Shown here: in pieces, positions 1 through 64,000 of the stretch
Layout: the number at the start of each line of letters is the position of its first letter
How positions within the stretch are numbered: position 1 is the stretch's first letter
DNA from: Oscillospiraceae bacterium
GTDB lineage: Bacteria; Bacillota; Clostridia; Oscillospirales; Ruminococcaceae
Direction of reading: 5' to 3'
Length of the DNA stretch: 64,000 nucleotides
Assembly: GCA_021201235.1 (NCBI GenBank)
Contig: JAJQFI010000024.1
Span: 266,657 to 330,656 of the forward strand
Translations under genes and position numbers: made by a program
The notes under the pieces: generated by a model
Told to the model about the DNA's origin: nothing
Database searches by the model: none
Seen by the model: the letters and a program-made list of their open reading frames with translations, nothing else

Positions 1-121
1 CCAAACACCAACTGACTATGTAGCCGTTGCCTTCCATATATCCATCTTTACGGGTGTTTGCACCGATTACATTTGCTATGCTCTTTGCCACGCTCGGCTT
101 TTCTGCTATTACTAAAACCAC
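1..121 (-). CDS. topB: DNA topoisomerase III, first 40 codons only (continues off the left edge)
   Basis: Minus-strand translation from GTG 119-121 gives VVLVIAEKPSVAKSIANVIGANTRKDGYMEGNGYIVSWCL, a typical Toprim N-terminus. SD GGAGAG at 129-134. Not in the ORF track because it is partial. Confidence 0.75.
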   Translation of the reverse strand, partial: MVLVIAEKPSVAKSIANVIGANTRKDGYMEGNGYIVSWCL

Positions 122-136
122 TATAAATCTCTCCTT

Positions 137-958
137 TTATTCTTCGCTCTGACTGCCGTCAGATTCTTTAACTTCGTCCTCATTGATGATTTCAAGCCCA
201 TCGCCGATTTCCATGTTTTCGCTCTTGTAGTTGTCCGCTTCGTGCTTCGGCTTGTACACCTTAAGATAGAAGTACGCACCTCCACCGACTGCTACGGCTA
301 TAATAAGGACAATAATAACTACAGACATACTGCCGGATGATTCCTCATCCACCGTCACAGCAGGGGTTTCTGTATCCGAAGTATCTTCTGTATTCCCAGT
401 GCTGACGGCTTCATCCTCAAGGACAACACTTCCTTGTGAAGTGGTCGTAGTTGTGTCCGCTTCTTCCTCTATCTCTATAAAGTCCTGCAAGTCATACTCG
501 TCAATCGTCGAAAGCATATACACATTGTCACTCGAACGGTCGATTATGAGGTAGAAGATATTGCCGTTTGCTGTAGTTATCGTCAAGAACTCCATTTCGG
601 AGTCGTCGGTTATGTCATCTAACACTTCACCGTTACCTTCTACCGAGAAAGAGTTTCCTAAGTTCGTTTCTTCTTCGACTTCTTCCGTTTCAACTGAATC
701 AGTCACTATGTCTACATTGCCTGAGATTATTGTAATAACAGGCTCTGTCGTTACCGATTCAGTTTCGGGTGCTGTTACCGTTGTAACGTGTGTAGTCATC
801 GGCACTGTTTCCGCTTCTTTCACTGTAGTTACCACTGATTCTGTTGTCGCCGGCTCATCAAGAACCACGACTTCTTCTTCATCAGCAAATACTGTAACCG
901 TGCCGACAAGCAAGGCGCAAGCTACTGCCAGTGTCGCCATCATTCTTTTAATTCTCAT
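137..958 (-). CDS. DUF4366-like conjugative-element surface protein (signal peptide, acidic T/E-rich region, C-terminal TM anchor)
   Basis: Start moved to MRIKRMMATLAVACALLVGTVTVFA (SD GAGGAG upstream). C-terminal TM MSVVIIVLIIAVAVGGGAYFY. Sits beside a DUF4315-like gene, as in Clostridia ICEs. Confidence 0.6.
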   Translation of the reverse strand: MRIKRMMATLAVACALLVGTVTVFADEEEVVVLDEPATTESVVTTVKEAETVPMTTHVTTVTAPETESVTTEPVITIISGNVDIVTDSVETEEVEEETNLGNSFSVEGNGEVLDDITDDSEMEFLTITTANGNIFYLIIDRSSDNVYMLSTIDEYDLQDFIEIEEEADTTTTTSQGSVVLEDEAVSTGNTEDTSDTETPAVTVDEESSGSMSVVIIVLIIAVAVGGGAYFYLKVYKPKHEADNYKSENMEIGDGLEIINEDEVKESDGSQSEE

Positions 959-1292
959 TTTGGTACTCCTCACTTTCCGGTGCCAACTCCGGCACCTGTT
1001 CTTCGGGAACAGAATCATCACTGTCCGTCCCCTTTTCTGTCTTCTTTTTCTGCTCTTTAGCTTGAACGGCGGTCTCATCTTTGACGAACTTTACGGTTCC
1101 GTCCTTGATACCTTCAAGCATTTCAGCCAAGCCCCAACCACTTAAGTTAAGACCACGGATACTTCTGATGATTTCCTGATCCTCATCCGCTTTTAAGGAC
1201 GCTTGCAAATCTTCAAGATGCTTTTGAAGAGCCTTGAGCTTTGCCTCCGTTTTGTCTATGTCCCCTAACTGCCGGGTTATCTTTTTGTTCAT
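948..1292 (-). CDS. DUF4315-like small coiled-coil protein
   Basis: 114-aa charged, helical ORF in the conserved ICE position between the CD1108-like and DUF4366-like genes. Confidence 0.5.
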   Translation of the reverse strand: MNKKITRQLGDIDKTEAKLKALQKHLEDLQASLKADEDQEIIRSIRGLNLSGWGLAEMLEGIKDGTVKFVKDETAVQAKEQKKKTEKGTDSDDSVPEEQVPELAPESEEYQNEN

Positions 1293-1307
1293 GAGTCTTG
1301 TCCTCCT

Positions 1308-3089
1308 TTATGTTTCTCCAAACAGGTCACTACGGTTTCCGTAAGTAGCATTGTATAGGTCGTATAGGCTTGCTTCGTCGGTTGTCATCCTGTTACTAAC
1401 TGTCTCATCGAAACCGTTATTTACAAGCGTGACTTTCAGTGTCCTATACAGATACTCAACCTCCGCCTCGTACTCGTAATACATTACTGTCAGTCGTCCC
1501 GTATATGGGTCAGTTACAAGCATTGTACCTATCTGCGTCTCAGTCCGTGTCCTGACTTCAACTTCTTCCGCTATTATTAGCGTATATTGCTGTAGGAACA
1601 GCGTTTGCAGTTCAGAAGCAACGTCCGCATAAGTGAACTCACCGTACTTTACCGTCAGGTAAGATATTAGCATATACGGGTCGTGATAGATGTCGTCTAT
1701 CTCGTAGCTGTACTCGTCATAACCGGGATAAGTGGCTACCGTATTGCAAATCTGCGTATACAGTGCCGTTTCCAGCGAGAGATAAGCACTTTCGACGGCA
1801 TAGATGTCATCGTCATCGCTTGAGTAGGTCGTGGAGATAAACGAGTTTTGGATGCCCTGAAAGATTGCAGTACAGCTTGTAAACATTGCGGCGACAATCA
1901 CGATTAGTATCATGATTGCACCCAACCCTATAAGAATGCCCTTGCTATTTTCTAAGACAGAATGTACCCACTCTTTGACCTTATCCGTTACCTTTGATGT
2001 CGCTTTCGCCGCATCTCCAGAAGCAGTTTTACCCTGTTTAGTCGCAGTATAGGCTTCCTTGTACTGATTCTTCTGCCAGACGTGCTTAACAGAACTTTTC
2101 TTTTCAGCAGTCTCCTTAGAAGATTTAACGCTGACAGAACCAGTTGTCTCTTGTCCGCCTTCTTCTGCGGAGAACTTGAGCCTCCCAGATGTACTCTCGG
2201 TTTCCGTCTCCTGTTTCACCTCACGGCGAGATTCGCTCTCCGTCTTGCGATTATTGGATTTGCCGGATACTTTGTGAACTCCGCTTTCCGTCAAGAGTTC
2301 CGCTTGGTGTAGACCCTCCACAGCACTGTTGTCCTGTTCGGCTTCATGAAGCTTTGTGTGAGCGTATCCCACTGCAACTGAAGTCGCTCCCGAAACCACT
2401 TTCTTGCCTATACCCATTCCTGCGCCATGAACCATGCCATCTTGTTCATCGTCAAAAGATAAGCGTCCGGGCTTTTTCCTTGCTTCTTCTTTTTGTTCTG
2501 TAGAACTTACTGAAGCTTTCTTTTTACCCTGCTTATCTTTCTGCTTTCGCTGTTCCGAATTTAATCGCTCCCGCTTGGATTTTCGGGTTATCTCACCCGT
2601 ATAATCCGTTAGGTCAATTTCCTCCGGAATCAAGCTTTCTGAAAGCCTCGACGGAGCTTCTAAAGCGTCGGTCTCCACTTCTGATTGAACATCTGACAAT
2701 ACCTCTGTTTGAGATTCTAAGGCTTCATCAGCCTTAGAAAAATCTCGCTTAGTTGGAATCTCAGCAATTTTCTCTTGAACTATCTCGCTGTCGCCGAGAA
2801 TTTCGCTTTCTACTTCCGTCTCAACCTCAGTTTCAGGGATTTCAGATTCTTCTTTGTTGGAAGTCATCTTATGGTACTCCTGAACCTGTTTCTTCTGCCG
2901 GTTATGCCGCATTTCAGAAGCTGTCTTAAGCGTTGCACCCACGGTGGAATGCTCGCTTACTTCTGTCATTCTTGCGGAATGAGAAGATAACTTTGTATCA
3001 GGCTCGGTCTCTGTAATCTCGCTTTCAGTAACAGGAGATTCTGTCTGCTCAGGCATCTTTAAAGTCTCATCAGCTTTAAGTTCCGCCAC
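1308..3089 (-). CDS. CD1108-like mobile-element membrane protein (long acidic/disordered N-terminus, one TM, conserved C-terminal domain)
   Basis: GTG start with SD GGAGGTGA. TM GILIGLGAIMILIVIVAAMF. The C-terminal Y/D/E-rich domain ends GNRSDLFGET. Lies immediately downstream of VirB4. Confidence 0.45.
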   Translation of the reverse strand: MAELKADETLKMPEQTESPVTESEITETEPDTKLSSHSARMTEVSEHSTVGATLKTASEMRHNRQKKQVQEYHKMTSNKEESEIPETEVETEVESEILGDSEIVQEKIAEIPTKRDFSKADEALESQTEVLSDVQSEVETDALEAPSRLSESLIPEEIDLTDYTGEITRKSKRERLNSEQRKQKDKQGKKKASVSSTEQKEEARKKPGRLSFDDEQDGMVHGAGMGIGKKVVSGATSVAVGYAHTKLHEAEQDNSAVEGLHQAELLTESGVHKVSGKSNNRKTESESRREVKQETETESTSGRLKFSAEEGGQETTGSVSVKSSKETAEKKSSVKHVWQKNQYKEAYTATKQGKTASGDAAKATSKVTDKVKEWVHSVLENSKGILIGLGAIMILIVIVAAMFTSCTAIFQGIQNSFISTTYSSDDDDIYAVESAYLSLETALYTQICNTVATYPGYDEYSYEIDDIYHDPYMLISYLTVKYGEFTYADVASELQTLFLQQYTLIIAEEVEVRTRTETQIGTMLVTDPYTGRLTVMYYEYEAEVEYLYRTLKVTLVNNGFDETVSNRMTTDEASLYDLYNATYGNRSDLFGET

Positions 3090-3105
3090 TTATCTCACCT
3101 CCGTC

Positions 3106-5883
3106 TCAGTTTTGCTTCTCAGCCTCTTGCCGTGCCGCTACATCTTCGGGTCTTGTAGACATGATTGAGTAGAGCTTCAGGGACTTATCGAAGTGATCCT
3201 TGAACGGGATAATGGTGTTACCATAAAACAAGAGTCCCTCGCCTGCACCGCTGTTTGTGACGTAAGATAGCTGATATGGGCTTATGTTCAGTTGCTTCGC
3301 CAGGATTTGTCTGTCTCCTGCCGCTTGGTTGAGCATCAGGATAAAGTCGCTGTTTTCAAAGATGTTCTCAATTTCACGGCTTGCGAGCAAATCCTTGATG
3401 TTCTGCGTGATTCCCGTCGGGATGCCTCCCCACTTTCTGAATCGCTTCCAGATTTCAACCGAGTATGCGGCAGTCTGTTCTTCCTTTAGAAGAAGATGGA
3501 ACTCGTCTATATAGTATCTGGTGGACTTATGCTCAGAACGGTTAATAGTCACTCTGTTCCAAACCTGATCCTGAATAATGAGCATTCCGAGCTTCTTTAA
3601 CTGCTTGCCGAGGTCTTTTATGTCATAGCAGACAATTCGGTTATCCAGTCTCACGTTTGTCCGGTGATTGAAGACTTTTAAAGAACCGTTGACATAGATT
3701 TCAAGTGCCGTTGCAATCCTCTGTGCCTGTGCTTCTTTCTGGTTTCTCAGACAGTTATACAGGTCACCGAGAACCGGCATATTCTCAGGAATCGGATTCT
3801 CAAAATATTTCTGGTAGACAAGTGGCAGACACCTGTCTATAACCGACTTTTCTTCCGCTTCTATGCCGTCTCTTGAACCCATAATAAGCTCGCAAAGCGA
3901 CAGGATGAAGTCAGACTTTACTCCGAGAGGGTTGTCGTCTTCCGAGTAGTTCATGTTGATGTCCATAGGGTTTATGTAATCGTGGCTTGAAGCAGATATA
4001 TGGATTACCTGTCCACCAAGCTCATGAACCAACGGATAGTACTCTCCCTCCGGGTCGCTTATTATGATGTCATCTTGAGTTACAAAGAACGCATTGGTTA
4101 TTTCTCTCTTCGCCGCAAATGATTTGCCACTGCCAGGTGTACCGAGGATAAGCCCGTTCGGGTTCTTAAGCCTCTTTCGGTCTACCATGATGACGTTATT
4201 GGAAAGAGCATTTAAGCCGTAGTACAGCGACTCGCCAGACATGAACAGCTCCTGCGTTGTGAACGGCACAAAGATTGCCGTTGATGTCGTTGTCAAACCC
4301 CGTTTAATCGGGATGTGATTTACTCCGAGGGGAAGACTGCTCATTAAGCCTTCTTCCTGCATATAGTCGAGACGTCTTAAAACACAGTTATACTTCTGAG
4401 CTATTCCCGCTATCTGGAATATGGAGTTTTCAAGCTCCTGCTTTGTCTTACCTGTGTTTAAGAACATTACCGTTACAAGGAACATCCTCTCGTTACGGGA
4501 CTGCAAGTCATCTAAAAGCTTCTTTGCTTCTCCTCCATAAGTCGCAAGGTCTGACGGGATGATGTCCATATCATATCCTGCGCGGACTGCCTTTTTCTGC
4601 TCCTCAATCTTCATACGGTTGATGTCCGTCACCTTGCTCTTTACAAGCTTTATAGCCTTTGCCTGATCAAGTGACTGGACGTGAAGATTGACAATCAGGT
4701 CCTTGTCTACATCCAAAAACTCGGCAAGCATTTTGTCAGTCAGTTCTGGTGCCATAATCTGCAGGTATGATGCCGCACCATAGGTATCGCCCATCATAAA
4801 GTCCTTGCCGGATTTAAAGAGAAAACTTGTCGGTGCAACAAAATCCTTTGTGCCTAACCCTGTTCTTAAAATCTGGTCGTAGGTAAACGTGAACGGTATC
4901 TGACAATCGGGATTGAAGGTCTCTCGCAAAATTGCAAGTCTCTCCGCTCCGTTCAGCGGATATGCCATTACTCCAAGAACCTTGAAGTTATTTAAGATGT
5001 CCGCTTCTATTCTTTCAAGCTTCGGTCTTGCTTTCTGCAAGCTTTCCGATTCAACAGAGAACGTAACATACTTGGATTTTACAAGTCCGTTGTTACCCTT
5101 TGCGAGCTGATTGCGGAGCATCTGAGCGTACTCCATCCGCACATCGTCATAGTCGTCGTTCTGTGGAGCAATACTGATTACATCCTCGTACTCCTTCATA
5201 TTGCTCCTGTGATTGACAAAGGATAACTGAAAGTGAATCGAGCTGTCGAAGTAGTTGAGGAAGTCGCACCAGCCCTCAAAGATGGTGTTCTTGTCCTCGT
5301 TCTGCGCCAACTGATAGTTGATGTCGTAGAAGCGGATAGTCTTTGAATAGGTATGTTCAGACACCCTACAGATGCCGTCCTTACCCATTTCCTTGTATGC
5401 AATGGTATCCTGAACGCTCAGGCGTTTCTTCTTAGCCGCCTTATCCTCCTTACGTCCGTTACCGCCGACAGGCTTTTTCCCACCGCCGTTGCTTTTAGCA
5501 GAGTTCTTCTTTTTTGAGGGGCTTCGCTTCTCTTTTACAGTGGATGTCTCTACTATAGGCTCCACGGTTGCGGCTTCGTACAGATTCTCTGTTTCGTAAC
5601 GCCGAACGGCGGGCTTACGGAATCGCACATTGATAACATTCTTTAAAACCTGTTCTAAGTGCAAGCCATCCTTCTCGTACATAGCAAAAAGAAACTCAGG
5701 TAGCATGAGAAGTACCATTCCTGTCGCCGCTGTACTTGTACCGAGATAATTCTTTGTAAGGAAATAGAACGGTATTCCAATCGCCGCGCCTATAGCAATG
5801 CAGACAATCTGTCTTAAGGTCAGGTTAAAAGCGACCTTGTTCTTAACCTTCGTCAGGTCTTTTGGAACCGCTACATATGCCAT
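3106..5883 (-). CDS. VirB4-family conjugal transfer ATPase with fused N-terminal PrgI/VirB3-like membrane domain
   Basis: 925 aa. Two N-terminal TMs, Walker A GTPGSGKSF, Walker B-like YYIDEFH. Confidence 0.9.
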   Translation of the reverse strand: MAYVAVPKDLTKVKNKVAFNLTLRQIVCIAIGAAIGIPFYFLTKNYLGTSTAATGMVLLMLPEFLFAMYEKDGLHLEQVLKNVINVRFRKPAVRRYETENLYEAATVEPIVETSTVKEKRSPSKKKNSAKSNGGGKKPVGGNGRKEDKAAKKKRLSVQDTIAYKEMGKDGICRVSEHTYSKTIRFYDINYQLAQNEDKNTIFEGWCDFLNYFDSSIHFQLSFVNHRSNMKEYEDVISIAPQNDDYDDVRMEYAQMLRNQLAKGNNGLVKSKYVTFSVESESLQKARPKLERIEADILNNFKVLGVMAYPLNGAERLAILRETFNPDCQIPFTFTYDQILRTGLGTKDFVAPTSFLFKSGKDFMMGDTYGAASYLQIMAPELTDKMLAEFLDVDKDLIVNLHVQSLDQAKAIKLVKSKVTDINRMKIEEQKKAVRAGYDMDIIPSDLATYGGEAKKLLDDLQSRNERMFLVTVMFLNTGKTKQELENSIFQIAGIAQKYNCVLRRLDYMQEEGLMSSLPLGVNHIPIKRGLTTTSTAIFVPFTTQELFMSGESLYYGLNALSNNVIMVDRKRLKNPNGLILGTPGSGKSFAAKREITNAFFVTQDDIIISDPEGEYYPLVHELGGQVIHISASSHDYINPMDINMNYSEDDNPLGVKSDFILSLCELIMGSRDGIEAEEKSVIDRCLPLVYQKYFENPIPENMPVLGDLYNCLRNQKEAQAQRIATALEIYVNGSLKVFNHRTNVRLDNRIVCYDIKDLGKQLKKLGMLIIQDQVWNRVTINRSEHKSTRYYIDEFHLLLKEEQTAAYSVEIWKRFRKWGGIPTGITQNIKDLLASREIENIFENSDFILMLNQAAGDRQILAKQLNISPYQLSYVTNSGAGEGLLFYGNTIIPFKDHFDKSLKLYSIMSTRPEDVAARQEAEKQN

Positions 5884-5976
5884 TTATTTACCTTGGGTAA
5901 GAGAAATCTTTCAGCAGGGGAATTGCCATCCCTGTACCCATTCCTTTCATTCGATTTCCCCATAAATTCACTACTC

Positions 5977-6849
5977 TTAATGAGCATTGAATATTGACTT
6001 ACTGAGTGTTCCTGTCTTCATCAGGCTGAAACACAGTATAACTGTATACGCCGCTACACCAAAGAGAGACGAGTGGATGTTACTTGTCATAGGAATAGAG
6101 GCGACCAAAGCCGCATAGATTCCGACACACACCATCATCAGAAACGCCTGGAATGCCAGAGCGAAAAGTCCTCTGAAATAGTTTGTACCCATCTGTCCCC
6201 ATTCTCTATTGGACATGGTTGCAAACGGGATTGGTGCCACCGATGTATACAGATAAATTTCAATCATGCGTCCGTACAGAATAACTGTTATGAGGATCGA
6301 CATGATTTTCATACAAAAGCTGACGATAAAGGTCTTCAATACAAGAACGAACAGCTCTCCTATTCCCATGGATTCCATAGCTACATCCATAGCGGAAATC
6401 ATGGAAGTGATGTCAATAGCAGTTGAGCCGCTTATAACTCCGGCGGCACTGTTGACAACATTCTGACCGAGGTCAAAAACAGCCATCGTGATTGTCCATG
6501 TGTTACTGACGAGATAAACCGCTACCCACATTTTAAAAAAATACTTGAAGAACATCCAAGTATCTATTTCGTGCATATTGTTTTTCTCCGTCAGCATGGA
6601 AATAAGCTCATAGCACAGGACCATCGTAATGATGATCCCGGCTATAGGTACAATCACCGAATTAGACAGGTTCTGTACCATGCTGTATATACTGCTGTTC
6701 CATCCTTGTGGGGTCATCCCAACCTGGGTTGCAATTTCGCTTGTCTTTTCGTTGACATCGGTGAACATTGTCTCCAAGTTGGAATCGACCATGCCTGTCA
6801 GGAGATTCCGCATCCACTCATTTATCGCGTCAAAGATTTTGTCGAACAT
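5977..6849 (-). CDS. VirB6/TrbL-like polytopic T4SS membrane protein (CD1112-like)
   Basis: 290 aa with multiple TM segments, located between the Maff2 and VirB4 genes. Confidence 0.6.
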   Translation of the reverse strand: MFDKIFDAINEWMRNLLTGMVDSNLETMFTDVNEKTSEIATQVGMTPQGWNSSIYSMVQNLSNSVIVPIAGIIITMVLCYELISMLTEKNNMHEIDTWMFFKYFFKMWVAVYLVSNTWTITMAVFDLGQNVVNSAAGVISGSTAIDITSMISAMDVAMESMGIGELFVLVLKTFIVSFCMKIMSILITVILYGRMIEIYLYTSVAPIPFATMSNREWGQMGTNYFRGLFALAFQAFLMMVCVGIYAALVASIPMTSNIHSSLFGVAAYTVILCFSLMKTGTLSKSIFNAH

Positions 6850-6871
6850 GGAATCTCTCCCTCCCTAAGAA

Positions 6872-7087
6872 TTATCCGAACAGGTTACTGAGCAACGGAA
6901 CAAGCTGTGTGCCTATAAGGATGACACCGCCGCCCGCCATGAGCTGCTTCATACCCTGAGACTTTGCGCCAGGGTTATCGTTTCCGTAACCCTCCAAAAG
7001 ATTGATTACTCCCCATACACCGAGACCTGCGCCAATGGCGACTACGAGGGTCTGAAGGATAGATATTGCACTTGTGAAAAAACTCAT
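6872..7087 (-). CDS. Maff2-family small membrane protein
   Basis: 71 aa with two TMs. The motif GAGLGVWGVINLLEGYGNDNPGAKSQG is characteristic of Maff2 proteins of Clostridia ICEs. Confidence 0.75.
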   Translation of the reverse strand: MSFFTSAISILQTLVVAIGAGLGVWGVINLLEGYGNDNPGAKSQGMKQLMAGGGVILIGTQLVPLLSNLFG

Positions 7088-7267
7088 TCTTTTTCTTGAA
7101 GCTGACTTTCATTCTCTTGGGTTTTCTTTTGATTTTCAAAGCATTCAGTCAGGAAACGCAGATTTTCCGCATCCCCAAGTCAGCTTCGTCTCCTCTCAAT
7201 TTTGATTTTTGTTCACCTGACTGCTGCTTGCCTTGGAGACGCCGAAGAAAAAGGGGATAAAAGTGCG

Positions 7268-7301
7268 AAAAAAAAGCCGTCAAGATACAATCCTGACGGC
7301 T
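7268..7301 (-). terminator. Intrinsic terminator after the VirD4 gene
   Basis: Hairpin AGCCGTCA..TGACGGCT (7275-7301) followed on the minus strand by a 7-U run (7268-7274). Confidence 0.7.
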
Positions 7302-7417
7302 TTATCAAACCTAATATTCTTTTTCATCCATAGTCTCTCATTCTCTTTATCCTGCCTATCCCATCAGGGATCAGCCCGGATGGGTGGTAGCACCACCTTA
7401 TATCACCTTCCTTTCTT

Positions 7418-9211
7418 TTACACAGTAGCTACCTCCGCTACTTCTTCGTCCGTCACTTCTACTTCATAAGTATCAAACTCCTCGTTGACACCCATTTGCA
7501 AGTAACGATTGATGTATCTCTCAACGTCAAACGCATTCCTGTCATCATAGTCCGCAAGCTCTTTATACCGCTTGTGCTTGGTAATATCGAACTTGTCCGA
7601 CAAGAACGGTCTGACGCCTCTGACTTGCAATATGCACTTGTTTCCATCCATAACCGATAGCTCGTCCCTGCTCATCAGCTCTTTACCCGTCTTCTGGTAG
7701 TTCAACCCATAAGATCGGCTCTGTCCACGGGTATCTGAGGTATTGAACAGGTCAATAGTCTCTTTGCCCAGTGTTTCCGAGATTTCTTTTAAGGTACTGC
7801 TTTCTTTCCCTCCCAAGAAAAGCATTGTGTCGCAGTTACCCGTTATAGTCTCTGCCGCGTCCTTGTAGATAGTTTTGAGCTGTGATTGTGACTGCAAAAT
7901 AATAGAAGCCGATATTTCACGGCTCCTTATTGTTGCGATGAGTTTATCGAATTTGGGGATGGTGCCGATGTTTGCGAACTCGTCGAGCAGAAGTCTTACA
8001 TGAACAGGTAATCGTCCTCCATGCTCGTCGTCTGCTTTATCGCAGAGAAGGTTGAATAGCTGACTGTACATTATAGCCACGACGAAATTAAACGTGTCAT
8101 CGGTGTCCGAGATGATGACGAACATCGCCGTTCTTCTCTCACCGAGCATATCCAGTTCCATCTCGTCATAAGACATGAGGTCTCGAAGTTCCTTAATATC
8201 GAACGGAGCGAGTCGCGCACCGCAAGATATTAGAATAGACTTGGCTGTCTTTCCTGCTGCAAGTTTGTATTTCTTGTATTGCTTGACAGCGAAGTGATCC
8301 GGCTCTCTGCTTTCAAGCTCATCAAACATGAGGTCAACGGGATTTTTGAAGTTTTCATCGTCCTCTCTGGCTTCTGAAGCATTTATCATTTCGAGCAGTG
8401 TCGTAAAGTTTTTCTCGTGTTCAGGTGCTTCGTACCAGATGTAGCCTATAAGAGCCGTGTAATAGAGCTTTTCAGCCTTTACCCAGAAATCCTCGCCGGA
8501 TTTCTCGCCGTCCCCCTTGGTATTGGCAATAATCGTATTGACCAGTTTCAGGATATCCTTCTCGCTTCTTATGTAAGCAAACGGGTTGTAGTGCATCGAC
8601 TTTTTGAAGTTGATGGTGTTCAGTGATTTGATGACATAGCCGTTCTTTTCAAGCATCCTGCCACACTCTACTAATACTGTACCCTTTGGGTCAGTAACAA
8701 CATAGGAACTGTGCATTTGCATGAGATTTGGCTTCACGAAAAATCGCGTTTTTCCTGAGCCAGAACCGCCGATAACAAGGATATTCTTGTTTCTGGCGTA
8801 CTTCGGTTGTGCCGGACGGCTGTTCATCGTGAGTGCTTCCGTCTGAGTAAGTATTACGTTTTTGGAGAACTCCGGGTCGATATATGGCTGGATATCCTCC
8901 GGCTTGCCCCAACGGGCTGAACCGTATTCCTCACCTTGGCGGAACTTCTTACGGTTTTTACCTTTCATGTAGACTGCAAGCTTGAGCAAGGCTGCTGCCG
9001 CTACTCCAACAAACAAGTCAATCGGATTGAAGCTTGGGAGAGGGCTTGAAAACGCTGTTCCGAAATTTGCGAAGCCGCTTGTCAGCTTATCCACCATTTC
9101 GGTACCGGGTGCTGAGCGGAAGACCGCAAAAATCTTGTTTACGAAGTAGAACGCAAACACATACGGAAGATTGAGGAGTATGAGCCGTTTGAAATCTATC
9201 TTTTTACTCAT
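7418..9211 (-). CDS. VirD4/TraG-family type IV coupling protein
   Basis: 597 aa. N-terminal TMs, Walker A GGSGSGKT, Walker B LLLDEFAN. Confidence 0.9.
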   Translation of the reverse strand: MSKKIDFKRLILLNLPYVFAFYFVNKIFAVFRSAPGTEMVDKLTSGFANFGTAFSSPLPSFNPIDLFVGVAAAALLKLAVYMKGKNRKKFRQGEEYGSARWGKPEDIQPYIDPEFSKNVILTQTEALTMNSRPAQPKYARNKNILVIGGSGSGKTRFFVKPNLMQMHSSYVVTDPKGTVLVECGRMLEKNGYVIKSLNTINFKKSMHYNPFAYIRSEKDILKLVNTIIANTKGDGEKSGEDFWVKAEKLYYTALIGYIWYEAPEHEKNFTTLLEMINASEAREDDENFKNPVDLMFDELESREPDHFAVKQYKKYKLAAGKTAKSILISCGARLAPFDIKELRDLMSYDEMELDMLGERRTAMFVIISDTDDTFNFVVAIMYSQLFNLLCDKADDEHGGRLPVHVRLLLDEFANIGTIPKFDKLIATIRSREISASIILQSQSQLKTIYKDAAETITGNCDTMLFLGGKESSTLKEISETLGKETIDLFNTSDTRGQSRSYGLNYQKTGKELMSRDELSVMDGNKCILQVRGVRPFLSDKFDITKHKRYKELADYDDRNAFDVERYINRYLQMGVNEEFDTYEVEVTDEEVAEVATV

Positions 9212-9699
9212 AAATCCATTCCTCGCTCCTTGCTCTTGACCTTGACCTTTTCCCGCTGTTGATTCTTAGACTGCTCCTGATGACGGGAGAGCTTCTGAAG
9301 CAGCGAGGGCTTTTCGTTCTTTATGAGTGACTTTGCGGAAAACTCCTTGAACGCCTGAGTCATGACATCCACATCCCGTCCTTTGAAGAAGACGAGGTAA
9401 CGAGGAGGCTGACCGGCAGTATCCTTCATGAGGGAATAGTCGATTCCATACTTCTTTGCAGTGCGCTCGAATGACTTTATATTTCCGTCTGTCACCTCGA
9501 TTTTGCTGAGAGCGGAGTTCTGCTCGATTAGATGCTTGATTGACTGCTTGCCCCGATAAGTCTTCGGCTGAGAAGCAGACTTCTGAGCCTTCTCGATTTC
9601 CTCAATGAACTTCTTGAGAGCCTTGTTCAGCACCTCTCCGGTAACTTTTCCGCCTTTGATTGCTATTGCAACAACCTTGGTGTTTACTTCGTCCTGCAT
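9208..9699 (-). CDS. PcfB-family conjugation accessory protein
   Basis: 163 aa. Overlaps the VirD4 start by 4 nt, the usual PcfB-VirD4 pairing. Confidence 0.55.
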   Translation of the reverse strand: MQDEVNTKVVAIAIKGGKVTGEVLNKALKKFIEEIEKAQKSASQPKTYRGKQSIKHLIEQNSALSKIEVTDGNIKSFERTAKKYGIDYSLMKDTAGQPPRYLVFFKGRDVDVMTQAFKEFSAKSLIKNEKPSLLQKLSRHQEQSKNQQREKVKVKSKERGMDL

Positions 9700-9772
9700 T
9701 GAATCACTCCTTTCGTGGAATTATTGGGGAGAATCCGGATCTACGGCGGAAATCCCCGATAGTAGATAATTA

Positions 9773-10627
9773 TCACGGCAACACCTCCTTTCTTGAATCA
9801 CCATAGAGGTCATGATTCACAAGTGCCGAATAGTAGTTGTCCATAGTCAACGAGGCGTTATACAGCGTTGTGAGTATGTAAGCCCGGATATTCCGGATGT
9901 CCGACGGGCAGTCATCCATCGCCTGAAAGACGTATTCAATATGCCTGCTGTCTAACTTCAAGAGGCGAGATTTAACTACTTCCTGTGGCATATCCTCACC
10001 GTTTATACGGATAGTCGGACGAGTAGAGCAAATTGCATCCAGCATAATCTCAACCATCTCGTTTGCTCGGTCGATGTCAAAACGCTTGTCCTGAGCAAGC
10101 GTTTCAAGTTCAAGATTATCCCGGATAATCTCTCTGTATCGCTCCCTCTCTTTCATCCCATCCATCCCATCAAGATTGATAGATTGATTGTTACTTACTT
10201 GGTCATTGATTCCATCAGTAATTACTTGATTAGTATTTATTTGTGCAGGATTATCCTTGTGTGGGTTGTCCATGTCTGGATTATCCACATCGGGATTTTC
10301 CATGTGTGGATTGCCCATGTCTGGCAAGCCCGCTTGTGGCTCCTCATATATTTCAAAAACCATGTTGCCGAGTCTTCCTTTTTCGTCTCGTTCACGATGA
10401 CGGATGAGATAGCCAGTTTCTTCAAGCTCACGAAGTGCCGAAAGGATTGCATCAGGTCCCTCTTTGCAGATTGCGGAAAGTCCTCTGGTTGAGAATCTCC
10501 ATCCGTCATTGAATGAGAGCATTTTCGATAACAATCCTACAGACTTCAAAGAAAGTCGCTTGTCCCGAAGATGATAATTTGACATGACGGTGTATCCACG
10601 TCTTCTATTTACACGATAGACAGCCAT
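9773..10627 (-). CDS. Winged-helix DNA-binding protein with DUF6017-like C-terminal domain (putative ICE replication/maintenance protein)
   Basis: N-terminal wHTH-like region (YTVMSNYHLRDKRLSLKSVGLLSKMLS..LRELEETGYLIR). C-terminal ..IRINGEDMPQEVVKSRLLKLDSRHIEYV.. Central DNP pentapeptide repeats. Confidence 0.5.
   Translation of the reverse strand: MAVYRVNRRRGYTVMSNYHLRDKRLSLKSVGLLSKMLSFNDGWRFSTRGLSAICKEGPDAILSALRELEETGYLIRHRERDEKGRLGNMVFEIYEEPQAGLPDMGNPHMENPDVDNPDMDNPHKDNPAQINTNQVITDGINDQVSNNQSINLDGMDGMKERERYREIIRDNLELETLAQDKRFDIDRANEMVEIMLDAICSTRPTIRINGEDMPQEVVKSRLLKLDSRHIEYVFQAMDDCPSDIRNIRAYILTTLYNASLTMDNYYSALVNHDLYGDSRKEVLP
10247..10321. repeat. In-frame 15-nt x5 tandem repeat encoding (D/E)NP(D/H)x pentapeptides
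   Basis: aggattatccttgtg / tgggttgtccatgtc / tggattatccacatc / gggattttccatgtg / tggattgcccatgtc. Encodes GNPHMENPDVDNPDMDNPHKDNP on the minus strand. Confidence 0.85.
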
Positions 10628-10630
10628 GCT

Positions 10631-10837
10631 TCAAGCCTCCTCATTCTTGCGTAAAGTAGACAGTTCGCAGACGGAGTAGGGGCATTTTTCAAACACGCAC
10701 GACTGGTCTTTCCAAAACGGACGATTAAACCGGCAGGTTCGGCATTCGGGGATAATGCCGTCATAACCACTGTCAAATTTCGAGTACGGCGATTCTTTCA
10801 TCATCGCCTCGAATGCGATGAAGCTTTCGTTTTTCAT
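10631..10837 (-). CDS. Small cysteine-rich protein (68 aa), function unknown
   Basis: SD AGGAGG 6 nt upstream of the ATG. Contains CxxC ... C ... CxxxxC. The stop abuts the start of the wHTH gene. Confidence 0.5.
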   Translation of the reverse strand: MKNESFIAFEAMMKESPYSKFDSGYDGIIPECRTCRFNRPFWKDQSCVFEKCPYSVCELSTLRKNEEA

Positions 10838-10910
10838 TTTATTTCCTCCTGTTTTTTGATTTTGAGATAAAAAAAGCCCCGCCAGTGGGTTTGCATTTGC
10901 AATGGCGGGG
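10832..10910. repeat. Direct repeat B, copy 1 (79 nt)
   Basis: tttcattttatttcctcctgttttttgattttgagataaaaaaagccccgccagtgggtttgcatttgcaatggcgggg. About 96 percent identical to 12158-12235. On the minus strand it reads hairpin + U-run + SD + ATG. Confidence 0.9.
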
Positions 10911-10942
10911 TAGCGTTAAACTGTTCTTTTGAGAATAAAGTC

Positions 10943-10971
10943 TTGATTTATGTGTGACTGTGTGATATAAT
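10943..10971 (+). promoter_or_regulatory. Sigma-A type promoter for the Rpn-family gene
   Basis: TTGATT, 17-nt spacer, TATAAT, with TGa directly upstream of the -10 (extended -10). Confidence 0.6.
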
Positions 10972-11005
10972 ATACTCACAGTAAGATAAGATTGGGGCGA
11001 TAGCG

Positions 11006-11878
11006 ATGGGCAACCTTCCAGAGAATCGTTTGGAAATAATTCAGCGTGGTGCTGAAAAAATGCAGAAGCAGAATTTGTTCAGCGACACATTGGCTTCAGT
11101 TGCACTGGAAGACATAGGTGCTTGTCAGCACGTTGTCCGTACGATTCTTGGCAAGGATGACATCGAAATCATAAGCGTAAAAGGGCAGTATCGCCTTTTG
11201 AATATTACATCGAAAGACACGATATTGGACGCATATGCACAAGATAGTACAGGGCGGCATATAAATATTGAAATCCAGCGCAGGGATACTGTTGATCATG
11301 CAAGACGAATCAGATACTATGGTTCTATGATCGATAAGAGCATTCTTGATAAGGGTGCATATTACGATGAGTTGCCGGACGTGTATATAATCTATATAAG
11401 CGAGACGGATTTGCTGAATGTCGGCGAGTCAGTTTATCCGGTTACAAAGACACTCGGAAAGTCCGGAATCCCATATGACGACGGCAATTATGTAGTTTTC
11501 GCAAATGCCACTGTTGATGACGGCAGTGAGGTTGCAAAACTCATGCAGTATTTTAAGAAAGCAGACCCGGACGGTATGAGCCAGGGAGCATTGTCTGAGC
11601 GCATTCATTATTTGAAACGCGAACAAGGAGGTTATGACGAAATGTGCAAAGTAGCAGAAGATCTTTACAACAAAGGCATCGAGCAAGGTATTGAGCAAGG
11701 TATCGAACGAGGTATCGAACAAGGTATCGAACAAGGTATCGAACAAGGTCAAACTGAGAAAGCAAAAGCCATGGCGATTAGTTTACACGCATCTGGTGTA
11801 GCAGAAGATTTAATTGCTAAGGCTGCAAACGTCAGCGTCGAACTTGTTAGAAAGTGGCTTGGTTTGGCTTCAGCATGA
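11006..11878 (+). CDS. Rpn-family recombination-promoting nuclease / PD-(D/E)XK putative transposase
   Basis: 290 aa. The core (..LDAYAQDSTGRHINIEIQRRD..YYGSMI..) has the nuclease-fold pattern of the Rpn/transposase_31 family. The C-terminus carries a (GIEQ)6 repeat. The exact start codon is uncertain. Confidence 0.65.
   Translation: MGNLPENRLEIIQRGAEKMQKQNLFSDTLASVALEDIGACQHVVRTILGKDDIEIISVKGQYRLLNITSKDTILDAYAQDSTGRHINIEIQRRDTVDHARRIRYYGSMIDKSILDKGAYYDELPDVYIIYISETDLLNVGESVYPVTKTLGKSGIPYDDGNYVVFANATVDDGSEVAKLMQYFKKADPDGMSQGALSERIHYLKREQGGYDEMCKVAEDLYNKGIEQGIEQGIERGIEQGIEQGIEQGQTEKAKAMAISLHASGVAEDLIAKAANVSVELVRKWLGLASA
11675..11746. repeat. In-frame 12-nt x6 tandem repeat encoding GIEQ/GIER
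   Basis: ggcatcgagcaa ggtattgagcaa ggtatcgaacga ggtatcgaacaa x3. Confidence 0.9.
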
Positions 11879-11904
11879 GATAGTTATGCCCAGATAAAGA
11901 AATA

Positions 11905-11974
11905 ATAGCTCAGCGGGTACTTTTGACTGTGAAATTATCACAGAATATGTGAGTACTTCGCTGAGCTATTTTTA
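11905..11974 (+). terminator. Long-stem intrinsic terminator after the Rpn-family gene
   Basis: ATAGCTCAGCGGGTAC ... GTACTTCGCTGAGCTAT followed by TTTTT. Confidence 0.6.
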
Positions 11975-12083
11975 CTCGCAGCGTTGTGAGAGTGGCTTGC
12001 CAATAAAAAGCGATGAGGACATGGACAATGCAGGCAAAGTGCAGGAAAAGCGCAGGAAAACGCAGGAACAAGGAAAGTACAAG

Positions 12084-12158
12084 TCAAAAGAACCATCACA
12101 CGGCGACTCTTTTTCTGTATCCAAGCTCAATCTTGTCCACTCAACTTCTCTATCCTCT
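12084..12158. repeat. Direct repeat A, copy 1 (75 nt, degenerate)
   Basis: tcaaaagaaccatcacacggcgactctttttctgtatccaagctcaatcttgtccactcaacttctctatcctct. 67 of 75 positions identical to 13954-14028. Directly abuts repeat B copy 2. Confidence 0.9.
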
Positions 12159-12235
12159 TTCATTTTGTTTCCTCCTGTTTTTGATTTTGAGATAAAAAAA
12201 GCCCCGCCATTGGGTTTGCATTTGCAATGGCGGGG
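12158..12235. repeat. Direct repeat B, copy 2 (78 nt)
   Basis: Differs from 10832-10910 by two substitutions and one T indel. Confidence 0.9.
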
Positions 12236-12360
12236 ATAAGTAGTGGATACTTAGTTGTGGTCGAAGCCTTTGTTTACCTGTCTCGCTCTTGACTAAACCT
12301 CGAATTTATGGTAAGCTATATATGAACCTAAAATTCGAAAGCACAAGGAGGCAGACTGAA

Positions 12361-13938
12361 ATGGGACTATATTTAAATCCGGGCAACGGATCCTTCCGAC
12401 AGATTCGTAATGGAATTTACGTTGATAAAACTGACATGATTGATTATGTGAACAGCACTGTTGACACACCGGCGAAGCTGACCTGTTTCAGCCGCCCAAG
12501 AAGATTTGGCAAGTCGTTTGCCGCAAAGATGTTGTGTGCTTACTATGACAAGAGCTGTGATTCAAGGGAGCTTTTCGCTGGCTTGAAGATTTCAAAGATG
12601 GATTCCTTCGAGAAATATCTCAATAAGTATGACGTAATATATTTGGATATAACCCGATTCATCTCAAGATCGAGAAGCAAGGGAACTGATGTTGTAGCAG
12701 ATATGCAACTGGCAACTATCGAGGAACTGAAAAAAGCATTCCCTGAGTTCGTAAAAGAAGATGAAACCTATTTGCCAGATGCGTTAGGTAGCATTAGCCA
12801 AGCTACTGGAAATAAGTTTGTCATAATCATCGACGAGTGGGATGCACTTTTCCGTGAAGCAAAGGACGACGATAATCTCCAAAAAGAGTATGTTCAGCTT
12901 CTGAGAGGATTGTTCAAAGGCGGCACAGCGACCGATGAAACAATCGCCTTAGCCTACATGACGGGCATTCTTCCAATCAAGAAGTACGGCACGGAATCGG
13001 CACTAACCGACTTCAGAGAGTATACCATGACAAATCCCTCGAGGCTGGCTGAATATGTCGGCTTTACTGAAGACGAGGTAAAGGCACTTTGCAATAAGTA
13101 CAATATGGACTTTGAGAGTATGCAGACTTGGTATGACGGCTATTCATTTAATCAGATACAGCACGTCTATAGTCCGAATTCTGTCATGCTTGCTATATGG
13201 AATCAAGAATTTAGCAACTATTGGACAGCATCAGAAACGTATGAGTCCTTGAAAAAATACATCGAGATGGACTTTGATGGTCTCAAAGGTGAAATTATCA
13301 GGATGCTAAGCGGCGAAGCCGTAAGAGTAAAAGTCAGCACATTCCAAAACGATATGACCTCGTTCAGAAATAAAGACGATGTCCTCACTTTGTTAATTCA
13401 TCTCGGATACCTTGCGTATGATAGCAAAACTCAAAAAGCAACTATTCCGAACTTAGAGGTTGCTGGAGCATTCGGTGATGCAGTCGGTGAAACCAACTGG
13501 GTATATGTGGCGAGTGCAATCAAAGATTCTGATGACTTGCTCGATGCAACGATTGCAGGAAAAGCAGACAAGGTCGCTGATGCTCTTGAAAAAGCACATG
13601 AGGGAGCTTGCTCTGTTTTGGAATATAACAACGAGGCATCCCTTAGTGCAGCGATTGTGTTGGCTTACTATACCGCTCGGCGACAGTATGAGATAGTTCA
13701 TGAATTGCCAACAGGAAAAGGCTTTGCCGACTTGGCATTCCTCCCTCGCAAGTATTCAGACTATCCAGCAATGGTAGTTGAGCTTAAGTACAATCAGGAC
13801 GTCGACACAGCAATCAAGCAGATAAAAGAGAAGCGTTACGACGGCAAGCTGAAAGAGTACTTCGGAAACCTCATCATGGTTGGTATCAATTACGACAAGG
13901 AAACTAAGAAGCATACTTGTGTGATTGAGAAAAGCTAG
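12361..13938 (+). CDS. AAA-ATPase-like protein with C-terminal PD-(D/E)XK nuclease domain (AAA-ATPase_like + PDDEXK_9 architecture)
   Basis: Start at MGLYLNPGNGSFRQI (SD AGGAGG 9 nt upstream). Contains CFSRPRRFGKS (P-loop-like), IIIDEWD (Walker B), and C-terminal ..GKGFADLAFLP..VVELKYN.. (nuclease D..ExK). Confidence 0.7.
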   Translation: MGLYLNPGNGSFRQIRNGIYVDKTDMIDYVNSTVDTPAKLTCFSRPRRFGKSFAAKMLCAYYDKSCDSRELFAGLKISKMDSFEKYLNKYDVIYLDITRFISRSRSKGTDVVADMQLATIEELKKAFPEFVKEDETYLPDALGSISQATGNKFVIIIDEWDALFREAKDDDNLQKEYVQLLRGLFKGGTATDETIALAYMTGILPIKKYGTESALTDFREYTMTNPSRLAEYVGFTEDEVKALCNKYNMDFESMQTWYDGYSFNQIQHVYSPNSVMLAIWNQEFSNYWTASETYESLKKYIEMDFDGLKGEIIRMLSGEAVRVKVSTFQNDMTSFRNKDDVLTLLIHLGYLAYDSKTQKATIPNLEVAGAFGDAVGETNWVYVASAIKDSDDLLDATIAGKADKVADALEKAHEGACSVLEYNNEASLSAAIVLAYYTARRQYEIVHELPTGKGFADLAFLPRKYSDYPAMVVELKYNQDVDTAIKQIKEKRYDGKLKEYFGNLIMVGINYDKETKKHTCVIEKS

Positions 13939-13953
13939 AAAGCTAAATGTAAA

Positions 13954-14028
13954 TCAAAAGAGCCACCACCCGGTGACTCTTTTTCTGTATCCAAACTCAA
14001 TCTTACCCACTCAACTTCTCAATCCTCT
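13954..14028. repeat. Direct repeat A, copy 2 (75 nt); contains a bidirectional terminator
   Basis: Hairpin AGAGCCACC/GGTGACTCT at 13959-13980, flanked by A- and T-runs. It would terminate both the AAA-ATPase gene (+) and the nitroreductase gene (-). Confidence 0.85.
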
Positions 14029-14121
14029 GCTTCCCGTAAAATTCGCTTTGAAGCACCCTTTTTGTCACAAACGCCGGCGCCCACCATCCAATGAGCATCG
14101 GCATTTGTATTTGTGTTTTTC

Positions 14122-14634
14122 TCAGATTCTCTCAACCGTCTCCGCAATCGGCTTCCTCGAGGAGTGGTTCTGCGAGGGCTCAGCGTTTTCGTCCGCATAG
14201 CCGAGGTTCAGCAGGCACAGCACTTCCTCGTTCTCGGGGAGGTTGAAGGCGGCTTTGACCTTGTCCGGGTCGATGAGGTTCAGCCACGTCGAGTCGACTC
14301 CGACGTTCTTCGCCGCAAGCATCATGTGAGTCGTGACGATTGAAGCGTCCTCGATGCCAGAGTCGCGCTTGCCGCCGGGATAGGTGAAGACGTTGCTCTT
14401 ATCGAACGCCACAATCAGCACGGTTCCGGCATTATAACGGCAACGGGTGAGCTCGTCGATTTTTGCAAGACCTTCCGCCGACTCAACGACGTAAATCCTC
14501 TGCTCCTGCAAATTCTTCGCCGTCGGAGCAAGCCGCCCGGCTTCCAGAATCTCTGCGAGCGCATCCGGCTCGACCGCTCTGCCGTCATAGCTCCTGCACG
14601 AATATCTCTCTTTAACAACTTTTATGAATTCCAT
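14122..14634 (-). CDS. Nitroreductase-family protein
   Basis: Start at MEFIKVVKERYSCRSY (SD AAAGGAG). Contains ..APTAKNLQ.., typical of the nitroreductase fold. Confidence 0.8.
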   Translation of the reverse strand: MEFIKVVKERYSCRSYDGRAVEPDALAEILEAGRLAPTAKNLQEQRIYVVESAEGLAKIDELTRCRYNAGTVLIVAFDKSNVFTYPGGKRDSGIEDASIVTTHMMLAAKNVGVDSTWLNLIDPDKVKAAFNLPENEEVLCLLNLGYADENAEPSQNHSSRKPIAETVERI

Positions 14635-14647
14635 AGTAAATCTCCTT

Positions 14648-15604
14648 TCAAATTCTGAACGTAGCCGCATTCCACATCTCACAGCCTCTTTCTTCTGTCA
14701 GCTCGAAGCCGCGGGATTTCATCACTTCGAAGACTTCGTCCTTGCGGTTGTCGATGATTCCCGAAAGAATAAGAGTGCCGCCCGGGGCGATTAGCTCCTT
14801 GAAAACGTCCGCCATCGCAATCAGCACGTCGGCGACGATGTTGGCGGTGATGAGAGTGTAGCCGCCGTCACAGGAAATCTTCCCGACCAGTTCCCTGTCG
14901 GTCGTGACATCGCCACAGAGGGCGGTGTATTTTTCGTCGGGGATGCCGTTCTTGCGGGCATTTTCGTGAGAGGTCTTCGCGGCGTCGGCGGAAATGTCAA
15001 CAGCGACAGCTGTGTCTGCTCCCAAGAGCATCGCCGCTATCGAGATGATTCCGCTTCCGGCTCCCAAATCGCAGACGGTATCGCCGGATTTAACGTACTT
15101 CTCCAAAAGCTCGAGGCAAAGGCGGGTCGTGTGATGCCGACCGGTGCCGAAGCTGTTCTCGGGGTCGAGGGTCAGGTTCACCCTGCCGGTGTTCTCGGGG
15201 ACTTCCTCCCACGACGGCGTGATGACGAGCTTCTCGCCTACCTCCATCGGCTTCCAGAACCGCTTCCAGCTGTTCGCCCAGTCCTCGTCCGCAACGGTTC
15301 CAAACTTCATCTCGAGGCTCCCGACGTCATCTCTCCATTTAAGGGAATCAACTGTGCCTCTGACAGCTTCAAGAGCCGTTGGGTCGTCCTTGTCGAGATA
15401 GACGGTGACAAAGGTGTCCTTCCCGCAGAGCTCCCAGACCTCCTCGCCGATATAATCCCAACTGGCGTTCTTGTTCCGCTCAAATTCGCGAATATCCTCC
15501 GGGTCGTTAATCATCAGCCCATCAATCCCCGCCGCAATCAGCGCATCCGACAAAGCCTCCACGCCCGTGTGCTCGGTGTATATTTTAACTTCAGTCCATT
15601 CCAA
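14648..15604 (-). CDS. prmA: Ribosomal protein L11 methyltransferase
   Basis: (L)EWTEVKIYT start (TTG with SD GGGAGG 8 nt upstream). SAM motif VCDLGAGSGIISIAA. Confidence 0.85.
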   Translation of the reverse strand: MEWTEVKIYTEHTGVEALSDALIAAGIDGLMINDPEDIREFERNKNASWDYIGEEVWELCGKDTFVTVYLDKDDPTALEAVRGTVDSLKWRDDVGSLEMKFGTVADEDWANSWKRFWKPMEVGEKLVITPSWEEVPENTGRVNLTLDPENSFGTGRHHTTRLCLELLEKYVKSGDTVCDLGAGSGIISIAAMLLGADTAVAVDISADAAKTSHENARKNGIPDEKYTALCGDVTTDRELVGKISCDGGYTLITANIVADVLIAMADVFKELIAPGGTLILSGIIDNRKDEVFEVMKSRGFELTEERGCEMWNAATFRI

Positions 15605-15686
15605 AACGTTTGCCTCCCAATTTTTGATGAGAAAAGTATAGCATGTTTTTGGGGAGAATGCAAGCGTTACGCCTACCTTCACAAAA

Positions 15687-15757
15687 TGTAGGGGCGGATA
15701 TCATCCGCCCGAACAACGTTGCGGTTACCATGCGGGCGGATAATATCCGCCCCTACA
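15687..15757. repeat. Pair of GC-rich palindromic extragenic hairpins (REP-like)
   Basis: GGGCGGAT-atc-ATCCGCCC (15692-15710) and GGGCGGAT-aat-ATCCGCCC (15734-15752), flanked by TGTAGG ... CCTACA. Confidence 0.8.
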
Positions 15758-15783
15758 AAAAAGCCTCCCCTGAAGCGGGGAGG
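15757..15783 (-). terminator. Intrinsic terminator of the ECF S-component gene
   Basis: CCTCCCC-tgaagc-GGGGAGG followed on the minus strand by UUUUUU. Confidence 0.75.
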
Positions 15784-15789
15784 TGAAAC

Positions 15790-16509
15790 TTACAAATTTC
15801 CGAGTTTATACTCAATATACAGCGCAAACGCCGCTATTGTCAGGACTGCGAACGCCGCTATGCCGATAATCGTCTTCGGGTTTATCTTCTTTCCCTCTCC
15901 CTTCGGCGGAAGCTCGGGGTTCAGGACGCTTGAAAGTCCGGTGTGGCGGAGCGGAACTCTCAGGGCGAGATAGAGCGGCACCGAAACCGCAACCGCTATC
16001 ACTGCGTTTACGGAGGAAGTGATAAGATTCGTCACAGTTGCGGTTATTGCCGTCTGAACCTCATAGCCGAGAATAATCTGCGAGAGGTATGTCTTCGCGA
16101 GATAGAGGATTATATAGGTGATTTGTCCCAGAATGCCGCTGATGAGAACGCCGGTGGTCTTGCCGAGGGTTGTGCCCTTGTGGCGAGTTCTGAAATATGA
16201 CGCAAGCTCTCCGCAGATATAGCCCATTGCGAATTTCGACAGGAACGTGAACGGCGCCGAGAAGATATAAACGGGATCGAGCAAATCATAGAGCCCGGCA
16301 CCGATTCCCGAAGCCAATCCCCCGCCGAAGCCGCCGAGGAGAAGTCCCGACAAGAGACACATCGAGTTGCCGAAGTGGATTCGGGTGATGAGCACGCCGT
16401 TCGGAATCTTTATCTGCAAGTAATTTCCGACAAAGCAAAGCGCCGCCATCATGCCGACCGATACCATGAAGTACAGGTTGTGATTTCTGGATTTAGAAGT
16501 GGTATTCAT
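15790..16509 (-). CDS. ECF-transporter S (substrate-binding) component-like membrane protein; substrate unknown
   Basis: 239 aa with 6-7 TMs and a Gly-rich TM (LLGGFGGGLASGIGAGLYD) typical of ECF S components. No riboswitch-length leader was seen. Confidence 0.5.
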   Translation of the reverse strand: MNTTSKSRNHNLYFMVSVGMMAALCFVGNYLQIKIPNGVLITRIHFGNSMCLLSGLLLGGFGGGLASGIGAGLYDLLDPVYIFSAPFTFLSKFAMGYICGELASYFRTRHKGTTLGKTTGVLISGILGQITYIILYLAKTYLSQIILGYEVQTAITATVTNLITSSVNAVIAVAVSVPLYLALRVPLRHTGLSSVLNPELPPKGEGKKINPKTIIGIAAFAVLTIAAFALYIEYKLGNL

Positions 16510-16766
16510 AAGAGTTGCCTCCCTTTCGTTTATGTCAACAATTCTATGCTAATTGAATCCAAATTGCAAATCGGTCGGAAATTTTATTTAAGCTTCTAAA
16601 TTGTGCAGATTGCATAGTTTTGGGGAGATTTAATCTCCGTAATAGTCGATTTTTCACAACGAATTTCGGAGTTTTTCTGGTTGATTTTCTCGGTTAAGAA
16701 AAATTGCACAACATCCGAGCCTGTTTTGAGGCTTTGAAGTGGGCAATTTGCAAGAAATTTTCGGAG

Positions 16767-16795
16767 TTGACAAAAGCGGCATTACGGGATATAAT
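16767..16795 (+). promoter_or_regulatory. Consensus sigma-A promoter upstream of the MFS gene
   Basis: TTGACA, 17-nt spacer, TATAAT, all exact. Confidence 0.7.
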
Positions 16796-16923
16796 GGAGA
16801 CAATATTTAAAAGTGAGGCACAATAATGCGTTGATCTGAATTTAAACACCATAATTTCGAAAGGCATGAGTTTCATGCTTGTTCGTCGTGTTTAAATTCT
16901 TATTTTTAAGGAGCGTATTAATT

Positions 16924-18079
16924 GTGTCTTTTTATTTTAATAGATTCAACTGCCTGCAGCTTTTCAACGGGCTTGTCTTTTATGCGCCGGTGGCGTTGCT
17001 CGTCAGAACTCAGGCGGGAATGACCGTCTCGCAGTTTTTGCTGTTGCAAGCTGTATTATCAATCGTAATCTTTGCGGGAGAGGTTCCCGCCAGAATGGTG
17101 ACCGACAGAATCGGCTATAAAAAACTCGATAGTCCTGTCGCAACTGCTTCTTCTCTCGGCAAGAGCCTGCCTGATGGCGGCATTTCTCATGAAGAGCCTT
17201 CCCCTGTTCGTCCTTGAAGCCGCACTTGAAGGGCTTTCAAACGTCTTCTACTCGGGGACCTACGACGCTTATCTCTACGGCGTTTACGGCGAGGAGGAAT
17301 ACTTGCGGAGAAGCACCCTTGCCAATAATTTCGGGACGACGGGATTTATTCTGAGCACCCTGCTCTACTACGTTTTCTACGCCGTTTTCGGAATGGTGGG
17401 GCTGCTGGTTTCGACTGTGGTTTCGGGCTTTCTGGCGCTACTCTGCTCGTTCGGGCTTGAAAAAGAGAAGTCCAAACCCGAAAAGCAGGAAAAGAGCTTG
17501 CCTGAGGTCTTCAGAAGCCTGCTTAAGAGCCGTGAGCTCTGGGTTATGATGCTCGTGTCGGCGTGCCTCACGATGGCGATGCTGTTTATAAACTTCTTCT
17601 ACGTCGACAAACTGATGGCTGTCGGGCTTGACGAAAAGCTGATGACACCGATAATTTTGGGCTATTCCGTGGTCGAACTGCTGAACGCAAGAATTGCCAA
17701 GCGTATCAACTCGAAGAATCAGAAGATTTTCTTCGCTGTTTCGGGTCTTATTCTGAGCTTCGGCTTGATTCTGTTCGGCGTATTGAGTGGCGCTATGCCG
17801 GTTGTTATCTTAATGCTTATCCTGCCACTTCTGGTCGATATCCCTTCGGTGATACTCTCAAAGTACGAAAACGACCTCATCGACAGCATTGGTGCCGAAG
17901 AAAATTGGGCGACGGTTCTGTCGGTATTCAGCATGGGCGGAAGCCTCCCCGAAATAGCGATGCTTCTTATCTCGTCGGCTCTGTCGGGAGCAGGAACGGC
18001 GGTGTGCTTTATAGCTTTGGGCATTGCGATAGCCTTTATTTTACCTACATTTTGCCTTGACAACATGCACAAAAAATGA
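16924..18079 (+). pseudogene. MFS transporter interrupted by a +1 frameshift at an A6 run
   Basis: Frame 1 encodes TM1-2 and the motif VTDRIGYKK up to 17124. Frame 2 continues from 17126 with SIVLSQLLLLSARACLMAAF... to 18079. Frame 2 is closed by TGA at 17099-17101, so the indel lies within 17119-17126. Confidence 0.7.
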
Positions 18080-18140
18080 TATCATATAATTTTGGATATG
18101 TCTAAAATAAATATTTTTGTGTATGGAGGTAATTTTAATC

Positions 18141-19067
18141 ATGAGTAGCTACAAAGATTTAAGAATCGTAGACAACTTTTATCAGACCTCGGCGTTCTTC
18201 CCGATGCCGACGATGATGATTGGCACCATAGCTGACGACGGAAGCACAACCTTCGGTCCCTACTCCCTCTGTTCGCCCTACTATGTTGCGGGCAAGGGAT
18301 ATTATGCAATGATTCTCAACTGCCGCAATTCTTCGAATACGGCGCAGAACATTCTCAAGAGAAAGAGATGCACTCTCAACTTCATCTATGACGACAAGAA
18401 GCTCTTCAAGGAGGCTGTCAGAATGGGTTGGCCCGGGGACACTCCCGAGGAGAAGATGAAGGACTGCAAGTTCACCCTCGAGGACGGACTTCTCAAGGAA
18501 GCCGACCCGAACGGCATTTATCCGCAGGTCATCAAGGAGTGCTTCCAGGTATTTGAGTGCGTATGGGTTGACACCCTCGACAATGCGCAGGACGACCAGC
18601 CCGGCGAGCTCCACGGCTATTCCGGGCCCTACCACGATTTCAACGGAATTACATCTGAGTTCGGCGCGCACTTCATCCTCAAAATCGAGAAGATTCTCAT
18701 GAAGGAGAAGCACTACAACGCCATCATCAACGGCGTCAAGGCTTCCGGGTTCCCGAAGGTTCCGGTTGACTACGGCTATCGCGATTCGAAGAACTTCTGG
18801 TATACCCACTTCTCCCGCCCGATCCCCGAGCTTCTGCCGGTAAGAGAGGGTAACCTCGACTCGGTCAAGTACGCCGCCAAGAGAATCGACCCGGATGTCC
18901 AGTTCACCGACGAAGCCTGCATGAAGCTCATCAACGTCCCGAGAATCTTCCTCCCGACCGCTCTCAAGGGCTGTGTTGATTGGGCAAAGCAGAACGGCGT
19001 CACCCTCATCACCGAGGAGCACATGAACATCATCAACGACAAGCGCTCGAAAGAGAAGAACAAGTAA
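18141..19067 (+). CDS. Flavin reductase-like (split-barrel) domain protein with C-terminal extension
   Basis: Start at MSSYKDL (SD GGAGG). The N-terminal about 190 aa resemble the FMN-binding split-barrel flavin reductase family. This is a weak by-eye call. Confidence 0.4.
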   Translation: MSSYKDLRIVDNFYQTSAFFPMPTMMIGTIADDGSTTFGPYSLCSPYYVAGKGYYAMILNCRNSSNTAQNILKRKRCTLNFIYDDKKLFKEAVRMGWPGDTPEEKMKDCKFTLEDGLLKEADPNGIYPQVIKECFQVFECVWVDTLDNAQDDQPGELHGYSGPYHDFNGITSEFGAHFILKIEKILMKEKHYNAIINGVKASGFPKVPVDYGYRDSKNFWYTHFSRPIPELLPVREGNLDSVKYAAKRIDPDVQFTDEACMKLINVPRIFLPTALKGCVDWAKQNGVTLITEEHMNIINDKRSKEKNK

Positions 19068-19085
19068 TCAGAAAGGGGAAACAAC

Positions 19086-19937
19086 ATGAAAGTAGTTCTG
19101 GCAGGAGCTTATGGCAAGCTCGGAAGCGAAATCCTCAAGTCGCTCGTTTCGAGAAATATCGAAACCGTTGCGGCTGATATGGTTGAAAGAGACATCGAGG
19201 GGCTTGACAAGTCGAAGTACACCTTCAAGAAGCTTGACGTCACCAATAAAGAGGCTCTCAAAGGCTTGTGCGACGGCGCAGACACGGTTATCACGACCGT
19301 TGGTCTCACCGCCACAAGCGCGACCCTCACAAACTATGATATCGACTACAACGGCAACCTGAATCTCTTGGAAGAGGCAAAGCGTGCCGGTGTTACGAAG
19401 TTCGTCTATATCTCGGTTATCAAGGCTGACAAGGCGCCCGACGTCCCGATGCTCCACGCAAAGTATCTCTTTGAAGAGAAGCTCAAGGAAAGCGGAATCT
19501 CCTATGTCATCCACCGCCCGACCGGCTATTTCTACGACATCGTAAAAGTATTCAAGCCGATGATCAAAGAAGGCAAGGTCACCCTTCTCGGAAAAGAAGC
19601 TGTTCACGCCAACGTCGTCCACACTCCCGACTTCGCCGAGTTCATCGTCGACCACATCGGCGACAATAACGTCACCTACGATGTCGGAGGAAAAGAGACC
19701 TGGTCTTATGAAGAGATTGCCCGCATGTGCTTCGCGGCGGCTGGCAAGGAGCCGGTCATCAAGCGTGCTCCGGCTTGGCTCTTCGACGTATTGGGAAATC
19801 TCCCAAAGAACAAGAAGAACGGCAAGAAGGCAATCCTCAAGTTCTCGAAGTGGACTCTGACGGAAGAGATGGTCGGCGACACACATGTCGGCGATTCGAG
19901 CTTCAAGCAGTACATCAACGAGAGTTTCAAGAAGTAA
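19086..19937 (+). CDS. NAD(P)-binding atypical SDR (NmrA-like) protein
   Basis: N-terminal Rossmann motif VVLAGAYGKLGSEI; 283 aa. Confidence 0.7.
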   Translation: MKVVLAGAYGKLGSEILKSLVSRNIETVAADMVERDIEGLDKSKYTFKKLDVTNKEALKGLCDGADTVITTVGLTATSATLTNYDIDYNGNLNLLEEAKRAGVTKFVYISVIKADKAPDVPMLHAKYLFEEKLKESGISYVIHRPTGYFYDIVKVFKPMIKEGKVTLLGKEAVHANVVHTPDFAEFIVDHIGDNNVTYDVGGKETWSYEEIARMCFAAAGKEPVIKRAPAWLFDVLGNLPKNKKNGKKAILKFSKWTLTEEMVGDTHVGDSSFKQYINESFKK

Positions 19938-19950
19938 GGGGGATTAAGCT

Positions 19951-20757
19951 ATGAGTATATGGGGATATTTTGGGATATTCTTTGTTGTCAGCCTTCTGTG
20001 CTGTGCAATCGGATTCAAGAAGTATGTCTACTTCCTCTCGGTCGGCTACGGCTTCTCCGTAATCGGCTTGGGAATCGCCTATCTCGTTTCAGCGTTTGCG
20101 GGCGGCTTCGCATGGAATATCGTAACGATTTTGCAGTGTGTTCTTTTCGTAGTCTACGGCGCAAGACTTTCCGGCTTCTTGCTCGCAAGAGAGCTTAAGA
20201 ACGGCAACTATCGCAAGGTTCTGAAAGAAGCTACGAAAGAGGACGAAAAGCCGATGCCGGTCTTCGTCAAGATTGCAATCTGGCTCTGCGTCGGGCTCCT
20301 CTACTTCGCCCAGACCTCGCCGGTCTTCTACAGAATCTATAACGGCAAGGGCGAGGACGTCGTCCTCCCGCTCATCGGCGTAATCATCAGTGCCTGTGGG
20401 CTCATCCTCGAGTCGATTTCCGACAAGCAGAAGAGCGCTCAGAAGGCTGAAAAACCGAACATGGTTGCGACCAAAGGGCTCTTCAGGATGGTTCGTTGCC
20501 CGAACTACCTCGGTGAAATCATCTTCTGGACGGGTGTCCTCATCGGCTCGGTCAACGCTCTTCATGGCGTTGGACAGTGGATTGTTGCAATCCTCGGCTG
20601 GATTCTCATCGTGATGGTAATGTTCAACGGCGCACAGCGTCTTGACCGCCGTCAGGAAAAGAGATACGGCTCTATGAAGGAATACAGAGACTATGCCGAC
20701 CACACGCCGATTATTCTGCCGCTGATTCCTCTTTATCATGTCGGAAAATATAAATAA
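19951..20757 (+). CDS. DUF1295 / steroid 5-alpha-reductase-like polytopic membrane protein
   Basis: C-terminal ..GLFRMVRCPNYLGEIIFWTG.. is the family signature shared by DUF1295, 5-alpha-reductase and ICMT-like enzymes. Confidence 0.65.
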   Translation: MSIWGYFGIFFVVSLLCCAIGFKKYVYFLSVGYGFSVIGLGIAYLVSAFAGGFAWNIVTILQCVLFVVYGARLSGFLLARELKNGNYRKVLKEATKEDEKPMPVFVKIAIWLCVGLLYFAQTSPVFYRIYNGKGEDVVLPLIGVIISACGLILESISDKQKSAQKAEKPNMVATKGLFRMVRCPNYLGEIIFWTGVLIGSVNALHGVGQWIVAILGWILIVMVMFNGAQRLDRRQEKRYGSMKEYRDYADHTPIILPLIPLYHVGKYK

Positions 20758-20775
20758 TAGAAGGGAAAGAAAAAT

Positions 20776-21429
20776 ATGACCATTCCAATGGCGCTCGTTG
20801 ATTACATTCCGGTTCTGATGTTTTTAATCGCCGCTGTAATCCTTCAAAGAGACCTTTACAAAAGCATGAGCAAGGGTGCGTTTGCGCTCTTCTCGGCGGG
20901 AACCATCACCGTTTTTGTCGCAGGATTCTATAAGGCAACGTGGAAGCTCCTCTATGCCGCAGGAGTCTGCGACTTCACATCCTTAAACAAATCCTTCTTC
21001 CCGATGCAGACGACCGGCTTCGTCCTCGCCGCACTCGGAATGCTCGCGCTCCTTTGCCACAAGCAGGGCACTGAAAATGGGGACAAGCTCAACTCGGTTG
21101 CGATTATTCCGACTCTCGGAATCCTCCTGACCGCCGCGGCACCGTCGGAATACTCCGGCACGATGATATTCGTCATGCTGATGGTCCTGGGCGTCCTCGT
21201 TCTCGATGTCGGACTCATAATCATCTCGGCAAGGCATAAGCAAACCCTCGCCGCCGTGATTTACGGAATCTCGTTCGTGTTCGTAATGGGCATGGGATAT
21301 CTTTCATCGAAGGATTTCGAACAGGCTTCGATGAACTGGATTGCGGAATTCACGAATGTATTAGGACAGGGAACATTCCTTTTGGCGACGTGGATGCTTC
21401 ACAAAAAGATGGTTGCGGAAAGCAAGTAA
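20776..21429 (+). CDS. Polytopic membrane protein, unknown function
   Basis: 217 aa with about 6 TMs; last gene of the co-directional four-gene cluster. Confidence 0.5.
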   Translation: MTIPMALVDYIPVLMFLIAAVILQRDLYKSMSKGAFALFSAGTITVFVAGFYKATWKLLYAAGVCDFTSLNKSFFPMQTTGFVLAALGMLALLCHKQGTENGDKLNSVAIIPTLGILLTAAAPSEYSGTMIFVMLMVLGVLVLDVGLIIISARHKQTLAAVIYGISFVFVMGMGYLSSKDFEQASMNWIAEFTNVLGQGTFLLATWMLHKKMVAESK

Positions 21430-21449
21430 AGATTTTCAGGCATAAGAAA

Positions 21450-21480
21450 CCCCACCGTAGAGATGCGGTGGGGTGATTTT
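21450..21480. terminator. Bidirectional terminator between convergent genes
   Basis: CCCCACCG-tagagatg-CGGTGGGG flanked by A-rich and T-rich tracts. Confidence 0.7.
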
Positions 21481-21483
21481 CGC

Positions 21484-22131
21484 TTACTTCGATATCTCCG
21501 GTGACGGCAGATACGAATACTCCCCTGAAAAAGCTACTTTTGACCAATCAATCTTTCTTGTAAAGTAAACTATCTTGGAATACTTTTCTTCACTTATTTT
21601 CTTCCTGTATGTAGCAATTACTCTGACATAATCTGAGACGTTATTTCTGAGGTCTTCTTTAAGAACCGTATTGGGAATGTACTCTCCGCTTTCTTCATCT
21701 TTTACAAATCCCACACATGCTTTGGTGCCGCCTGCAAGCTTTTCGGTGTACAGCTTCGGACGCATTGAGCTGAAATCTCCTACCATATTAGCCATCAGAC
21801 TTTTATTTATGATATACGGGAGAATATCAAGCTTCATCTGTGTGGTACCCTTGTCTGAAAATTCAAAGTCATCAGGGCTTAACCTATGTGCCAGACAACG
21901 CTCATAAAACTCCGCCGCAGAAAACGCCGGCATATCATCTCTATCATTTTTGACAGGTCTTAGCCCGGTCATGTGCATATAACTATAGTCGTGAAATGTC
22001 ACTTCAACATAGGAAATCCGCTTGTGCTTGTCCATGCAAACAAACAGGAGATTCCGATTATTCAGTTCATCCCGATACTTCTCAGCGCAGTTTACTACAG
22101 TGTCAATAGCATCTTTCTTAGAATACTGCAT
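21484..22131 (-). CDS. Stand-alone BECR-fold (PBECR4-like) putative RNase / toxin-like protein
   Basis: 215 aa from MQYSKKD (SD GGAGAA). Blocks ..LLFVCMDKHKRISYVEVTFHDYSYMHMTGL.., ..KLDILPYI.., ..KLAGGTKACVGF.. and ..IPNTVLKEDLRN.. match my recollection of PBECR4-domain proteins. The gene looks AT-richer than its flanks. Confidence 0.45.
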   Translation of the reverse strand: MQYSKKDAIDTVVNCAEKYRDELNNRNLLFVCMDKHKRISYVEVTFHDYSYMHMTGLRPVKNDRDDMPAFSAAEFYERCLAHRLSPDDFEFSDKGTTQMKLDILPYIINKSLMANMVGDFSSMRPKLYTEKLAGGTKACVGFVKDEESGEYIPNTVLKEDLRNNVSDYVRVIATYRKKISEEKYSKIVYFTRKIDWSKVAFSGEYSYLPSPEISK

Positions 22132-22140
22132 TGTGTTCTC

Positions 22141-22200
22141 CAAAAAAACTAAAATAAAAGGAGACAGCCCACGATACCGCGGTATCGCTCGACTTTCTCC
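22141..22200 (-). terminator. Intrinsic terminator between the repeated RNA and the RNase-like gene
   Basis: GGAGA..CGATACCGCGGTATCG..TCTCC stem (22160-22200) followed on the minus strand by UUUUAUUUUAGUUUUUUU (22141-22159). Confidence 0.7.
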
Positions 22201-22370
22201 TTGATAACTGGTTTTTCTGTCGTCCGCCGACTCTCAGTTCCTTCCGGCAAAGCCGTTCTACTGCATCACTTCGGGTTTTTCCGTTGCCCGCCAACTCTCC
22301 GGTCCAAAGCCCGGCATCACTTTCGGATTTTAGGTGCCAGTCGCACCGGTGGGATGTCGCCCACCTTCCT
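22141..22370 (-). ncRNA. Structured leader / candidate antitoxin RNA: two 5' hairpins, two tandem copies of a 52-64-nt module, then a terminator
   Basis: Module copies at 22274-22325 and 22210-22273 (plus-strand coordinates). Between the copies a hairpin changes from GUUG/CAAC to GUCG/CGAC, a compensatory pair. The overlapping 76-aa plus-strand ORF has no SD. Confidence 0.5.
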
Positions 22371-22376
22371 ACTTAC

Positions 22377-22405
22377 ATTATACCCAATAGGAAGTGAAAA
22401 AGCAA
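22377..22405 (-). promoter_or_regulatory. Sigma-A promoter driving the structured RNA
   Basis: Minus strand: TTGCTT (22400-22405), 17-nt spacer, TATAAT (22377-22382). Confidence 0.6.
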
Positions 22406-22452
22406 TCGGAATCTTTGTAAATTTTCTATGAACGAAAATTTTGATTCTCCGC

Positions 22453-23196
22453 TCACTCTTCCCCATCCTCCTCCGGCATATCCCAGTTATGGTATACCTG
22501 CTGGACGTCGTCGTTATCGTCGAGGGCGTCGAGGAGGAGTCCCATAAGCTTGAGCTGGGTTTCGTCGGTGAGGGTTGTGTAAGTCGAAGGAATCATCGTG
22601 TCCTCTGCCGAGACGAGCTTATAGCCCATTCCGGAAAGCTTCTCCGAAATCTTATAGACATCGTTCGGGTCGGTGGAGACTTCGATAACCTCGTCTTCGA
22701 CGTTGAAGTCGTTCGCTCCGGCATCGAAGCAATCTTCCATCAGCTTGTCCTCGTCGACTCCGTCGTTCTCAAGGACGATTACGCCCTTGCGGGTGAACAT
22801 GAAGGAAACGCAACCGGTCGTGCCCATGTTTCCGCCGAACTTATCGAAGTAGTGGCGGACATCGGCGGCTGTACGGTTCTTGTTATCCGTCAGGCACTCG
22901 ACGATGATAGCGACTCCGCCGGGACCGTAGCCCTCATAGACCATCGTCTCGTAGCTGTTCTTGTCGTTGTCGCCGGCGGCTTTCTTGATAACACGCTCGA
23001 TGTTGTCGTTCGGGACGTTGTTAGCCTTCGCCTTGGCGATAAGGTCTCTCAGCTTGGAGTTGGAGCTCGGGTCAGGACCTCCCTCCTTGACGCAGACGGT
23101 AATCTCTCTGCCCATACGGGTGAAGACCTTCGCCTTCGCGCCGTCCGCAATTTCCTTCTTGCGCTTGATGTTGTTCCACTTTGAATGTCCTGACAT
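22453..23196 (-). CDS. yebC: YebC/PmpR-family transcriptional regulator
   Basis: MSGHSKWNNIKRKK... full-length 247 aa. Confidence 0.9.
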   Translation of the reverse strand: MSGHSKWNNIKRKKEIADGAKAKVFTRMGREITVCVKEGGPDPSSNSKLRDLIAKAKANNVPNDNIERVIKKAAGDNDKNSYETMVYEGYGPGGVAIIVECLTDNKNRTAADVRHYFDKFGGNMGTTGCVSFMFTRKGVIVLENDGVDEDKLMEDCFDAGANDFNVEDEVIEVSTDPNDVYKISEKLSGMGYKLVSAEDTMIPSTYTTLTDETQLKLMGLLLDALDDNDDVQQVYHNWDMPEEDGEE

Positions 23197-23208
23197 GTAA
23201 ATCTCTCC

Positions 23209-23619
23209 TTAGTTTAATGCTGAGTCCTGATTTGTCCAAATAATTTCAAATAATTCACGAACCCGCTCCTGCTGTCCCGTCAGATATAAGTATCCGAAAA
23301 GGCACTCGAGTGCGGTTGCTGTTCTGTATTCACGGACGCTTGAATGCCTCGGCGGAGTGATTCCACCGGCATTCCTTCCTCTGCGAAAGATGTCCGATTC
23401 CTCTTCCGAAAGAAGAGGCAATATTCTCTCGCATGAAGCCGACTGAAACTCACAGCAGACATACTTGACCGTGAGACTGTGGAGCTTTCCGGCGGGCATA
23501 TTGGCGCTTAAAATGAGCTTTTCTCTGACGAGCTGTTCATAAACGCTGTCGCCCATGAATGCAAGAGCCAACGGGCTATAGAGCCCTGCTTCCTTTTTAT
23601 CCAAAGCCTTGAACGACAT
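23209..23619 (-). CDS. mrnC: Mini-ribonuclease III
   Basis: ..LALAFMGDSVYE.. RNase III signature; start at MSFKAL with SD GGAGG. Confidence 0.8.
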   Translation of the reverse strand: MSFKALDKKEAGLYSPLALAFMGDSVYEQLVREKLILSANMPAGKLHSLTVKYVCCEFQSASCERILPLLSEEESDIFRRGRNAGGITPPRHSSVREYRTATALECLFGYLYLTGQQERVRELFEIIWTNQDSALN

Positions 23620-23633
23620 TCTATCCTCCAAAG

Positions 23634-24968
<1,335 letters not shown>

Positions 24969-24980
24969 TCAGCAAATCGC

Positions 24981-25265
24981 TTATTTTTCTACAGGATAAA
25001 CGCTTACCTGCTTCCTGTCACGACCCAATCTTTCAAACCTTACTACACCGTCTACCTTTGCATAGAGGGTATCATCTGAGCCGATGCCGACGTTGACGCC
25101 GGGATGGATATGCGTTCCTCTCTGGCGATAGAGGATGTTGCCCGCAGGTACGAACTGACCGTCAGCTCTCTTTGCGCCTAATCTTTTCGATTCGGACTCA
25201 CGACCGTTCTTGGTCGAGCTTGCTTCCTTTTTATGGGCGAAGAACTGCATACTTAATCTTAACAT
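24981..25265 (-). CDS. rpmA: 50S ribosomal protein L27 (with cleavable N-terminal extension)
   Basis: [13 protein letters not shown].. The Firmicutes-type propeptide ends in FF|A. Confidence 0.9.
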
Positions 25266-25302
25266 TTTATTTCACCGCTTTCTGAATTCGTTGGAATCTC
25301 CG

Positions 25303-25620
25303 TTACGATTCTTCAATCGTAACCGCTACATTTTCGGGGTACTCTTCACTCAAGGCTTCAAGGTGCTCTTTCAAAGCTCCTATAAGCCTGTCCGCATTTT
25401 CTGACTTCTCATTCACCGTGAATCTCACCGTGTCGTCGTAAACTTCCGGCACTGCGTCCACATTGAAGCCGTCAATGCAGCTGTTGACAGTGAGCATCAC
25501 TGCCGAGGAAACGGCGGCACAAACGATGTCGCTCCCCGCTTCCGAATATCCCGAATGTCCCGAGACGGAAAAGCCCTTATAGCTCCCCTGCCCGGTCACT
25601 TTAAATAACGCCGTTATCAT
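25303..25620 (-). CDS. prp: Ribosomal-processing cysteine protease Prp
   Basis: ..GHSGY..GSDIVCAAVS.. His/Cys dyad; located between rplU and rpmA. Confidence 0.85.
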   Translation of the reverse strand: MITALFKVTGQGSYKGFSVSGHSGYSEAGSDIVCAAVSSAVMLTVNSCIDGFNVDAVPEVYDDTVRFTVNEKSENADRLIGALKEHLEALSEEYPENVAVTIEES

Positions 25621-25934
25621 TATGCCTTGATGGCTTCGATTCTCACCTGAGTGTAGGGCTGTCTATGACCCTGCTTCTTGTGAGAAGAGCCCTTCTTGGG
25701 CTTGTAGGTGAAAACGGTAATCTTCTTAGCCTTGCCGTTCTTAAGAACCTTGGCATCAACGGTTGCGCCCTCAACATAGGGTGTACCAACAGAAGTTGTT
25801 TCGCCGTCAGAGAGGACTACAACTTTATCAAAAGTAACTTCCTCATCGGCTTCTACGGGAAGCTTCTCGATGAAGACGACATCGCCCTCGTGAACCTGAT
25901 ACTGCTTTCCGCCTGTTTCAATTACTGCATACAT
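25620..25934 (-). CDS. rplU: 50S ribosomal protein L21
   Basis: [14 protein letters not shown].. Confidence 0.9.
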
Positions 25935-26096
25935 TTCTCGGCACCTGCCTTTACTATAAAACTCGCTATGCGACGGAGAAAAAGCTCATAAAATCGCTCT
26001 TTACTTGAGAACCGACCATAAGCGGCTTAAAAATTATACTACATTACGGGGTCAAATGCAACTGAAAAGAGGGATTGTTCACAGAAAATTTACAAA

Positions 26097-28400
<2,304 letters not shown>

Positions 28401-28421
28401 TTATTATCTCCGATTCAAATA

Positions 28422-29300
28422 TCATCCCATCAGATTAAGCTCATAGAAGAACTTAAAGATATACGTCAGCTCTATTGTGTCGGTATTCAGGAAGATAAGC
28501 GAGTCGCCGCTGACGTTGACGACAAGCTTAATGAGAAGTGCCAGTCCGTATACCGTGATAAGACCTTCGACCGCGCCGAGTATCGCTCCCAAAAGCACAT
28601 TCAGGGCACCGATCAGAGGGATCTTGTTTGCAAATTTGAACATGTTCGAGACGGGGTTTATAACCAGTCTCAGAACAAATAAGAGAACCAAAAATACGAC
28701 TATCTTGAGTGCCAATTCGATAATCGGTCGAACGATTTCCTCCTCCGCTGTGGCGGCTGTTTCCTCGGCAGAACCGGTCAGGAATACGTTTACAACCTCC
28801 GACATATCGCCGGTGGCGGCTCCCAACGTTTCGAGCGCATTTATGATGTAGTCGCTGAATAAAAAGCTCTCGACCGTGCTTGTGACGGAGCTTTCAACCC
28901 CCGTAGCTATCGACGAAGCCGAATCCTGCGAGCCGTTTTCCCGAAGGGTTTCCGCAAGCTCGTTGAAGAGATCCGAAGCTCCCGAAATAATCTCGCCGAT
29001 TTCGCTGTCGGAGACAGTAGTGCCGTAGTCGCCCGAGGTCAAGGCATCCGAAACCACCGTGACGGGGTCCTTCTTTGAAGCCGTCTCGGTCAGGGTGTCT
29101 ATAACCGTCTCGTGGATGAAGCTGTCGTAAATAAGCAGCGAGAGAGCCTCGGCTCCGAACCAGCTCACAAAGAATGCCGCCACGATGAGAATGGCATAAA
29201 CGGCACTCCGAAGAAAGCCCCTTTTCGAGCCTTGGTAAAGCGTAATCAGGATTATTCCTATCACGCAGACATCGTAGAATATATAAAGATAATCGGTCAT
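28422..29300 (-). CDS. CvpA-family membrane protein
   Basis: 292 aa. N-terminal TMs with ..LYQGSKRGFLRS.. resembling CvpA; C-terminal TMs. Confidence 0.5.
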   Translation of the reverse strand: MTDYLYIFYDVCVIGIILITLYQGSKRGFLRSAVYAILIVAAFFVSWFGAEALSLLIYDSFIHETVIDTLTETASKKDPVTVVSDALTSGDYGTTVSDSEIGEIISGASDLFNELAETLRENGSQDSASSIATGVESSVTSTVESFLFSDYIINALETLGAATGDMSEVVNVFLTGSAEETAATAEEEIVRPIIELALKIVVFLVLLFVLRLVINPVSNMFKFANKIPLIGALNVLLGAILGAVEGLITVYGLALLIKLVVNVSGDSLIFLNTDTIELTYIFKFFYELNLMG

Positions 29301-29313
29301 GGTTTCTCTTTGA

Positions 29314-30501
29314 TCAGTCTCCTACCGAAGCCTTGATAACGCTCCGGTAGTTGAGAAGAATTGCGTTGTTGTCGTAGATTACGAACGACGTATATGTGGC
29401 TCCGAGAGCCGTTTCGGACCTGAGCTCGCCCGAAGAGCTGAGGCAATCGAGCTGTGAAGATGTATTAAGATACACCTTGTCATTGCTCACAAGCACATAT
29501 TCGATTTCTTCATTATAAGTAATTTCAGTCGGTTCGTCAAGTCCCGCTTCAAAAATTGCTACAAGATATTCGTCGCTTCCCGCCTTCTCAAACGTTACGG
29601 CGCAGACGTCGTCCCGAGCGGAAAATCCGCTTATGTCATAGGTATAGTCATACGAATATGCGACACTGCAGTCGCTATTGAGAAGATACACGGCGTCGCT
29701 TCCGACAACCCAGATTTCATTATCGTCGGTGAATTCAATGTCGAGCGTCAGGGTCTCGATAGCCGAGGACTTTGCCTGAATTTCGGTCGAGCTGAAATCG
29801 AGGACATAGACAAGCGTCTTGAGGATTCCTCCCGAGGCATAAAGGCTCGCAACGGCACAGCCCGAGCCGGAGTCGTTCATGGCAATCGCCATGATGTAGT
29901 TGCCGTCCGCCCAGTGGAAAATCTCGGTGCCGTTCTTGTCATATATAGTTAAGTATGAGACATATTTGTCGGTTGAGGTGACAACAGCGATATTTCCCTT
30001 CTCGCCTATCTCGGCGAAAAGTATCTGGTCATCAAGCTTCTTTTCGAAAATCTCGTTGCGCCTGCTTATCACCATCAGGCTGTAGCCGCCCATGTCATAG
30101 ACGAGCGCCCTTGACGATGAGGTCTCGACGGTCGGAGTGCCGTAGGGCGCATAGACCGACTGGATGGTCGAGCCTGAGGTGTCATAGGTGGTGATGGACG
30201 TGTCGGAGAACATGACCCAGCAGTCCTTCATAGCGCCGATAGAGACGTTCGAGCGGCTCGAGACATCAAACGGGAAGTTCGACTCCTCTTTCTCGTCCTC
30301 AAGTGTGGTCGAGGTCGCCGACTCATAGCCCTCCTCGAGGATGTTCTCGAAATACGGGAGCCAGCTGTCGTGTGTGAGATATATAAGAAACGCGACGGCG
30401 AGCACGGCAAGAATCGTCAAAAGTCTTCTTATGAACCGCCTGCTTCTGCGGCTCCTGCGGAGCTTCTTTATGTCGGTTTCATAGGAATTTATTGAAGCCA
30501 C
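29314..30501 (-). CDS. Membrane-anchored protein of unknown function (N-terminal TM, beta-rich ectodomain)
   Basis: 395 aa. Basic N-terminus, then TM LLTILAVLAVAFLIYL. Confidence 0.5.
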   Translation of the reverse strand: MASINSYETDIKKLRRSRRSRRFIRRLLTILAVLAVAFLIYLTHDSWLPYFENILEEGYESATSTTLEDEKEESNFPFDVSSRSNVSIGAMKDCWVMFSDTSITTYDTSGSTIQSVYAPYGTPTVETSSSRALVYDMGGYSLMVISRRNEIFEKKLDDQILFAEIGEKGNIAVVTSTDKYVSYLTIYDKNGTEIFHWADGNYIMAIAMNDSGSGCAVASLYASGGILKTLVYVLDFSSTEIQAKSSAIETLTLDIEFTDDNEIWVVGSDAVYLLNSDCSVAYSYDYTYDISGFSARDDVCAVTFEKAGSDEYLVAIFEAGLDEPTEITYNEEIEYVLVSNDKVYLNTSSQLDCLSSSGELRSETALGATYTSFVIYDNNAILLNYRSVIKASVGD

Positions 30502-30519
30502 TTATGCTCGCCTCCCATC

Positions 30520-31263
30520 TTAATAGAATACTTTGTTTAAATACAGCCCGTGCGGGGGGACCGTTTTGCCCGCTCGGGTTCTGTCGCAAGCGGAGGTTAT
30601 TTTCGGAATGGAATCCCTCGGGAGCTTGTCGTCGTTTATAAACAGGAGCGTCCCGACCATTATTCTTACCATGTTGTAAAGAAATCCGTCGCCGCTTACT
30701 TTGAAGACGACCAAATCGCCTTCACGTTCAACCGAGAAGTCGAAAATCGTCCTGACGGTCTCTTTTTTATCCGTATCGGTCGAGCAGAAGGACTTGAAGT
30801 CGTGCGTGCCGATGAAATCTTTCGAAGCAATATTCAGCTTTTCCGCATCAATCGGATACCAGCTCCGAAACCACAGGTCCTCGTGAAACGCCGAGCGGAT
30901 TTCCGAATTGTGGATTATATACTTATACTCTTTGCCCTTGCAGGAATATCTTGCGTGGAAGTCATCTGCCGCTTTCTCGCACTTTAAAATCGCTATATCT
31001 TTGGGTAACACGCCGTTGAGCCCGAAGATTATGCCTCTTTCGTCAATAGTGTTCTCAAGAGCACATGAGAATACATATTCGTTTGCGTGAACTCCGGCAT
31101 CGGTTCTTGAGCAACCGTCGATTGGGACCTTCTCCCCGAGAAGCTTATAGAATCCCTGCTCGACCGTGCCCTGAACGGTGCGGAGTTTTAAGTTATCCGC
31201 TTGCTTCTGGAAGCCGTGATAATTTGTTCCCCGAAAGGACATTGTTACTTTATAATTCGTCAT
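30520..31263 (-). CDS. truA: tRNA pseudouridine(38-40) synthase
   Basis: ..GCSRTDAGVHA.. catalytic Asp motif; 247 aa. Confidence 0.9.
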   Translation of the reverse strand: MTNYKVTMSFRGTNYHGFQKQADNLKLRTVQGTVEQGFYKLLGEKVPIDGCSRTDAGVHANEYVFSCALENTIDERGIIFGLNGVLPKDIAILKCEKAADDFHARYSCKGKEYKYIIHNSEIRSAFHEDLWFRSWYPIDAEKLNIASKDFIGTHDFKSFCSTDTDKKETVRTIFDFSVEREGDLVVFKVSGDGFLYNMVRIMVGTLLFINDDKLPRDSIPKITSACDRTRAGKTVPPHGLYLNKVFY

Positions 31264-32069
31264 ATCGGAATGAATATGTTTGCAAGTATAATCAGCACCA
31301 AGAACCCAACAGTCACCGCAAGGGCGATATAGTCAAGATGCGTGGTCTTGAGCTGCTTCATTCTGGTTCTTCCCTCGCCGCCACGATAGCAACGGCATTC
31401 CATCGCCAAGGCAAGCTCCTCGGCTCTTCTGAACGCCGAAACAAACAGCGGAATGAGAACCGGGATAAGAGCCTTTGCACGGTTGATGATTGAGCCGGAC
31501 TCAAAGTCTGCTCCCCTTGCCTTCTGTGCGGACATAATCTTGTCGGTCTCCTCAATGAGCGTCGGGATAAACCGGAGCGCAATCGTCATCATCATGGCGA
31601 TTTCGTGCGCCGGGAAGTGGAATACCTTGAGCGGCGAAAGCACCCTCTCGATGGCGTCCGTCAGGGCAATCGGCGAGGTGGTGTATGTCAGAAGCGATGT
31701 TCCGCAGATGAGGAAGATGATTCTCACCGCCATGAATATCATCGTCGAAAGACCGTCGTCGGTTATCTTTATAAAGCCGAGGCTGAAAATGACGTCGCCT
31801 GTACTTATAAAGAACAGGTTCAGTATTCCCGTGAAGATGATTACCGGCAAAATCGGCTTGATGCCCTTTAACATCATCTTTATCGGGATTCCCGAAATCG
31901 CGAATGCAAATACGAGAAACACTATGCCCACTGCGAGCCCGGCAAATCCGCTCGCCGAGAAGAGCATCACTATATATAAAACCGTAAGTAGCAGTTTTAT
32001 TCTCGGGTCAAGACGGTGCAAGACCGAATTCCCCGGAAAATACTGCCCGATAGTTATATCCTTTATCAA
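31260..32069 (-). CDS. ecfT: ECF transporter transmembrane (T) component
   Basis: 269 aa, polytopic, with ..ARG..R.. coupling-helix motifs; follows the two EcfA genes. Confidence 0.85.
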   Translation of the reverse strand: MIKDITIGQYFPGNSVLHRLDPRIKLLLTVLYIVMLFSASGFAGLAVGIVFLVFAFAISGIPIKMMLKGIKPILPVIIFTGILNLFFISTGDVIFSLGFIKITDDGLSTMIFMAVRIIFLICGTSLLTYTTSPIALTDAIERVLSPLKVFHFPAHEIAMMMTIALRFIPTLIEETDKIMSAQKARGADFESGSIINRAKALIPVLIPLFVSAFRRAEELALAMECRCYRGGEGRTRMKQLKTTHLDYIALAVTVGFLVLIILANIFIPI

Positions 32070-32072
32070 GTC

Positions 32073-32936
32073 TTATTTCTCCTTTTTCTCCTCAAGAAGC
32101 CGCATAACAAGCTTCTTCGCATAGCCCGTTGAATAGACCTCGTCGTCGAATTCGATTCCGGCTTCTTTCAGCCTGTCGAAAACTCTCGTAATCTGCGGGA
32201 CGGTCAAGCCCATGCTGTCAAGCTCCCTGACCCGGGCGAATACTTTTTCCGGCGTGTCGAACATGAAGATTTTCGAGTCATTCACAACAAGTATCTTCGA
32301 GACGGTATTCGCAACGTCCTCCATCGAGTGGGAGACGAGCATGACGGTCGACTTCTTCTCCTCGTGGTACTCTTTTATCATGCCGAGGATTCTGTCCCTT
32401 CCGTGAGGGTCGAGACCTGCTGTCGGCTCGTCAAGTATAAGCACCTTCGGCTCCATCGCCATGACTCCGGCGATTGCGACCCTGCGCTTCTGTCCGCCCG
32501 ACAGGTCAAACGGCGACTTCTGGAGTAGCTCTTCCTTCAGTCCTACAAGCCGCATGGTTTCCCTGACACGCCTGTCTATTTCAGCCTCATCGAGCCCCAT
32601 GTTCTTCGGACCGTAGGAGATGTCTTTATAGACGGTATCTTCAAACAGCTGATACTCGGGGTACTGGAAAACGAGTCCCACCTTGAAGCGGATATCTCTT
32701 AAGCGGGATTTGTCCGCAAAAAGCTCCTCGCCGTCGACATATACTTTGCCGGTGGTGGCTTTCAGAAGCCCGTTAAAATGCTGAATAAGGGTAGACTTGC
32801 CGGAGCCGGTGTGCCCGATAATTCCGATAAGCTCTCCCTCATCAATCTCTAAATTTATATCATCCAGCGCTACCTTGCGGAAGGGTGTTCCCTCACCGTA
32901 AACGTAGCTCAGGTGTTCTGTCTTGATTATGCTCAA
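32073..32936 (-). CDS. ecfA2: ECF transporter ATPase A2
   Basis: Walker A GHTGSGKST, signature LSGGQKRR, Walker B LILDEP. Confidence 0.9.
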   Translation of the reverse strand: MSIIKTEHLSYVYGEGTPFRKVALDDINLEIDEGELIGIIGHTGSGKSTLIQHFNGLLKATTGKVYVDGEELFADKSRLRDIRFKVGLVFQYPEYQLFEDTVYKDISYGPKNMGLDEAEIDRRVRETMRLVGLKEELLQKSPFDLSGGQKRRVAIAGVMAMEPKVLILDEPTAGLDPHGRDRILGMIKEYHEEKKSTVMLVSHSMEDVANTVSKILVVNDSKIFMFDTPEKVFARVRELDSMGLTVPQITRVFDRLKEAGIEFDDEVYSTGYAKKLVMRLLEEKKEK

Positions 32937-32950
32937 AGCTCTGCCCTCTT

Positions 32951-33799
32951 CTATTTTAACAGCTCATAAAGAGCATCATAGCATTCGTCTTCATAAATAA
33001 TATCTTCCGGCAAATTAATGCCGCATTTTATCAGCTCATGTGTGAGCTCGGTTACCTGCGGGACGTCGAGTCCCAAGGATTTAAGCTTCTCGACCTGCGA
33101 GAAAACCTTCTTCGGGCAGTCGTCCATTATGATGTCGCCCGAGTCCATGACCACGACGCGCTTTGCCCTTGCCGCTTCGTCCATGTAGTGGGTGATTAAA
33201 ACTATCGTGACGCCGGACTTGTTGAGCTCGGTAATGGTCGACATAATCTCACGCCTGCCAATTGGGTCGAGCATGGCGGTCGGCTCGTCAAGGACTATGC
33301 AGTCGGGCTTCATCGCCAGAACTCCCGCAATGGCGACCCTCTGCTTTTGTCCACCCGAAAGCTTCGAAGGCGAATGCTCGCGATAGTCGTACATCCCGAC
33401 GGTCTTGAGCGCCTCATCAACTCTTCTTCGAATCTCCTTGGGCTCCACGCCGATGTTTTCAAGTGCGAATGCAACGTCCTCCTCGACGATGGTCGCGACA
33501 ATCTGGTTGTCAGGGTTCTGGAAGACCATGCCGACATTGCTTCGGATGTCGAAAAGCTTGTCTTCGTCAGCGGTATCCATCCCCGCAACCGTGACTTTAC
33601 CCGAATCGGGGAGATTGATTGCGTTCAGGAGCTTTGCAAGCGTCGACTTGCCCGAGCCGTTATGCCCGAGCACCGCGACGAATTCGCCCTTGTCAATCGA
33701 GAGCGAAAGCCCGTGCAAAACCTCGTTTTTCTCGACGTTCCCGTTGTCGTCCTCGGTCGTATATGTGAATTTAACGTTGTCAATATCTATAAAACTCAT
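32951..33799 (-). CDS. ecfA1: ECF transporter ATPase A1
   Basis: Walker [10 protein letters not shown], signature LSGGQKQR, Walker B IVLDEP. Confidence 0.9.
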
Positions 33800-33808
33800 T
33801 ATAACCCC

Positions 33809-34693
33809 TTAAATTGAATACCATATCGAGGTGCTTCCCGCCGGCAATGTAAGTCCCGTCGACTCCACCGGCAAGCCTATTTCGTTGCTCGAGACCTTGC
33901 CGCCGAATTTCGGAATCAGCACACTCGAGAGAATATAGCCCATAACCGATGCCGAAAGCCCGGTTGTGTAGCTGTTCAGCACGAAGAAGAGCGGTTTTTC
34001 GCTCAGAACGCCTGCCGTAAGCTTGACTAAATCGTAGACGTTGTCCTCGAGCTTCCATATCTCGCCCGAGGGTCCCCTGCCGTAGCTCGGAGGATCCATG
34101 ATTATGCCCTCGTAGCGGCTGGATCTCTTGATTTCACGCCTTACGAACTTCTCGCAGTCGTCAACTATCCATCTTATCGGCTTCTCGGAAAGCCCCGACA
34201 AAGCGGCGTTTTCGCGAGCCCATTGAACCATGCCCTTTGAGGCGTCGACGTGGCAGACCTCCGCCCCGGCGCCCGAGCACGCAAGCGTTGCCCCGCCGGT
34301 GTAGGCGAAGAGATTCAGGACCCGAACCTTGTCGGTCTTTACCCTCTCGCTGATAAGCTCGCCCGTCTTCTCCCAGTTCACAGCCTGCTCGGGGAAGAGC
34401 CCTGTGTGCTTGAAGCCTGTCGGGTGGACTTTGAACCGGAGATTCCCGAAATATTGCGAGCTATAGCCGACCGTCCAGCTCTCGGGGAGCTTTTTTAAAT
34501 ACTCCCACTGCCCGCCACCCTTAGATGAACGGTGGTACACGGCGTTTGCGCTCTGCCAGAGCGCAGTCTTTTCCGTTTTCCATATAACCTGCGGGTCGGG
34601 GCGGATGAGCCGGATATCCTTCCAGCTCTCAAGCCTTTCGCCGTCAGATGCGTCAAGTAATCTATAGTCCTTCCAGCCGTCAGCCGTTCTCAT
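33809..34693 (-). CDS. Class I SAM-dependent (RlmI-like) methyltransferase
   Basis: Start at MRTADGWKDY. Contains ..VLNLFAYTGGATLA.. and ..IIMDPPSYG.. Confidence 0.7.
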   Translation of the reverse strand: MRTADGWKDYRLLDASDGERLESWKDIRLIRPDPQVIWKTEKTALWQSANAVYHRSSKGGGQWEYLKKLPESWTVGYSSQYFGNLRFKVHPTGFKHTGLFPEQAVNWEKTGELISERVKTDKVRVLNLFAYTGGATLACSGAGAEVCHVDASKGMVQWARENAALSGLSEKPIRWIVDDCEKFVRREIKRSSRYEGIIMDPPSYGRGPSGEIWKLEDNVYDLVKLTAGVLSEKPLFFVLNSYTTGLSASVMGYILSSVLIPKFGGKVSSNEIGLPVESTGLTLPAGSTSIWYSI

Positions 34694-36062
34694 TGTCCGT
34701 TTCCTGCTCTCCGATATGCTCCGCAACCGTCTGAGCGGCGGCCTGAGCATACTGATAAATGATTTCTTCGTCCCTGCCCTCAGCCGTAACTCTGATGAGC
34801 GGCTCGACAGACGATTCTCTTATGTAAATTCTTCCGTCGCCCGCAAGCTTTTCGGAGCAATATTCGAGCATCTCCGTAATCTCGGGGACGGATTCCCACA
34901 TGTTCTTGCATTCGTGCCTTATCTTGACATCGACATCGATTGACGGATAAGGCGTGAAGATTCCGGCGATTTCCGAAAGTCTTCTACCGGTTCCAGCCAT
35001 GACCTCGAGCATTTTAGCAGCCGCCAGTTCTCCGTCTGCTGTGTCGGGAACCTTTCCGAAGAGAAATCTTCCACTTCCGTTGGCACCGAGGTTATAGCCG
35101 TCGGTCATCATCCGCTCGTGAATTGAGCGCTCCGAAACTCCCGAAGCCGTCGAAGTGACGATTCCGTTGTCCTTTGCCCATCTGAAGAAGCCGAGGTTTG
35201 TTGCCCTCGTGACGACGCAGGTGTTTGCGGAAAGGGTTTTCTCCCGCTTCATGAAGTATGCAAGTGCCGCAAGCATTCTGTCGGGGTCGATTGGCTCGCC
35301 CTTTTCGTCGACCATCAGGCAACGCGAGCCGTCGCCGTCAAGGGCGATTCCGCAGTGCGCTCTCGAATCGACAACCGCCTTGCCGAGAGCCGTCAGGTCC
35401 TCGGTGCCGCAGTCTTCGTTTATATTCACGCCGTTTGGCTCAACATTAAGAAACTTCGCGGTGATTCCAAGCCCCCGGAAGAACTTGACCGCCGTTTCAT
35501 AAGCCGCACCGTTGGCGCAGTCTACGACGATTCTGAGCCTGCCCAAATCCGTCTGAATGTCCCTTAAGAGATATCTTACATAGTCCCACTCGGCGTTCTT
35601 TTCGTTCAGGATGTCGCCCAAGTTTTCAGGGCTCGCGTTCGGGATTTCGTCGGGAGCTTCGAGGACAAGCCGCTCTATCTCCGACTCGACGGCGTCGTTA
35701 AGCTTGTCGCCGGAAGCCGAGAAAATCCGGATGCCGTTGAATTCATAGCTGTTATGGGAAGCGGAAACCATGATTCCCGCATCGGCGCCGTACTTGACCG
35801 TCAGATACGCAACCGCAGGGGTCGGAACAACTCCCAAAAGGTCGGCATCTCCGCCTGCGGAGCAGATTCCGGCAATCAGAGCCGACTCAAGAATCTTGCA
35901 GGAGGAACGGGTGTCCTTGCCTATAAGAATTTTCGCACGGCGATGGTTTCTCTTTGCGAGCTCATAAGCGCAAGCCCTGCCGATAGCCATAGCAAGCTCA
36001 CAGCTGAGGTCATTAAGAGCCTCGCCCTTGACAGCCCCATCAGCACCGAATAATCTTCCCAT
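34680..36062 (-). CDS. Phosphoglucosamine mutase-like (alpha-D-phosphohexomutase family), divergent motifs
   Basis: Start at MGRLFGADG. Phosphoserine loop SASHNSYEFNGIRIF, metal loop DGDGSR, sugar loop GANGSGR, phosphate loop RESSVEPLIR. Confidence 0.7.
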   Translation of the reverse strand: MGRLFGADGAVKGEALNDLSCELAMAIGRACAYELAKRNHRRAKILIGKDTRSSCKILESALIAGICSAGGDADLLGVVPTPAVAYLTVKYGADAGIMVSASHNSYEFNGIRIFSASGDKLNDAVESEIERLVLEAPDEIPNASPENLGDILNEKNAEWDYVRYLLRDIQTDLGRLRIVVDCANGAAYETAVKFFRGLGITAKFLNVEPNGVNINEDCGTEDLTALGKAVVDSRAHCGIALDGDGSRCLMVDEKGEPIDPDRMLAALAYFMKREKTLSANTCVVTRATNLGFFRWAKDNGIVTSTASGVSERSIHERMMTDGYNLGANGSGRFLFGKVPDTADGELAAAKMLEVMAGTGRRLSEIAGIFTPYPSIDVDVKIRHECKNMWESVPEITEMLEYCSEKLAGDGRIYIRESSVEPLIRVTAEGRDEEIIYQYAQAAAQTVAEHIGEQETDNENG

Positions 36063-36087
36063 TTTAACAGCCCCTGTCTTTTTAGAT

Positions 36088-37125
36088 TTATAGCATTGTT
36101 TGTCCGTCTCGTAAGAGTCCCAAGTGCTTGTACGCCAGGTCTGTGGCGCATCTGCCTCTTGGGGTTCTCGAGATGAAGCCAAGCTGCATAAGATACGGCT
36201 CGCATACGTCCTCGAGGGTTACCGCCTCTTCGCCGATAGCCGAAGCAAGCGTCTCGAGCCCGACGGGTCCGCCGTTGTAGCCCTTGATAATCATTGTGAG
36301 CATCCGCTTGTCCATCGTGTCAAGCCCGAGGGAGTCAATCTCCATGCGGTCAAGGGCAATCTTTGCGATGTCGAGGGTTATAACGCCGTTGCCCATGACG
36401 TCGGCGAAGTCTCTTACACGCTTAAGTAACCTGTTCGCAATTCGGGGCGTGCCTCTTGAACGCTTGGCAATCTCCAAGGCTCCGTCCTTGTCGCAGATGA
36501 CGCCCAATATGTCCGCCGAGCGAAGGATAATCTCGCAGAGCTCCTCGTGGGTATAAAGCTCGAGCCTCTGGGTGATTCCGAATCTGTCACGAAGCGGAGA
36601 GGTGAGCTGTCCCGCACGGGTCGTGGCGCCGATAAGCGTAAATCTCGGGACGTCAAGGCGAATTGTCCTTGCGCCCGCTCCCTTGCCGATGATGATGTCG
36701 ACGGCGAAGTCCTCCATTGCAGGGTAAAGAACTTCCTCGATTTCACGGGGGATTCTGTGAATCTCGTCAATGAAGAGGACGTCACCCGCCTGAAGGTTCG
36801 TCAGTATTGCGACGATGTCGCCCGGCTTTGTGATAGCCGGACCGGATGTTATGCGTATATTAACGCCCATTTCGTGGGCGATAATTGCCGAGAGTGTAGT
36901 TTTGCCGAGTCCCGGAGGTCCGTAGAGAAGAACATGGTCGAGCGGCTCGCCGCGCTTTTTCGCCGCATCGATATAAATCTTCATGTTCTCCTTGACCTTT
37001 TCCTGACCGATGTATTCGTTCAGACTTTTCGGTCGGAGGGATAGCTCCGCCTCGTCGGTATCCTCCGCTAAAAGCTCGGTGCCGACAAGCCTTTTTTCGA
37101 GGTCAAACTGTTCCGATTCAATCAT
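36088..37125 (-). CDS. ruvB: Holliday junction branch migration helicase RuvB
   Basis: ..[13 protein letters not shown].., ..FIDEIHR.. Confidence 0.95.
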
Positions 37126-37140
37126 GCCGCTTCACCTCTC

Positions 37141-37746
37141 TTAAAATCTGCCGGACGCGAGAGTCCGAAGAGCTCTCTTGATGATTTCGTCCGTTTCAAG
37201 CTCACCCGGGCACTTTGCAACCGCCTGAGCCGCTTCCGACTGGGAATATCCGAGAACGACAAGAGCCGCAATGGCTTCCGCCTTGCTCTGGTCGCCGACC
37301 GCCGCAGTAATCGCTCCGACCTCGCCCGATTCGTCAAGGACTGCGCCCTTGGCGACCTTGTCCTTGAGCTCCATAACAATTCTCTGGGCGATTTTTGCGC
37401 CGATGCCCTTGATTTTTGAGAAAGCCTTCGTGTCGCCGGAAGCAATCGCCAGAGCAACCGCTGCTGGAGTGAGGCTCGAAAGGATTGCAAGAGCATACTT
37501 CGAGCCGACGCCGCTGACGGAAGTCAGGAGCTTGAAGCACTCAAGCTCATCTTTTGTGAAAAAGCCGAAGAGGTCGATTGCGTCCTCTCTGACCGCCATA
37601 TAGGTATAGAGCGTGCATGATGACATATTCGAGACCGAGGTTATAGTATTCATCGTGGTCTTGCAGGCATAGCCGACTCCCCCGCATTCAATAACGCAGA
37701 GGTCAGGCTCGGTGTGTATTATATTTCCCGTGAGGCTGTAAATCAT
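37141..37746 (-). CDS. ruvA: Holliday junction DNA-binding protein RuvA
   Basis: MIYSLTG..; HhH motifs GVGSKYALAIL and IKGIGAKIAQRI. Confidence 0.9.
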   Translation of the reverse strand: MIYSLTGNIIHTEPDLCVIECGGVGYACKTTMNTITSVSNMSSCTLYTYMAVREDAIDLFGFFTKDELECFKLLTSVSGVGSKYALAILSSLTPAAVALAIASGDTKAFSKIKGIGAKIAQRIVMELKDKVAKGAVLDESGEVGAITAAVGDQSKAEAIAALVVLGYSQSEAAQAVAKCPGELETDEIIKRALRTLASGRF

Positions 37747-37776
37747 TTCATACTTCCGTTCTGCCGGAAACCGGCA

Positions 37777-38268
37777 TTAATTCAATCCGAAAACCCGGGA
37801 GCTCGCATAGTGCCCGTGGGTTATTGCAAGTGCCAGTGCGTCCGCCGCATCGTCCGGCTTGGGGATTTCTTTCAGCTTCAGCATTGACCGTGTCATCTCC
37901 TGAACCTGCTTTTTCTCCGCTCTGCCGTAGCCGACGACCGAGTTCTTGACCTGCAAAGGTGTATATTCGTAAATCTTGATTTCGTGCTTGTTCGCCGAAA
38001 GGAGGATGACTCCCCTCGCCTGCGCCACGTCGATGGCGGTCGTGTGGTTGGTGTTGAAATAGAGCTTTTCGAGCGAGATTGCGTCCGGCTTGTACATTTC
38101 GATAAGCTCGTTCATGTCGTTAAAGATAACCCCGAGACGTTCGTCAAACTGCATGTCCGGCGTCGTGGTGATGGCGCCGTAGCCCTTGACGGCGAAGTTT
38201 CTCCCGTCATAATCCAAGACCCCATATCCGACAATCGCATATCCCGGGTCGATTCCAAGTATCCTCAT
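37777..38268 (-). CDS. ruvC: Crossover junction endodeoxyribonuclease RuvC
   Basis: MRILGIDPGYAIVGYGV.. Confidence 0.9.
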   Translation of the reverse strand: MRILGIDPGYAIVGYGVLDYDGRNFAVKGYGAITTTPDMQFDERLGVIFNDMNELIEMYKPDAISLEKLYFNTNHTTAIDVAQARGVILLSANKHEIKIYEYTPLQVKNSVVGYGRAEKKQVQEMTRSMLKLKEIPKPDDAADALALAITHGHYASSRVFGLN

Positions 38269-38387
38269 TCCGCACCCCTGTTTTTAAAATACATATTACG
38301 CCATTTTCTACTTTCCTGAATACTAATTATAGTCCTAAATGGGGGAGATGTCAAGCTTTAAAGGCGGTTTGATTTGCTTTTGAAGAA

Positions 38388-38417
38388 AACAAAAAAAGCT
38401 GTTGACAAAACAACAGC
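38388..38417 (-). terminator. Intrinsic terminator on the minus strand, overlapping the -35 of the antisense promoter
   Basis: GCTGTTG-acaaaa-CAACAGC (38398-38417) followed on the minus strand by UUUUUUUGUUUUC. Confidence 0.65.
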
Positions 38418-38430
38418 GATAGGATATAAT
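38402..38430 (+). promoter_or_regulatory. Consensus sigma-A promoter of the small antisense RNA
   Basis: TTGACA, 17-nt spacer, TATAAT, all exact. Confidence 0.7.
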
Positions 38431-38436
38431 GAAAGT

Positions 38437-38549
38437 GGTGAGAGGTTACCTGAAGCGGAAATTCAGGCAACGGTCACTCTCTCCCACAAAAACTGGTTTT
38501 ATGTTTGAGACTGCCGCGCTGAATCAATCAGGCGCGGTTGTTTTTATTT
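38437..38549 (+). ncRNA. About 110-nt small RNA, candidate type I antitoxin (convergent with and overlapping the peptide gene 3' end)
   Basis: Bounded by a consensus promoter and the terminator CCGCGCTGA-atcaa-TCAGGCGCGG + TTGTTTTTATTT (38514-38549). Internal hairpin CCTGAA..TTCAGG. No ORF with an SD. Confidence 0.45.
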
Positions 38550-38630
38550 CAGGTGAGAGCCCAAGCTAACACCCATGCTAATAGCAGTCAGAACAACAAG
38601 GAACAACTGCAGGACATCCGAAATAGTCAT
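38544..38630 (-). CDS. 28-aa hydrophobic peptide, candidate type I toxin (holin-like-toxin-like)
   Basis: MTISDVLQLFLVVLTAISMGVSLGSHLK. SD GGGAGG 8 nt upstream of the ATG. Own consensus promoter. Below the ORF-track length cutoff. Confidence 0.5.
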   Translation of the reverse strand: MTISDVLQLFLVVLTAISMGVSLGSHLK

Positions 38631-38683
38631 AGGTATTCGCCTCCCTTCGCAGGGGAAAGAGCAACCAACCTCTCACTGTTGAC

Positions 38684-38712
38684 ATTATAACATATAAACC
38701 GACTGCTGTCAA
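38684..38712 (-). promoter_or_regulatory. Consensus sigma-A promoter of the peptide mRNA
   Basis: Minus strand: TTGACA (38707-38712), 17-nt spacer, TATAAT (38684-38689). Confidence 0.7.
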
Positions 38713-38741
38713 CATAATAAACCAAAAATCAAAAAACACCG

Positions 38742-38770
38742 TTGACAAGCCGCTTCAATTCCTATATAAT
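38742..38770 (+). promoter_or_regulatory. Consensus sigma-A promoter of comEC
   Basis: TTGACA, 17-nt spacer, TATAAT, all exact; about 30 nt upstream of the comEC SD. Confidence 0.7.
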
Positions 38771-38802
38771 ATCAGTATCACCAAACGAAAGGGAGTGGTC
38801 GG

Positions 38803-40794
38803 ATGCGGCACGAGGCGGGGTTGGCTGCCGGTGGTGCGCTGGTGGGACTGCTCTTTTGTTTTTATGCCTCTTTCCCGGCTCGGATTGCGCTTATCGCCGT
38901 GGCGGCGGTGCTTTTCGTCGCCGGTTTGTTTGCTTTGTCGGGAAAACTTTGTCGGGCGGTTTCAACCGCTCTTTTATTTTTACTGATTTTCAGTATCTAC
39001 GGCACCGTCTGGTTCTATATGCGTGTCGACCGCCTTACGGCTCTTTCGGGCGAAACGGTCACCGTTTCGGGAATCGTCACCGACTGCTCGGACAGCGACA
39101 CCGCCGAAGTCACCATAAGCGGCAACATCGGCGGGATCCGAGGCAAGGTGATTGTTTACTTAAACGGCGCCAACATCTCCTCGGGCGACAGGGTTTCGTT
39201 CGAGGCTACCGTCTCGGAGCTCACCGACAGCGCGAGCTTCAACGCGAAATCCTATTACTACCCGAAGGGCATCTTCGTCCGTTGCTCGCAGGCGGGAAGC
39301 GTCACGGTCACCAAGGCGACCGGCATTTACAAGCTCTACGGCGAGATAAGGGGTTTCCGGGAACAGCTGACCACCACCTTCTGCTCCTACGTCGGGCTCG
39401 ACGAGGGTCAGCTTCTTTCGAGCATGCTCTGCGGGACGAGCGACAGCCTCGACAGTGGCGTAAAGTCTTCCCTCAACCGAAGCGGCATCGGGCATCTGCT
39501 GGCGGTTTCGGGGCTTCACGTCAGCATAATAGCCGCACTGGTCGCATTCTTGCTGAAGCTCCTTCGGGTGCCGAAAGCCGTGACTTTTGCAATATCCGAA
39601 GCTATCATGGCGCTATTCGTCGTCTTCTCGGGGATGAGAATCTCGGCGGTGCGGGCGTTCATCATGATGACGATATTCCTGCTTGCGTCAATCGTCCGGC
39701 GGGAGTATGACGCCGAATCGTCGCTCGGGGTCACGATACTCATAATGCTCATAGCTTCGCCCTACAGCGTCGCTGACGGCTCTTTCCTGTTGTCGATTGC
39801 GGGAGTTTTCGGAATTTGCATCGTCGAGCCTGCCGTATCAAAGGCGTTCGGAGTCAAGGGAAAGCTCGGAAGAACCGCCATGTCCGCAGTTTGCGTCTAC
39901 CTCTGCGTTATGCCTGTTTCGGTGTTCGTCTTTGACGAGATTTCCCTCGTCTCGATTATAACAAACATAGTTCTGACACCGTTCTGCACCGTCGCACTCG
40001 TTCTGTCGCTCATATTTGCGGCTTGCGGAGTTCCTGCGGCGTTGTCACCTCTCATCGAGATTGCCGGAGTCATCGCCCGATGGGTGATAAGAATCTGCGA
40101 ATGGATTTCCGACCTCGGCTTTACCTACATCCCGATAAAATATGCCGCCGTGCCGATTATAGTAATCGCACTGACGGCGGCTGTGGTTCTTGTCCTGATT
40201 GCGACGAAGAGCGTCCGCAAGGCAACTTTCTCGGCTCTCGGGGCGTTCGCTGTGACGGTTGCCGTTGTCTTCTGCATGAACTTCTACGACATGAATGCAA
40301 CGCACCTCAAGATAATCTCCGACGGCGACGGGTATCTTCTCGTGGTAACTCAAGGCGGCAAGTGCATCGCCATCGACTCGGACGGCTCCTATTCAACCGA
40401 CTTCGGCTATTTTCTCCGTGAGGAGGGCTTGACCGCCGTCGACGCCGTCGCTATTCTTGAGAACGGCACAGCGAACTATTCCAAATATTTAAGTGCGTCG
40501 GTCACTCCCAACATGATTCTCTTCGACACGAGCGCGTCGACGCACAGTAATTCCGACACCGAGCTCCACAAGCTCACCGACGGGACGATTCTAAGCCTCG
40601 GCGACGCTGAGATTGAGCTTTCGGGCGGTTGCGCCTTTGTCAATATCGGCGACAAGTCGGTTGTCATCACCGAGTCGGAAACCCCGCAGGATGGGTATTA
40701 TATCTATATTTCGGACGGCGTGTGCGTGACGAATCTGTTTGGGGAGATAATGGTGGCGAGGGATGGCACGGAGATAACATTGTCCGATAGATAA
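38803..40794 (+). CDS. comEC: ComEC/Rec2-family DNA internalization channel protein
   Basis: Competence domain ..RSGIGHLLAVSGLHVSII..; polytopic; 663 aa. The C-terminal domain lacks an HxHxDH motif. Confidence 0.85.
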   Translation: MRHEAGLAAGGALVGLLFCFYASFPARIALIAVAAVLFVAGLFALSGKLCRAVSTALLFLLIFSIYGTVWFYMRVDRLTALSGETVTVSGIVTDCSDSDTAEVTISGNIGGIRGKVIVYLNGANISSGDRVSFEATVSELTDSASFNAKSYYYPKGIFVRCSQAGSVTVTKATGIYKLYGEIRGFREQLTTTFCSYVGLDEGQLLSSMLCGTSDSLDSGVKSSLNRSGIGHLLAVSGLHVSIIAALVAFLLKLLRVPKAVTFAISEAIMALFVVFSGMRISAVRAFIMMTIFLLASIVRREYDAESSLGVTILIMLIASPYSVADGSFLLSIAGVFGICIVEPAVSKAFGVKGKLGRTAMSAVCVYLCVMPVSVFVFDEISLVSIITNIVLTPFCTVALVLSLIFAACGVPAALSPLIEIAGVIARWVIRICEWISDLGFTYIPIKYAAVPIIVIALTAAVVLVLIATKSVRKATFSALGAFAVTVAVVFCMNFYDMNATHLKIISDGDGYLLVVTQGGKCIAIDSDGSYSTDFGYFLREEGLTAVDAVAILENGTANYSKYLSASVTPNMILFDTSASTHSNSDTELHKLTDGTILSLGDAEIELSGGCAFVNIGDKSVVITESETPQDGYYIYISDGVCVTNLFGEIMVARDGTEITLSDR

Positions 40795-40799
40795 GAAAA

Positions 40800-40826
40800 G
40801 CGGAGCAAAACTGCTCCGCTGTTTTT
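40800..40826. terminator. Bidirectional terminator (comEC / LTA-synthase-like gene)
   Basis: GCGGAGCA-aaac-TGCTCCGC followed by TGTTTTT. Confidence 0.75.
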
Positions 40827-40831
40827 ATGCC

Positions 40832-42790
40832 TTATCCGCCCGTCCCATTCTTCAACGTATAATACGTCAGATAATTATACATATTCAGCACTTCGTCGTC
40901 ATAGGTCTCTTCCCTGTTATTCCACATGTTATACTGATCAAAGTAACCCCATGTGTTCATGGCGGAGGCGATTTCGGAGGCATCCTCAATCAACTGATAC
41001 TCAGCCGAAAGCGGTACGCCGGCATACTCGAGAGTGAGGAGGCTCAGATAGTTCGCGCTGACTATTCCCAAGTTGTCGTCGCCGATGTCATAGTTCGCCC
41101 AGATGACGAACGGGGTCTCATAACGGGTAAGGAAGCCGTTGACGGTGGTGTTGCGGTTTGGGGCGATTTCGTCGAAGAATTCCGTCTCGAGGTTCGGCTG
41201 ATGGTCGCCGAAGAAGACTATTATCGTCTTTTCGTCGACGCCCTCAAAGTAGGTTATAAGCTCCTCCAAAGCCTCGTCGGAGGCTTTTATCAGTGAGAGA
41301 TACTGCTCGGTTCTCGGGTAGTCTCCGTCGGTGCTTGTCAGGTGGACGGTCGTCTCGAAGTCGTCGCCGTCGTATTCATAGCCCGAGTGGTTCTGAACCG
41401 TCACGCCGAAGATGAAGATGCGATCCGAGGTCTTGTTCTCGTACTGCTCGATAATTTGTTTATAGAAATAGCTGTCGCTGATGAGGGTTCTTAAGTATTC
41501 GACGTCGTCACCGAAGCCCTTCTCCCAACGGGAGACGCTGACGTACTTCGCCTGATAGTCGGTCATGTCCTCACCACTGACGAAGTCGTCAAAGCCCATC
41601 CACGCATAGACGAGGTTCCTTCTCCAACAGATTTCATAGAACGGGTGCATCGCGACCGTTTCATAGCCGTACTCTTCAAGATATGTCGCCATCGAGGGGA
41701 TGTCCTGCGTGATATGCTGGAGATAGACATAGCTGCCGTTCGGCATGTACATCATCGAAAGCCCCGTCAGGAATTCAAACTCGGTGTTGCAGGTTCCTCC
41801 GCCGAGGACGGAGACAAGCACTCTGCCGTGCGGATAGTCGTCGATAAGCGATTCGAAATAGGAATTATAGCTCTCGTCCGTCTTAAACTTGCCGACGTAG
41901 CTTAAATCCGAATAGCTCTCGTTCATGATGACGATGATGTTCGGGAGGTCGTCTAAGTCCCCCGTGAGCTCTTCGTCGGTATACTGCGAAAGATACTGCA
42001 AAAGCGCCTCTTCCGAATAGCCCTCCGGCTCGTCAAACTGCATCTTGCGGCAGTTTATGTAGAAGTTAAGGGCGATGCCGTTGACGTTGTTGGTCGACTC
42101 GGTGTCGAAGGTCGAAGTCGAGAACGAAGTGTAGTCGATTCCCCAGATAAAGAGAACTCCTGCCGCAGTCAGAGCAAGCGAAGCGATTCCCGCACCGGCT
42201 CTGACGAATTTTTTCGGGTATGTAATCTTACATTTCATTGCGATTGCGATCAAGAGCACGCTTGCCGCCGTTCCTATCAGCATGTTCGAGTCGAAATGCC
42301 AGTCGTCCGGCTTCGTGACGCTCATTGCGGTCTGGATTGCGTATAAATCTGTCGGCACAAGAGGCGTGCCGCGAATTTCCAAAATAATCTGGTTCGCGAT
42401 ATGCAAAACATAGCTCACGCCGACCATCGCCGTGACGGAAACCCGCACCGATTGCGTCAGCGTAAAGACCGCCACCTGCAGAACGGCGTAGAATATGAGG
42501 TTGTCAAAATAGATGTAATCGGCATAGACTCCCGCCCCTACGATGACTCTGACCGTTTCGAAGCAAAGAACCGGTGCCAATATGAAGAAGACGATTGACA
42601 GAATGCTTCTTGCTTTGTCGGATATTTTGAAATCCACAAGAAGCATGAAAAGCATAAGCAGGTAAACGCATACGAACTTCAGAAGCGAAGAAAAATCAAA
42701 TGACGAATAATTTACGAGTGCCAGTGTGAGTACAGCCAATGCCACGACAATGCCGAAGATGAGCCGCTTTGTTTGCTTGAATCTGATCAT
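40832..42790 (-). CDS. LTA synthase-family (sulfatase-domain) membrane protein
   Basis: N-terminal multi-TM region plus an extracellular sulfatase domain (..PNIIVIMNESYSD.., ..FFGDHQP..). Confidence 0.8.
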   Translation of the reverse strand: MIRFKQTKRLIFGIVVALAVLTLALVNYSSFDFSSLLKFVCVYLLMLFMLLVDFKISDKARSILSIVFFILAPVLCFETVRVIVGAGVYADYIYFDNLIFYAVLQVAVFTLTQSVRVSVTAMVGVSYVLHIANQIILEIRGTPLVPTDLYAIQTAMSVTKPDDWHFDSNMLIGTAASVLLIAIAMKCKITYPKKFVRAGAGIASLALTAAGVLFIWGIDYTSFSTSTFDTESTNNVNGIALNFYINCRKMQFDEPEGYSEEALLQYLSQYTDEELTGDLDDLPNIIVIMNESYSDLSYVGKFKTDESYNSYFESLIDDYPHGRVLVSVLGGGTCNTEFEFLTGLSMMYMPNGSYVYLQHITQDIPSMATYLEEYGYETVAMHPFYEICWRRNLVYAWMGFDDFVSGEDMTDYQAKYVSVSRWEKGFGDDVEYLRTLISDSYFYKQIIEQYENKTSDRIFIFGVTVQNHSGYEYDGDDFETTVHLTSTDGDYPRTEQYLSLIKASDEALEELITYFEGVDEKTIIVFFGDHQPNLETEFFDEIAPNRNTTVNGFLTRYETPFVIWANYDIGDDNLGIVSANYLSLLTLEYAGVPLSAEYQLIEDASEIASAMNTWGYFDQYNMWNNREETYDDEVLNMYNYLTYYTLKNGTGG

Positions 42791-42835
42791 TGAAATCTCC
42801 GTTTCAGAAAGGGTTTTGCGGGAAGACCGGTTGCA

Positions 42836-45250
42836 TCAGTCTTCAATTTTTTCAAAGTTTGCGGTGAAACCGCAGGTCGAATTAGGGGTTACCTTTATGG
42901 ATGCCGACGTGCCCGTGTAGGAGCCCGTCCAGCCGGTGAATTCATAGCCCTCGTCGGCTACGGCTGTTATCTTAATCGTATAACCGGGGATGAAATAGCC
43001 GTACCAGTCGCCGTCTTCGTCGAGTGTTAGCTCCAAGCCCTCGATATAGACCGAGCCGCCCTCGCCGTCCCAGACGGAAACCCGAACACGCTTCGTTTTG
43101 TTCGAGATGCCGAGGTCGTTTTTAAGAATGGTGAGATAGTAGTCCTCGCGGTTCTCGAGCCATTTCTTCCAGCCCTTGACGTTATTCTTGATTCCATTTA
43201 AGCTCTGCCAACCGATATAGCGCTTGAAGTGCTGTTCGAGATAGGGCGAATATTCGTCATAGTATTCATCCAAGGCTTCCGAAGCGGTCTCCGAATCAAA
43301 GGCGATATTTGCCGTCTTCTCCATCGCGACGACGAACATCTCAAGGAAGTCGTCGTTGTCAAGAAGCGACGAGAGCATTCCCGCAAAGTAACCGTCGCCC
43401 GAGAGGAGGCTCGCAAGATTGTCGAGCTTATAATCATCGCCGGCGTTGTATAAATCCATCGAGTACTCGGTGTCATAGAGCATAAACCGCCACTTGCCGT
43501 CCTGATATTCGGAATCAATCTGGTCGGTTGAACGTGACCGCCAGCAAGCCCAGTTGCCCCAGAGCCAGTCCTGATTTCCGATGTAGATTTCAACCGCCAT
43601 ATAGTCCGCAAAGCTCGACATGTCGAAGAGCTCGCAGGCTTCTGCATAGTACTTCTCATTGCTCATGTCGTGACTTGTTATATATTTGATTGCGTCACTG
43701 AGAAGGCTTTCCTCGCCGTCCTCGCCCTCTTCAAGCTCGCCCGCCTTGACCATGATAACGTCGTCCGAAGGCACGCCATAGTGGGATTCGACATAGTTGT
43801 CGTCATAAATTTCGTTTAAGGTGTAGACGCCCCAGTATTCGCCGTTCAGGAAGCAGATAACGAGCTCATCCGCCTGAGTGGCGAAGTTGAAGCCGGTGAC
43901 GAGCGACTGCGTCCAGGCGTCCTTGAACTTCAGGCTGAAGCTGTCGTTGCCGCCGTTACGGATAACGAACTTGCGGTAGCTCACGATTTCCGAGCCGCTG
44001 TATTCGGCGGTGTTATCCTCGAACAGGTCATACTCGAGTGCCGAGTCGCCGTATTCCGAGCGCATGTAGAACTTGAGGCTCTTCTGCTGACTGTTTCGGC
44101 TCCATCCGCCGTGGATTCGGACTCCACAGTCGACCGAGAAGGACAGAGCGGTTTCCTCGAAGTAGTCGATGTGTGCGTCCCTCTCCCATTCGCTTCCACG
44201 CTGATTGAAGTTGGCGGGAGTGCTTCCGTCAAGCGAGCCGGTCGGATTCGACTTTCTCCATTCGGAGAAGACGTTTCCCGCAACATAGATTCCCGTCTCG
44301 TCGTCATAAAGGTCGTCGGGGTCGATTACGACCGAGATAACCGAAACATTATCGTACTTTTCGGAGATGTCCTCGCCGATGAAATATGTAGCGGTCGCAA
44401 CGTCGCTTTGGTTGCCGCTCGAGTCGACTGCTATCGCACGGATGACAGTCCCCTGCTCGAACTTGGTCGACGGGAAGAACTCTGATGAAGAGTCGACCGT
44501 CGTGCCCTTTTCAAACATATAGACGGCTTTCTCATTCGAGCGGTCTTTTATACTGATTGAACCTGTATATTTTGTGGAAGAAGTCGTCGGAACACTTCCG
44601 TCGGTGGTATAATATATTGTAGTGCCGGAGTCGGCTGTTATTGTCAATTTAAAACTGCTGTCGTAGAACCCGCTGTCCTTTGAGAACGTGGGAGAAGATA
44701 TAATCTTCGTGGCGCTCGCATTCGACTTCCCGGGCGTCGCCGTCAGGATTTCGAAATCACCCGTGCCGTTCGGATATCTGCCATAGGTCAGATTCGTTTT
44801 GACGTCGGGGAGCTCGACGCTGTCGATAAGCGTGCCGTCGGAAGCCGTAAGATATACCGTTTCGCTTCCACCGGAAAGCTTGAAATTGGTGTGAAGCTCG
44901 CCGTTTTCGGTCGTATCCTTGCCGGAGCAGTAAATAATAAGGTAGCTTTTTGCTTTGATTGTGACGTCCGGAAGCGTCCACTTGAAGGGCTTCTTTTTAC
45001 TGTCGGAGATTCCGACGCCCTTGAGGCTTACCGCCTTGGTGGTCGGATTATAAATCTCAATCCAGTCGGGGCTGTCGCCGTCGGAATCCTCGAGGCTTTC
45101 CGAATTATCGGAGCATACTTCATTAATGACAAGAGCATAGACCCCGCTTTTTGCCGCAAAACTTTCGAGCGTGAAAGTATTGACAGAAAGCAAAAAAATC
45201 AGTATCATTATAAGTAGAAATTTGAAGGGTCGTATAAGGCGCTTTGTCAT
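42836..45250 (-). CDS. Secreted CotH kinase-family protein with N-terminal lamin-tail domain
   Basis: Signal peptide. LTD (..LVINEVCSDN..DWIEIYNPT..). CotH-like core (..FVIRNGGNDSFSLKFKDAW..). C-terminal repeat ..EGYEFTGWTG.. Confidence 0.7.
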   Translation of the reverse strand: MTKRLIRPFKFLLIMILIFLLSVNTFTLESFAAKSGVYALVINEVCSDNSESLEDSDGDSPDWIEIYNPTTKAVSLKGVGISDSKKKPFKWTLPDVTIKAKSYLIIYCSGKDTTENGELHTNFKLSGGSETVYLTASDGTLIDSVELPDVKTNLTYGRYPNGTGDFEILTATPGKSNASATKIISSPTFSKDSGFYDSSFKLTITADSGTTIYYTTDGSVPTTSSTKYTGSISIKDRSNEKAVYMFEKGTTVDSSSEFFPSTKFEQGTVIRAIAVDSSGNQSDVATATYFIGEDISEKYDNVSVISVVIDPDDLYDDETGIYVAGNVFSEWRKSNPTGSLDGSTPANFNQRGSEWERDAHIDYFEETALSFSVDCGVRIHGGWSRNSQQKSLKFYMRSEYGDSALEYDLFEDNTAEYSGSEIVSYRKFVIRNGGNDSFSLKFKDAWTQSLVTGFNFATQADELVICFLNGEYWGVYTLNEIYDDNYVESHYGVPSDDVIMVKAGELEEGEDGEESLLSDAIKYITSHDMSNEKYYAEACELFDMSSFADYMAVEIYIGNQDWLWGNWACWRSRSTDQIDSEYQDGKWRFMLYDTEYSMDLYNAGDDYKLDNLASLLSGDGYFAGMLSSLLDNDDFLEMFVVAMEKTANIAFDSETASEALDEYYDEYSPYLEQHFKRYIGWQSLNGIKNNVKGWKKWLENREDYYLTILKNDLGISNKTKRVRVSVWDGEGGSVYIEGLELTLDEDGDWYGYFIPGYTIKITAVADEGYEFTGWTGSYTGTSASIKVTPNSTCGFTANFEKIED

Positions 45251-45371
45251 AATAAGGTACCTCCCGGCGTTTTTCTTAACGCAAAATAAACCTACGTTAA
45301 AGTTCTATTATACAGTATAGCGAGACACTTTGCAAGTGAAATCGCGCAATTCACTCAGAAAGGCAATTCCA

Positions 45372-46247
45372 ATGAACACTAAGAAAAAAATCAGTTCCTA
45401 CATCTATCAATACACTCTCATCGCCATCGGGTCGGTTATTTATGCCGTGTCGGTCAGCCTGTTTTTAGACCCTAACGGGATTGTCCCGGGAGGGTTCACG
45501 GGTATCGCGATGATTATCGGAAACTTCATCCCCTCGGTGCAAACTGGTACAATCGTCCTGATTCTCAACATCCCTATCCTGGCGGTCGGAATATGGAAGT
45601 TCGGGGTGAAGTTCCTCGGCTCCACCGTCTTCTCGGTCGTTCTGTCGTCTGTCGTGATGAATATCCTCGAGCCCTTCGGCGCTCTGACGGAGGACCCGCT
45701 ACTCTGCTGTGTTGCGGGCGGATGCCTGATGGCAATCGGGCTACAGCTCGTCATGATGCAGGGCGCAACCACCGGCGGCACTGACATCATCGTCAAGCTT
45801 CTTAGCAAAAAATTCACCGCCATTTCTGGCGGCTCACTGTTTCTTATGGTCGACGGTGCGGTCGTGCTCCTTGCAATCATCACCACCGGCAACATCGACA
45901 AGGGTCTCTATGCGGCTCTCTGCATCATAATCTCGTCGGTCGTCACAAACTTAATCTTGAACGGCACCAACGAAGCAAAACTCTTGATCGTCATCAGCGA
46001 CTTCTCGGACAAAATCACCGCCCGACTCATGCAGGAGCTCGACGTCGGCGTCACGCTTCTTGAAGGCAACGGTGCATACTCCCAGAATGCGAAGCGCGTC
46101 ATCATCTGCGTCGTCAAGAAGTCGGTCATGTCGAAAGCCCTGAAAATAGTAAAAGCCGAAGATGACAGCTCGTTTACTATCGTGACAACGGCGAATGAAG
46201 TATTCGGAGAGGGGTATAAACTGCATGGAGGGGATAATTGGAATTAA
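45372..46247 (+). CDS. YitT-family membrane protein (DUF161 x2 + DUF2179)
   Basis: Start at MNTKKKISSY. Contains ..YAVSVSLFLDPNGIVPGGFTGIAMI.. Confidence 0.8.
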   Translation: MNTKKKISSYIYQYTLIAIGSVIYAVSVSLFLDPNGIVPGGFTGIAMIIGNFIPSVQTGTIVLILNIPILAVGIWKFGVKFLGSTVFSVVLSSVVMNILEPFGALTEDPLLCCVAGGCLMAIGLQLVMMQGATTGGTDIIVKLLSKKFTAISGGSLFLMVDGAVVLLAIITTGNIDKGLYAALCIIISSVVTNLILNGTNEAKLLIVISDFSDKITARLMQELDVGVTLLEGNGAYSQNAKRVIICVVKKSVMSKALKIVKAEDDSSFTIVTTANEVFGEGYKLHGGDNWN

Positions 46248-46262
46248 GCGCCCCTACGGGTC

Positions 46263-46394
46263 GCACCCCTCAGTCGCCTTCGGCGCCAGCTCCCCTTAAC
46301 AGGGGAGCCATTTTCATTCTATATAACTTTTGTGAGAACACAAAAAGCCTCCCCTGTCAAGGGGAGGGGACCGGCGAAGCCGGTGGAGGGGTGC
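46263..46394. repeat. Inverted pair of about 46-nt GC-rich multi-hairpin repeats around an AT-rich spacer (REP/MITE-like)
   Basis: Left arm 46263-46308 gcacccctcagtcgccttcggcgccagctccccttaacaggggagc. Right arm 46348-46394 is an imperfect reverse complement (cctcccctgtcaaggggaggggaccggcgaagccggtggaggggtgc). Confidence 0.75.
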
Positions 46395-46419
46395 TGATTT
46401 CGGCTTTGCCGAAATCAGC
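46393..46419. terminator. 12-bp perfect hairpin; plus-strand terminator after yitT
   Basis: GCTGATTTCGGC-ttt-GCCGAAATCAGC followed by CCTTTTG. The stop codon of the minus-strand kinase-like gene (46415-46417) lies inside the stem. Confidence 0.6.
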
Positions 46420-47035
46420 CCTTTTGCGAATTGAACCAATTCTCAATATACGCCGCAATATACGGAATCGCGGTGGCTACGTCGATGCCGGTGGTGTTGA
46501 GGCAGAGGTTATAGCCCCTGCGGTCGCCCCATGGGTAATGTGCAAGTACACCGTGGCTCGCGGCACGGTCCTTGTCTATCTTTTTAATCGACTTCTCGAG
46601 CGCCTTGTCGGTCATGTTTTCGCCCGCTCTGGCACGGGAACGGCATCTTGCGAGCTTCGACTCCATGTCGGCATAGACGAAGAGCTTGAAGGGGTTCTTG
46701 TCCTCAAGTATCACGTCCGCACCGCGTCCGACTATGACGCAGTTGCCCTTCGAGGCGAGCTCCTCGATTACTTCGTGCTGATGGGAAATCAGGTTCGGAG
46801 TTACGGTTGTAACGGACGGAATATATGAGAAGGTGTGCGAGATGGTCATGGGATAATTAAACCTCATCCCGCCCTCAACGGCTCTCTCGACATACTCCTC
46901 GTCAAAGGAGCTCTTCTCGGCAATCGCGGTGATAATCTCCCTGTCGTAGTAGGCGAAGCCGAGCTCATCCGCAAGACGCTTGCCGACCTTTCTTCCGCCG
47001 CTGCCGAATTCTCTGCTAACGGTTATAATCCTCAT
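46415..47035 (-). CDS. Cytidylate kinase-like family protein
   Basis: Start at MRIITVSREFGSGGRKVGKRLADELG (P-loop-like GSGG). Confidence 0.7.
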   Translation of the reverse strand: MRIITVSREFGSGGRKVGKRLADELGFAYYDREIITAIAEKSSFDEEYVERAVEGGMRFNYPMTISHTFSYIPSVTTVTPNLISHQHEVIEELASKGNCVIVGRGADVILEDKNPFKLFVYADMESKLARCRSRARAGENMTDKALEKSIKKIDKDRAASHGVLAHYPWGDRRGYNLCLNTTGIDVATAIPYIAAYIENWFNSQKG

Positions 47036-47120
47036 AATCACGTCATCCTTTCTCATAAGAAAATTTTATGAAAACGGTCTTCCGTCAGGCGTGAAGCCGA
47101 TTCGTACAACCGATTTTCTC

Positions 47121-48392
47121 TTATTCTGTCGGGTTATCCACAACTCCCATAAAGAGCGGGATGCCCGTCTCGCTGTCATAAACAGCATAGAAGAAGCTTT
47201 GGTCGAACCTGATAACCTCGGGATAGGTTATCGCCGCTCCATCCAGTATCTCCGCAGTAACAGCCGCCGCCTTGGTTCCCCAGACGTCAACTTCTATTAC
47301 CGCCTTCTGGATGGTCTTGCTTAAGAATATTCCCTCACCGAAATTATCAAAGCCGCCGGAGTAAACCGCACTCAATCCAAGAGCTGTCAAAGCTTCATCG
47401 AGCTCATAGCTTGCTTCAATCTTGTATCTCGGAATGTGCATGTTGCACAAGCCGTTCTGAACGTTACTGAGAAGCTCATTGAACCTCTCTGCGGTCAAAC
47501 TATCAACAAAGTCGTCAATATCGCCGTCATCCGGCATCAGCGCCACGTACTTGAGTCTACCGTCGGCGTAATCCATGATAATGCCGGTCACGCCGTCGTA
47601 CTTAATGTAGTCGTAATTTTTCTCGGTTCCGAAGTACTCAGCCTGGACGACCTCGCCCGAAGAAGTGGTGAAGTCAGTCGTCCAGTAGCTTCCGAAGAAA
47701 TCAAATTGCCTTTCCCACTCGGCATCGAGTAAAAGCGCATTGACGAGAACCATCACCGTCGCATCGTCCAAGTTTTCGCTTAAAAAGCTCGGAATCAAGC
47801 CGTCGGTGCTGTCGGAAATCCAGCTGTTGATGTATTCCCTCGCCGCATCGGTTGAGAGGCGCATGATCTTGCACTCGGCTTCGTAGTATTTTTCGAGATT
47901 CGTCAGAGCCACGTCACTGCCGTCACTAAGCTCCATCCTGTCGTCGATAAAGACGCCGTTCGAGACGCTGAGGACGGTTGTCGAGTCATCCGAAAGTGCC
48001 GCATATTCCTGCATGATTTCGGAGCACCACGCCGCGGCTTCCTCGGCTGTCATGCCGAGAAGTCTCTGCAGCTCTTCAGCCGATTCATCGGTCGCACCGA
48101 GCGATAACATTCCCAAAGCGTAATAAGCCGACAAGGGCGAGAATACGCTGTTCTCTCCACTCTCCACTATCTCCGAAAAGATATTGAAGGCGAATTTCTG
48201 CACGACCTCATCGGCATCAAGACCGCTGTAGTCGATGTCAACGGAAACGTCGGTTGTGGCTTCGGTGGTCGCCTCTGTCACAGATGGCATTGTATCAACC
48301 GGATTGATGTCATCCTCCGCAGAGCTTCCGCATCCGCAGAGCATCGTCGCTCCCAAAATTATTGCCGTAAGTAATGCTGTTATTCTTTTCAT
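47121..48392 (-). CDS. Serpin-family protease inhibitor, lipoprotein
   Basis: Lipobox LCGC after the signal peptide. Serpin core. Reactive-centre-loop hinge GTKAAAVTAEILDGAAI followed by ..FDQSFFYAVYD..PLFMGVVDNP. Confidence 0.8.
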   Translation of the reverse strand: MKRITALLTAIILGATMLCGCGSSAEDDINPVDTMPSVTEATTEATTDVSVDIDYSGLDADEVVQKFAFNIFSEIVESGENSVFSPLSAYYALGMLSLGATDESAEELQRLLGMTAEEAAAWCSEIMQEYAALSDDSTTVLSVSNGVFIDDRMELSDGSDVALTNLEKYYEAECKIMRLSTDAAREYINSWISDSTDGLIPSFLSENLDDATVMVLVNALLLDAEWERQFDFFGSYWTTDFTTSSGEVVQAEYFGTEKNYDYIKYDGVTGIIMDYADGRLKYVALMPDDGDIDDFVDSLTAERFNELLSNVQNGLCNMHIPRYKIEASYELDEALTALGLSAVYSGGFDNFGEGIFLSKTIQKAVIEVDVWGTKAAAVTAEILDGAAITYPEVIRFDQSFFYAVYDSETGIPLFMGVVDNPTE

Positions 48393-48459
48393 GTAAATCT
48401 CTCCTTTTAGAGTATTTCTATTAGTAATACAAATCTGAGGGAGAAATTATTGCGTTATT

Positions 48460-49104
48460 TCAAAATTTTTTTATTTTTTCGGGAAGCTCGGTTATGGCGG
48501 AGATGCTCTCCGTCCCCTCCGGCACGGTTCCGTAGCCATAGGCACTATGGATGAAGTGGGTGCCGGCGGCTTTGGCGGAGTTATAGTCGCCCATCGTGTC
48601 GCCGATGTAGACGCACTCCGAGGGCTCGAGCCCGTTTCTCTTCACTACGAGAGCGATATTGTCGGCTTTTATAAGTCCCGTGTCGCCCCAACACTCCTTG
48701 TCGTCAAACAAATCGCCGAGCTCGTGATACTTCATGAACGCCTCGATGTAGCCCGACTGGCAGTTGGAGACGCAGGCTATGAGAAGCCCCATACTCCTGA
48801 GCTTCTCCAAAGTCTCTCTGAGACCGTCGTAGAGATTGCCGCCGTGGGTCTCAATGTAGGAATTTTCGTAAGCTGTGCAGTAGCGCATGATGCCGACGGC
48901 ACGCTCCGGGTCGATGCAGTCGAAATAGACGTGCGCAATCTCCTCGAGAGTCTTCCCCATCTCGTGCATCATCTCATCCCGGGTGATGCGTCTTGACAAA
49001 TCCAGTCTTGCGAGTGCTATATTAAAGCTTTCGGCGACGCTCGCGGAAGCGTCCCAAAGCGTTCCGTCAAGGTCAAAAAGAACCGCTTTTATCATTTTTA
49101 TCAA
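48460..49104 (-). CDS. HAD-superfamily hydrolase (phosphoglycolate phosphatase-like)
   Basis: Motif I FDLDGTLWD; motif IV GDTMGD. Confidence 0.8.
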   Translation of the reverse strand: MIKMIKAVLFDLDGTLWDASASVAESFNIALARLDLSRRITRDEMMHEMGKTLEEIAHVYFDCIDPERAVGIMRYCTAYENSYIETHGGNLYDGLRETLEKLRSMGLLIACVSNCQSGYIEAFMKYHELGDLFDDKECWGDTGLIKADNIALVVKRNGLEPSECVYIGDTMGDYNSAKAAGTHFIHSAYGYGTVPEGTESISAITELPEKIKKF

Positions 49105-49227
49105 GCCTTTCCGTTTCCTATGCGACCATTATACCACAATTTGCACAAAATTGCAACACGAAAATAGCGTTTCGAGGCTTTCGGCAAGCGCGCATAAATT
49201 CATATGAAATTTTCGCGTCAATACCTC

Positions 49228-49256
49228 TTTACAAATCGGCTTTGTTGTGGTAAAAT
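49228..49256 (+). promoter_or_regulatory. Promoter of tRNA-Leu
   Basis: TTTACA, 17-nt spacer, TAAAAT, with TGg extended -10. Confidence 0.6.
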
Positions 49257-49276
49257 AACTGAGTTGAGATTCATAT

Positions 49277-49363
49277 GCAGGTATGGCGGAATTGGCAGAC
49301 GCGCATGGTTCAGGTCCATGTGAGAGCAATTTCATGCAGGTTCAAGTCCTGTTACCTGCACCA
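49277..49363 (+). tRNA. tRNA-Leu (anticodon CAG), class II with long variable arm, encoded CCA
   Basis: Acceptor stem GCAGGTA/TACCTGC. Anticodon stem CATGG/CCATG with loop TTCAGGT. T-loop GGTTCAAGTCC. 3' ACCA. Confidence 0.9.
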
Positions 49364-49385
49364 ATAGCTCGCGAAGCGAGCTACT

Positions 49386-49418
49386 GAAGAAGCCCCGAAC
49401 GTTGTTCGGGGCTTCTTC
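49386..49418 (+). terminator. Terminator after tRNA-Leu
   Basis: GAAGAAGCCCCGAAC-gtt-GTTCGGGGCTTCTTC. Confidence 0.65.
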
Positions 49419-49460
49419 ACATTTATGGCATCCAAAAGGGTGCTTCTTCGTTTTGCGCCC

Positions 49461-49489
49461 TTGAAATCCCGTGTGAAAACGGCTATAAT
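49461..49489 (+). promoter_or_regulatory. Promoter of the HD-domain / sigma-factor operon
   Basis: TTGAAA, 17-nt spacer, TATAAT. Confidence 0.6.
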
Positions 49490-49518
49490 GAAATCAGACA
49501 GATTTCGGGAGGTGCCAC

Positions 49519-49950
49519 ATGACCAAACTTGAATATTACTTACACGAGCTTGAGCGGGACGGGCGCTTCGGGATGGAAAGAGCCTATCCTCACCACGGGG
49601 ATACCTCCGTCTATGCCCATAGTCTGCACGTCGCAGAAATGAGCCTCAGGCTCTCGGAAATGCTTCCCGGAAGGTTTCACGAGCGAGACCTCATCCGCGG
49701 CGCTCTTCTCCACGATTACTATCTCTACAACTGGCACAACAGCGGCGAAGGTCACCGCCTCCACGGCTTCCGCCACGCCGGAACCGCCCTCAGAAACGCA
49801 AAAGCAGACTACAAGCTGAGCCCGATTGAAGAAAGCATAATCGAGCACCACATGTTCCCGCTGACTCCCCTGCCGCCGGACTGCCGCGAAGCATGGATAG
49901 TCTGCGTGGCGGATAAGATTTGCGCGGTCAGCGAATTAGCGAAGAAGTGA
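49519..49950 (+). CDS. HD-domain phosphohydrolase
   Basis: ..HSLHVAE.. and ..LLHDYYLY.. Confidence 0.75.
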   Translation: MTKLEYYLHELERDGRFGMERAYPHHGDTSVYAHSLHVAEMSLRLSEMLPGRFHERDLIRGALLHDYYLYNWHNSGEGHRLHGFRHAGTALRNAKADYKLSPIEESIIEHHMFPLTPLPPDCREAWIVCVADKICAVSELAKK

Positions 49951-49954
49951 TTTC

Positions 49955-50905
49955 ATGAACAACCTGTTACAACACCTCTGGGAGAGGCATCACGAAAGGC
50001 TTTATGCCGTCGCCTATCGGATTCTTCTGAACCGGCAGGATTCGGAGGATGCGGTTTCGGAGGCGTTTTTAAAGCTCTCCGAGAACATTGACAGATACTC
50101 TGAGCTTGACGAAAACCAGCTTCTTGCACTTCTCACTACAATCACTAAAAACATCGCCCGCGACAAGCTGAAGCTCAAGCGGGAGAACGTCTCATTGGAG
50201 GACTGTGAGCCGAGTGACAGCCAAAACGTTGAGGAATCGGCTCTCTCAAGCGAAAACGTTCGGATAATTAAGCGGGAAATCGAAAATCTCGGCTCCACAT
50301 ACTCGGGTGTCGTCAGTCTCAGGCTGTGTGAAGAAAAGAGCTTTCGTGAGATTTCCCATGACCTTGACATTACGGAAGCCGCCGCAAGAAAGCGGTATCA
50401 AAGAGGGCTTGAGCTTCTGAAAAAGCGGCTTCTCCTTATTTTGCTCATACTGATTTCCTGCATACTTCTTTTGGGCATGATTCACCGACCGATAAGAGAA
50501 GCACTCGGCGAGTGGACCGCCTGCCACCGCACCGACTATACAACCATTTATTTAAGCTCCACCGGCGATTATCCCTCCGAAATCCTTGAAAAGCATGAGC
50601 CGACCTGCGGGGTTGACGGGCATGAAAGAACTGTGACGGTCGACGGCTCCGTCTGGTACGCCGTTACCTACACCCAAGGGGAAAGCAATCTTTACTACAT
50701 GCAATATACCGCCGACACCTTCCGATACACCGACGTCAGCAAGGATTACGCTATTACAGAAACGACGGTAAACGGCTCCGATGCGCTCTGTATGGAGGGC
50801 GACTCCTATGCCGCAGTGATGTGGGCGGATGACGAATACACCTATCTCCTCGAGGGAGATTTTGAAAAAGACGAGATAATTAAAATCGCGGAAAGCGTAA
50901 AATAA
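49955..50905 (+). CDS. ECF-type sigma-70 family factor fused to a TM helix and an extracytoplasmic domain
   Basis: Region 2 (..YAVAYRILLNRQDSEDAVSEAFLKL..). Region 4 HTH (..SFREISHDLDITEAAARKRYQRGLELLKK). TM LLLILLILISCILLLGMI. About 130-aa C-terminal domain. Confidence 0.7.
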   Translation: MNNLLQHLWERHHERLYAVAYRILLNRQDSEDAVSEAFLKLSENIDRYSELDENQLLALLTTITKNIARDKLKLKRENVSLEDCEPSDSQNVEESALSSENVRIIKREIENLGSTYSGVVSLRLCEEKSFREISHDLDITEAAARKRYQRGLELLKKRLLLILLILISCILLLGMIHRPIREALGEWTACHRTDYTTIYLSSTGDYPSEILEKHEPTCGVDGHERTVTVDGSVWYAVTYTQGESNLYYMQYTADTFRYTDVSKDYAITETTVNGSDALCMEGDSYAAVMWADDEYTYLLEGDFEKDEIIKIAESVK

Positions 50906-50965
50906 TTGTCACAAAACGGCTTCCTGAATCGTTTATATATCAGAAACCAGCAGGGAGTGTTCATT

Positions 50966-51475
50966 ATGAAAACGAAAGCATCAAAAATAGCAGTTATAGC
51001 CGTGACAGTGATTTTGATTGTGGCACTGGTAGCGATTGCGGTCTCAATCTTTCAGCAGAATGGCAGTATCGAAAAGCAAATCAGCGCTTTGAAAGAAGCC
51101 CACTGCACAGTCTCTGACGGAATCACAACTTATGAAGCATTCACCGTCAACGACTACGAAATCCGCCTCTATTCCGAGCCGACGATGACCGCCGAGGAGG
51201 CTTTGGAGACCTACCCGAACGCCTATGCCCTCTGTGCAGAAGTCGCCGAAGAAAGAGGAATCGAAGCATCAATCGACAACACCGAATTCCAGACCTTCGC
51301 AAAATCCTTTGCCGCCCAGAACGAGTCCGGGACTGATGAATTGATTCAGGAATGCAAAGCCTTCGCAACGTTCATCGACTACTACGAGAATATCGGGCTG
51401 AACGACACCATCCTACGAGGTGCGATTACGGATGACCCGGATGTGGATATATTCGAGCTGATGCCGGAAAAGTAA
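50966..51475 (+). CDS. N-terminally anchored membrane protein, unknown function
   Basis: Start at MKTKASKIAVIAVTVILIVALVAIAV (SD AGGGAG). Confidence 0.5.
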   Translation: MKTKASKIAVIAVTVILIVALVAIAVSIFQQNGSIEKQISALKEAHCTVSDGITTYEAFTVNDYEIRLYSEPTMTAEEALETYPNAYALCAEVAEERGIEASIDNTEFQTFAKSFAAQNESGTDELIQECKAFATFIDYYENIGLNDTILRGAITDDPDVDIFELMPEK

Positions 51476-51486
51476 ACAGACACAAG

Positions 51487-51516
51487 GAAAAAGCCACCCT
51501 CATCAGGTGGCTTTTT
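51487..51516. terminator. Bidirectional terminator
   Basis: AAAAAGCCACC-ctcatca-GGTGGCTTTTT. Confidence 0.8.
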
Positions 51517-51518
51517 AT

Positions 51519-51806
51519 TTATTCTTTATCCCAATACCTATAAACGCTCGGGCACCGATTCTCTTTGACCGCCGCACGGAGCTCTACAAAGCATCCGCAT
51601 TCGCGGCAGAGACCGTTCTCGAGGCTCGGGCAACGGCAGCAGAGGTCGAGGCGTGTGGCATAAGCCTGCCCGCTCGCACGCTCGTCGTCGGGGATGGCGG
51701 CAATGAGGTCTTCGACCTTCTTATAAAGACCGTCTTTGTCAATCTCGGCAAGCAAACAGCGCTTGCAGATTGGTCTTTCGTTTAAATTCAGCTCTGCTGT
51801 TAGCAC
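51519..51806 (-). CDS. Cysteine-rich small protein (95 aa), unknown function
   Basis: CxxC ... CCRC ... CRECGC ... C pattern. The start overlaps the stop of the GH51 gene. Confidence 0.5.
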   Translation of the reverse strand: MLTAELNLNERPICKRCLLAEIDKDGLYKKVEDLIAAIPDDERASGQAYATRLDLCCRCPSLENGLCRECGCFVELRAAVKENRCPSVYRYWDKE

Positions 51807-53266
51807 AACTCAATCGCCAGAACGGAGCACTTGGGAAGGGTGAACTTGAGGCTCTCGCCGTCAAGCTTCACGTCTGTGAATGCCTTGGGCTCGACAGCGT
51901 CGGGATTATCGAAGGTGTTGCAAGTGTCATAATCTGCTGTAAGAATCTTCGCAGTGGCGGACTTGAAGCCGGTTCTCGGGAGAACACAGTCGATGTCGAA
52001 GTCTTCCTCGAGAGATGCGTTCGAGATTGTCATGTGGAGCTTGCCGTCGGCGTCGACGGAAACGGACTGCGAAACCGCCGGGAGATATCTTCCCTCAAGA
52101 ATCTGCTTGTTCTCGATGTGAGAGTAGACAAGATTAGCTTCCATATGATCTTTATACATATCGAATACATGATAAGTCGGGGTCTTTACCATCTGCTCGC
52201 CTTCTGTGAGGATTACCGACTGCAAAACGTTGACCATCTGGGCGATATTCGCCATCATGACTCTGTCGGAGTGCTCGTTGAAGAGGTTCAGGTTGACGGA
52301 AGCTAAGATTGCGTCTCTCATCGAGTTCTGCTGATAGAGGAAGCCGGGGTTGGTGCCTTCGATGACGTCTGTCCAGACTCCCCACTCGTCGACGACGAGA
52401 CCGACCTTCTTCTCGAGGTCATATCTGTCCATGACTGCGTCGTGCTTCTTGAGAAGCGTCTCCATCTCTCAGGTGTTCGAGATGGTTGTGTAATATTCTT
52501 CCTCGGGGAAGTCGACCGACGAGCCCTTGTTGCTCCAGTCGCCGGTAGGAATGGTATAGAAGTGCATGGAAAGCCCTCTCATGCCTGAGTACTGACAGTT
52601 ACGCATGATTCCATCTGTCCAGTTGTAGTCCATAGCATTCGGACCGCAGGCGATCTTGCCGTTTGAAGGAATGTACTGCTGGAACTGCTTGTAAAGATTG
52701 CTGTAGTGATCAACAGTCATTCCGCCGCCACAGCCCCAGCTCTCGTTTCCGATGCCGATATACTTGACCTTCCAGGGCTCTTCCCTGCCGTTCTTCTTTC
52801 TGAGGTCGGTCATCGGGGAGACGTTCGAGGAGGTCATATATTCAACCCACTCTGCCGCTTCCTGAACGGTTCCGGAGCCGAGGTTTACCGCAACATAAGC
52901 GTCACAGCCGATAAGCTCGCAGAAATCGAGGAATTCGTGGGTGCCGAAGCTGTTATCTTCAGTCACTCCGCCCCAGTGGATATTAACGATTTTGCGTCTC
53001 TCCTCAGGACTACCGATTCCGTCTTTCCAGTGGTATGTGTCGGCGAAGCATCCGCCCGGCCAACGGAGAACCGGAACCTTGATAGCCTTCAAGGCCTCGA
53101 CAATGTCCTTGCGGTAGCCGTTGATGTTCGGAATCGGGCTGTCCTTGCCAACGTAGATTCCGCCATAGATGCACCTTCCGAGATGCTCGGCGAAGTGCCC
53201 GTAGATTTCCTTGTTTATCTTGCTGATTTTGTTTGTCTGGTCGACTGTCATTTTGAGCTGTGACAT
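51800..53266 (-). pseudogene. GH51 alpha-L-arabinofuranosidase interrupted by one in-frame TGA
   Basis: N-terminal part MSQLKMTVDQTNKISKINKEIYGHFAEHLG..VLRWPGGCFADTYHW.. C-terminal part ..GLVVDEWGVW.. Both are in the same frame, reading ..ISNT-TGA(52469-52471)-EMETLLKKH.. Confidence 0.75.
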
Positions 53267-53460
53267 TGAGTTATTCTCCTCGAATTTAATAGTCATATTT
53301 TTCCGCAGGGTTACCCCCGTAACCTCACAACCCCATTTTACACTCATAACAGGGCTCTTGTCAATAGAAATTGATTGATGAATGCTGACGAGTTTGTTGA
53401 TGGATGATAAGATAAAAAATCCGGCAGAGCACAACGCCCTGCCGGTTTTCTTTTGCGTAT

Positions 53461-55071
53461 TTAATTCCTGCTGAACTCTTTAAGTTTAAGCCCCTCGTTC
53501 TTTTCGAGTGCCCAGCGGATGTTCCATTCGCTTGTGAAGAGAAGAAGCGGGTTGCCGTGGAAGTCCTCGACGATTCGGGTGTCGGAGCTCAGGTTAAGCT
53601 TCTTCGGGTCGATGGTGCCGTCCTCCATGTCGATCCACCTGATATACTGGTACGGCAGCGACTCGCTGATGAGCTCGACGCCGTACTCGGTTCTCATTCT
53701 GTGCTCGAAAACGTCGAACTGAAGCATGCCGACAACGCCGACGATGACCTCTTCCATGCCGGTGTCCGGCTCACGGAAAATCTGGACTGCGCCCTCCTGT
53801 GCTATCTGCGTTGCGCCCTTGACGAACTGCTTGCGCTTCATCGTGTCCTTGTGGCGGATTCTGGCGAAGTGCTCCGGCGCGAATGTCGGGATTCCGTCGA
53901 AGCGAAGCTCATGTCCGGGCGAGCAGACGGTGTCGCCAATCGAGAAGATTCCCGGGTCGAAAACGCCGATAATGTCACCGGCATACGCCTCATCGATGAT
54001 TTCACGCTCCTGCGCCATCATCTGCTGAGGCTGGGAAAGACGCATCTTTTTCATCCCACCCTGGACGTGGCAGACCTCCATATTGCGCGTGAACTTGCCG
54101 GAGCAGATTCTCATGAATGTGAGCCTGTCCCTGTGTGTCTTGTTCATGTTCGCCTGAATCTTGAAGACGAACGCCGAGAAATAGTCGTCGGTCGGATTGA
54201 CCGTCCCCTTATCGCTGTTTCGGGGGAGCGGCGGGCTCGTCATCTTGAGGAACCCTTCAAGGAGCGGCTCAACGCCGAAGTTATTGAGTGCCGAGCCGAA
54301 GAAGACGGGCGAAAGCTCGCCTCTTGCAACTCTCTCGGCATCATACTCATCACTTGCGCCGTCAAGGAGCTCGATGTCCTCCATCAGCTGATTATAGTTT
54401 ATCTCGCCGATGACGGACTTGAGATTCGGGTCATCGATGTCGAGTTCACGGGAATCGACTTCGTGCTGACCGCCGTTTGCCGAATAGGTGATTACCTTTT
54501 TGCGTTCACGGTCGTAAATTCCCTTGAAGTCGACGCCGCTTCCTATCGCCCAGTTCATCGGGCAGGTCGAGATGCCGAGCTCGTCCTCTATCTGTGAAAG
54601 CAAATCGAACGAGTTCTTCGCATCGCGGTCAAGCTTGTTTATAAAAGTGAATATCGGGATGTGTCGCATGACGCAGACCTTGAAGAGCTTTCGGGTCTGG
54701 TTCTCAACGCCCTTTGCCGCATCGATGACCATGACAGCCGAGTCGACTGCCATCAGCGTGCGGTAGGTGTCCTCCGAGAAGTCCTGATGTCCCGGGGTAT
54801 CGAGAATATTTATGCAGAAGCCCTCGTACTCGAACTGCATGACAGAGCTCGTGACCGAGATTCCTCTTTGCTTTTCGATTTCCATCCAGTCGGAAACGGC
54901 GTGACGGTCGGTCTTCTTGCCCTTTACCGAGCCGGCAAGGGCGATTGCTCCGCCATAGAGAAGCAGTTTTTCGGTCAGGGTCGTTTTGCCCGCATCCGGG
55001 TGAGATATGATGGCGAAGGTCCTCCGCCGGTTGATTTCTTGTTCAAGTTCAGCCAAAGCCGAATCCCCCAT
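53461..55071 (-). CDS. prfC: Peptide chain release factor 3
   Basis: ..RRTFAIISHPDAGKTTLTEKLLLYGG.., DTPGHQDF, NKLD. Confidence 0.9.
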   Translation of the reverse strand: MGDSALAELEQEINRRRTFAIISHPDAGKTTLTEKLLLYGGAIALAGSVKGKKTDRHAVSDWMEIEKQRGISVTSSVMQFEYEGFCINILDTPGHQDFSEDTYRTLMAVDSAVMVIDAAKGVENQTRKLFKVCVMRHIPIFTFINKLDRDAKNSFDLLSQIEDELGISTCPMNWAIGSGVDFKGIYDRERKKVITYSANGGQHEVDSRELDIDDPNLKSVIGEINYNQLMEDIELLDGASDEYDAERVARGELSPVFFGSALNNFGVEPLLEGFLKMTSPPLPRNSDKGTVNPTDDYFSAFVFKIQANMNKTHRDRLTFMRICSGKFTRNMEVCHVQGGMKKMRLSQPQQMMAQEREIIDEAYAGDIIGVFDPGIFSIGDTVCSPGHELRFDGIPTFAPEHFARIRHKDTMKRKQFVKGATQIAQEGAVQIFREPDTGMEEVIVGVVGMLQFDVFEHRMRTEYGVELISESLPYQYIRWIDMEDGTIDPKKLNLSSDTRIVEDFHGNPLLLFTSEWNIRWALEKNEGLKLKEFSRN

Positions 55072-55397
55072 TCATGATTGCGTTATTTGTCCAGTGATTA
55101 TGATAGCACATCGGGTCAAAGATTGCAAGGATAAATCCGATAAAAACCACATAAAAGCAACGTCGACAATCACTGATGATTGCCGACGCTCTGAAAAATG
55201 TGGGAGGGCTGAAAAGCCGCGAAACTGACGATTTTACGGAAAACATTCATAGCAGGTTTTGTCCAACCAGACGGACTCAAACCTTACTGATTATAATACC
55301 ACATATTAGTCTGAAATGCAAGCGTATTTTTCTTGCTTTTTGCAAAGAAATGTGATAACATGTTTTTATACTGAGATGAAAGGAGCCGTGCCGTCTT

Positions 55398-56795
55398 ATG
55401 CTCTTGAGGAGTTCGAAGAAAGAAACCAACACGGGAAGATACGAACCTCCGGAACGGGCTCGCCCCGCAAAGCCGTTTTCAAGAACCAAGCAGATTATGC
55501 TCGGATTCCTGGTTATAATTTTAATAGGCTCGCTCCTTCTCGAGCTCCCGATTTCGACGAAGGAGGGGCAGACGACCGACTATTCGGGCGCTCTCTTCAC
55601 GTCCGTTTCGGCGACCTGTGTAACGGGGCTCGTCGTCTACGACACCTATACGCACTGGACGATTTTCGGTCAGCTTGTCCTCCTCCTGATGATTCAGATT
55701 GGCGGCTTGGGGCTCATCACGATTACAAGCTTCGCGATGATTATTCTGCGGCGGCGAATCGGGCTTAATTCAAGGGAACTGATTCGTGAAAGCCTCAACA
55801 CTCCCCAGCTCCACGGCAGTGTTCGCCTTGTCCGGACGATTATCCGGGGAACCCTCCTGGTTGAGGGCATCGGCGCCGTACTTCTTTCGATAAGATTCGT
55901 CCCACAGCTCGGCTTCGGGCGGGGCATCTACTACGGAATATTCCACTCAATCTCGGCATTCTGCAACGCCGGCTTTGACCTCATGGGCTATCAGGGCGAG
56001 TTCTCCTCGCTGACAGCATACACGACCGACCCTCTCGTCTCGATTGTCATCATGCTTTTAATACTCATCGGCGGCATCGGTTTCCTCGTCTGGGACGACA
56101 TTCTCGTCAACAAATACCATTTCAGAAGATACAGGCTCCAGACGAAAATCGTCCTTGTGATGACTGCAATACTCGTCTTCGGCGGAGCGCTTCTGTTCTT
56201 TATCTTCGAGAACTCAAATCTTCTCTCAGGCATGAATTTCGGTGGGAAGGTCTTGGCTTCCTTCTTCGCTTCCGTGACGCCGAGAACTGCGGGCTTCAAC
56301 ACCATCAGCCTCTCCGAAATGACGAATGCAAGCAAGCTTCTGACGGTTATCTTCATGTTCATCGGAGGCTGCCCCGGGTCGACCGCAGGCGGCGTGAAGA
56401 CCACGACAATCGCCGTGATATTCCTCTACATAAAGTCCTATCTCCTGCACACCGAGGACTGCGTTGTCTTCAACCGCAGGCTCGACAAGGACGCGATGAA
56501 GCGTGCAAGCGTTATCATATTCATAAACCTGTCTCTGGCGCTCGTGATGTTCTTCGTCATCATGGCAACGCAGGACTTCGACCCCCTCGACGTCATGCTC
56601 GAGGTCTTCTCGGCGACGGGAACGGTCGGGCTCTCTGCGGGGATAACTTCGTCACTTAACACCGTCTCAAGAACGGGAATTATGATATTAATGTACCTCG
56701 GAAGAGTCGGAAGCCTCACGTTTGCGATGTCCTTCACAGAGCGGCACACGACCGGCAACATCCGCTATCCCGAGGAAAGAGTAATTATCGGATAA
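55398..56795 (+). CDS. trkH: TrkH/KtrB-family potassium uptake membrane subunit
   Basis: Polytopic; selectivity-filter-like ..TPRTAGFNT.. and ..ATGTVGLS.. Confidence 0.85.
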   Translation: MLLRSSKKETNTGRYEPPERARPAKPFSRTKQIMLGFLVIILIGSLLLELPISTKEGQTTDYSGALFTSVSATCVTGLVVYDTYTHWTIFGQLVLLLMIQIGGLGLITITSFAMIILRRRIGLNSRELIRESLNTPQLHGSVRLVRTIIRGTLLVEGIGAVLLSIRFVPQLGFGRGIYYGIFHSISAFCNAGFDLMGYQGEFSSLTAYTTDPLVSIVIMLLILIGGIGFLVWDDILVNKYHFRRYRLQTKIVLVMTAILVFGGALLFFIFENSNLLSGMNFGGKVLASFFASVTPRTAGFNTISLSEMTNASKLLTVIFMFIGGCPGSTAGGVKTTTIAVIFLYIKSYLLHTEDCVVFNRRLDKDAMKRASVIIFINLSLALVMFFVIMATQDFDPLDVMLEVFSATGTVGLSAGITSSLNTVSRTGIMILMYLGRVGSLTFAMSFTERHTTGNIRYPEERVIIG

Positions 56796-56813
56796 AAGAA
56801 GGGAGAAACCACC

Positions 56814-57461
56814 ATGAAATCAATTCTTATAATCGGTCTCGGCGACTTCGGGCACTACCTCTGCCGCGAGCTTATGCAGTTCAAGAACGAGATTATGATT
56901 ATCGACTCGGACGAAACGGCTCTCGAGGACCTCACGGGGCTCGTGACGAGCAGTCTTATCGGTGACTGCACCCGCGAAAGCGTGCTCAAGAGCATCGGGG
57001 TTCAGAACTTTGACATCTGCTTTGTCTGCCTGAGCGGCAACTTTCAGGCGAATCTTGAAGTCACAAGCCTGCTCAAGGACCTCGGTGCGAAATACGTCGT
57101 CAGTCAGGTGAGAAGCGAGGTTCACTCGAAGTTCCTCCTCCGGAACGGCGCCGACGAGGTAATCCACCCGAACAAGGTCTCCGCCAAGCGTGCGGCTGTC
57201 AAATACTCAAGCGACAAGGTTTTCGACTATATCGACCTCGGCGACGGTTACTCGATTTACGAGATTACGCCCCTCAAGGAGTGGGTCAATAAGAGTATCC
57301 TCGACTCCAACATCCGTGCCCGCTACGACATGTACATAATTGGCATCGTCTCAAAAGACGACACGTCAAACTATATGCCCTCTCCCCAGACGGTAATCGA
57401 ACCCGACGACCACCTGATGGTTCTGGCACATGAATCGACGATGAAGAAGTTTATGGTGTGA
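56814..57461 (+). CDS. trkA: TrkA/KtrA-family potassium uptake NAD-binding subunit
   Basis: ILIIGLGDFGHYL Rossmann motif and RCK_C domain. The last 9 codons lie inside direct repeat DR-L. Confidence 0.85.
   Translation: MKSILIIGLGDFGHYLCRELMQFKNEIMIIDSDETALEDLTGLVTSSLIGDCTRESVLKSIGVQNFDICFVCLSGNFQANLEVTSLLKDLGAKYVVSQVRSEVHSKFLLRNGADEVIHPNKVSAKRAAVKYSSDKVFDYIDLGDGYSIYEITPLKEWVNKSILDSNIRARYDMYIIGIVSKDDTSNYMPSPQTVIEPDDHLMVLAHESTMKKFMV
57435..57461. repeat. Direct repeat DR-L (27 bp; 3' end of trkA including its stop)
   Basis: tcgacgatgaagaagtttatggtgtga, identical to 59100-59126. Confidence 0.95.
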
Positions 57462-57480
57462 GGGATAGGAGGTAACCCGT

Positions 57481-58302
57481 ATGTTGAAATGCGAACTGTG
57501 TGGAAGTACACTCATAAAGGTTGATGATAACGTCTTCGCCTGCGAAGGTTGCGGGTGCAAATACACAAAAGAGCAAGCCCTGAAACTCCTAGACATCAAG
57601 TCCGAAGCTTCGACACCACCCCCAGTTCCAGCAAGCAATGACTTTGTCATCGTTGCAGGAGTTCTTAAAAAGTATACTGGAAGTGCAATAGACGTAGAAG
57701 TGCCGCAAGATGTTTTGGAACTTGATGCAGGTGTGTTCAGTGGAATGACATCATTGCGAAGTGTTAAACTGCCTGATGGTATTAAGTGTATTCCGTCTTC
57801 GGCGTTTTATGATTGCAAGAGCTTAAAATCAGTCACTCTGCCAGATACCGTGACTTGTCTTTGCTCTACTTGTTTTGCAGGATGCATTTCTCTTGAAAAA
57901 ATATCTTTGCCACAACGACTGAAGGAAATACAGACAGACGCGTTCAGTGGGTGTGAATCGCTGACTGAGTTAATGATTCCCAATTCTGTTGAAAAAATCG
58001 GGGATGTCTACAATAATTCAGGCATTGTATACAAAAGTATTTTTGGTTTTTATATTCCTGCTCATTGCTCAGCTAACTTAACTGTGCGTATGCCAAGCAG
58101 ATTTGACCCTCGTCTTGTTAAGGGATGTAAGCGTCTTTACGATTTGTCAGGAAAAAGGATGGAAACGGCAGAAGAATTCTATAAAAATGAGAGCGAGCGT
58201 AATTACCGTAGAAATAACCACTTATGCTTAGCGTGTGGCGGTGAGATCGGAATCTTTTCTAACAAATGCAAAAGGTGTGGAAAGCCGTTTGGGGAAGTGT
58301 GA
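57481..58302 (+). CDS. Cytoplasmic zinc-ribbon / BspA-type leucine-rich-repeat protein
   Basis: SD AGGAGG. N-terminus CELCGS..CEGCGC. At least four LRR_5-like repeats (..FSGMTSLRSVKLPDGIKCIPSSAFYDCKSLKSVTLPDTVTCLCSTCFAGCISLEKISLPQ..). C-terminus CLACGG..CKRCG. No signal peptide. Confidence 0.7.
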   Translation: MLKCELCGSTLIKVDDNVFACEGCGCKYTKEQALKLLDIKSEASTPPPVPASNDFVIVAGVLKKYTGSAIDVEVPQDVLELDAGVFSGMTSLRSVKLPDGIKCIPSSAFYDCKSLKSVTLPDTVTCLCSTCFAGCISLEKISLPQRLKEIQTDAFSGCESLTELMIPNSVEKIGDVYNNSGIVYKSIFGFYIPAHCSANLTVRMPSRFDPRLVKGCKRLYDLSGKRMETAEEFYKNESERNYRRNNHLCLACGGEIGIFSNKCKRCGKPFGEV

Positions 58303-59126
58303 TGTGTTCCCGATTTGTGTATGACAACGAAATTTCACAGGTAGAGAATTCAAATGCCACAGCTCGGCTTTGGATACAGCCGGATCATACTGTATACAAG
58401 CAGTATGTTGTCAGAAACGAGGTAACCGAGCAGAATATAACCAATTTGCTTTTGATGGCTGAGCACAAAAAGGCATGGAAAATTTCAGAGATTGTGTTTC
58501 CCTTGGAGATTGTCAAAGATTCTGGTGCTGTTTTGGGATATACAATGCTGTATATCAACGGCAGAACCATTGATAAATATCAGTCTGATAGAAAAGTTCC
58601 ACGCAATAGCCAATTAGGAGTACTGCTAAAGGTGGCAAAAGTCATTGACGCATTACCGAAAGGTGTTTATATCGGCGACTTACATGGCAATAATATTCTC
58701 ATTGACGATAACGAAAACATACATATTATAGATGTGGACGGGTTTTCGCTCGACAAGGGCTATAAAATCTCTTGCCCCGCGGAGTTTTGGCTACTGTCTT
58801 CTGCCAGACAGAACAAGAAATATTGGAAAGGCGGACGCTTTGTTATATCAAAGGATTCCGATATTCTTTGTTGGTATATGCTATTTGTCACGTGGCTTAT
58901 GGGTGCGTCTCCTTTGATGTATACAGAGAACGAGGTGCAAAATTACTTTTCATACTTGAAAAGTGTAGGTTTTTCCACCTCTATCTTGGATGATATATCT
59001 AGGTTGTCAAGCAAAAGGCATAATATTATTAATATAGCACACATAAACGAACTGAGTGAAAAAGAGTTATCCAGATTCTCATATCACGAATACAGAGAGT
59101 CGACGATGAAGAAGTTTATGGTGTGA
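58302..59126 (+). CDS. Protein-kinase-fold (ePK-like) protein
   Basis: The ATG overlaps the LRR stop (TGATG). Beta-3 Lys candidate TVYKQY. Catalytic loop IGDLHGNNILI. DFG-like IIDVDGF. ..SDILCWYML.. The last 9 codons (ESTMKKFMV) are the duplicated trkA tail. Confidence 0.6.
   Translation: MCSRFVYDNEISQVENSNATARLWIQPDHTVYKQYVVRNEVTEQNITNLLLMAEHKKAWKISEIVFPLEIVKDSGAVLGYTMLYINGRTIDKYQSDRKVPRNSQLGVLLKVAKVIDALPKGVYIGDLHGNNILIDDNENIHIIDVDGFSLDKGYKISCPAEFWLLSSARQNKKYWKGGRFVISKDSDILCWYMLFVTWLMGASPLMYTENEVQNYFSYLKSVGFSTSILDDISRLSSKRHNIINIAHINELSEKELSRFSYHEYRESTMKKFMV
59100..59126. repeat. Direct repeat DR-R (27 bp)
   Basis: Identical to 57435-57461. Confidence 0.95.
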
Positions 59127-59141
59127 ATATAGCTATAGCAC

Positions 59142-59175
59142 AAAAAAGAAGGTCTCTTTGAGACCTTCTTTTTTT
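59142..59175. terminator. Bidirectional terminator (trkHA-cassette operon / FtsX permease gene)
   Basis: AAAAA-AGAAGGTCTC-tttg-AGACCTTCT-TTTTTT. Confidence 0.85.
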
Positions 59176-59180
59176 GGCTT

Positions 59181-61985
59181 TTAGTCTTCGCCCAATTTAA
59201 GTGCCTTATTGATATTGATCGACTTTACAAGCCGTGCGATAATCAGGAAGCCTACGACGAGCATTACGCCTATTATGCAGTAGAGCTTGATGTAGTCGCT
59301 CCTCGATGCCGCCACGACGAACGGCGGGACCTGATCTGTCACGTTGTAGAGAACCTGGAACAGCGGGACGAAGAGGTCTGAGGCTATTCCTCCGATGATG
59401 ATTGCAAGGAATATCGAAACTCCCGAAACGAGCACCTGCTCATAAATCAACATCGAGACGATTTCTCTGAACGACATACCCATCGCCCGAAGGATACCGA
59501 ACTGGAGCGTTCGCTCCCTGATTGAGAGAATCCAGTATATCAGGAATCCGATGAAGCACATCGCCATTATCGTGATGAAGCCGAGGGTCAATGCTCCGTT
59601 TACGCCCTGCAAGATAGCGTCGGTCTTAGATGACGTTATCAGCTGGGAAGCGACGTCAAGACGTGTAAGCGTTATTCCCGCATCCTCAACCGACTGATAG
59701 AGGTCGGCGATGACGGCGTCGTCCGAAAGGCTCATCCAGACCTCATACGGCTCGAGAGTCGTCTGAATCGAGACGTAATTATAGTTCATGATGATGAAGT
59801 CCTGATATTCGCCGCTTGAGTTCTTATCTAACGGGTTAAACGTGGGCCAGTAGTCGACAACCGCGACGACGACCGCCTCGAACCAGTCGTTCGAGCCCCA
59901 CTTGACCTCGACAACGTCGCCCAACTGAATGCCCGTCTTGTCCTGATAGGACTGCGAGACGATAATGCCGTTGGTGCATTCGCTGAGAGCGTTTATATAA
60001 TAATTGATGTGAACGGGGAGAAGGTCATCTCTGAACCAGCAGACCTCTGCAAACTGCTCGGGAACTATTGCCATAATGTCGATTCCGGTCTTGGTGGAGT
60101 CGTTATACCGAACCTGTGCGTTTTCACGGTTCAGAACCGGTGTAGCGACTTCTACGCCCGCTAAATCCTCATAGATGAAGTCGGGCTCGGTGTATTGCGC
60201 CTGAGTTTCCTCCTCGCCTTCGTCGTTCGTGACCGTAACACGGGAGTATTTCCACGATTCCTCGAGGACCGCATCGGCGCCGAGGTTATAAGAAATTCTG
60301 TCCTCTGTATTCTTATTGATAGCCCGGGCTGTATTCGCCGAGAAGATTCCGAGGGCAACGGTCAGCATCAGGAATATCATGATGAACGATTCGCGTCCGG
60401 TCGAGGAACGGCTAAGGTTGTTCATCGAGATATAAGCCGCCGGCGACCAGTGCTTTCTGCCGATTCTATAGATAAGTCTTATGAAATACGGATACAGTCG
60501 GACGCAGAAGAGCGCACAGCCGAGGATGAAGAGGGTCGAAGCCGCGAACATCAGCGGATTCATCGTTGCCGAAGTGTCGGTGACGCCTTGCTCAAGAAGA
60601 ACCTCCTCCTGATAGTTGTGCCAGAGGAGCCACGCCACCGTTCCGACAATCATGATGATGTCGAAGTAGCCTCTCTTCCAAAGGGGCTTTTTCTGTCCGT
60701 GAGCCTTCGACTGCTTGTGCTCGACGATTGTGATTTTGGATGCGCTTATCGCGGGTCCCAAGGTCGTCAGGAAGAACACTGCAACCGCCAGGAATGAATA
60801 TGCAAACGCCGTGACGGAAAGCTTGGTCGAGAGCGCCGTTCTGTTGACGAACTCGAGGAAGCCGTTCGAAACGCCGATAATCCGGCAGAGAAGCAGTCCC
60901 ACAAACGGTCCCACAACTCCGGCTATTCCGCCGAGGATGAGCGTCTCGAGGGCATAAATCTTGACTATCTGCCAACGCGAAGCGCCACGGGATTTGTACA
61001 TCGCAATCTCGTTCTTCTCCGATTCGATGTGGAGCTGGGAAACCATGTATAGGTAGAATATCAGCATCAGAACGACGGGGATGTCGAGCATCAGCATGAT
61101 GTAACGGAGCTGTGAAGCCTCGTCGGCGTAATCCTGCAGGACCTCGAGAGCAGGAACACTGAAGGTGCAGTTTTCGCTCTTATAGAGCTCCTTCTGATTC
61201 TCGAGCGTCGCCACAAGAAGCTCGATGGTGTTCATATCCATGTTCTGATAGTCGATTATGAACGTGCAATCGACCGAGCCGAGGGTTACGACTCCCGTCA
61301 TGATGACCTCGTCGGTAAGGGTGGTGAAGTCGCAGAAGAAGGTGTTGTCGTATTCCGTCAAGCCCTCCGACCAGTAGGTGTCGGTGTCGCTTGCGGATTC
61401 AAAGGTACCGACAACGACAATCTTGACGGTGTCGCCGGGGCTTAAGATATTCGTGACCTCGTATTCCTGATTGAGGACTAATTGCGCCGTCTGCAAAGCC
61501 GCCTCGGTGCAGATGACCTCATAGCAACCGTCTTCGTTCATCCCCGATTCAAACATTCTGCCGTTTGTAATCGTGATATGGTCGCCGATGTCGGTCATGC
61601 CGCCTAATTTTAAGAGCGACAGATCTTCGGATTCTATACTTGAAACATACAGGTATGAATCGGACGTGAAGCACTTGTATGTCAGATACGGCACCAGAAG
61701 GTTATTGAACCTGTCCGCCGCAGTCTGATAGACGCTATAGACGGTCGAGCGCTGTTTCTGGATGCTCGTGCCGCTGACGATGGTTTTCGAAACCTCATAG
61801 ATGCCGGGGTATTCGTCGTTTTCCTCCTGATACTCCTGCATGTCCTTGATGAGCATTCTTTGCAGTGAGCCCTGCATGTATATCGGGATGGCGCTCGTCA
61901 TGGCAGTTGCCATGATAAAGCCTACCAAAAGGCAGATGACCATCCACTTTGTGTTTTTCATTTTCCTGAACAGTAATGTCAGCAC
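59181..61985 (-). CDS. Large FtsX-family ABC transporter permease (two FtsX modules, large extracytoplasmic domains)
   Basis: 934 aa. N-terminus MLTLLFRKMKNTKWM typical of MacB/BceB-like permeases; about 10 TMs. Confidence 0.75.
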   Translation of the reverse strand: MLTLLFRKMKNTKWMVICLLVGFIMATAMTSAIPIYMQGSLQRMLIKDMQEYQEENDEYPGIYEVSKTIVSGTSIQKQRSTVYSVYQTAADRFNNLLVPYLTYKCFTSDSYLYVSSIESEDLSLLKLGGMTDIGDHITITNGRMFESGMNEDGCYEVICTEAALQTAQLVLNQEYEVTNILSPGDTVKIVVVGTFESASDTDTYWSEGLTEYDNTFFCDFTTLTDEVIMTGVVTLGSVDCTFIIDYQNMDMNTIELLVATLENQKELYKSENCTFSVPALEVLQDYADEASQLRYIMLMLDIPVVLMLIFYLYMVSQLHIESEKNEIAMYKSRGASRWQIVKIYALETLILGGIAGVVGPFVGLLLCRIIGVSNGFLEFVNRTALSTKLSVTAFAYSFLAVAVFFLTTLGPAISASKITIVEHKQSKAHGQKKPLWKRGYFDIIMIVGTVAWLLWHNYQEEVLLEQGVTDTSATMNPLMFAASTLFILGCALFCVRLYPYFIRLIYRIGRKHWSPAAYISMNNLSRSSTGRESFIMIFLMLTVALGIFSANTARAINKNTEDRISYNLGADAVLEESWKYSRVTVTNDEGEEETQAQYTEPDFIYEDLAGVEVATPVLNRENAQVRYNDSTKTGIDIMAIVPEQFAEVCWFRDDLLPVHINYYINALSECTNGIIVSQSYQDKTGIQLGDVVEVKWGSNDWFEAVVVAVVDYWPTFNPLDKNSSGEYQDFIIMNYNYVSIQTTLEPYEVWMSLSDDAVIADLYQSVEDAGITLTRLDVASQLITSSKTDAILQGVNGALTLGFITIMAMCFIGFLIYWILSIRERTLQFGILRAMGMSFREIVSMLIYEQVLVSGVSIFLAIIIGGIASDLFVPLFQVLYNVTDQVPPFVVAASRSDYIKLYCIIGVMLVVGFLIIARLVKSININKALKLGED

Positions 61986-62025
61986 TTCATGATTCCCTCC
62001 TTGGGTTCTGAGATGGTCTTTATTC

Positions 62026-63075
62026 TTACCTGATGATTACCTCGTCGCCTTCTTCGAGACCCGAGGTTATCTCAACCAAAGAGCCGCTCTGGAGTCCGGT
62101 CTCAACTGCAACCTGAACCCGCTCGTTGTCCTTGAATACATACACAACCTCCTGACCGTTTACCGTCTTGATGAGGTTGGCTGAAATTACTATTACGTTT
62201 TCCCTGCTGTCGAGCACGAGAACCGTGTCGGCGATGTTACCGACAGAGGAGGATTCGGGGAATTCATCGACGAACGCAACGATAACGTCTTCCGAAATCT
62301 CGCCCAAGATTGCTTCGCCGTTCTCGTCATAGAGAACGCCCTCGGTTTCCTCGTCCCACTGTTCTCCTGAAGGATTGGAGACGATGACGCCGTCATAGGT
62401 CTCGCCGTCATACTTGATGGTGATTGAGCGCCCGATGAGGAACTCCGACTTCTCGCTCGAGGGAGAAATCTTGATATAAAGGTCGCTCAGGTCGATAATG
62501 GTGGCGATTGTGTCGCCTGCCGAGACCGTCTGCCCGGGAGATACCGTCTTGACATAGGAGATTGTTCCGCTGACGGTGGCATAAATCTTCGAGGCTTCCT
62601 TTTCGGCATAGAGCTTGTCGAGGTCAATCTGCAACAGGTCGACGTCAAGCTGTTCCTTTGCCTTGACGGTTTCCGACTCGCCGTTCTCGATTGCAATCTG
62701 AACCTCTAACTCTTCGCGTTGCATCTCGAGCTCCATTATGTATATCTCTTCGTCAAGTTCTGTAGTTTCGAGCTCGGCAATCAGGTCGCCCTCTTCAACC
62801 TCATCGCCCGCAGAAACGTAGACCGCCTTGACGGTTCCGCCATAAGAGGCAAAATAGACCTTCTCCTCGGTGCCCGAAGCGATTGTGCCCGAGGTCGTGA
62901 CCTGCTTGGTGATGTTCTTGAGAGTTGCAGTCGTGGTGGTATATGAAACCTCGCTCGCCTTGACTACCGGCGGGTCGAGATATTCCTCTTCCTCCGGCAG
63001 GAAATAGCATCCGCTGAGCGACATGCACATAGCCGCCGCAGTAGTAAGTCCGAATAACGTCTTTTTTATATTCAT
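62026..63075 (-). CDS. HlyD/MFP-family periplasmic adaptor lipoprotein
   Basis: Lipobox LSGC; coiled-coil hairpin and beta-barrel regions; ends ..LEEGDEVIIR. Confidence 0.75.
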   Translation of the reverse strand: MNIKKTLFGLTTAAAMCMSLSGCYFLPEEEEYLDPPVVKASEVSYTTTTATLKNITKQVTTSGTIASGTEEKVYFASYGGTVKAVYVSAGDEVEEGDLIAELETTELDEEIYIMELEMQREELEVQIAIENGESETVKAKEQLDVDLLQIDLDKLYAEKEASKIYATVSGTISYVKTVSPGQTVSAGDTIATIIDLSDLYIKISPSSEKSEFLIGRSITIKYDGETYDGVIVSNPSGEQWDEETEGVLYDENGEAILGEISEDVIVAFVDEFPESSSVGNIADTVLVLDSRENVIVISANLIKTVNGQEVVYVFKDNERVQVAVETGLQSGSLVEITSGLEEGDEVIIR

Positions 63076-63215
63076 GGTAAATCCTCCTGTGTGAAATTTA
63101 CTTGTAGAAGTCGTTACTATAAATTATATCAGATTTTCACGCCGGTTACAATAGAAAACGCCCCCGGGAAGCCTCCCAAGGGACGTAATATTTTTTGAGA
63201 TGTTTTGTGGCGGAA

Positions 63216-64000
63216 TTATGAATTACTTTGGGACAGCTCTTCGAGATTCTGTTTTAACGAATCAATCGCATCCTGATTCCTTCTAAGGATTTCAAGCTGA
63301 CGATACGCTTTTTCTCTTAGTATTTTTAGCCTGTCTAACTGTGGCATTTGCTGTCTTATCAAATCGGCATTTGTATCCTCTAGATTTATAAGAACAACCA
63401 ATTCTTCTGCCGAAGCAAAATCTCTGATATTTGGCGTTTTCCCGCTTATTCCGTTTTCATTTCTCCACTGTGCGGCTGTCTTTCCAAATACAGCCATATT
63501 CAAAACATCTGCTTCAGAAGCATATGTATACGCCATTTCTTGCTGAGATAATGTCGGAGTTATCAGAAACTCTTTTACTGCATCTGTATGAATATGGTAA
63601 TTGATTTTTGAGAGTTCTCTTTTTACATCCCACCCAATTGCTAATCTGTCTGCTTCGTCTTTTTTTAGCCTTTGATAGTCTTTGATTACATATAGTTTAA
63701 ACTCCGGAGAAATCCAAGAAGCAAATTCGAAAGCAATATCAGTATGAGCGTAAGTGCCACCATATCGTCCGGATTTTGATATTATACCGACAGCATCCGT
63801 TGCCTTTATCCACTGTTGTGGCGTCAAAGTAAACGCATTATTTCCTGATTCAGCTTTAAACCTATCGAATTCGATAGGTTTAAAATTCGGGTTATGGATT
63901 TGTTCCCATAAACCCAAAAATGATATTGTTGAGTGATTACGCATCCAATTGGCTATGACGATAAAGGCATTGTCCGGATTTTTATATTTTGCAATATCAG
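63216..64000 (-). CDS. KilA-N domain DNA-binding protein (5' end runs off the right edge)
   Basis: The reading frame stays open upstream of the tracked Met: ..DIAKYKNPDNAFIVIANWMRNHSTISFLGLWEQIHNPNF.. C-terminal coiled coil. Confidence 0.65.
   Translation of the reverse strand, partial: DIAKYKNPDNAFIVIANWMRNHSTISFLGLWEQIHNPNFKPIEFDRFKAESGNNAFTLTPQQWIKATDAVGIISKSGRYGGTYAHTDIAFEFASWISPEFKLYVIKDYQRLKKDEADRLAIGWDVKRELSKINYHIHTDAVKEFLITPTLSQQEMAYTYASEADVLNMAVFGKTAAQWRNENGISGKTPNIRDFASAEELVVLINLEDTNADLIRQQMPQLDRLKILREKAYRQLEILRRNQDAIDSLKQNLEELSQSNS

Follow-up and report, generated by a model that had tools for sequence, protein, structure and literature searches.

The window analysed here is a stretch of 64,000 nucleotides, and the locus of interest occupies positions 22405–21484 on its minus strand. 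Read in the direction of transcription, it comprises a promoter, a structured RNA of ~215 nt with two homologous modules, an intrinsic terminator and an AT-rich ORF of 215 codons (Table 1). The promoter can be read directly from the sequence, as an earlier sequence-only reading had it, and in homologous loci the −10 box aligns at the same position (61 relatives), with many of them carrying a full TTGACA as the −35 element. Transcription would start near 22370. A consensus promoter/terminator scanner did not call this promoter in the window because its −35 hexamer matches the consensus at just three of six bases.

Table 1 Features of the locus and their positions in the window
Feature	Position	Strand	Details
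Sigma-70-type promoter	22377..22405	-	−35 TTGCTT 22405-22400, 17-nt spacer, −10 TATAAT 22382-22377
P0, 5' hairpin	22348..22365	-	GGUGGG / CGACAU / CCCACC; from sequence and fold prediction
H0 hairpin	22333..22347	-	GGUG stem, 7-nt loop, CACC
Module 1	22276..22332	-	Linker UAAAAU, S1, GAAAGUGAUGC, Pa1, GAGA, H1, A-rich GGAAAAA
S1 UCCG (module 1)	22327-22324	-	Pairs with H2 loop
Hairpin Pa1 (module 1)	22314-22299	-	
Hairpin H1 (module 1)	22295-22283	-	GUUG-GCGGG-CAAC
A-rich GGAAAAA (module 1)	22282-22276	-	
Module 2	22212..22275	-	S2, AAGUGAUG, Pa2, AGA, H2, A-rich AGAAAAA
S2 CCCG (module 2)	22275-22272	-	Pairs with H1 loop CGGG 22290-22287, giving a local H-type pseudoknot
Extended hairpin Pa2 (module 2)	22263-22235	-	
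Hairpin H2 (module 2)	22231-22219	-	GUCG-GCGGA-CGAC; loop CGGA 22226-22223 pairs with S1
A-rich AGAAAAA (module 2)	22218-22212	-	
3' tail	22206..22211	-	CCAGUU; pairs with H0 loop
Intrinsic terminator	22142..22201	-	Long stem 22201-22159; inner hairpin GAUAC-CGCG-GUAUC; U-tract UUUAUUUUAGUUUUUUU 22158-22142
SD and ORF	21484..22141	-	SD GGAG 22141-22138; ATG 22131; stop 21486-21484; 215 aa; stand-alone PBECR4-domain protein
Bidirectional terminator hairpin	21449..21474	.	Scanner call; closes the islet; common to the convergent membrane-protein gene 20776-21429

The terminator in front of the gene was also missed by the simple scanner, because its stem is long and imperfect. The stem is present in both the MFE and the centroid structures that RNAfold gives for the window, and RNAalifold, applied to 61 relatives, returns a consensus stem of 16 pairs with covariation in nearly every pair; the loop in relatives is usually a UNCG-like tetraloop. 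Both programs thus bear out the long-stem terminator that the sequence-only reading had placed before the SD and ATG. The terminator directly precedes the PBECR4 gene and is kept with covariation in 60 or more relatives. Between its stem and the ATG there is a U-rich spacer of 28 nt that includes the SD, and there is therefore no room for a second promoter. The ORF, which had been described as an AT-rich, single-gene islet, has a GC content of 40.7%, against 49.6% for the whole window.

The encoded protein belongs to PF18813 (PBECR4), with an E-value of 2e-32 and a score of 113.6 bits against a gathering cutoff of 27, and the match spans positions 2–187 of the 188 in the profile. The PBECR4 resemblance put forward in the sequence-only reading is thus confirmed by Pfam. 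The 126 homologs found are all PBECR4, and the family amounts to 1811 clusters at 50% identity. Its members come mostly from gut Clostridia, and also from Erysipelotrichia, a Gastranaerophilales MAG and prophages; the plasmid collection contained no homolog. Phages and mobile elements are known to carry solo versions of PBECR (Iyer et al. 2017, PMC5512222), and RNase activity of PBECR domains is a prediction published in the same work. Along these lines, the 215-aa protein is a predicted BECR-fold endoRNase and a putative toxin. Its conserved polar residues are Glu43, His53, Thr55, Lys100, Asn154, Thr155, Arg162 and Arg176, among which His53 is nearly invariant, and Thr55 and Thr155 are invariant, in the homologs. 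Such a set is compatible with an RNase but proves nothing. BECR-fold nucleases, of which Barnase, EndoU, colicin E5/D and RelE are the types, have an active site made of His/Arg together with Thr/Ser.

The AF2 model of the protein has a pLDDT of 90.6. A Foldseek search of this model against the PDB gave no significant relative, the best E-value being 0.14 and RelE appearing at a probability of ~0.1, and a profile search of PDB sequences gave no relative either. Two unnamed viral proteins share the fold of the model. ToxN and CptN structures are absent from the Foldseek PDB results and Pfam matches PBECR4 only, in keeping with the earlier view that the putative toxin is unrelated to ToxN, CptN and TenpN. 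In addition, Pfam, the PDB profile search and Foldseek gave no link to AbiF, and PADLOC, NCBIfam and PHROGs offered no meaningful family for the protein.

Upstream of the terminator, the RNA has a core of ~175 nt in which three pseudoknot helices (H1 loop–S2, H2 loop–S1 and H0 loop–3' tail) join the modules into one domain-swapped unit. The second and third of them make up the domain-swapped pair. The outermost helix, which closes the fold, is formed between GACUGG in the H0 loop (22342–22337) and the tail at 22211–22206, and this long-range pairing is also predicted independently by RNAalifold. The two 5' hairpins of the sequence-only reading are at the positions it gave, 22365–22348 and 22347–22333. 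They are, however, not separate accessories: the H0 loop pairs with the 6 nt past module 2, and the entire region is therefore a single fold, for which P0 is likely a 5' stabiliser. Each of the small hairpins H1 and H2 is trailed by R-G/A-A-A-A-A, the A positions of which are invariant in relatives, while Pa1 and Pa2 are variable hairpins on an otherwise invariant scaffold.

With its local H-type pseudoknot and its domain-swapped pseudoknot pair, the predicted fold is unusually well determined. When the sequences are aligned with MAFFT, which takes no account of structure, the share of paired cells is 93%; shuffled alignments give 80%, and none of 500 shuffles reaches 93%. The three pseudoknot helices are paired at 99.6–100% in this alignment; for the helix between H0 loop and tail the figure is 99.7%, with five of six pairs changed on both sides. 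P0 has all six pairs changed on both sides but just 76% of its cells paired, because its stem length varies. When the alignment is instead built on the covariance model, 99.4% of cells are paired and 21 of 21 pairs show double changes; the helices of module 1 reach 99.6–100% with each pair changed on both sides, and the H0 loop–tail helix 98.7% with six of six. Among 136 distinct RNAs, the share of paired cells in the pseudoknot helices is 99% or more for the 123 that have a gene downstream and 94–100% for the 13 orphan RNAs. The single-sequence fold z-score in the window is a modest −2.2.

Rfam, which had been proposed as a check, holds nothing relevant to this RNA at the gathering threshold, the sole match in the window being a tRNA elsewhere, and a relaxed search returned noise only. 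A Twister-P5 hit of 18 bits lies on the plus strand, the wrong one, is below threshold and was rejected as noise.

The two tandem copies noted in the sequence-only reading were recovered by a repeat search as two segments, one of 32 nt (81% identity) and one of 18 nt (83%), spaced 64 and 51 nt apart; overall the modules in the window are 66% identical. The compensatory difference between their small hairpins, GUUG/CAAC versus GUCG/CGAC, is likewise present. Tandem Repeats Finder reports none in the window, since the two copies have drifted apart and an insertion of 12 nt interrupts module 2, and the repeat nature is thus established from relatives. It is positive for 36 of 140 distinct RNAs, with periods of 50–54 nt, and one locus (L042) has a perfect array of 52 nt × 2.1. 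Furthermore, the mean likeness of modules is 0.75 within a locus (up to 1.00) and 0.66 between loci, which indicates concerted evolution. Homogenisation within a locus goes up to 100% identity, variable hairpin included, and the Pa hairpins are often identical within one locus. The module number is fixed at two, none of the 140 distinct RNAs having more, and a partial unit at the 5' end interlocks with the modules.

The RNA recurs in about 200 related loci, and its linkage to PBECR4 is exclusive and reciprocal. When PBECR4 homologs serve as the starting point, a covariance-model hit to the RNA lies upstream in 65 of 70 genome loci, in all six viral contigs, and in E. bolteae (L208) and the Erysipelothrix phage phi1605. 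Four of the five genome loci lacking it are contig-truncated or partial. The fifth, L022 from the isolate Pseudoflavonifractor sp. MSJ-37, has an apparently intact homolog and no RNA in the 160-nt upstream region; if the toxin is obligate, either the RNA would have to be provided in trans or the protein would have to be inactive. In the opposite direction, from the RNA, 101 of the 119 evaluable loci hit by a pattern search have PBECR4 no more than 1.5 kb downstream, a count that includes one distant member recognised by Pfam only. In the remaining 18 the RNA is an orphan, the gene next to it having been deleted or having decayed, and six-frame searches found no PBECR4 hidden elsewhere in these loci. 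No second recurring downstream gene family exists among the 119; a candidate for a different downstream gene, at L141, was rejected when the gene proved to be a distant PBECR4. The fold is preserved in the orphan RNAs, among them two copies that lie back to back in a species common in the human gut, and at least one orphan (L085) still has its own promoter and terminator. Conservation of the upstream RNA with covariation, another check suggested by the sequence-only reading, is found down to about 33% protein identity, with covariation abundant.

Some copies lie in mobile, prophage or defence-type contexts. One is located between a prophage lysis cassette and an integrase, another adjoins methyltransferases, RhuM and ParA, and the copy in phi1605 adjoins the res subunit of a type III restriction system and a recombinase. 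Some MAGs carry two paralogous systems.

The type III criteria of Blower 2012, as quoted in PMC12283969, are a toxin gene preceded by a terminator and tandem repeats further upstream. In the present locus the terminator stands directly before the gene, tandem direct repeats lie between promoter and terminator, and the only promoter appears to be the one that precedes the repeats, the stretch from terminator to gene having none. The RNA also has pseudoknots with an A-rich stretch, and H-type pseudoknots with A-rich loops are a hallmark of ToxI, CptI and TenpI (PMC12283969). We therefore consider it probable, as the sequence-only reading proposed, that the locus represents a new type III-like toxin-antitoxin or abortive-infection family in which the RNA would be the antitoxin and PBECR4 the toxin; the lack of an Rfam match and the conservation of the upstream RNA with covariation support this. 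Both the RNA and the toxin family are undescribed for type III systems.

The system might work as follows. A constitutive promoter would produce an RNA of ~215 nt that ends at a strong but leaky terminator, and the PBECR4 ORF would be present only on read-through transcripts, giving a large excess of RNA over protein. Two modules of ~52 nt, interlocked by the three pseudoknot helices, would make the RNA a compact, pseudo-twofold unit; a module comprises a variable hairpin and then a small hairpin of 4 bp with an A-rich tract behind it. This unit would bind PBECR4 directly and hold it inactive, likely with each module binding one protomer or each RNA a dimer. When the supply of RNA drops or the RNA is degraded, as might happen when host transcription is shut off in a phage-infected cell, PBECR4 would be free to cut RNA of the cell or the phage, and growth would stop. 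We infer the RNase activity, toxicity, direct binding, neutralisation, stoichiometry and trigger in this scheme. Several points count against the type III reading. Two interlocked modules in fixed number make the RNA resemble a single domain, such as a riboswitch or a protein-binding leader, rather than an array that is cut into units. Further points are the protein without RNA at L022, the module identity of 66% in the window, the absence of a significant solved relative by Foldseek and the null results with PADLOC and NCBIfam.

Among other explanations, chance or ordinary leader structure could in principle account for the tandem similarity and the hairpins of the window, where Tandem Repeats Finder is blank and the z-score unimpressive, but the same RNA in more than 200 loci with covariation in every helix refutes this, and we give it practically no chance. 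A more substantial contender, which we nevertheless hold to be unlikely, is a purely cis-acting leader, either a riboswitch for some ligand or an autoregulator bound by PBECR4, that sets read-through of the terminator and has no antitoxin role. In favour of a leader, transcriptional riboswitches are usually built in the way seen here, as a single, highly conserved, pseudoknotted domain with long-range closure and a terminator immediately after it; some riboswitch RNAs are pseudo-twofold, the RNA always has two modules, and RCd22 of the AbiF/RCd22 system cuts downstream expression 17-fold in cis. The terminator, however, lies outside the folded domain, separated from it by a linker of 3–6 nt, and has no conserved alternative pairing with either of its arms: an exhaustive scan found no conserved 4-bp helix on them, the exceptions being trivial matches of the invariant GUUGGC boxes to the GCGG loop. 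Several functionally related downstream gene families, which are a riboswitch trait, were not found, PBECR4 being the only one. Also against a leader are the orphan copies with their intact fold and, at least in L085, their promoter and terminator, the homogenisation of modules within loci, and the lack of an Rfam match, and metabolite control would hardly be expected of a predicted nuclease encoded in prophage accessory regions. The riboswitch or attenuator that the sequence-only reading had kept as its alternative is thus weakened by the association with one protein family, by the lack of alternative terminator pairing and by a terminator–ORF spacer that tolerates inserts of 60–330 nt in relatives.

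It is less probable still that the RNA is a needed subunit or substrate of PBECR4 rather than its inhibitor, that is, a scaffold, activator or targeting component of an RNP, or a precursor processed into small RNAs. The strict reciprocal linkage and the variable Pa1 and Pa2 hairpins on an invariant scaffold would suit such a role, a connection has been drawn between AbiF-type RNA–toxin pairs and the origin of Cas13, and the occurrence of both a protein without RNA (L022) and RNAs without protein is easier to understand if neither alone is harmful. Set against this, a terminator between RNA and gene would yield RNA in excess, which suits an inhibitor more than a cofactor needed in stoichiometric amounts, and the Pa loops show no sign of guide-like hypervariable segments or of spacer acquisition, the Pa pair often being identical within a locus. 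To our knowledge, an RNA-dependent BECR nuclease is without precedent. A related idea, which we rate as similarly improbable, is that the RNA, beyond passive inhibition, is the RNA subunit of a stable RNP immune sensor, where the domain-swapped double-pseudoknot scaffold holds two PBECR4 protomers, a phage perturbs the Pa hairpins or the integrity of the RNA and the nuclease is freed; orphan RNAs would then be kept as immunity against PBECR4 effectors that phages inject in polyvalent proteins.

Few RNA-antitoxin families are known, namely ToxIN, CptIN and TenpIN and, more recently, AvcID and AbiF/RCd22. In type III systems the toxin is usually a sequence-specific endoRNase, which its RNA binds and neutralises and which in turn processes the precursor of that RNA. 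If the type III-like reading is true, the present locus would add a new one, with a predicted BECR-fold RNase as toxin and an RNA of previously undescribed fold, and it would provide the first functional handle on stand-alone PBECR4 proteins. It would also offer a simple two-part system in which to study RNA-mediated nuclease control in the gut microbiome. With the covariance model supplied here the RNA can be annotated; at present it carries no annotation, not even in the phage records of GenBank. The literature on PBECR4, on PBECR and on type III toxin-antitoxin systems with BECR toxins yielded no description of the RNA or the system.

AbiF/RCd22 is the closest analogue in layout. In the phi027 prophage of Clostridioides difficile, its RNA neutralises the toxin in cis and in trans (PLoS Genet 2025, PMC12373285 / bioRxiv 10.1101/2025.04.15.648962). 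A SigA promoter is followed by a two-motif ncRNA, a Rho-independent terminator, and an RBS with the toxin gene, with no promoter in between, and a short terminated RNA, uncut between its motifs, is made along with a read-through mRNA (PMC12373285). The two systems thus share the order promoter, RNA, terminator and gene, two motifs on one RNA, and a gut Firmicute prophage setting. They differ in the toxin, which is Abi_2/HEPN-like there and PBECR4 here, and in the RNA, which has two simple hairpin motifs (RF03085) there as opposed to a ~175-nt core with three pseudoknot helices here. Indeed, RF03085, the abiF motif, gave no match even at E ≤ 10, and Abi_2 gave none in Pfam. In addition, function has been demonstrated experimentally for AbiF/RCd22, whereas here we infer it.

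CptIN is known from gut Lachnospiraceae, where CptI RNAs and toxin make up a closed 2:2 assembly, and the repeats of CptIN and TenpIN measure 37–45 nt. These repeats are processed into units, whereas the units here are 52–53 nt, covalently linked and cross-paired, with an extra 5' partial unit. CptIN and TenpIN toxins are ToxN-like, a likeness that Pfam and Foldseek do not give here. The gene order is alike, with a promoter, about two to three tandem repeats, a terminator and a toxin gene (Blower 2012; PMC12283969). [quoted passage not shown]

The ToxIN systems of Pectobacterium atrosepticum and E. coli similarly combine RNA repeats, a terminator, an endoRNase toxin (predicted here) and a pseudoknotted RNA. 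They act in abortive infection, and the terminator sets their RNA-to-toxin ratio, roles that are proposed for the present locus. ToxI has 5.5 repeats. These are nearly identical, 36 nt long and cut by ToxN into units that assemble 3:3, and the toxin fold is unrelated. As to the protein, the PBECR polyvalent proteins of phages (PMC5512222) contain the same domain family. There it serves as an injected offensive effector domain, with no associated RNA mentioned, whereas here it stands alone and is permanently coupled to a dedicated RNA. AvcID of Vibrio cholerae has an RNA that is not known to be a tandem pseudoknot array. According to PMC10511110, this small RNA antitoxin neutralises a toxin unrelated to ToxN, a deoxycytidylate deaminase, and the system acts in phage defence. 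Type III systems are thus not confined to ToxN-like RNases.

All the elements that the sequence-only reading had listed, i.e., promoter, hairpins, two modules, terminator, SD and ORF, are seen on the minus strand of the window (see table). Downstream of the small 5′ hairpin H0, a repeat search of the window recovered the two homologous modules (32 nt at 81% and 18 nt at 83% identity), and the covariance model described below finds exactly one copy of the leader RNA in the window, at 22204-22348 (-), with 128.7 bits. The ORF is indeed AT-richer than its surroundings (40.7% GC vs 49.6% in the whole window), and the locus is an AT-rich single-gene islet, as claimed, flanked by a membrane-protein gene and yebC and closed by a bidirectional terminator. 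The islet’s neighbors at 22453-25265 (-) are housekeeping genes, namely yebC, a mini-RNase III-like gene, obg and the gene for ribosomal protein L27. When compared with Rfam, the leader gave no match at either the gathering or a relaxed threshold; the single gathering-level match within the window is a tRNA at 49277-49360 (+).

Elements of the PBECR4 locus in the window
Feature	Position	Strand	Basis
Promoter: -35 TTGCTT, 17-nt spacer, -10 TATAAT	22405-22400, 22382-22377	-	sequence reading
First 5′ hairpin, GGUGGG/CCCACC	22365-22348	-	sequence reading
Second 5′ hairpin (H0), GGUG-CGACUGG-CACC	22347-22333	-	sequence reading
Terminator: long stem, then UUUAUUUUAGUUUUUUU	stem 22201-22159	-	sequence reading
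SD, GGAG	22141-22138	-	sequence reading
PBECR4 ORF, 215 aa	ATG 22131, end 21484	-	sequence reading
Bidirectional terminator 3′ of ORF	21449-21474	both	terminator scan

Conservation of the RNA beside homologs of the protein was examined in 70 genome loci gathered by protein similarity (relative loci carry L numbers, with coordinates within each locus). The same leader was present in nearly all 70 of the 300-nt upstream regions compared, down to ~33% protein identity. A covariance model trained on 56 leaders matches the RNA in 65/70 genome loci and in 6/6 viral-contig loci found by protein, confirming that the RNA is conserved; it also matches in Enterocloster bolteae, in a prophage locus and in Erysipelothrix phage phi1605 (MF172979.1), where the RNA is unannotated. 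As for the five genome loci without a match, the match begins at the contig end in L066 and L067, just 189 nt of upstream sequence is present in L037, and L070 has a partial RNA against a gene fragment. In the fifth, L022 (Pseudoflavonifractor sp. MSJ-37), the RNA is truly missing, and the interval to a NUDIX gene in divergent orientation measures 160 nt. Its PBECR4 homolog (2851-3705; 46% identity) is seemingly intact and has the conserved motifs, and this intact gene, the one clear instance of the putative toxin lacking its RNA, is the sole clear observation at odds with an obligate toxin. A variant leader of ~200 nt, whose 5′ domain differs and is longer and in which a single module can be recognized, occurs in L053, L057 and L064 (~2670-2878), scoring just 44–49 bits.

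The linkage also holds in the opposite direction. A pattern search with the RNA only gave 11 viral and at least 120 metagenome loci, 119 of those listed having enough downstream sequence to be evaluable. Among these listed matches, PBECR4 lies within 1.5 kb downstream of the RNA in 101/119, one of them a distant PBECR4 recognized by Pfam only (E = 8e-41); the remaining 18 are orphan RNAs beside deleted or degraded genes, and no second gene family recurs downstream among the 119. In a human-gut metagenome locus (L085), two RNA copies, at 1544-1689 (-) and 2009-2141 (+), stand back to back, divergent and ~320 nt apart, an arrangement that recurs in L087, L091, L103, L126, L146, L166, L181 and L193. 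Loci of this type lack a PBECR4 ORF throughout; their RNA copies retain the pseudoknot pairs, and the terminator is kept in one copy and degraded in the other. Such pairs may be relics, or else their RNAs may have been kept as antitoxins. In L073, a viral contig, a Fic/Doc-family gene (PF02661, E = 7e-15) lies ~260 nt 3′ of an orphan RNA, which is thus located within a prophage accessory region rich in toxin-antitoxin loci.

The two modules are genuine repeats. One locus (L042) carries a perfect 52-nt repeat in 2.1 copies, and Tandem Repeats Finder detects 36/140 distinct RNAs, with periods of 50–54 nt; no RNA with more than two modules was found among the 140. Since modules 1 and 2 share a mean identity of 0.75 within a locus (≥0.85 in 20 loci) vs 0.66 when module 1 is compared with module 2 from a different locus, they are homogenized within loci. 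In the window’s clade they have diverged to 66% identity, and the hairpin of module 2 is extended.

The leader is one interlocked structure, seen by eye and then formally. In a MAFFT alignment of 61 leaders made without structure information, in which 12 helices were scored, 93.0% of cells are paired vs 80.4% in shuffles (0/500 reach 93.0%), and the covariation score is 0.404 vs 0.198 shuffled and 0.09–0.12 for slid partners. Three of the helices are pseudoknots: the H0 loop GACUGG with CCAGUU (6 nt, 3′ of module 2; 99.7% paired, two-sided changes in 5/6 pairs), the loop CGGG of the module 1 hairpin H1 with CCCG in S2 (4 nt, 3′ of the A-rich tract; 99.6%, 4/4 changed), and the loop CGGA of the module 2 hairpin H2 with UCCG in S1 (4 nt, 5′ of module 1; 100%, 3/4 changed). 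Independent checks are in accord: RNAalifold predicts a 16-pair terminator together with the long-range and H1-loop/S2 helices, and in a model-based alignment of 78 matches 99.4% of cells are paired, with double changes in 21/21 pairs. Across 136 distinct RNAs, pseudoknot cells are paired at ≥99% in the 123 with a gene downstream and at 94–100% in the 13 orphans. Divergent members differ wholly in sequence at the same helices, phi1605 having UUGG/CCAA, CAAG/CUUG and GCUUGA/UCAAGC. In every small hairpin a 4-bp stem carries a 5-nt loop, and R-R-A-A-A-A-A comes after the hairpin, so that H1/S2 is a classic H-type pseudoknot whose third loop is A-rich. H0 and H2 exchange partners, the downstream strand of each pairing with the other’s loop, and the two modules are therefore closed into a pseudo-twofold unit. 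The terminator cap (alignment columns 278–281) is nearly always a UNCG-like tetraloop on a closing C-G pair (UGCG, UACG or CGCG), a uniformity unusual in view of how freely the terminator stem varies in sequence.

The likeness of the ORF product to PBECR4, proposed in the sequence-only reading, proved correct: the 215-aa protein matches PF18813 confidently (E = 2e-32; 113.6 bits vs a cutoff of 27), and 126/126 close homologs are likewise PBECR4 members, all of them from Clostridia-type genomes and metagenomes. At 50% identity the wider family falls into 1811 clusters, almost all of them stand-alone proteins 200–230 aa long. E43, H53, T55, K100, N154, T155, R162 and R176 are conserved polar residues. 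In the paper that defined them (PMC5512222), PBECR domains are predicted to be metal-independent endoRNases, and the endoRNase role of PBECR4 is likewise a family prediction. AF2 models the protein with confidence (pLDDT 90.6); Foldseek against the PDB returned no significant solved relative (best E = 0.14; RelE at probability ~0.1 only), and the only two structural look-alikes are unnamed viral proteins. In agreement with the earlier claim that the putative toxin is unrelated to ToxN, CptN and TenpN, Pfam, a PDB sequence profile and Foldseek against the PDB showed no kinship to these or to AbiF. [quoted passage not shown] The RNA belongs to no Rfam family. The organizing principle is already known, and both parts are new.

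One copy of the module lies between prophage lysis genes and an integrase, and another beside methyltransferases, RhuM and ParA. In phi1605, a published phage/prophage record, the complete RNA (L213, 2720-2965; ~84460-84705 of MF172979.1) has a type III restriction res-subunit gene on one side and, on the other, a PBECR4 homolog annotated as ‘hypothetical protein’, with a site-specific recombinase adjacent. Together with the AT-rich islet, these contexts are typical of toxin-antitoxin/abortive-infection modules. Two systems can coexist in a single MAG, and PBECR4 genes decay to fragments while the RNA persists. Just 3′ of complete systems lie a second RNA copy followed by frameshifted PBECR4 fragments (L029, 3840-3977) and a partial copy (L021, 3928-4014), and L209 has a partial copy (7304-7403) 5′ of the complete one. 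Such arrangements point to duplication of the module in tandem and to its decay. L003, L004 and L037 share a GC-rich hairpin-forming insert, ‘...GCAGGAGCGCGAGAGG...’, between leader terminator and start codon, which is REP- or MITE-like and found in several Lachnospiraceae loci.

A structured leader ahead of an ORF might instead be a riboswitch or attenuator, the alternative already raised from sequence. Against this stand, besides the missing Rfam match, the relations between fold, terminator and gene: a linker of 3–6 nt parts the terminator from the fold, the terminator is present in both MFE and centroid structures, no conserved helix competing with it was found, and the stretch from terminator to ORF accommodates inserts of 60–330 nt. 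Furthermore, the RNA is linked to one protein family only among the loci listed, and its fold is intact in orphan copies, one of the two in L085 retaining its own promoter and terminator.

The type III toxin-antitoxin-like reading is supported by the two-way linkage, the lack of an Rfam match and the architecture, the locus having the published features of type III loci, including pseudoknots with A-stretches (PMC12283969); coexisting systems, gene decay with the RNA kept, and the contexts also count for toxin-antitoxin/abortive infection. We are highly confident that the leader RNA is a dedicated partner of PBECR4, and lean, with distinctly less assurance, towards its acting as a type III-like antitoxin. 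The toxicity of PBECR4, its binding to the RNA, their stoichiometry, any processing of the RNA and the trigger are all hypothetical. [quoted passage not shown]

What the first reader, a model, noticed from the sequence alone, without database searches (positions are those of the whole stretch)
38388..38712. Candidate type I toxin-antitoxin: 28-aa hydrophobic peptide mRNA convergent with a small RNA, both from perfect consensus promoters
Seen in sequence:
- Minus strand: an exact TTGACA-17-TATAAT promoter (38684-38712), a leader in which CCCU pairs with part of the SD (AGGGAGG), then a 28-aa ORF (38544-38630).
- The peptide is MTISDVLQLFLVVLTAISMGVSLGSHLK.
- Plus strand: a second exact consensus promoter (38402-38430) drives an ORF-less RNA of about 110 nt.
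- That RNA ends at a terminator (38514-38549) overlapping the peptide stop codon.
- A strong minus-strand terminator (38388-38417) lies beyond the small RNA. The peptide mRNA 3' UTR could therefore be fully complementary to it.
- Both transcripts are predicted to begin with the same 10-mer GUGAGAGGUU (38438-38447; inverted copy at 38667-38676).

Inference:
- The 3' end of the peptide mRNA would be complementary to its own 5' end. That would allow a hok-like fold-back lock.
- The overall layout matches 3'-overlapping type I systems such as txpA/RatA and bsrG/SR4.
- The peptide resembles the short 'holin-like toxin' family of Firmicutes.
Basis: partly seen in the sequence, partly recalled or inferred. 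Interest (0 to 1): 0.65.

Follow-up and report, generated by a model that had tools for sequence, protein, structure and literature searches.

The report
New type I toxin-antitoxin cassette family
Between ruvC and comEC of an uncultured gut Clostridia bacterium sits a 330-bp cassette that encodes a 28-residue membrane peptide and a convergent antisense small RNA; it belongs to a multi-copy, unannotated family and is built like a type I toxin-antitoxin system, though toxicity is untested.

Summary
There are two convergent exact TTGACA-17-TATAAT promoters, a 28-aa hydrophobic ORF with a strong, partly sequestered SD, and an sRNA of about 115 nt. That sRNA is fully complementary to the mRNA 3' UTR. 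Both RNAs have a terminator, and both start with the same 10-mer.

The cassette is a family, not a one-off:
- Two further complete cassettes and three partial ones turned up in JGI metagenome contigs.
- At least six contigs of one related genome carry pieces of it.
- The peptides are homologous (32-46% identity, shared LTA[FI]S[IM]G motif).
- Natural variants are enriched for synonymous changes (16 of 29; 26% expected; p = 0.0008).
- All three full-length mRNAs are predicted to fold their first 24 nt onto the 3' UTR (z -5.3 to -5.7). That is the same site the sRNA binds.

No Rfam, Pfam, NCBIfam or PADLOC family matches, including Hol-Tox. No predicted protein in 5.8 billion clusters or 1.8 billion representatives is similar.

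Best reading: a new, unannotated type I toxin-antitoxin family with 3' overlap as in bsrG/SR4 and a hok-like fold-back. Toxicity and transcript ends remain untested.

The parts
38684..38712 (-). Promoter of the peptide mRNA: exact TTGACA-17-TATAAT with a TG extended -10
   Evidence: The same promoter type with TG occurs in L125 (110-139) and L126 (296-324).
38631..38677 (-). 5' UTR of the peptide mRNA. It holds the 5' 10-mer GUGAGAGGUU (38676-38667), GGUUGCUCUUUCCCC with the anti-SD (38666-38652) and the SD AGGGAGG (38646-38640).
   Evidence: The 24-nt core is the same in L125 and L126 except that they have one C fewer in the C-run, and it has raised depth in runs X1-X3 and X5. Paralogue loose ends keep GGGAGGTGA + 5-7 nt + ATG.
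38544..38630 (-). 28-aa hydrophobic peptide ORF (candidate toxin), MTISDVLQLFLVVLTAISMGVSLGSHLK
   Evidence: Family peptides align at 32-46% identity. Best 17-aa Kyte-Doolittle window is 2.16. Variants are 6 synonymous / 6 conservative here and 10 / 7 in the L126a type.
38388..38543 (-). 3' UTR of the peptide mRNA. It is fully complementary to the sRNA and contains the fold-back partners 38472-38484 and 38438-38446 for mRNA nt 12-24 and 2-10.
   Evidence: The 5' end is paired with P > 0.94.
38388..38417 (-). Intrinsic terminator of the peptide mRNA (stem 38417-38398 plus T7). Its loop and 3' arm contain the -35 box of the sRNA promoter.
   Evidence: The same nesting is seen in all family copies (alignment A2). 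This is the highest-copy segment in runs X1-X3.
38402..38430 (+). Promoter of the antisense sRNA: exact TTGACA-17-TATAAT
   Evidence: Exact equivalents occur in L125 (415-387) and L126 (597-569).
38437..38552 (+). Antisense sRNA of about 115 nt (candidate antitoxin): a long 5' hairpin (38437-38485), a spacer and a terminator hairpin (38507-38543) with a U-run
   Evidence: Fold. The consensus structure of four family sRNAs has 29 pairs, 3 of them with compensatory changes. No Rfam family matches.
38514..38549 (+). sRNA terminator. It overlaps the peptide stop codon. On the minus strand the same hairpin follows the stop but has no adjacent U-run.
38356..38784 (.). Block skipped by contigs of related strains in runs X2 and X3: the cassette plus the comEC-facing promoter. 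Possible insertion/deletion unit.
   Evidence: joint 38355->38785. Tentative, because only 30 nt lie on the shorter side.

Best explanation
The locus is a chromosomal type I toxin-antitoxin-like cassette of a previously unannotated, multi-copy family. It is found in uncultured gut Oscillospirales (Acutalibacteraceae-like) bacteria.

What the cassette encodes (predicted from sequence):
- A consensus sigma-A promoter makes a minus-strand mRNA of about 287 nt (38677 to about 38390). It encodes a 28-aa single-helix membrane peptide.
- A convergent consensus promoter makes an sRNA of about 115 nt. The sRNA is perfectly complementary to the mRNA 3' UTR.

Predicted state of the mRNA on its own:
- It is held translationally poor and 5'-protected by three elements conserved in the family.
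- Its first 24 nt fold back onto the 3' UTR.
- An upstream CCCU pairs with the SD.
- The AUG region pairs with the codons of the conserved S-[MI]-G motif.

Role of the sRNA (inference, by analogy with bsrG/SR4 and txpA/RatA):
- The sRNA 5' domain is a look-alike of the mRNA 5' end. Both have the same promoter spacing, the same GUGAGAGGUU, and then GGUCACUCUCUCCC versus GGUUGCUCUUUCCC. The sRNA therefore competes with the mRNA 5' end for the same 3' UTR site.
- Binding would create a duplex of about 115 bp, a substrate for RNase III.
- Binding would free the mRNA 5' end for 5'-dependent decay.
- Binding would tighten the SD hairpin. Predicted P(SD unpaired) falls from 0.15-0.22 to 0.02-0.05.
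- The net result would be no peptide while the sRNA is present. If sRNA supply fails, the peptide would insert into the membrane and arrest growth.
For: - Anatomy.
- Family: two more complete cassettes with the same parts in the same order (L125 100-454; L126 286-640). There is also a diverged one (L126 10204-10503), an orphan sRNA (L125 2786-2978), a second sRNA type (L125 3059-3183) and a tandem tail (L125 27-99).
- Multi-copy: the segments 38392-38454 and 38653-38700 have 2-10 times the depth of their flanks in runs X1-X3. In X1, at least six different contigs of equal depth (24-30) carry pieces.
- Coding: the peptides align. Every paralogue 5' end seen keeps SD + ATG. Variants are 16 synonymous of 29 against 26% expected, p = 0.0008. 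No stop or frameshift was listed inside the codons (one variant changes the L126a-type stop codon to a lysine codon).
- Hydrophobicity: each peptide has one hydrophobic helix (17-aa KD window 2.2-2.4), and three of the four end in basic residues.
- RNA: the full-length mRNAs fold with z = -5.3, -5.4 and -5.7 and the same 5'-3' pairing (P paired > 0.94). SD and AUG are sequestered in all three, through different sequences in the window than in L125/L126. The sRNA structure is conserved.
- Expression hint: in transcriptome library X4 the cassette's unique core (38487-38643) is a 100%-identical contig at depth 29. Neighbouring genes are at depth 3-9 and comEC at 0.
- Precedent: SR4 overlaps the 3' end of bsrG mRNA, promotes its decay and extends the SD-sequestering helix (PMC3834814; PMC8309996).
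Against: - No experiment shows toxicity, either transcript, or their ends.
- The X4 evidence is an unstranded assembled contig, and DNA carry-over cannot be excluded.
- The peptide has no detectable similarity to any known toxin family. It also lacks the cluster of C-terminal charges typical of many type I toxins: the window copy has a single terminal K and net charge 0.
- Both promoters are equally consensus-like, and the toxin promoter even has the TG extension. In many systems the antitoxin promoter is the stronger one.
- Only three or four distinct sequences were available, so covariation support is thin. The fold-back partner is also constrained by the sRNA's own structure, so its conservation is not independent evidence.
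- Variant sites taken from paralogous contigs are not independent events.
Confidence: 0.68

Rival explanations
1. The peptide is a small membrane protein that is not a toxin, for example a regulatory or accessory subunit of a membrane complex. The convergent sRNA is an ordinary cis-antisense regulator that tunes its expression.
For: The evidence shows coding selection and a membrane helix, not toxicity. Net charge is 0 and only one basic residue ends the window peptide. Small membrane proteins are common in Gram-positive bacteria (PMC10730256, listed).
Against: Several features are typical of selfish toxin-antitoxin modules and unusual for housekeeping small proteins. There are many paralogous copies per genome in unrelated intergenic sites, plus tandem copies and orphan sRNA copies. 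Related strains seem to differ in presence or absence. Synteny with any partner gene is lacking. Translation is blocked by three layers.
Confidence: 0.17
2. The element is a non-coding repeated intergenic element: a mobile terminator/promoter 'insulator' unit with convergent transcription. Its RNAs act only as RNAs, or not at all, and the ORF is incidental.
For: The most repeated parts are the terminator/-35 module and the two promoter-proximal segments, not the ORF. Orphan copies without an ORF exist. Four consensus promoters crowd the spacer and may serve the neighbouring genes.
Against: The ORF is kept at the same place with SD + ATG in every paralogue end seen. The peptides are homologous where the DNA has diverged below 80%. 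There is a synonymous excess and a codon-position bias of 9:6:2 for positions 3:1:2. No stop or frameshift was listed inside the codons of either ORF type.
Confidence: 0.07
3. The promoters, ORF and hairpins co-occur by chance in an AT-richer spacer.
For: None beyond the general point that consensus scans are not evidence of function.
Against: No exact promoter is expected in shuffles of 64 kb. The composite pattern is matched twice here, with 0 expected. The whole architecture recurs in independent metagenome contigs.
Confidence: 0.01

Closest known systems
bsrG/SR4 (and bsrE/SR5, txpA/RatA) of Bacillus subtilis: 3'-overlapping type I toxin-antitoxin systems
   Same: A short hydrophobic peptide mRNA is transcribed convergently with an antisense RNA of about 100-220 nt that overlaps its 3' end. 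The SD is partly sequestered in a short helix. For SR4, antitoxin binding at the 3' end lengthens that helix and also triggers decay (PMC3834814). Here the predicted SD accessibility drops in the same direction when the 3' UTR is masked.
   Different: No sequence similarity of the peptide or the RNA was found. Here the sRNA lies entirely within the 3' UTR and reaches only the stop codon. The mRNA 5' end pairs with the very site that the sRNA binds. The -35 box of the sRNA promoter sits inside the mRNA terminator hairpin. No prophage context was seen.
hok/Sok of plasmid R1 and its chromosomal homologues
   Same: The full-length toxin mRNA is predicted to be locked by a long-distance pairing between its extreme 5' end and a 3'-terminal element (fold-back inhibition). 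This keeps it stable and poorly translated (background in PMC8309996).
   Different: Sok binds the 5' leader (the mok translation-initiation region), not the 3' fold-back element. There is no mok-like overlapping reading frame here. Hok is about 50 aa and unrelated. The host is Gram-positive.
par (fst RNA I / RNA II) of Enterococcus faecalis pAD1
   Same: Toxin and antitoxin RNAs are transcribed convergently, and one hairpin ends the sRNA and lies just after the toxin stop codon. The peptide is about 30 aa. Translation is dampened by a 5' structure.
   Different: In par the two RNAs pair through repeats at their 5' ends that give complementary RNA segments (own knowledge). Here the shared 10-mer gives identical, not complementary, 5' ends, and pairing is through the 3' UTR. 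The Fst motif APxxxGxxx is absent.
Type I toxin-antitoxin modules of Clostridioides difficile (CD2517.1/RCd8 and others)
   Same: These are the only experimentally characterised type I systems in the class Clostridia. They have small membrane toxins with cis-antisense RNAs and occur in multiple paralogous copies (PMC6563280).
   Different: The C. difficile toxins are 34-59 aa and have charged C-termini. Their promoters are often SigB-dependent, and they sit in prophages or next to CRISPR arrays. No sequence relation was found. No such system is reported for Oscillospirales in the searched literature.
   Same: Both are peptides of about 30 aa from Firmicutes with a single transmembrane helix and a polar or acidic residue near the N-terminus.
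   Different: No HMM match was found for any of the four family peptides at E <= 10. The resemblance is at the level of composition only.

Membership tests
Type I toxin-antitoxin system (general class) | Small (<60 aa) hydrophobic, membrane-helix peptide ORF with its own SD | tested here: met
   The ORF is 28 aa, has the SD AGGGAGG, and its best 17-aa KD window is 2.16. It is conserved as a peptide.
Type I toxin-antitoxin system (general class) | An antisense RNA gene overlapping the toxin mRNA, with its own promoter and terminator | tested here: met
   At sequence level there is an exact promoter, a conserved structure and a terminator, recurring in the family. Transcription itself is only hinted at.
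Type I toxin-antitoxin system (general class) | Both RNAs are actually made, with the predicted ends | tested here: inconclusive
   RNA library X4 holds a 100%-identical 157-nt contig of the core at depth 29, against 0-9 for the neighbours. It is unstranded, and its ends are set by the assembly.
Type I toxin-antitoxin system (general class) | Peptide is toxic when over-produced, and the RNA neutralises it | not testable with these tools
   Needs expression experiments.
TxpA/BsrG-type (3'-overlapping) systems | Antitoxin overlaps the 3' end of the toxin mRNA, with convergent transcription | tested here: met
   The sRNA 38437-38552 lies within the mRNA 3' UTR 38388-38543 and reaches the stop codon.
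TxpA/BsrG-type (3'-overlapping) systems | Toxin sequence homologous to TxpA/BsrG | tested here: not met
   No Pfam or NCBIfam family at E <= 10. tblastn against phage genomes finds no match. The N-terminal likeness (MT[VI]xE/DxL) is recalled from memory only.
Hol-Tox (Pfam Hol_Tox) | Match to the family HMM | tested here: not met
   Zero families for the window peptide and three relatives.
hok/Sok | 5'-3' fold-back in the full-length mRNA | tested here: met
   Prediction only. Nt 2-24 are paired to the 3' UTR in three cassettes, with z -5.3 to -5.7.
hok/Sok | Antisense RNA targets the 5' leader/mok; toxin is a Hok homologue | tested here: not met
   The sRNA is complementary to the 3' UTR. No significant trans pairing to the 5' UTR was found (z -0.7, +1.1, -0.6). 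There is no Hok HMM hit.
Known RNA families (Rfam 15) | Covariance-model match for the sRNA or the leader | tested here: not met
   Only sub-threshold chance hits with E >= 0.9. Nothing at gathering score in the cassette.

The most novel reading that the evidence does not exclude
This is a new, unannotated, genome-wide multi-copy type I toxin-antitoxin family. Its antitoxin sRNA is an evolutionary and structural copy of the toxin mRNA's own 5' end (same promoter, same first 10 nt, same CUCUYUCCC arm). It works by displacing that 5' end from a 3' fold-back element. That would merge the hok-type lock and the bsrG/SR4-type 3' antisense into a single switch. In addition, the cassettes spread into intergenic spacers and bring consensus promoters to neighbouring genes, here comEC.
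Probability: 0.3. Interest if true: 0.7.

Novelty: new variant of a known kind. Interest (0 to 1): 0.55.

Why it matters
[quoted passage not shown] This peptide is absent from 5.8 billion predicted protein clusters. In the searched literature none is described for Oscillospirales, a dominant and mostly uncultured group of gut Clostridia.
- A multi-copy family with consensus promoters would be a useful marker of strain variation.
- It would offer a compact natural example of an RNA switch in which an sRNA competes with the mRNA 5' end for a 3' element.
- It could supply parts (strong promoters, a terminator with a nested promoter, a counter-selection peptide) for genetics in gut anaerobes that lack tools.
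- If the cassette really carried in the promoter now facing comEC, it would also show how such selfish modules rewire neighbouring genes.

Tried and rejected
1. Hol-Tox or any curated toxin/defence family. Pfam, NCBIfam and PADLOC gave nothing for the four peptides. The only sub-threshold hits (Ost5, Gip immunity) are hydrophobic noise.
2. Known RNA family. Rfam gave nothing.
3. Conservation next to ruvC. Eighty related genomes (RuvC at most 69% identical) have neither the cassette nor comEC there. The cassette is not syntenic.
4. First metagenome scan with the exact terminator 20-mer: 0 hits.
5. A loose promoter + GTGAGAGG pattern in viral contigs gave 41 unrelated strong phage promoters. Family-specific patterns in viral contigs gave 0 hits or one chance hit. 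There is no evidence of phage carriage.
6. Protein searches:
   - A word-index search with three concatenated family peptides (a device to pass the 40-aa minimum) found nothing.
   - phmmer of the peptide plus two upstream residues against 1.84 billion representatives gave 0 hits at E <= 0.001.
   - tblastn or blastn against plasmids and phages found nothing beyond promoter-like matches.
7. The idea that the sRNA's CUCUCUCCC pairs in trans with the SD. Duplex energies are no better than shuffles, so it was rejected.
8. The 46-aa plus-strand ORF. It starts inside the -10 box and its ATG is lost in paralogues, so it was rejected.
9. Exact-protein look-up of RuvC gave only near-identical strains with the same spacer, 1-2 mismatches. 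This gave no useful variation.
10. The divergent promoter next to each cassette as part of the unit. In L126 it simply drives a normal membrane-protein gene, so this is not a general rule.

Full report
**1. Setting**

The finding lies in the 534-bp spacer between ruvC (37777-38268, minus strand, first gene of ruvC-ruvA-ruvB) and a comEC-like competence gene (38803-40794, plus strand). The best RuvC match among 185,579 species genomes is 69% identical and comes from an Acutalibacteraceae MAG. The window therefore comes from an uncultured Oscillospirales-type gut bacterium that is not represented there. Near-identical copies of the locus occur in three Logan assemblies.

**2.

- Both promoters are exact TTGACA-17-TATAAT sites. 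The window has five such sites, none is expected in shuffles, and four of them lie in this spacer.
- The 28-aa ORF, its SD AGGGAGG and the upstream CCCCU are present as described.
- The minus-strand terminator 38417-38398 plus T7 is present.
- The sRNA terminator hairpin overlaps the stop codon.
- The 10-mer GTGAGAGGTT lies exactly 7 nt after each -10 box.
- The only plus-strand ORF of note (46 aa) starts inside the -10 box. It loses its ATG in every other copy of the element.

**3. It is a family, not a singleton**

Laying assembled contigs of public runs on the region gave the first sign:
- The segments 38392-38454 (mRNA terminator, sRNA promoter and sRNA 5' end) and 38653-38700 (mRNA 5' UTR and -10 box) have 2-10 times the depth of their flanks.
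- In run X1, several different long contigs of equal depth (24-30) each carry a copy.

Scans for further copies gave the following:
- A scan of JGI metagenome contigs with the exact terminator 20-mer found nothing.
- A degenerate pattern, TATAAT-N7-GTGAGAGGTT-N4-28-RCTCTYWC, matches the window twice with 0 expected.
- That pattern found three metagenome contigs carrying two distinct complete cassettes, L125 (= L127) and L126.
- A profile built from the three cassettes found more copies in the same contigs:
  - a diverged cassette (L126 10204-10503);
  - an orphan sRNA with only the last codons of an ORF (L125 2786-2978);
  - an sRNA of a second type (L125 3059-3183);
  - the tail of a tandem upstream copy (L125 27-99).

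In every copy the -35 box of the sRNA promoter sits in the loop and 3' arm of the mRNA terminator hairpin. Both promoters are exact consensus in L125 and L126 as well. The toxin-side promoter carries the TG extension each time.

**4. The ORF is a gene**

The four peptides align at 32-46% identity to the window peptide. They share either an N-terminal MT[IT]S[DE]VL or the core LTA[FI]S[IM]G[YV][TS][VL]GS:
- MTISDVLQLFLVVLTAISMGVSLGSHLK (window)
- MEILSIVLEVLALLLTAFSIGYTVGSNQKK (L125a)
- METLSIVLEVIALLLTAFSIGYTVGSNQKK (L126a)
- MTTSEVLLLLSLVFTVVFKMFDIWSDNRKR (L126c)

Further evidence for coding:
- Loose ends of further paralogues in four runs all keep GGGAGGTGA, 5-7 nt, then ATG GA[GT] (MEI..., MDL..., MEIADIL...), even where the DNA no longer aligns.
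- Variants seen in contigs are 10 synonymous / 7 non-synonymous for the L126a type and 6 / 6 for the window type.
- Together that is 16 of 29 synonymous against 26% expected (binomial p = 0.0008). Codon positions 3:1:2 carry 9:6:2 of the changes.
- Almost all replacements are hydrophobic-for-hydrophobic, and no stop or frameshift was listed inside the codons; one variant in X1 turns the stop codon of the L126a type into a lysine codon.
- These sites are not independent events, so the p-value is indicative only.
- Each peptide is one hydrophobic helix (17-aa KD window 2.2-2.4), and three of the four end in basic residues.

**5. RNA anatomy and the likely mechanism**

The sRNA has a conserved long 5' hairpin, a spacer and a terminator.

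The three full-length mRNAs fold far better than shuffles (z -5.3, -5.4, -5.7) and adopt the same architecture:
- Nt 2-24 pair with the 3' UTR (P paired > 0.94).
- CCCU pairs with the SD.
- The rest of the SD and the AUG pair with the codons of the S-[MI]-G motif about 50 nt downstream.
- The window and L125/L126 form this last helix with different sequences on both sides (AAUACCUAUG/CAUGGGUGUU versus GCUAAUGGAGA/UCUCUAUUGGU).

The mRNA 5' end and the sRNA 5' domain look like copies of one another. They share the promoter spacing and the first 10 nt, then read GGUUGCUCUUUCCC versus GGUCACUCUCUCCC, with a hairpin inserted in the sRNA. The sRNA and the mRNA 5' end would therefore compete for the same 3' UTR site.

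Masking that site, to mimic a bound sRNA, changes the predictions as follows:
- The mRNA 5' end is released; P(unpaired) rises to about 0.45-0.48.
- SD accessibility falls from 0.15-0.22 to 0.02-0.05.

This is the direction reported for SR4 on bsrG mRNA, where a 4-bp SD helix grows to 8 bp and the antitoxin also promotes decay (PMC3834814).

My inference is that sRNA binding gives an RNase III substrate, exposes the 5' end to 5'-dependent RNases and tightens the SD block. These steps are predictions, not observations.

The alternative that the sRNA pairs directly with the SD in trans was tested and is no better than chance.

**6. Expression hint**

In a bat-gut transcriptome library (X4) the unique core of the cassette (38487-38643) is a 100%-identical contig at depth 29. 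Contigs of the neighbouring genes have depth 3-9 and are only 95-97% identical, and comEC is absent. This fits strong transcription. However, the contig is unstranded, assembly-limited, and not proof against DNA carry-over.

**7. Comparison with known systems**

- Nothing in Rfam, Pfam, NCBIfam or PADLOC matches. The Hol-Tox suggestion fails its one testable criterion.
- No similar predicted protein exists in the 5.8-billion-cluster collection or among 1.84 billion representatives. This is expected in part because 28-30-aa ORFs are rarely called.
- Functionally, the closest relatives are the 3'-overlapping B. subtilis systems (bsrG/SR4, txpA/RatA) and, for the fold-back, hok/Sok. The combination in which the antisense RNA targets the fold-back element itself is not one I know of in the described systems (own knowledge).
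- The review of type I systems in Clostridia lists functional modules only for C. difficile and, for other clostridial species, only in-silico homologues and predicted candidates; Ruminococcaceae and Oscillospiraceae are not mentioned in it. A literature search pairing type I toxin-antitoxin with these taxa listed no paper among its top ten that contains both.

**8. Mobility**

- The cassette is absent next to ruvC in 80 relatives.
- Contigs of related strains in X2 and X3 jump from 38355 to 38785, skipping the cassette and the comEC-facing promoter. Only 30 nt lie on the shorter side, so this is tentative.
- The family occurs in tandem and as orphan sRNA copies.
- No phage or plasmid link was found.

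**9. Verdict**

This is a well-supported in-silico candidate for a new type I toxin-antitoxin family. It is a new variant of a known kind, of moderate interest. Toxicity, antitoxin action and transcript ends are still to be shown.

Noticed in passing
window 38326-38770: Four of the window's five exact TTGACA-17-TATAAT promoters lie in this one 534-bp spacer. Besides the two cassette promoters, one faces ruvC (38354-38326, -) and one faces comEC (38742-38770, +).
   Followed up: partly
window 38726-38787: The comEC-facing promoter is preceded by an A-run and CCGTTGACAA, like the family's terminator/sRNA-promoter module (alignment A2). It also lies inside the 429-bp block that related strains skip. 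The cassette may have supplied comEC with its promoter. The resemblance is weak and partly generic.
   Followed up: partly
window 38355/38785: Contigs in runs X2 and X3 join 38355 directly to 38785. This suggests an 'empty site' allele lacking the cassette in a relative whose ruvC 5' region is about 86% identical. Only 30 nt lie on the shorter side of the joint.
   Followed up: partly
window 38487-38643 compared with 34339-37149: In RNA library X4 the cassette core is 100% identical to the window, while flanking gene contigs from the same run are only 95-97% identical. Either the cassette is more conserved than its neighbours or it was exchanged recently.
   Followed up: no
L125 2960-3080 and 2700-2790: GC-rich palindromic repeats (for example GCCGCCGTGACGAGCGCCGCCC and CTCCCCTTGACAGGGGAG) flank the orphan sRNA copies and replace the toxin ORF. 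They look like a second kind of intergenic repeat.
   Followed up: no
L126 10204-10640: The diverged paralogue (peptide MTTSEVLLLLSLVFTVVFKMFDIWSDNRKR, type-B sRNA starting AGAGAAGCGG) has no recognisable consensus promoter for its mRNA. Only a GTGAGAG remnant remains upstream. It may be a decaying toxin gene with an intact antitoxin.
   Followed up: partly
viral loci L081-L121: Many phage contigs carry consensus promoters followed 6-8 nt later by GTGAGAGG (41 hits), often as ACCTTGTGAGAGGTT. They are unrelated to the cassette, but the motif may be a favoured initial transcribed sequence.
   Followed up: no
window 16767-16930: The fifth exact consensus promoter (16767-16795, +) precedes a leader of about 130 nt with a hairpin (16858-16890), upstream of an ORF starting near 16925. 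No Rfam family matches at gathering score.
   Followed up: no

Follow-up and report, generated by a model that had tools for sequence, protein, structure and literature searches.

How did two genes come to lie between the stop codon of trkA and the trkA terminator, and what could they do there? The question is raised by a 64,000-nucleotide stretch of DNA (the window) that comes from a metagenome-assembled genome of an Oscillospiraceae bacterium. An earlier note on the window had described the two genes as a cassette flanked by direct repeats, encoding a leucine-rich repeat (LRR) protein with zinc ribbons and a protein of the kinase fold.

Structure of the trkA locus

The host operon starts with trkH (55398..56795, + strand; Pfam TrkH, 9.5e-59), which is followed by trkA (56814..57461, + strand; TrkA_N 2.1e-25, TrkA_C 1e-11). 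The latter encodes an intact protein of 215 aa, and its last nine codons lie within the left one of two direct repeats. The 27-mer TCGACGATGAAGAAGTTTATGGTGTGA occurs in only two copies in the window, at 57435..57461 and 59100..59126 (both + strand). No third copy was found in the window when up to three mismatches were allowed, with 0 expected by chance. Extended to 30 nt (from 57432 and from 59097), the two copies agree at 29/30 positions, the left copy reading GAA where the right one has GAG; both positions and the variant codon just outside the 27-mer agree with the earlier note. The left copy encodes (E)STMKKFMV and the trkA stop codon, and the right copy, which is the original end of trkA in a displaced position, now forms the end of the second gene. 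Duplication of the final 27 nt (probably 30) leaves trkA itself intact.

The foreign DNA at the trkA stop codon amounts to about 1.64-1.67 kb. Its left end is a 19-nt spacer, GGGATAGGAGGTAACCCGT (57462..57480, + strand), which contains GGAGG, the ribosome-binding site of gene 1. Two intact cargo genes fill the insert and, as noted previously, no recombinase gene is found inside it. Directly 3' of the right repeat is a tandem duplication of TATAGC (59128..59139, + strand), so that the window reads ATATAGCTATAGCAC where three related genomes described below read ATATAGCAC. This duplication is missing from all three and may have been left behind when the foreign DNA was inserted. An excised circular form of the cassette would carry the junction …ACAGAGAGTCGACG…GTGTGAGGGATAGG…. 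No terminal inverted repeats of the insert were found, the sole strong hairpin being the host terminator. An integron cassette and an insertion sequence or MITE were also considered and rejected, the former for lack of an attC-like palindrome at the cassette end and the latter for lack of such inverted repeats.

The original intrinsic terminator of trkHA, identified by a terminator scan and as an inverted repeat, is a bidirectional hairpin at 59142..59174. It precedes a convergent gene for an FtsX-family permease (59181..61985, - strand; Pfam FtsX), which forms the conserved right flank. This hairpin, which follows the right repeat, is the sole terminator-like site on the + strand and now closes the extended operon; it is also present directly 3' of trkA in L009 and L019. 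The promoter and terminator scan found no promoter in the 19-nt spacer and no terminator between trkA and 59142, and the gene pair must therefore rely on read-through from trkHA. This is in line with the earlier note, which had recognised no promoter in the spacer and had placed the original trkA terminator behind the right repeat.

Empty sites in sister genomes

Empty sites, which the earlier note had proposed to look for, exist in three sister genomes (L009, L010 and L019) whose flanks are 92.6-94.3% identical to the window. In these genomes a single copy of the 27-mer is followed by ATATAGCAC, the same terminator and the FtsX gene. When they were aligned to the window with blastn, the alignment stopped at 57461 and resumed at 59097. 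The TrkA protein of the window is 99% identical to theirs, and their FtsX proteins, encoded directly after trkA, show 98.6-99% amino-acid identity. TrkH shows 86-97% amino-acid identity in a wider set of relatives (L009-L016, L018 and L019), 62% in L017 and 40-50% in L020-L023. The region downstream of the trkA stop is hypervariable, as L045, L046, L010 and L009 all diverge directly after it. Because the stop codon borders a hypervariable intergenic spot, a repeat that ends at this codon is less special.

The occupied structure is hardly a product of assembly. In principle, another small molecule containing the 27-mer could have been looped into the chromosome contig, the source being a metagenome-assembled genome, but the same structure with identical junctions was assembled independently in at least five sequencing runs (SRR15221306/08/10/12/13). 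If the assemblies of these runs were made with k=31, as in Logan, the 27-bp repeat is shorter than the word length and too short to cause a graph artefact. Strain polymorphism in the insert is at the same low level as in the flanks, which also speaks against a looped-in molecule, and the insert is fixed in all population variants among the assemblies. We regard such an artefact as scarcely credible.

The suspected AT-richness of the insert was borne out. Its G+C content is 0.41, against 0.52-0.53 in the flanks, and the third-position G+C (GC3) of its genes is 0.38 and 0.44, against 0.70 and 0.74 for trkHA. The insert is genuine, compositionally foreign DNA.

The zinc-ribbon LRR protein

Gene 1 (57481..58302, + strand; MCD7889730.1) encodes a protein of 273 aa whose Pfam match is LRR_5 (5.5e-27; 94.6 bits, with a cut-off of 27.7). 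It consists of an N-terminal zinc ribbon, a linker, an LRR solenoid of the BspA/TpLRR type, a helix and a C-terminal zinc ribbon, with CxxC pairs at both ends. The solenoid has about five repeats with a period of 23 residues and beta strands at 71, 94, 117, 140 and 163, in accordance with the zinc ribbons and repeats first noticed in the translation. The AlphaFold2 model (pLDDT 88.3) has TpLRR (6mlx) as its top Foldseek match (TM 0.51/0.65, E 5e-8) and also matches structural-genomics structures from Bacteroides, Eubacterium and Faecalibacterium.

The strong LRR_5 match and the fold match place gene 1 close to the BspA/TpLRR proteins of gut and oral anaerobes, which are annotated as surface proteins or adhesins. 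Gene 1 differs from them in having a zinc ribbon at each end and in being coupled to a kinase gene. Its layout, which opens with a zinc ribbon and shows no sign of secretion, suggests a cytoplasmic protein. Homologues of gene 1 in which LRR_5 is fused to TIR or PLD share this domain by homology. The TGA of gene 1 (58300-58302) overlaps the ATG of gene 2 (58302-58304) by one base, and the TGATG coupling read from the sequence earlier thus holds.

The kinase-like protein

Gene 2 (58302..59126, + strand) encodes a stand-alone kinase-like protein of 274 aa, whose last 8-9 residues and stop codon come from the right repeat. The start at 58302 is favoured by the family alignment, whereas NCBI calls a protein of 286 aa from an ATG at 58266. 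The kinase core that had been proposed from its motifs was supported by structure prediction and by residue conservation; it comprises K33, D126-L-H-x-x-N131 and D144-x-D146-G-F. The AlphaFold2 model (pLDDT 91.7) shows a bilobal kinase fold, and its Foldseek matches include PknB (5u94), RIPK1, PAK1 and EphA8 (E~1e-7, TM 0.5-0.63), with IRAK4 also among the structural neighbours. Against the PDB there were 1784 matches at E<=0.001, of which the best 50 listed were all protein kinases. Among 12 family members, K33, D126, N131, D144, D146 and D187 are invariant; the invariant residues correspond to the beta-3 Lys, the catalytic-loop Asp, the Asn at +5, the metal-binding Asp and the alpha-F Asp. 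The DFG-like metal-binding Asp sits 13 residues after the Asn. The family profile matches MARK2 at 8e-5, and the HMMER alignment places GDLHxxN on RDLKxxN and iDvDGF on aDfGF.

No Pfam family matched gene 2 at E<0.01 (ABC1 at 0.097), and its NCBIfam matches, the LanKC kinase domain (1.7e-4) and Kdo kinase (3e-3), are far below the cut-offs. As no Pfam or NCBIfam model scores above its cut-off, gene 2 represents a divergent, unmodelled family within the kinase fold. The family has no evident glycine-rich loop and carries a distinctive N-terminal motif, NEISQ..N.NATARLWIQ.

The gene pair in other genomes

The gene pair, for which the earlier note had suggested a search in other genomes, is a conserved module of a zinc-ribbon/LRR_5 protein followed by a Hanks-type kinase of about 280 aa. 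The LRR-then-kinase order was found at no fewer than 11 unrelated loci besides the window (L024, L025/26, L027-30, L031, L032/33, L034, L036, L037, L038, L039 and L044). Most of these are on conjugative or recombinase-bearing elements, so that elsewhere in gut Clostridia the module is cargo of such elements. The pairwise identities of the LRR and kinase proteins co-vary (r=0.81). Wherever the contig reaches far enough, the close-family kinase is downstream of an LRR gene. An LRR gene without a kinase partner is present at L042, and a distant relative of the kinase without an LRR partner at L040. The kinase homologue at L044 has an internal stop. No homologues of the pair were found in the phage, plasmid and IMG/VR collections, and no other context was found for the window cassette, which is so far known from a single lineage and site.

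The nearest relatives of the window pair are at L024, L031 and L044, the nearest being only about 60% identical. At L024, L034 and L044 the pair forms an operon with its own promoter region, terminator and kinase tail; the promoter region upstream of the pair is about 100-260 nt long at L024 and L044, against 19 nt in the window. The window, L024 and L031 share the kinase sequence ...TATCACGAATACAGA, after which the window switches to trkA sequence. Since the homology of the window kinase to its relatives ends at ...TACAGA, directly before the right repeat, the trkA tail replaces a native kinase tail and is not an element-borne att site. Kinase tails vary naturally in the family, and this replacement is deduced from three relatives. 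No flanking direct repeats were detected at the five full loci L024, L025, L027, L032 and L034, nor at L031, which has no left flank. Only repeats of 17-21 nt occur at the other pair loci, and these link paralogous LRR genes.

Origin of the insertion

The account favoured here, to which we give about an even chance, is a one-off illegitimate capture of an operon fragment that produced a target duplication of 27-30 bp and is now read through from trkHA. The insert begins 19 nt 5' of the LRR gene and breaks off a few codons short of the native kinase stop. It is a promoter-less and terminator-less piece of a two-gene operon, whose kinase gene now continues in frame into the displaced trkA tail and ends at the stop codon of that tail. 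One lineage of this uncultured Oscillospiraceae bacterium acquired it at the trkA stop codon. The event may have been a template switch during replication or microhomology-mediated repair, either of them returning to trkA at a point 27-30 nt behind the one where it had left, or else fill-in of a staggered break; it would not have been site-specific integration by an element with an att of its own. Transcription would then proceed from the trkHA promoter and end at the old trkA terminator, while gene 1 would be translated from its own GGAGG and gene 2 by coupling at TGATG. The perfect repeats would permit precise loss by recombination, but would confer no mobility on the cassette.

The insert resembles illegitimate insertions in being a one-off event without recombinase or terminal inverted repeats. 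As in such insertions, the duplicated target is of arbitrary length, the captured fragment takes no account of where the operon starts and ends, and one junction bears an extra duplication of 6 bp. It departs from them in its boundaries, which are strikingly tidy compared with the usual random breakpoints: the left one is 19 nt before gene 1, the kinase fusion is in frame and the repeat ends exactly at a stop codon. With the nearest relative at only about 60% identity, microhomology at the junctions is unreadable, and the illegitimate mechanism is thus argued by exclusion.

The main rival is the reading of the earlier note, which takes the repeats for remnants of the att sites of a cis-mobilisable element (CIME). 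The 1665-bp unit would then be a minimal element, with an attP in its circular form that imitates the final 27-30 nt of trkA. Its integration and excision would be the work of a tyrosine recombinase encoded elsewhere, for example on a resident ICE or IME, and integration would restore the trkA 3' end. Direct repeats of 8-60 bp that take in the 3' end of a housekeeping gene are the signature of tyrosine-recombinase elements; a repeat of 27-30 bp in this position is typical of these elements and of their recombinase-less derivatives, the CIMEs, which are known (PMC5704250). The 27-nt flanking repeats fall within this range and the left copy completes trkA, as in CIMEs and IMEs, which the insert also resembles in lacking an internal recombinase. 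That the repeat ends exactly at the stop codon, that the sequence beyond it is hypervariable and that both occupied and empty sites exist fits as well. Moreover, the window also holds a conjugative element (1-10.7 kb), and trans-acting recombinases may therefore exist in the genome. However, no integrase-bearing element using the same att site was found, either as a remnant inside the unit or intact in relatives. None was seen at 17 related trkA loci, of which ten were examined by gene content (among L009-L019 and L045-L047) and the rest with five window proteins, the only check applied to L020-L023; in relatives with neighbour genes examined, trkA is followed by genes for FtsX, AspRS/HisRS, ParE, MatE and ABC transporters. 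The 27-mer was not found in the rest of the window, including the ICE end, or in JGI metagenome contigs. With only 19 nt of non-coding DNA, the unit is too tightly packed for arm-type sites; it contains no decayed genes for integration or transfer, and a CIME would require two deletions, each flush with an att core. The repeat is not a trait of the gene-pair family, whose nearest members are autonomous operons, the right copy stands in for the original end of a cargo gene, and the cassette is known from a single context. The att interpretation was therefore not upheld, and we consider it unlikely.

Two further explanations carry far less weight. The occupied state could be ancestral in the subclade with the KKFMV tail, the three empty sites being precise deletions between the repeats. 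Perfect 27-bp repeats 1.6 kb apart are able to recombine, and all empty sites are in genomes about 6-7% diverged, which are not the same strain as the window. Yet three or more independent precise losses would be needed against one gain, the GC3 of the insert has not drifted towards that of the host, the repeats are still perfect despite 6-7% flank divergence, and their origin is left unexplained; this makes ancestral occupancy very improbable. Host Xer recombinases could also have acted at a dif-like site, as in IMEX elements and pdif modules, which are recombinase-less and have repeats of about 28 bp. The repeat length and the missing recombinase fit superficially, but the 27-mer has no dyad symmetry (best dyad 5/11 arm positions, against an average of 5.7 in shuffled sequences), it agrees with dif of E. 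coli or B. subtilis at no more than 14/28 positions, and it lies within the coding tail of a gene, with nothing to suggest a replication terminus nearby. The lack of symmetry effectively refutes this explanation.

Possible function of the gene pair

A defence role of the pair is plausible by guilt by association, as it is carried by mobile elements, has HerA, Lon and TIR-LRR neighbours and has TIR and PLD fusions among its homologues. Its neighbours include HerA-like and Lon-like ATPases matching the PADLOC models mad8 and HerA (1e-19), DolB (6e-21) and BrxL (8e-10), in a set of only about 12 loci. The L025 neighbourhood holds a MobL/TraG element and a TIR-LRR gene, and other pair loci have large serine recombinases. 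In PADLOC, neither protein matched a known defence system. The best match of gene 2 was the PD-T4-6 kinase (5.4e-5, 20 bits), over about 73 residues (80-152), and its assignment as a PD-T4-6 defence kinase was rejected, there being no full-length model match. PD-T4-6 and Stk2 of Staphylococcus are Hanks-type kinases used in phage defence. Gene 2 shares with them the bilobal fold, the beta-3 Lys, the catalytic Asp-x4-Asn and the DFG-like Asp. They are single proteins, whereas the gene 2 family has a separate LRR partner, and this family differs further in lacking a Pfam model and an evident glycine-rich loop and in its own N-terminal motif.

It is also possible, although doubtful, that the pair is an addiction or toxin-antitoxin-like module, or a regulatory one, and not an immune sensor and effector. 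In that case the kinase would be a HipA-like growth-arresting toxin and the coupled upstream LRR/zinc-ribbon protein its inhibitor; alternatively, the two could simply be a signalling pair of a mobile element. The order of a putative neutraliser first and an enzyme second, the stop/start overlap, the compactness of the pair and its presence on mobile elements recall type II toxin-antitoxin systems. The LRR gene can stand alone, the close-family kinase was not seen without it, and one kinase copy is interrupted by a stop. On the other hand, an LRR protein of 273 aa is unlike known antitoxins, the fusions of LRR_5 homologues to TIR and PLD effectors suggest a sensor role, a distant solo kinase exists, and gene 2 has no HipA similarity, its nearest sequence and structure matches being Hanks-type kinases.

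Under the favoured account of the insertion, the LRR protein would serve an active kinase as its ligand-binding or regulatory partner, and conflict or defence would be their most plausible role. We put forward tentatively, as a rather unlikely proposal, that the pair is a two-component system for immunity or conflict in gut Clostridia that has not been described before, and the trkA insertion a captured module. The LRR protein, predicted to be cytoplasmic, would sense a protein of the invader and thereby activate the IRAK/RIPK-like kinase. Less likely still, the tail-duplicating insertion would reflect an unrecognised recombinase-in-trans mechanism aimed at gene 3' ends. The combination of an LRR domain with a kinase is shared with eukaryotic immunity (plant LRR receptor kinases, Toll/IRAK and RIPK), but here the two would be separate proteins of the cytoplasm, the LRR belongs to the BspA/TpLRR (LRR_5) type and has zinc-ribbon caps, and there is neither NB-ARC/STAND nor TIR. 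The likeness is one of logic, not of descent. If this proposal is true, the pair would be a bacterial counterpart of LRR-plus-kinase innate immunity in eukaryotes, and the trkA insertion would show a module of mobile elements wired into a housekeeping operon.

Insertion at the 3' end of trkA

The window contains two copies of the 27-mer TCGACGATGAAGAAGTTTATGGTGTGA (57435-57461 and 59100-59126). A scan allowing up to 3 mismatches detected no third copy in the window and none in shuffled sequence, and the 27-mer was not found in JGI metagenome contigs. The repeat can be extended to 30 nt (29/30 identical, with GAA in the left copy and GAG in the right), the spacing being 1665 nt. The left copy supplies the final codons and stop of a 215-aa TrkA (TrkA_N, 2e-25; TrkA_C, 1e-11), whose gene is preceded by trkH, while the right copy supplies the final eight residues and stop of the second inserted gene. 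A terminator-like hairpin, the sole one on the + strand of the region, follows the right copy at 59142-59174. Gene 1 (57481-58302), encoding a zinc-ribbon LRR_5 protein of 273 aa, is separated from the left repeat by a 19-nt spacer bearing a GGAGG ribosome-binding site, and its TGA overlaps by one base the ATG of gene 2 (58302-59126), which encodes a kinase-like protein. In the NCBI MAG (Oscillospiraceae bacterium) the products are TrkA MCD7889729.1, gene 1 MCD7889730.1 and gene 2 MCD7889731.1 (LUG23_07460). The NCBI start of gene 2 is the ATG at 58266 (286 aa, 37-nt overlap with gene 1), whereas the family alignment backs the ATG at 58302 (274 aa).

The G+C content of the insert is 0.41, versus 0.52-0.53 in the flanks, and third-position G+C is 0.38 and 0.44 in the inserted genes, versus 0.70 in trkH and 0.74 in trkA. 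The two repeats, the AT-rich insert, the TGATG coupling and the position of the terminator, all described in the earlier note, were confirmed, including the lower G+C of the insert. Neither terminal inverted repeats nor an attC-like structure was detected in the insert, and the 27-mer displays no Xer/dif likeness or dyad symmetry.

A scan for TrkA relatives, restricted to one genome per species, returned 15 loci. In three of them (L009, L010 and L019, Oscillospiraceae/Ruminococcus MAGs) TrkA is 99% identical to that of the window, and a single 27-mer is followed directly by ATATAGCAC; these are the empty sites that the earlier note had proposed to look for. Their sequence has the form CATGA[AG]TCGACG…GTGTGAATATAGC, whereas the occupied site reads trkA-27-mer-GGGATAGG at the left junction and ACAGAGAG-27-mer-ATATAGC at the right. 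The convergent FtsX gene of the window is present at all three, and the window's terminator is kept in L009 and L019, a GC-rich hairpin element standing in its place in L010. Flank identity between the window and the empty sites is 92.6-94.3% (blastn), the left alignment stopping exactly at 57461 and the right one restarting at 59097. A tandem duplication of TATAGC (59128-59139) adjoins the right repeat and is missing at all three empty sites; the insertion event may have left it as a scar, or it may reflect unrelated slippage.

The occupied structure is identical in assemblies from at least 5 independent sequencing runs, and strain polymorphism is sparse and alike in the insert (0-1 SNP) and the flanks (0-3 per 2 kb). 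An assembly artefact was rejected on these two grounds. If these Logan assemblies used k=31, a 27-bp repeat would also be too short for a graph artefact. The trkA islet is a real insertion polymorphism.

Proteins encoded by the insert

The product of gene 1 scores far over the gathering threshold of Pfam LRR_5 (BspA type; 5.5e-27) and has CxxC…CxxC motifs at its N- and C-terminal ends. In its AlphaFold2 model (pLDDT 88.3) a zinc ribbon at the N-terminus is joined through a helix and a disordered linker to a solenoid, after which come a second helix and a C-terminal ribbon. The beta strands of the solenoid lie at 71, 94, 117, 140 and 163, a period of 23 residues, and by structure the protein best matches TpLRR of Treponema pallidum. 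Homologous LRR_5 domains are fused to TIR in P0219, P0269 and an 873-aa protein in the region 8910-16852 of L025, and to a PLD-type domain in P0265.

No Pfam family was found for gene 2. Its model (pLDDT 91.7) resembles the Hanks-type kinases PknB, RIPK1, PAK1, EphA8 and IRAK4 (E ~1e-7, TM 0.5-0.63), and by sequence alone the family profile reaches MARK2 at 8e-5. In 12/12 kinase members K33, D126-L-H128-x-x-N131, D144-x-D146-G-F, C158-P159 and D187 are invariant. The motifs are spaced like the catalytic-loop Asp/Asn and the DFG Asp in protein kinases, which makes an active phosphotransferase likely. These results uphold the earlier note, which had recognised an LRR protein with zinc ribbons at both ends and a kinase fold.

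A search of 1.84 billion representative proteins with the kinase profile retrieved 45 clusters below 1e-30, 313 below 1e-10 and 1321 below 1e-3, and since they lack a Pfam model this family is a sizeable annotation blind spot. Of the 150 best matches listed, nearly all consist of a single domain and have about 270-320 residues. The longer members P0020, P0062, P0037 and P0116 were inspected as candidate LRR-kinase fusions, and no Pfam domain at all was detected in them. Models of PD-T4-6 match gene 2 over about 73 residues only, and no kinase homologues were found in IMG/VR, INPHARED phages or PLSDB plasmids.

The LRR-kinase pair at other loci

An LRR_5/zinc-ribbon gene lies directly 5' of the kinase gene in the window, L024, L025/26, L027-30, L031, L032/33 and L034. 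The same order is found in L036, L037, L038, L039 and L044, and probably in L035; the two genes therefore co-occur elsewhere, in keeping with the pairing put forward in the earlier note. Stop/start overlaps between them are frequent. Pairwise identities of the LRR and kinase proteins correlate over ten loci (Pearson r=0.81), as expected under co-inheritance. The pair forms a conserved module that is in most cases found on mobile elements. In L025 the backbone is conjugative (MobL/Toprim/TraG), and Band_7, RCC1 and a TIR-LRR gene lie close by; large serine recombinases lie just 3' of the pair in L032 and L036. L039 carries a Lon-like double-AAA protease (DolB/BrxL-like). The LRR gene occurs without a kinase in L042, and a distant kinase stands alone in L040. 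Neither protein matched a known defence system, and a literature search yielded nothing specific on an anti-phage system of LRR plus kinase.

One subfamily is organised as a block of a HerA/DUF87-like ATPase of roughly 900 aa (PADLOC mad8, 1e-19) and an acidic protein of ~260 aa, both 5' of the pair, followed by 1-2 LRR genes and the kinase (L027 2198-5700, L036 132-410, L037 1547-5040); here a larger system may include the pair. In L025 and L037 the pair occurs together with Band_7/SPFH and small membrane proteins. The L044 kinase gene (1303-2142) has one internal stop in an otherwise intact LRR-kinase operon, which points to a pseudogene or to a sequencing error.

Other features of the window

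A partial conjugative element of lower G+C (about 0.45) occupies 1-10700 and runs off the left window end. It encodes, all on the - strand, a CD1107-like protein (137-1078), a PrgI-VirB4-like ATPase (3106-5883), TrbL/VirB6 (5977-6849), a VirD4/TraG coupling protein (7418-9211) and an HTH_36+DUF6017 protein (9773-10627). In L025 a backbone of the same kind lies directly 5' of the LRR-kinase pair. Two PD-(D/E)XK 'transposase'-type genes follow (10824-14028), namely a PDDEXK_2 gene (11006-11878) and an AAA-ATPase_like+PDDEXK_9 gene (12289-13938), bracketed by repeats of 58-89 nt (10853-10910 and 12178-12235, 98%; 12070-12158 and 13940-14028, 84%); G+C rises to 0.55 at about 14,000. Within the PDDEXK_2 gene, a 12-nt tandem repeat resembling AGGTATCGAACA (11674-11757, about 6-7 copies) would give the protein a tetrapeptide repeat. 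In L045/L046 the trkHA region is likewise flanked by PDDEXK_2 genes, and nucleases of the Rpn/YhgA type have been tied to RecA-independent recombination (PMC5350276). At the right window end, a KilA-N domain gene (63216-63944) lies in a low-G+C stretch (0.38); its length varies in the population (289 aa versus 205 aa called in L006).

Origin of the insertion

L024, L031 and L044 are the nearest relatives of the pair; where both genes are complete, identity to the window proteins is 58-60%. They are ordinary operons in which 100-260 nt of promoter region precede the genes, a terminator follows them and the kinase has a tail of its own (…YRKYCLLNNF and …YRKWYLLNKRQFTE, each followed by the stop). 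The window, L024 and L031 share the nucleotides …TATCACGAATACAGA, after which the relatives continue with AAATAC/AAATGG… and the window with GAGTCGACG…, the sequence that trkA has at the empty sites. The right junction therefore removes the native kinase tail, and the left junction removes the promoter.

The earlier note had taken the 27-mers for att-site remnants of a recombinase-less cis-mobilisable element (CIME), and this claim of a mobile cassette did not hold up. Elements of the tyrosine-recombinase type do leave exactly such repeats, of 8-60 bp and completing a housekeeping gene (PMC5704250), the boundaries of the insert are tidy and a conjugative element lies within the same window, and for these reasons a CIME-like origin keeps some small probability; an excised circle would then have the predicted junction ACAGAGAGTCGACG…GTGTGAGGGATAGGAGG. 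However, the repeat would have to be part of the element, and the evidence points the opposite way: both junctions are truncated, the native operons are autonomous, and no flanking repeats were found at the five other loci where the complete pair has sequence on both sides (L024, L025, L027, L032 and L034). No integrase was found adjoining trkA in the relatives examined. The cassette was not found outside the trkA context, exact and 99% identical proteins coming from samples of one study, so that it is known from one lineage and one site. No donor of the insert was found.

That the repeat ends just where the stop codon does is less telling because the region 3' of the trkA stop is hypervariable in the clade, L009/L019, L010, L045 and L046 mutually diverging from there. 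TrkA tails past HESTM (L011-L018, L045, L046) read KKFMV, ARFMD, KKFIDKREKE or AKVIAKRDKD before the stop, and the genes that follow include FtsX, AspRS/HisRS, a ParE toxin pair, MatE and ABC/FtsX. Synteny thus breaks, or is variable, at the 3' end of trkA in the clade.

Taken together, truncated junctions, autonomous relatives and the lack of repeats elsewhere and of an integrase favour, by exclusion, one illegitimate insertion event that duplicated 27-30 bp of the target. It could have proceeded by a template switch or microhomology-mediated repair re-entering trkA behind the exit point, or by a staggered break and then fill-in; the mechanism was probably ordinary. PD-(D/E)XK 'transposase' nucleases may produce substrates for microhomology-mediated assembly (PMC5350276), and a PDDEXK_2 gene is present in the window at 11006-11878; this is a lead only.

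GC-rich hairpin elements (CCCCTCCACC…GGGGAGG, REP/MITE-like) recur directly 3' of trkA in several relatives (L010 6660-6790; L011 about 2680-2800; just past the stop in L014, L015 and L045). They interrupt short-read contigs, and L047 ends within one.

Expression and possible function

No terminator was found between trkA and 59142, and no promoter in the 19-nt spacer. The pair would be read as the promoter-distal end of the trkHA operon, with termination at the old trkA terminator. Translation of gene 1 would start from its own ribosome-binding site, and that of gene 2 would be coupled to gene 1. The kinase tail in the window has nine foreign residues. Its length is normal for the family and it is modelled within the last helix, which suggests that the kinase is probably functional. 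The perfect repeats would permit precise loss through repeat recombination, giving the intact empty site again.

The LRR protein is probably the kinase's partner in binding or regulation. A role in conflict or defence is our best guess, given the context of mobile-element cargo and the fusion of the LRR domain to TIR or PLD; a toxin-antitoxin-like or purely regulatory pair is a serious rival. On that guess the pair would be a conflict module built around a kinase from an unmodelled family, with an LRR protein as its unusual partner.

As a mobile-element discovery the insertion is weak, there being no sign of the unit moving. It is a clean natural case of a piece of a mobile-element operon, lacking a promoter, placed behind a housekeeping operon, with the host operon undamaged and the captured fragment presumably expressed through it. 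Bacterial immunity has so far involved mostly STAND/TPR-type and nucleic-acid sensors. Should the two proteins work as a sensor-kinase conflict module, it would gain an arm of recognition based on LRRs, and a function would be given to part of the LRR_5 expansion in gut Clostridia, which is very large and so far unexplained.
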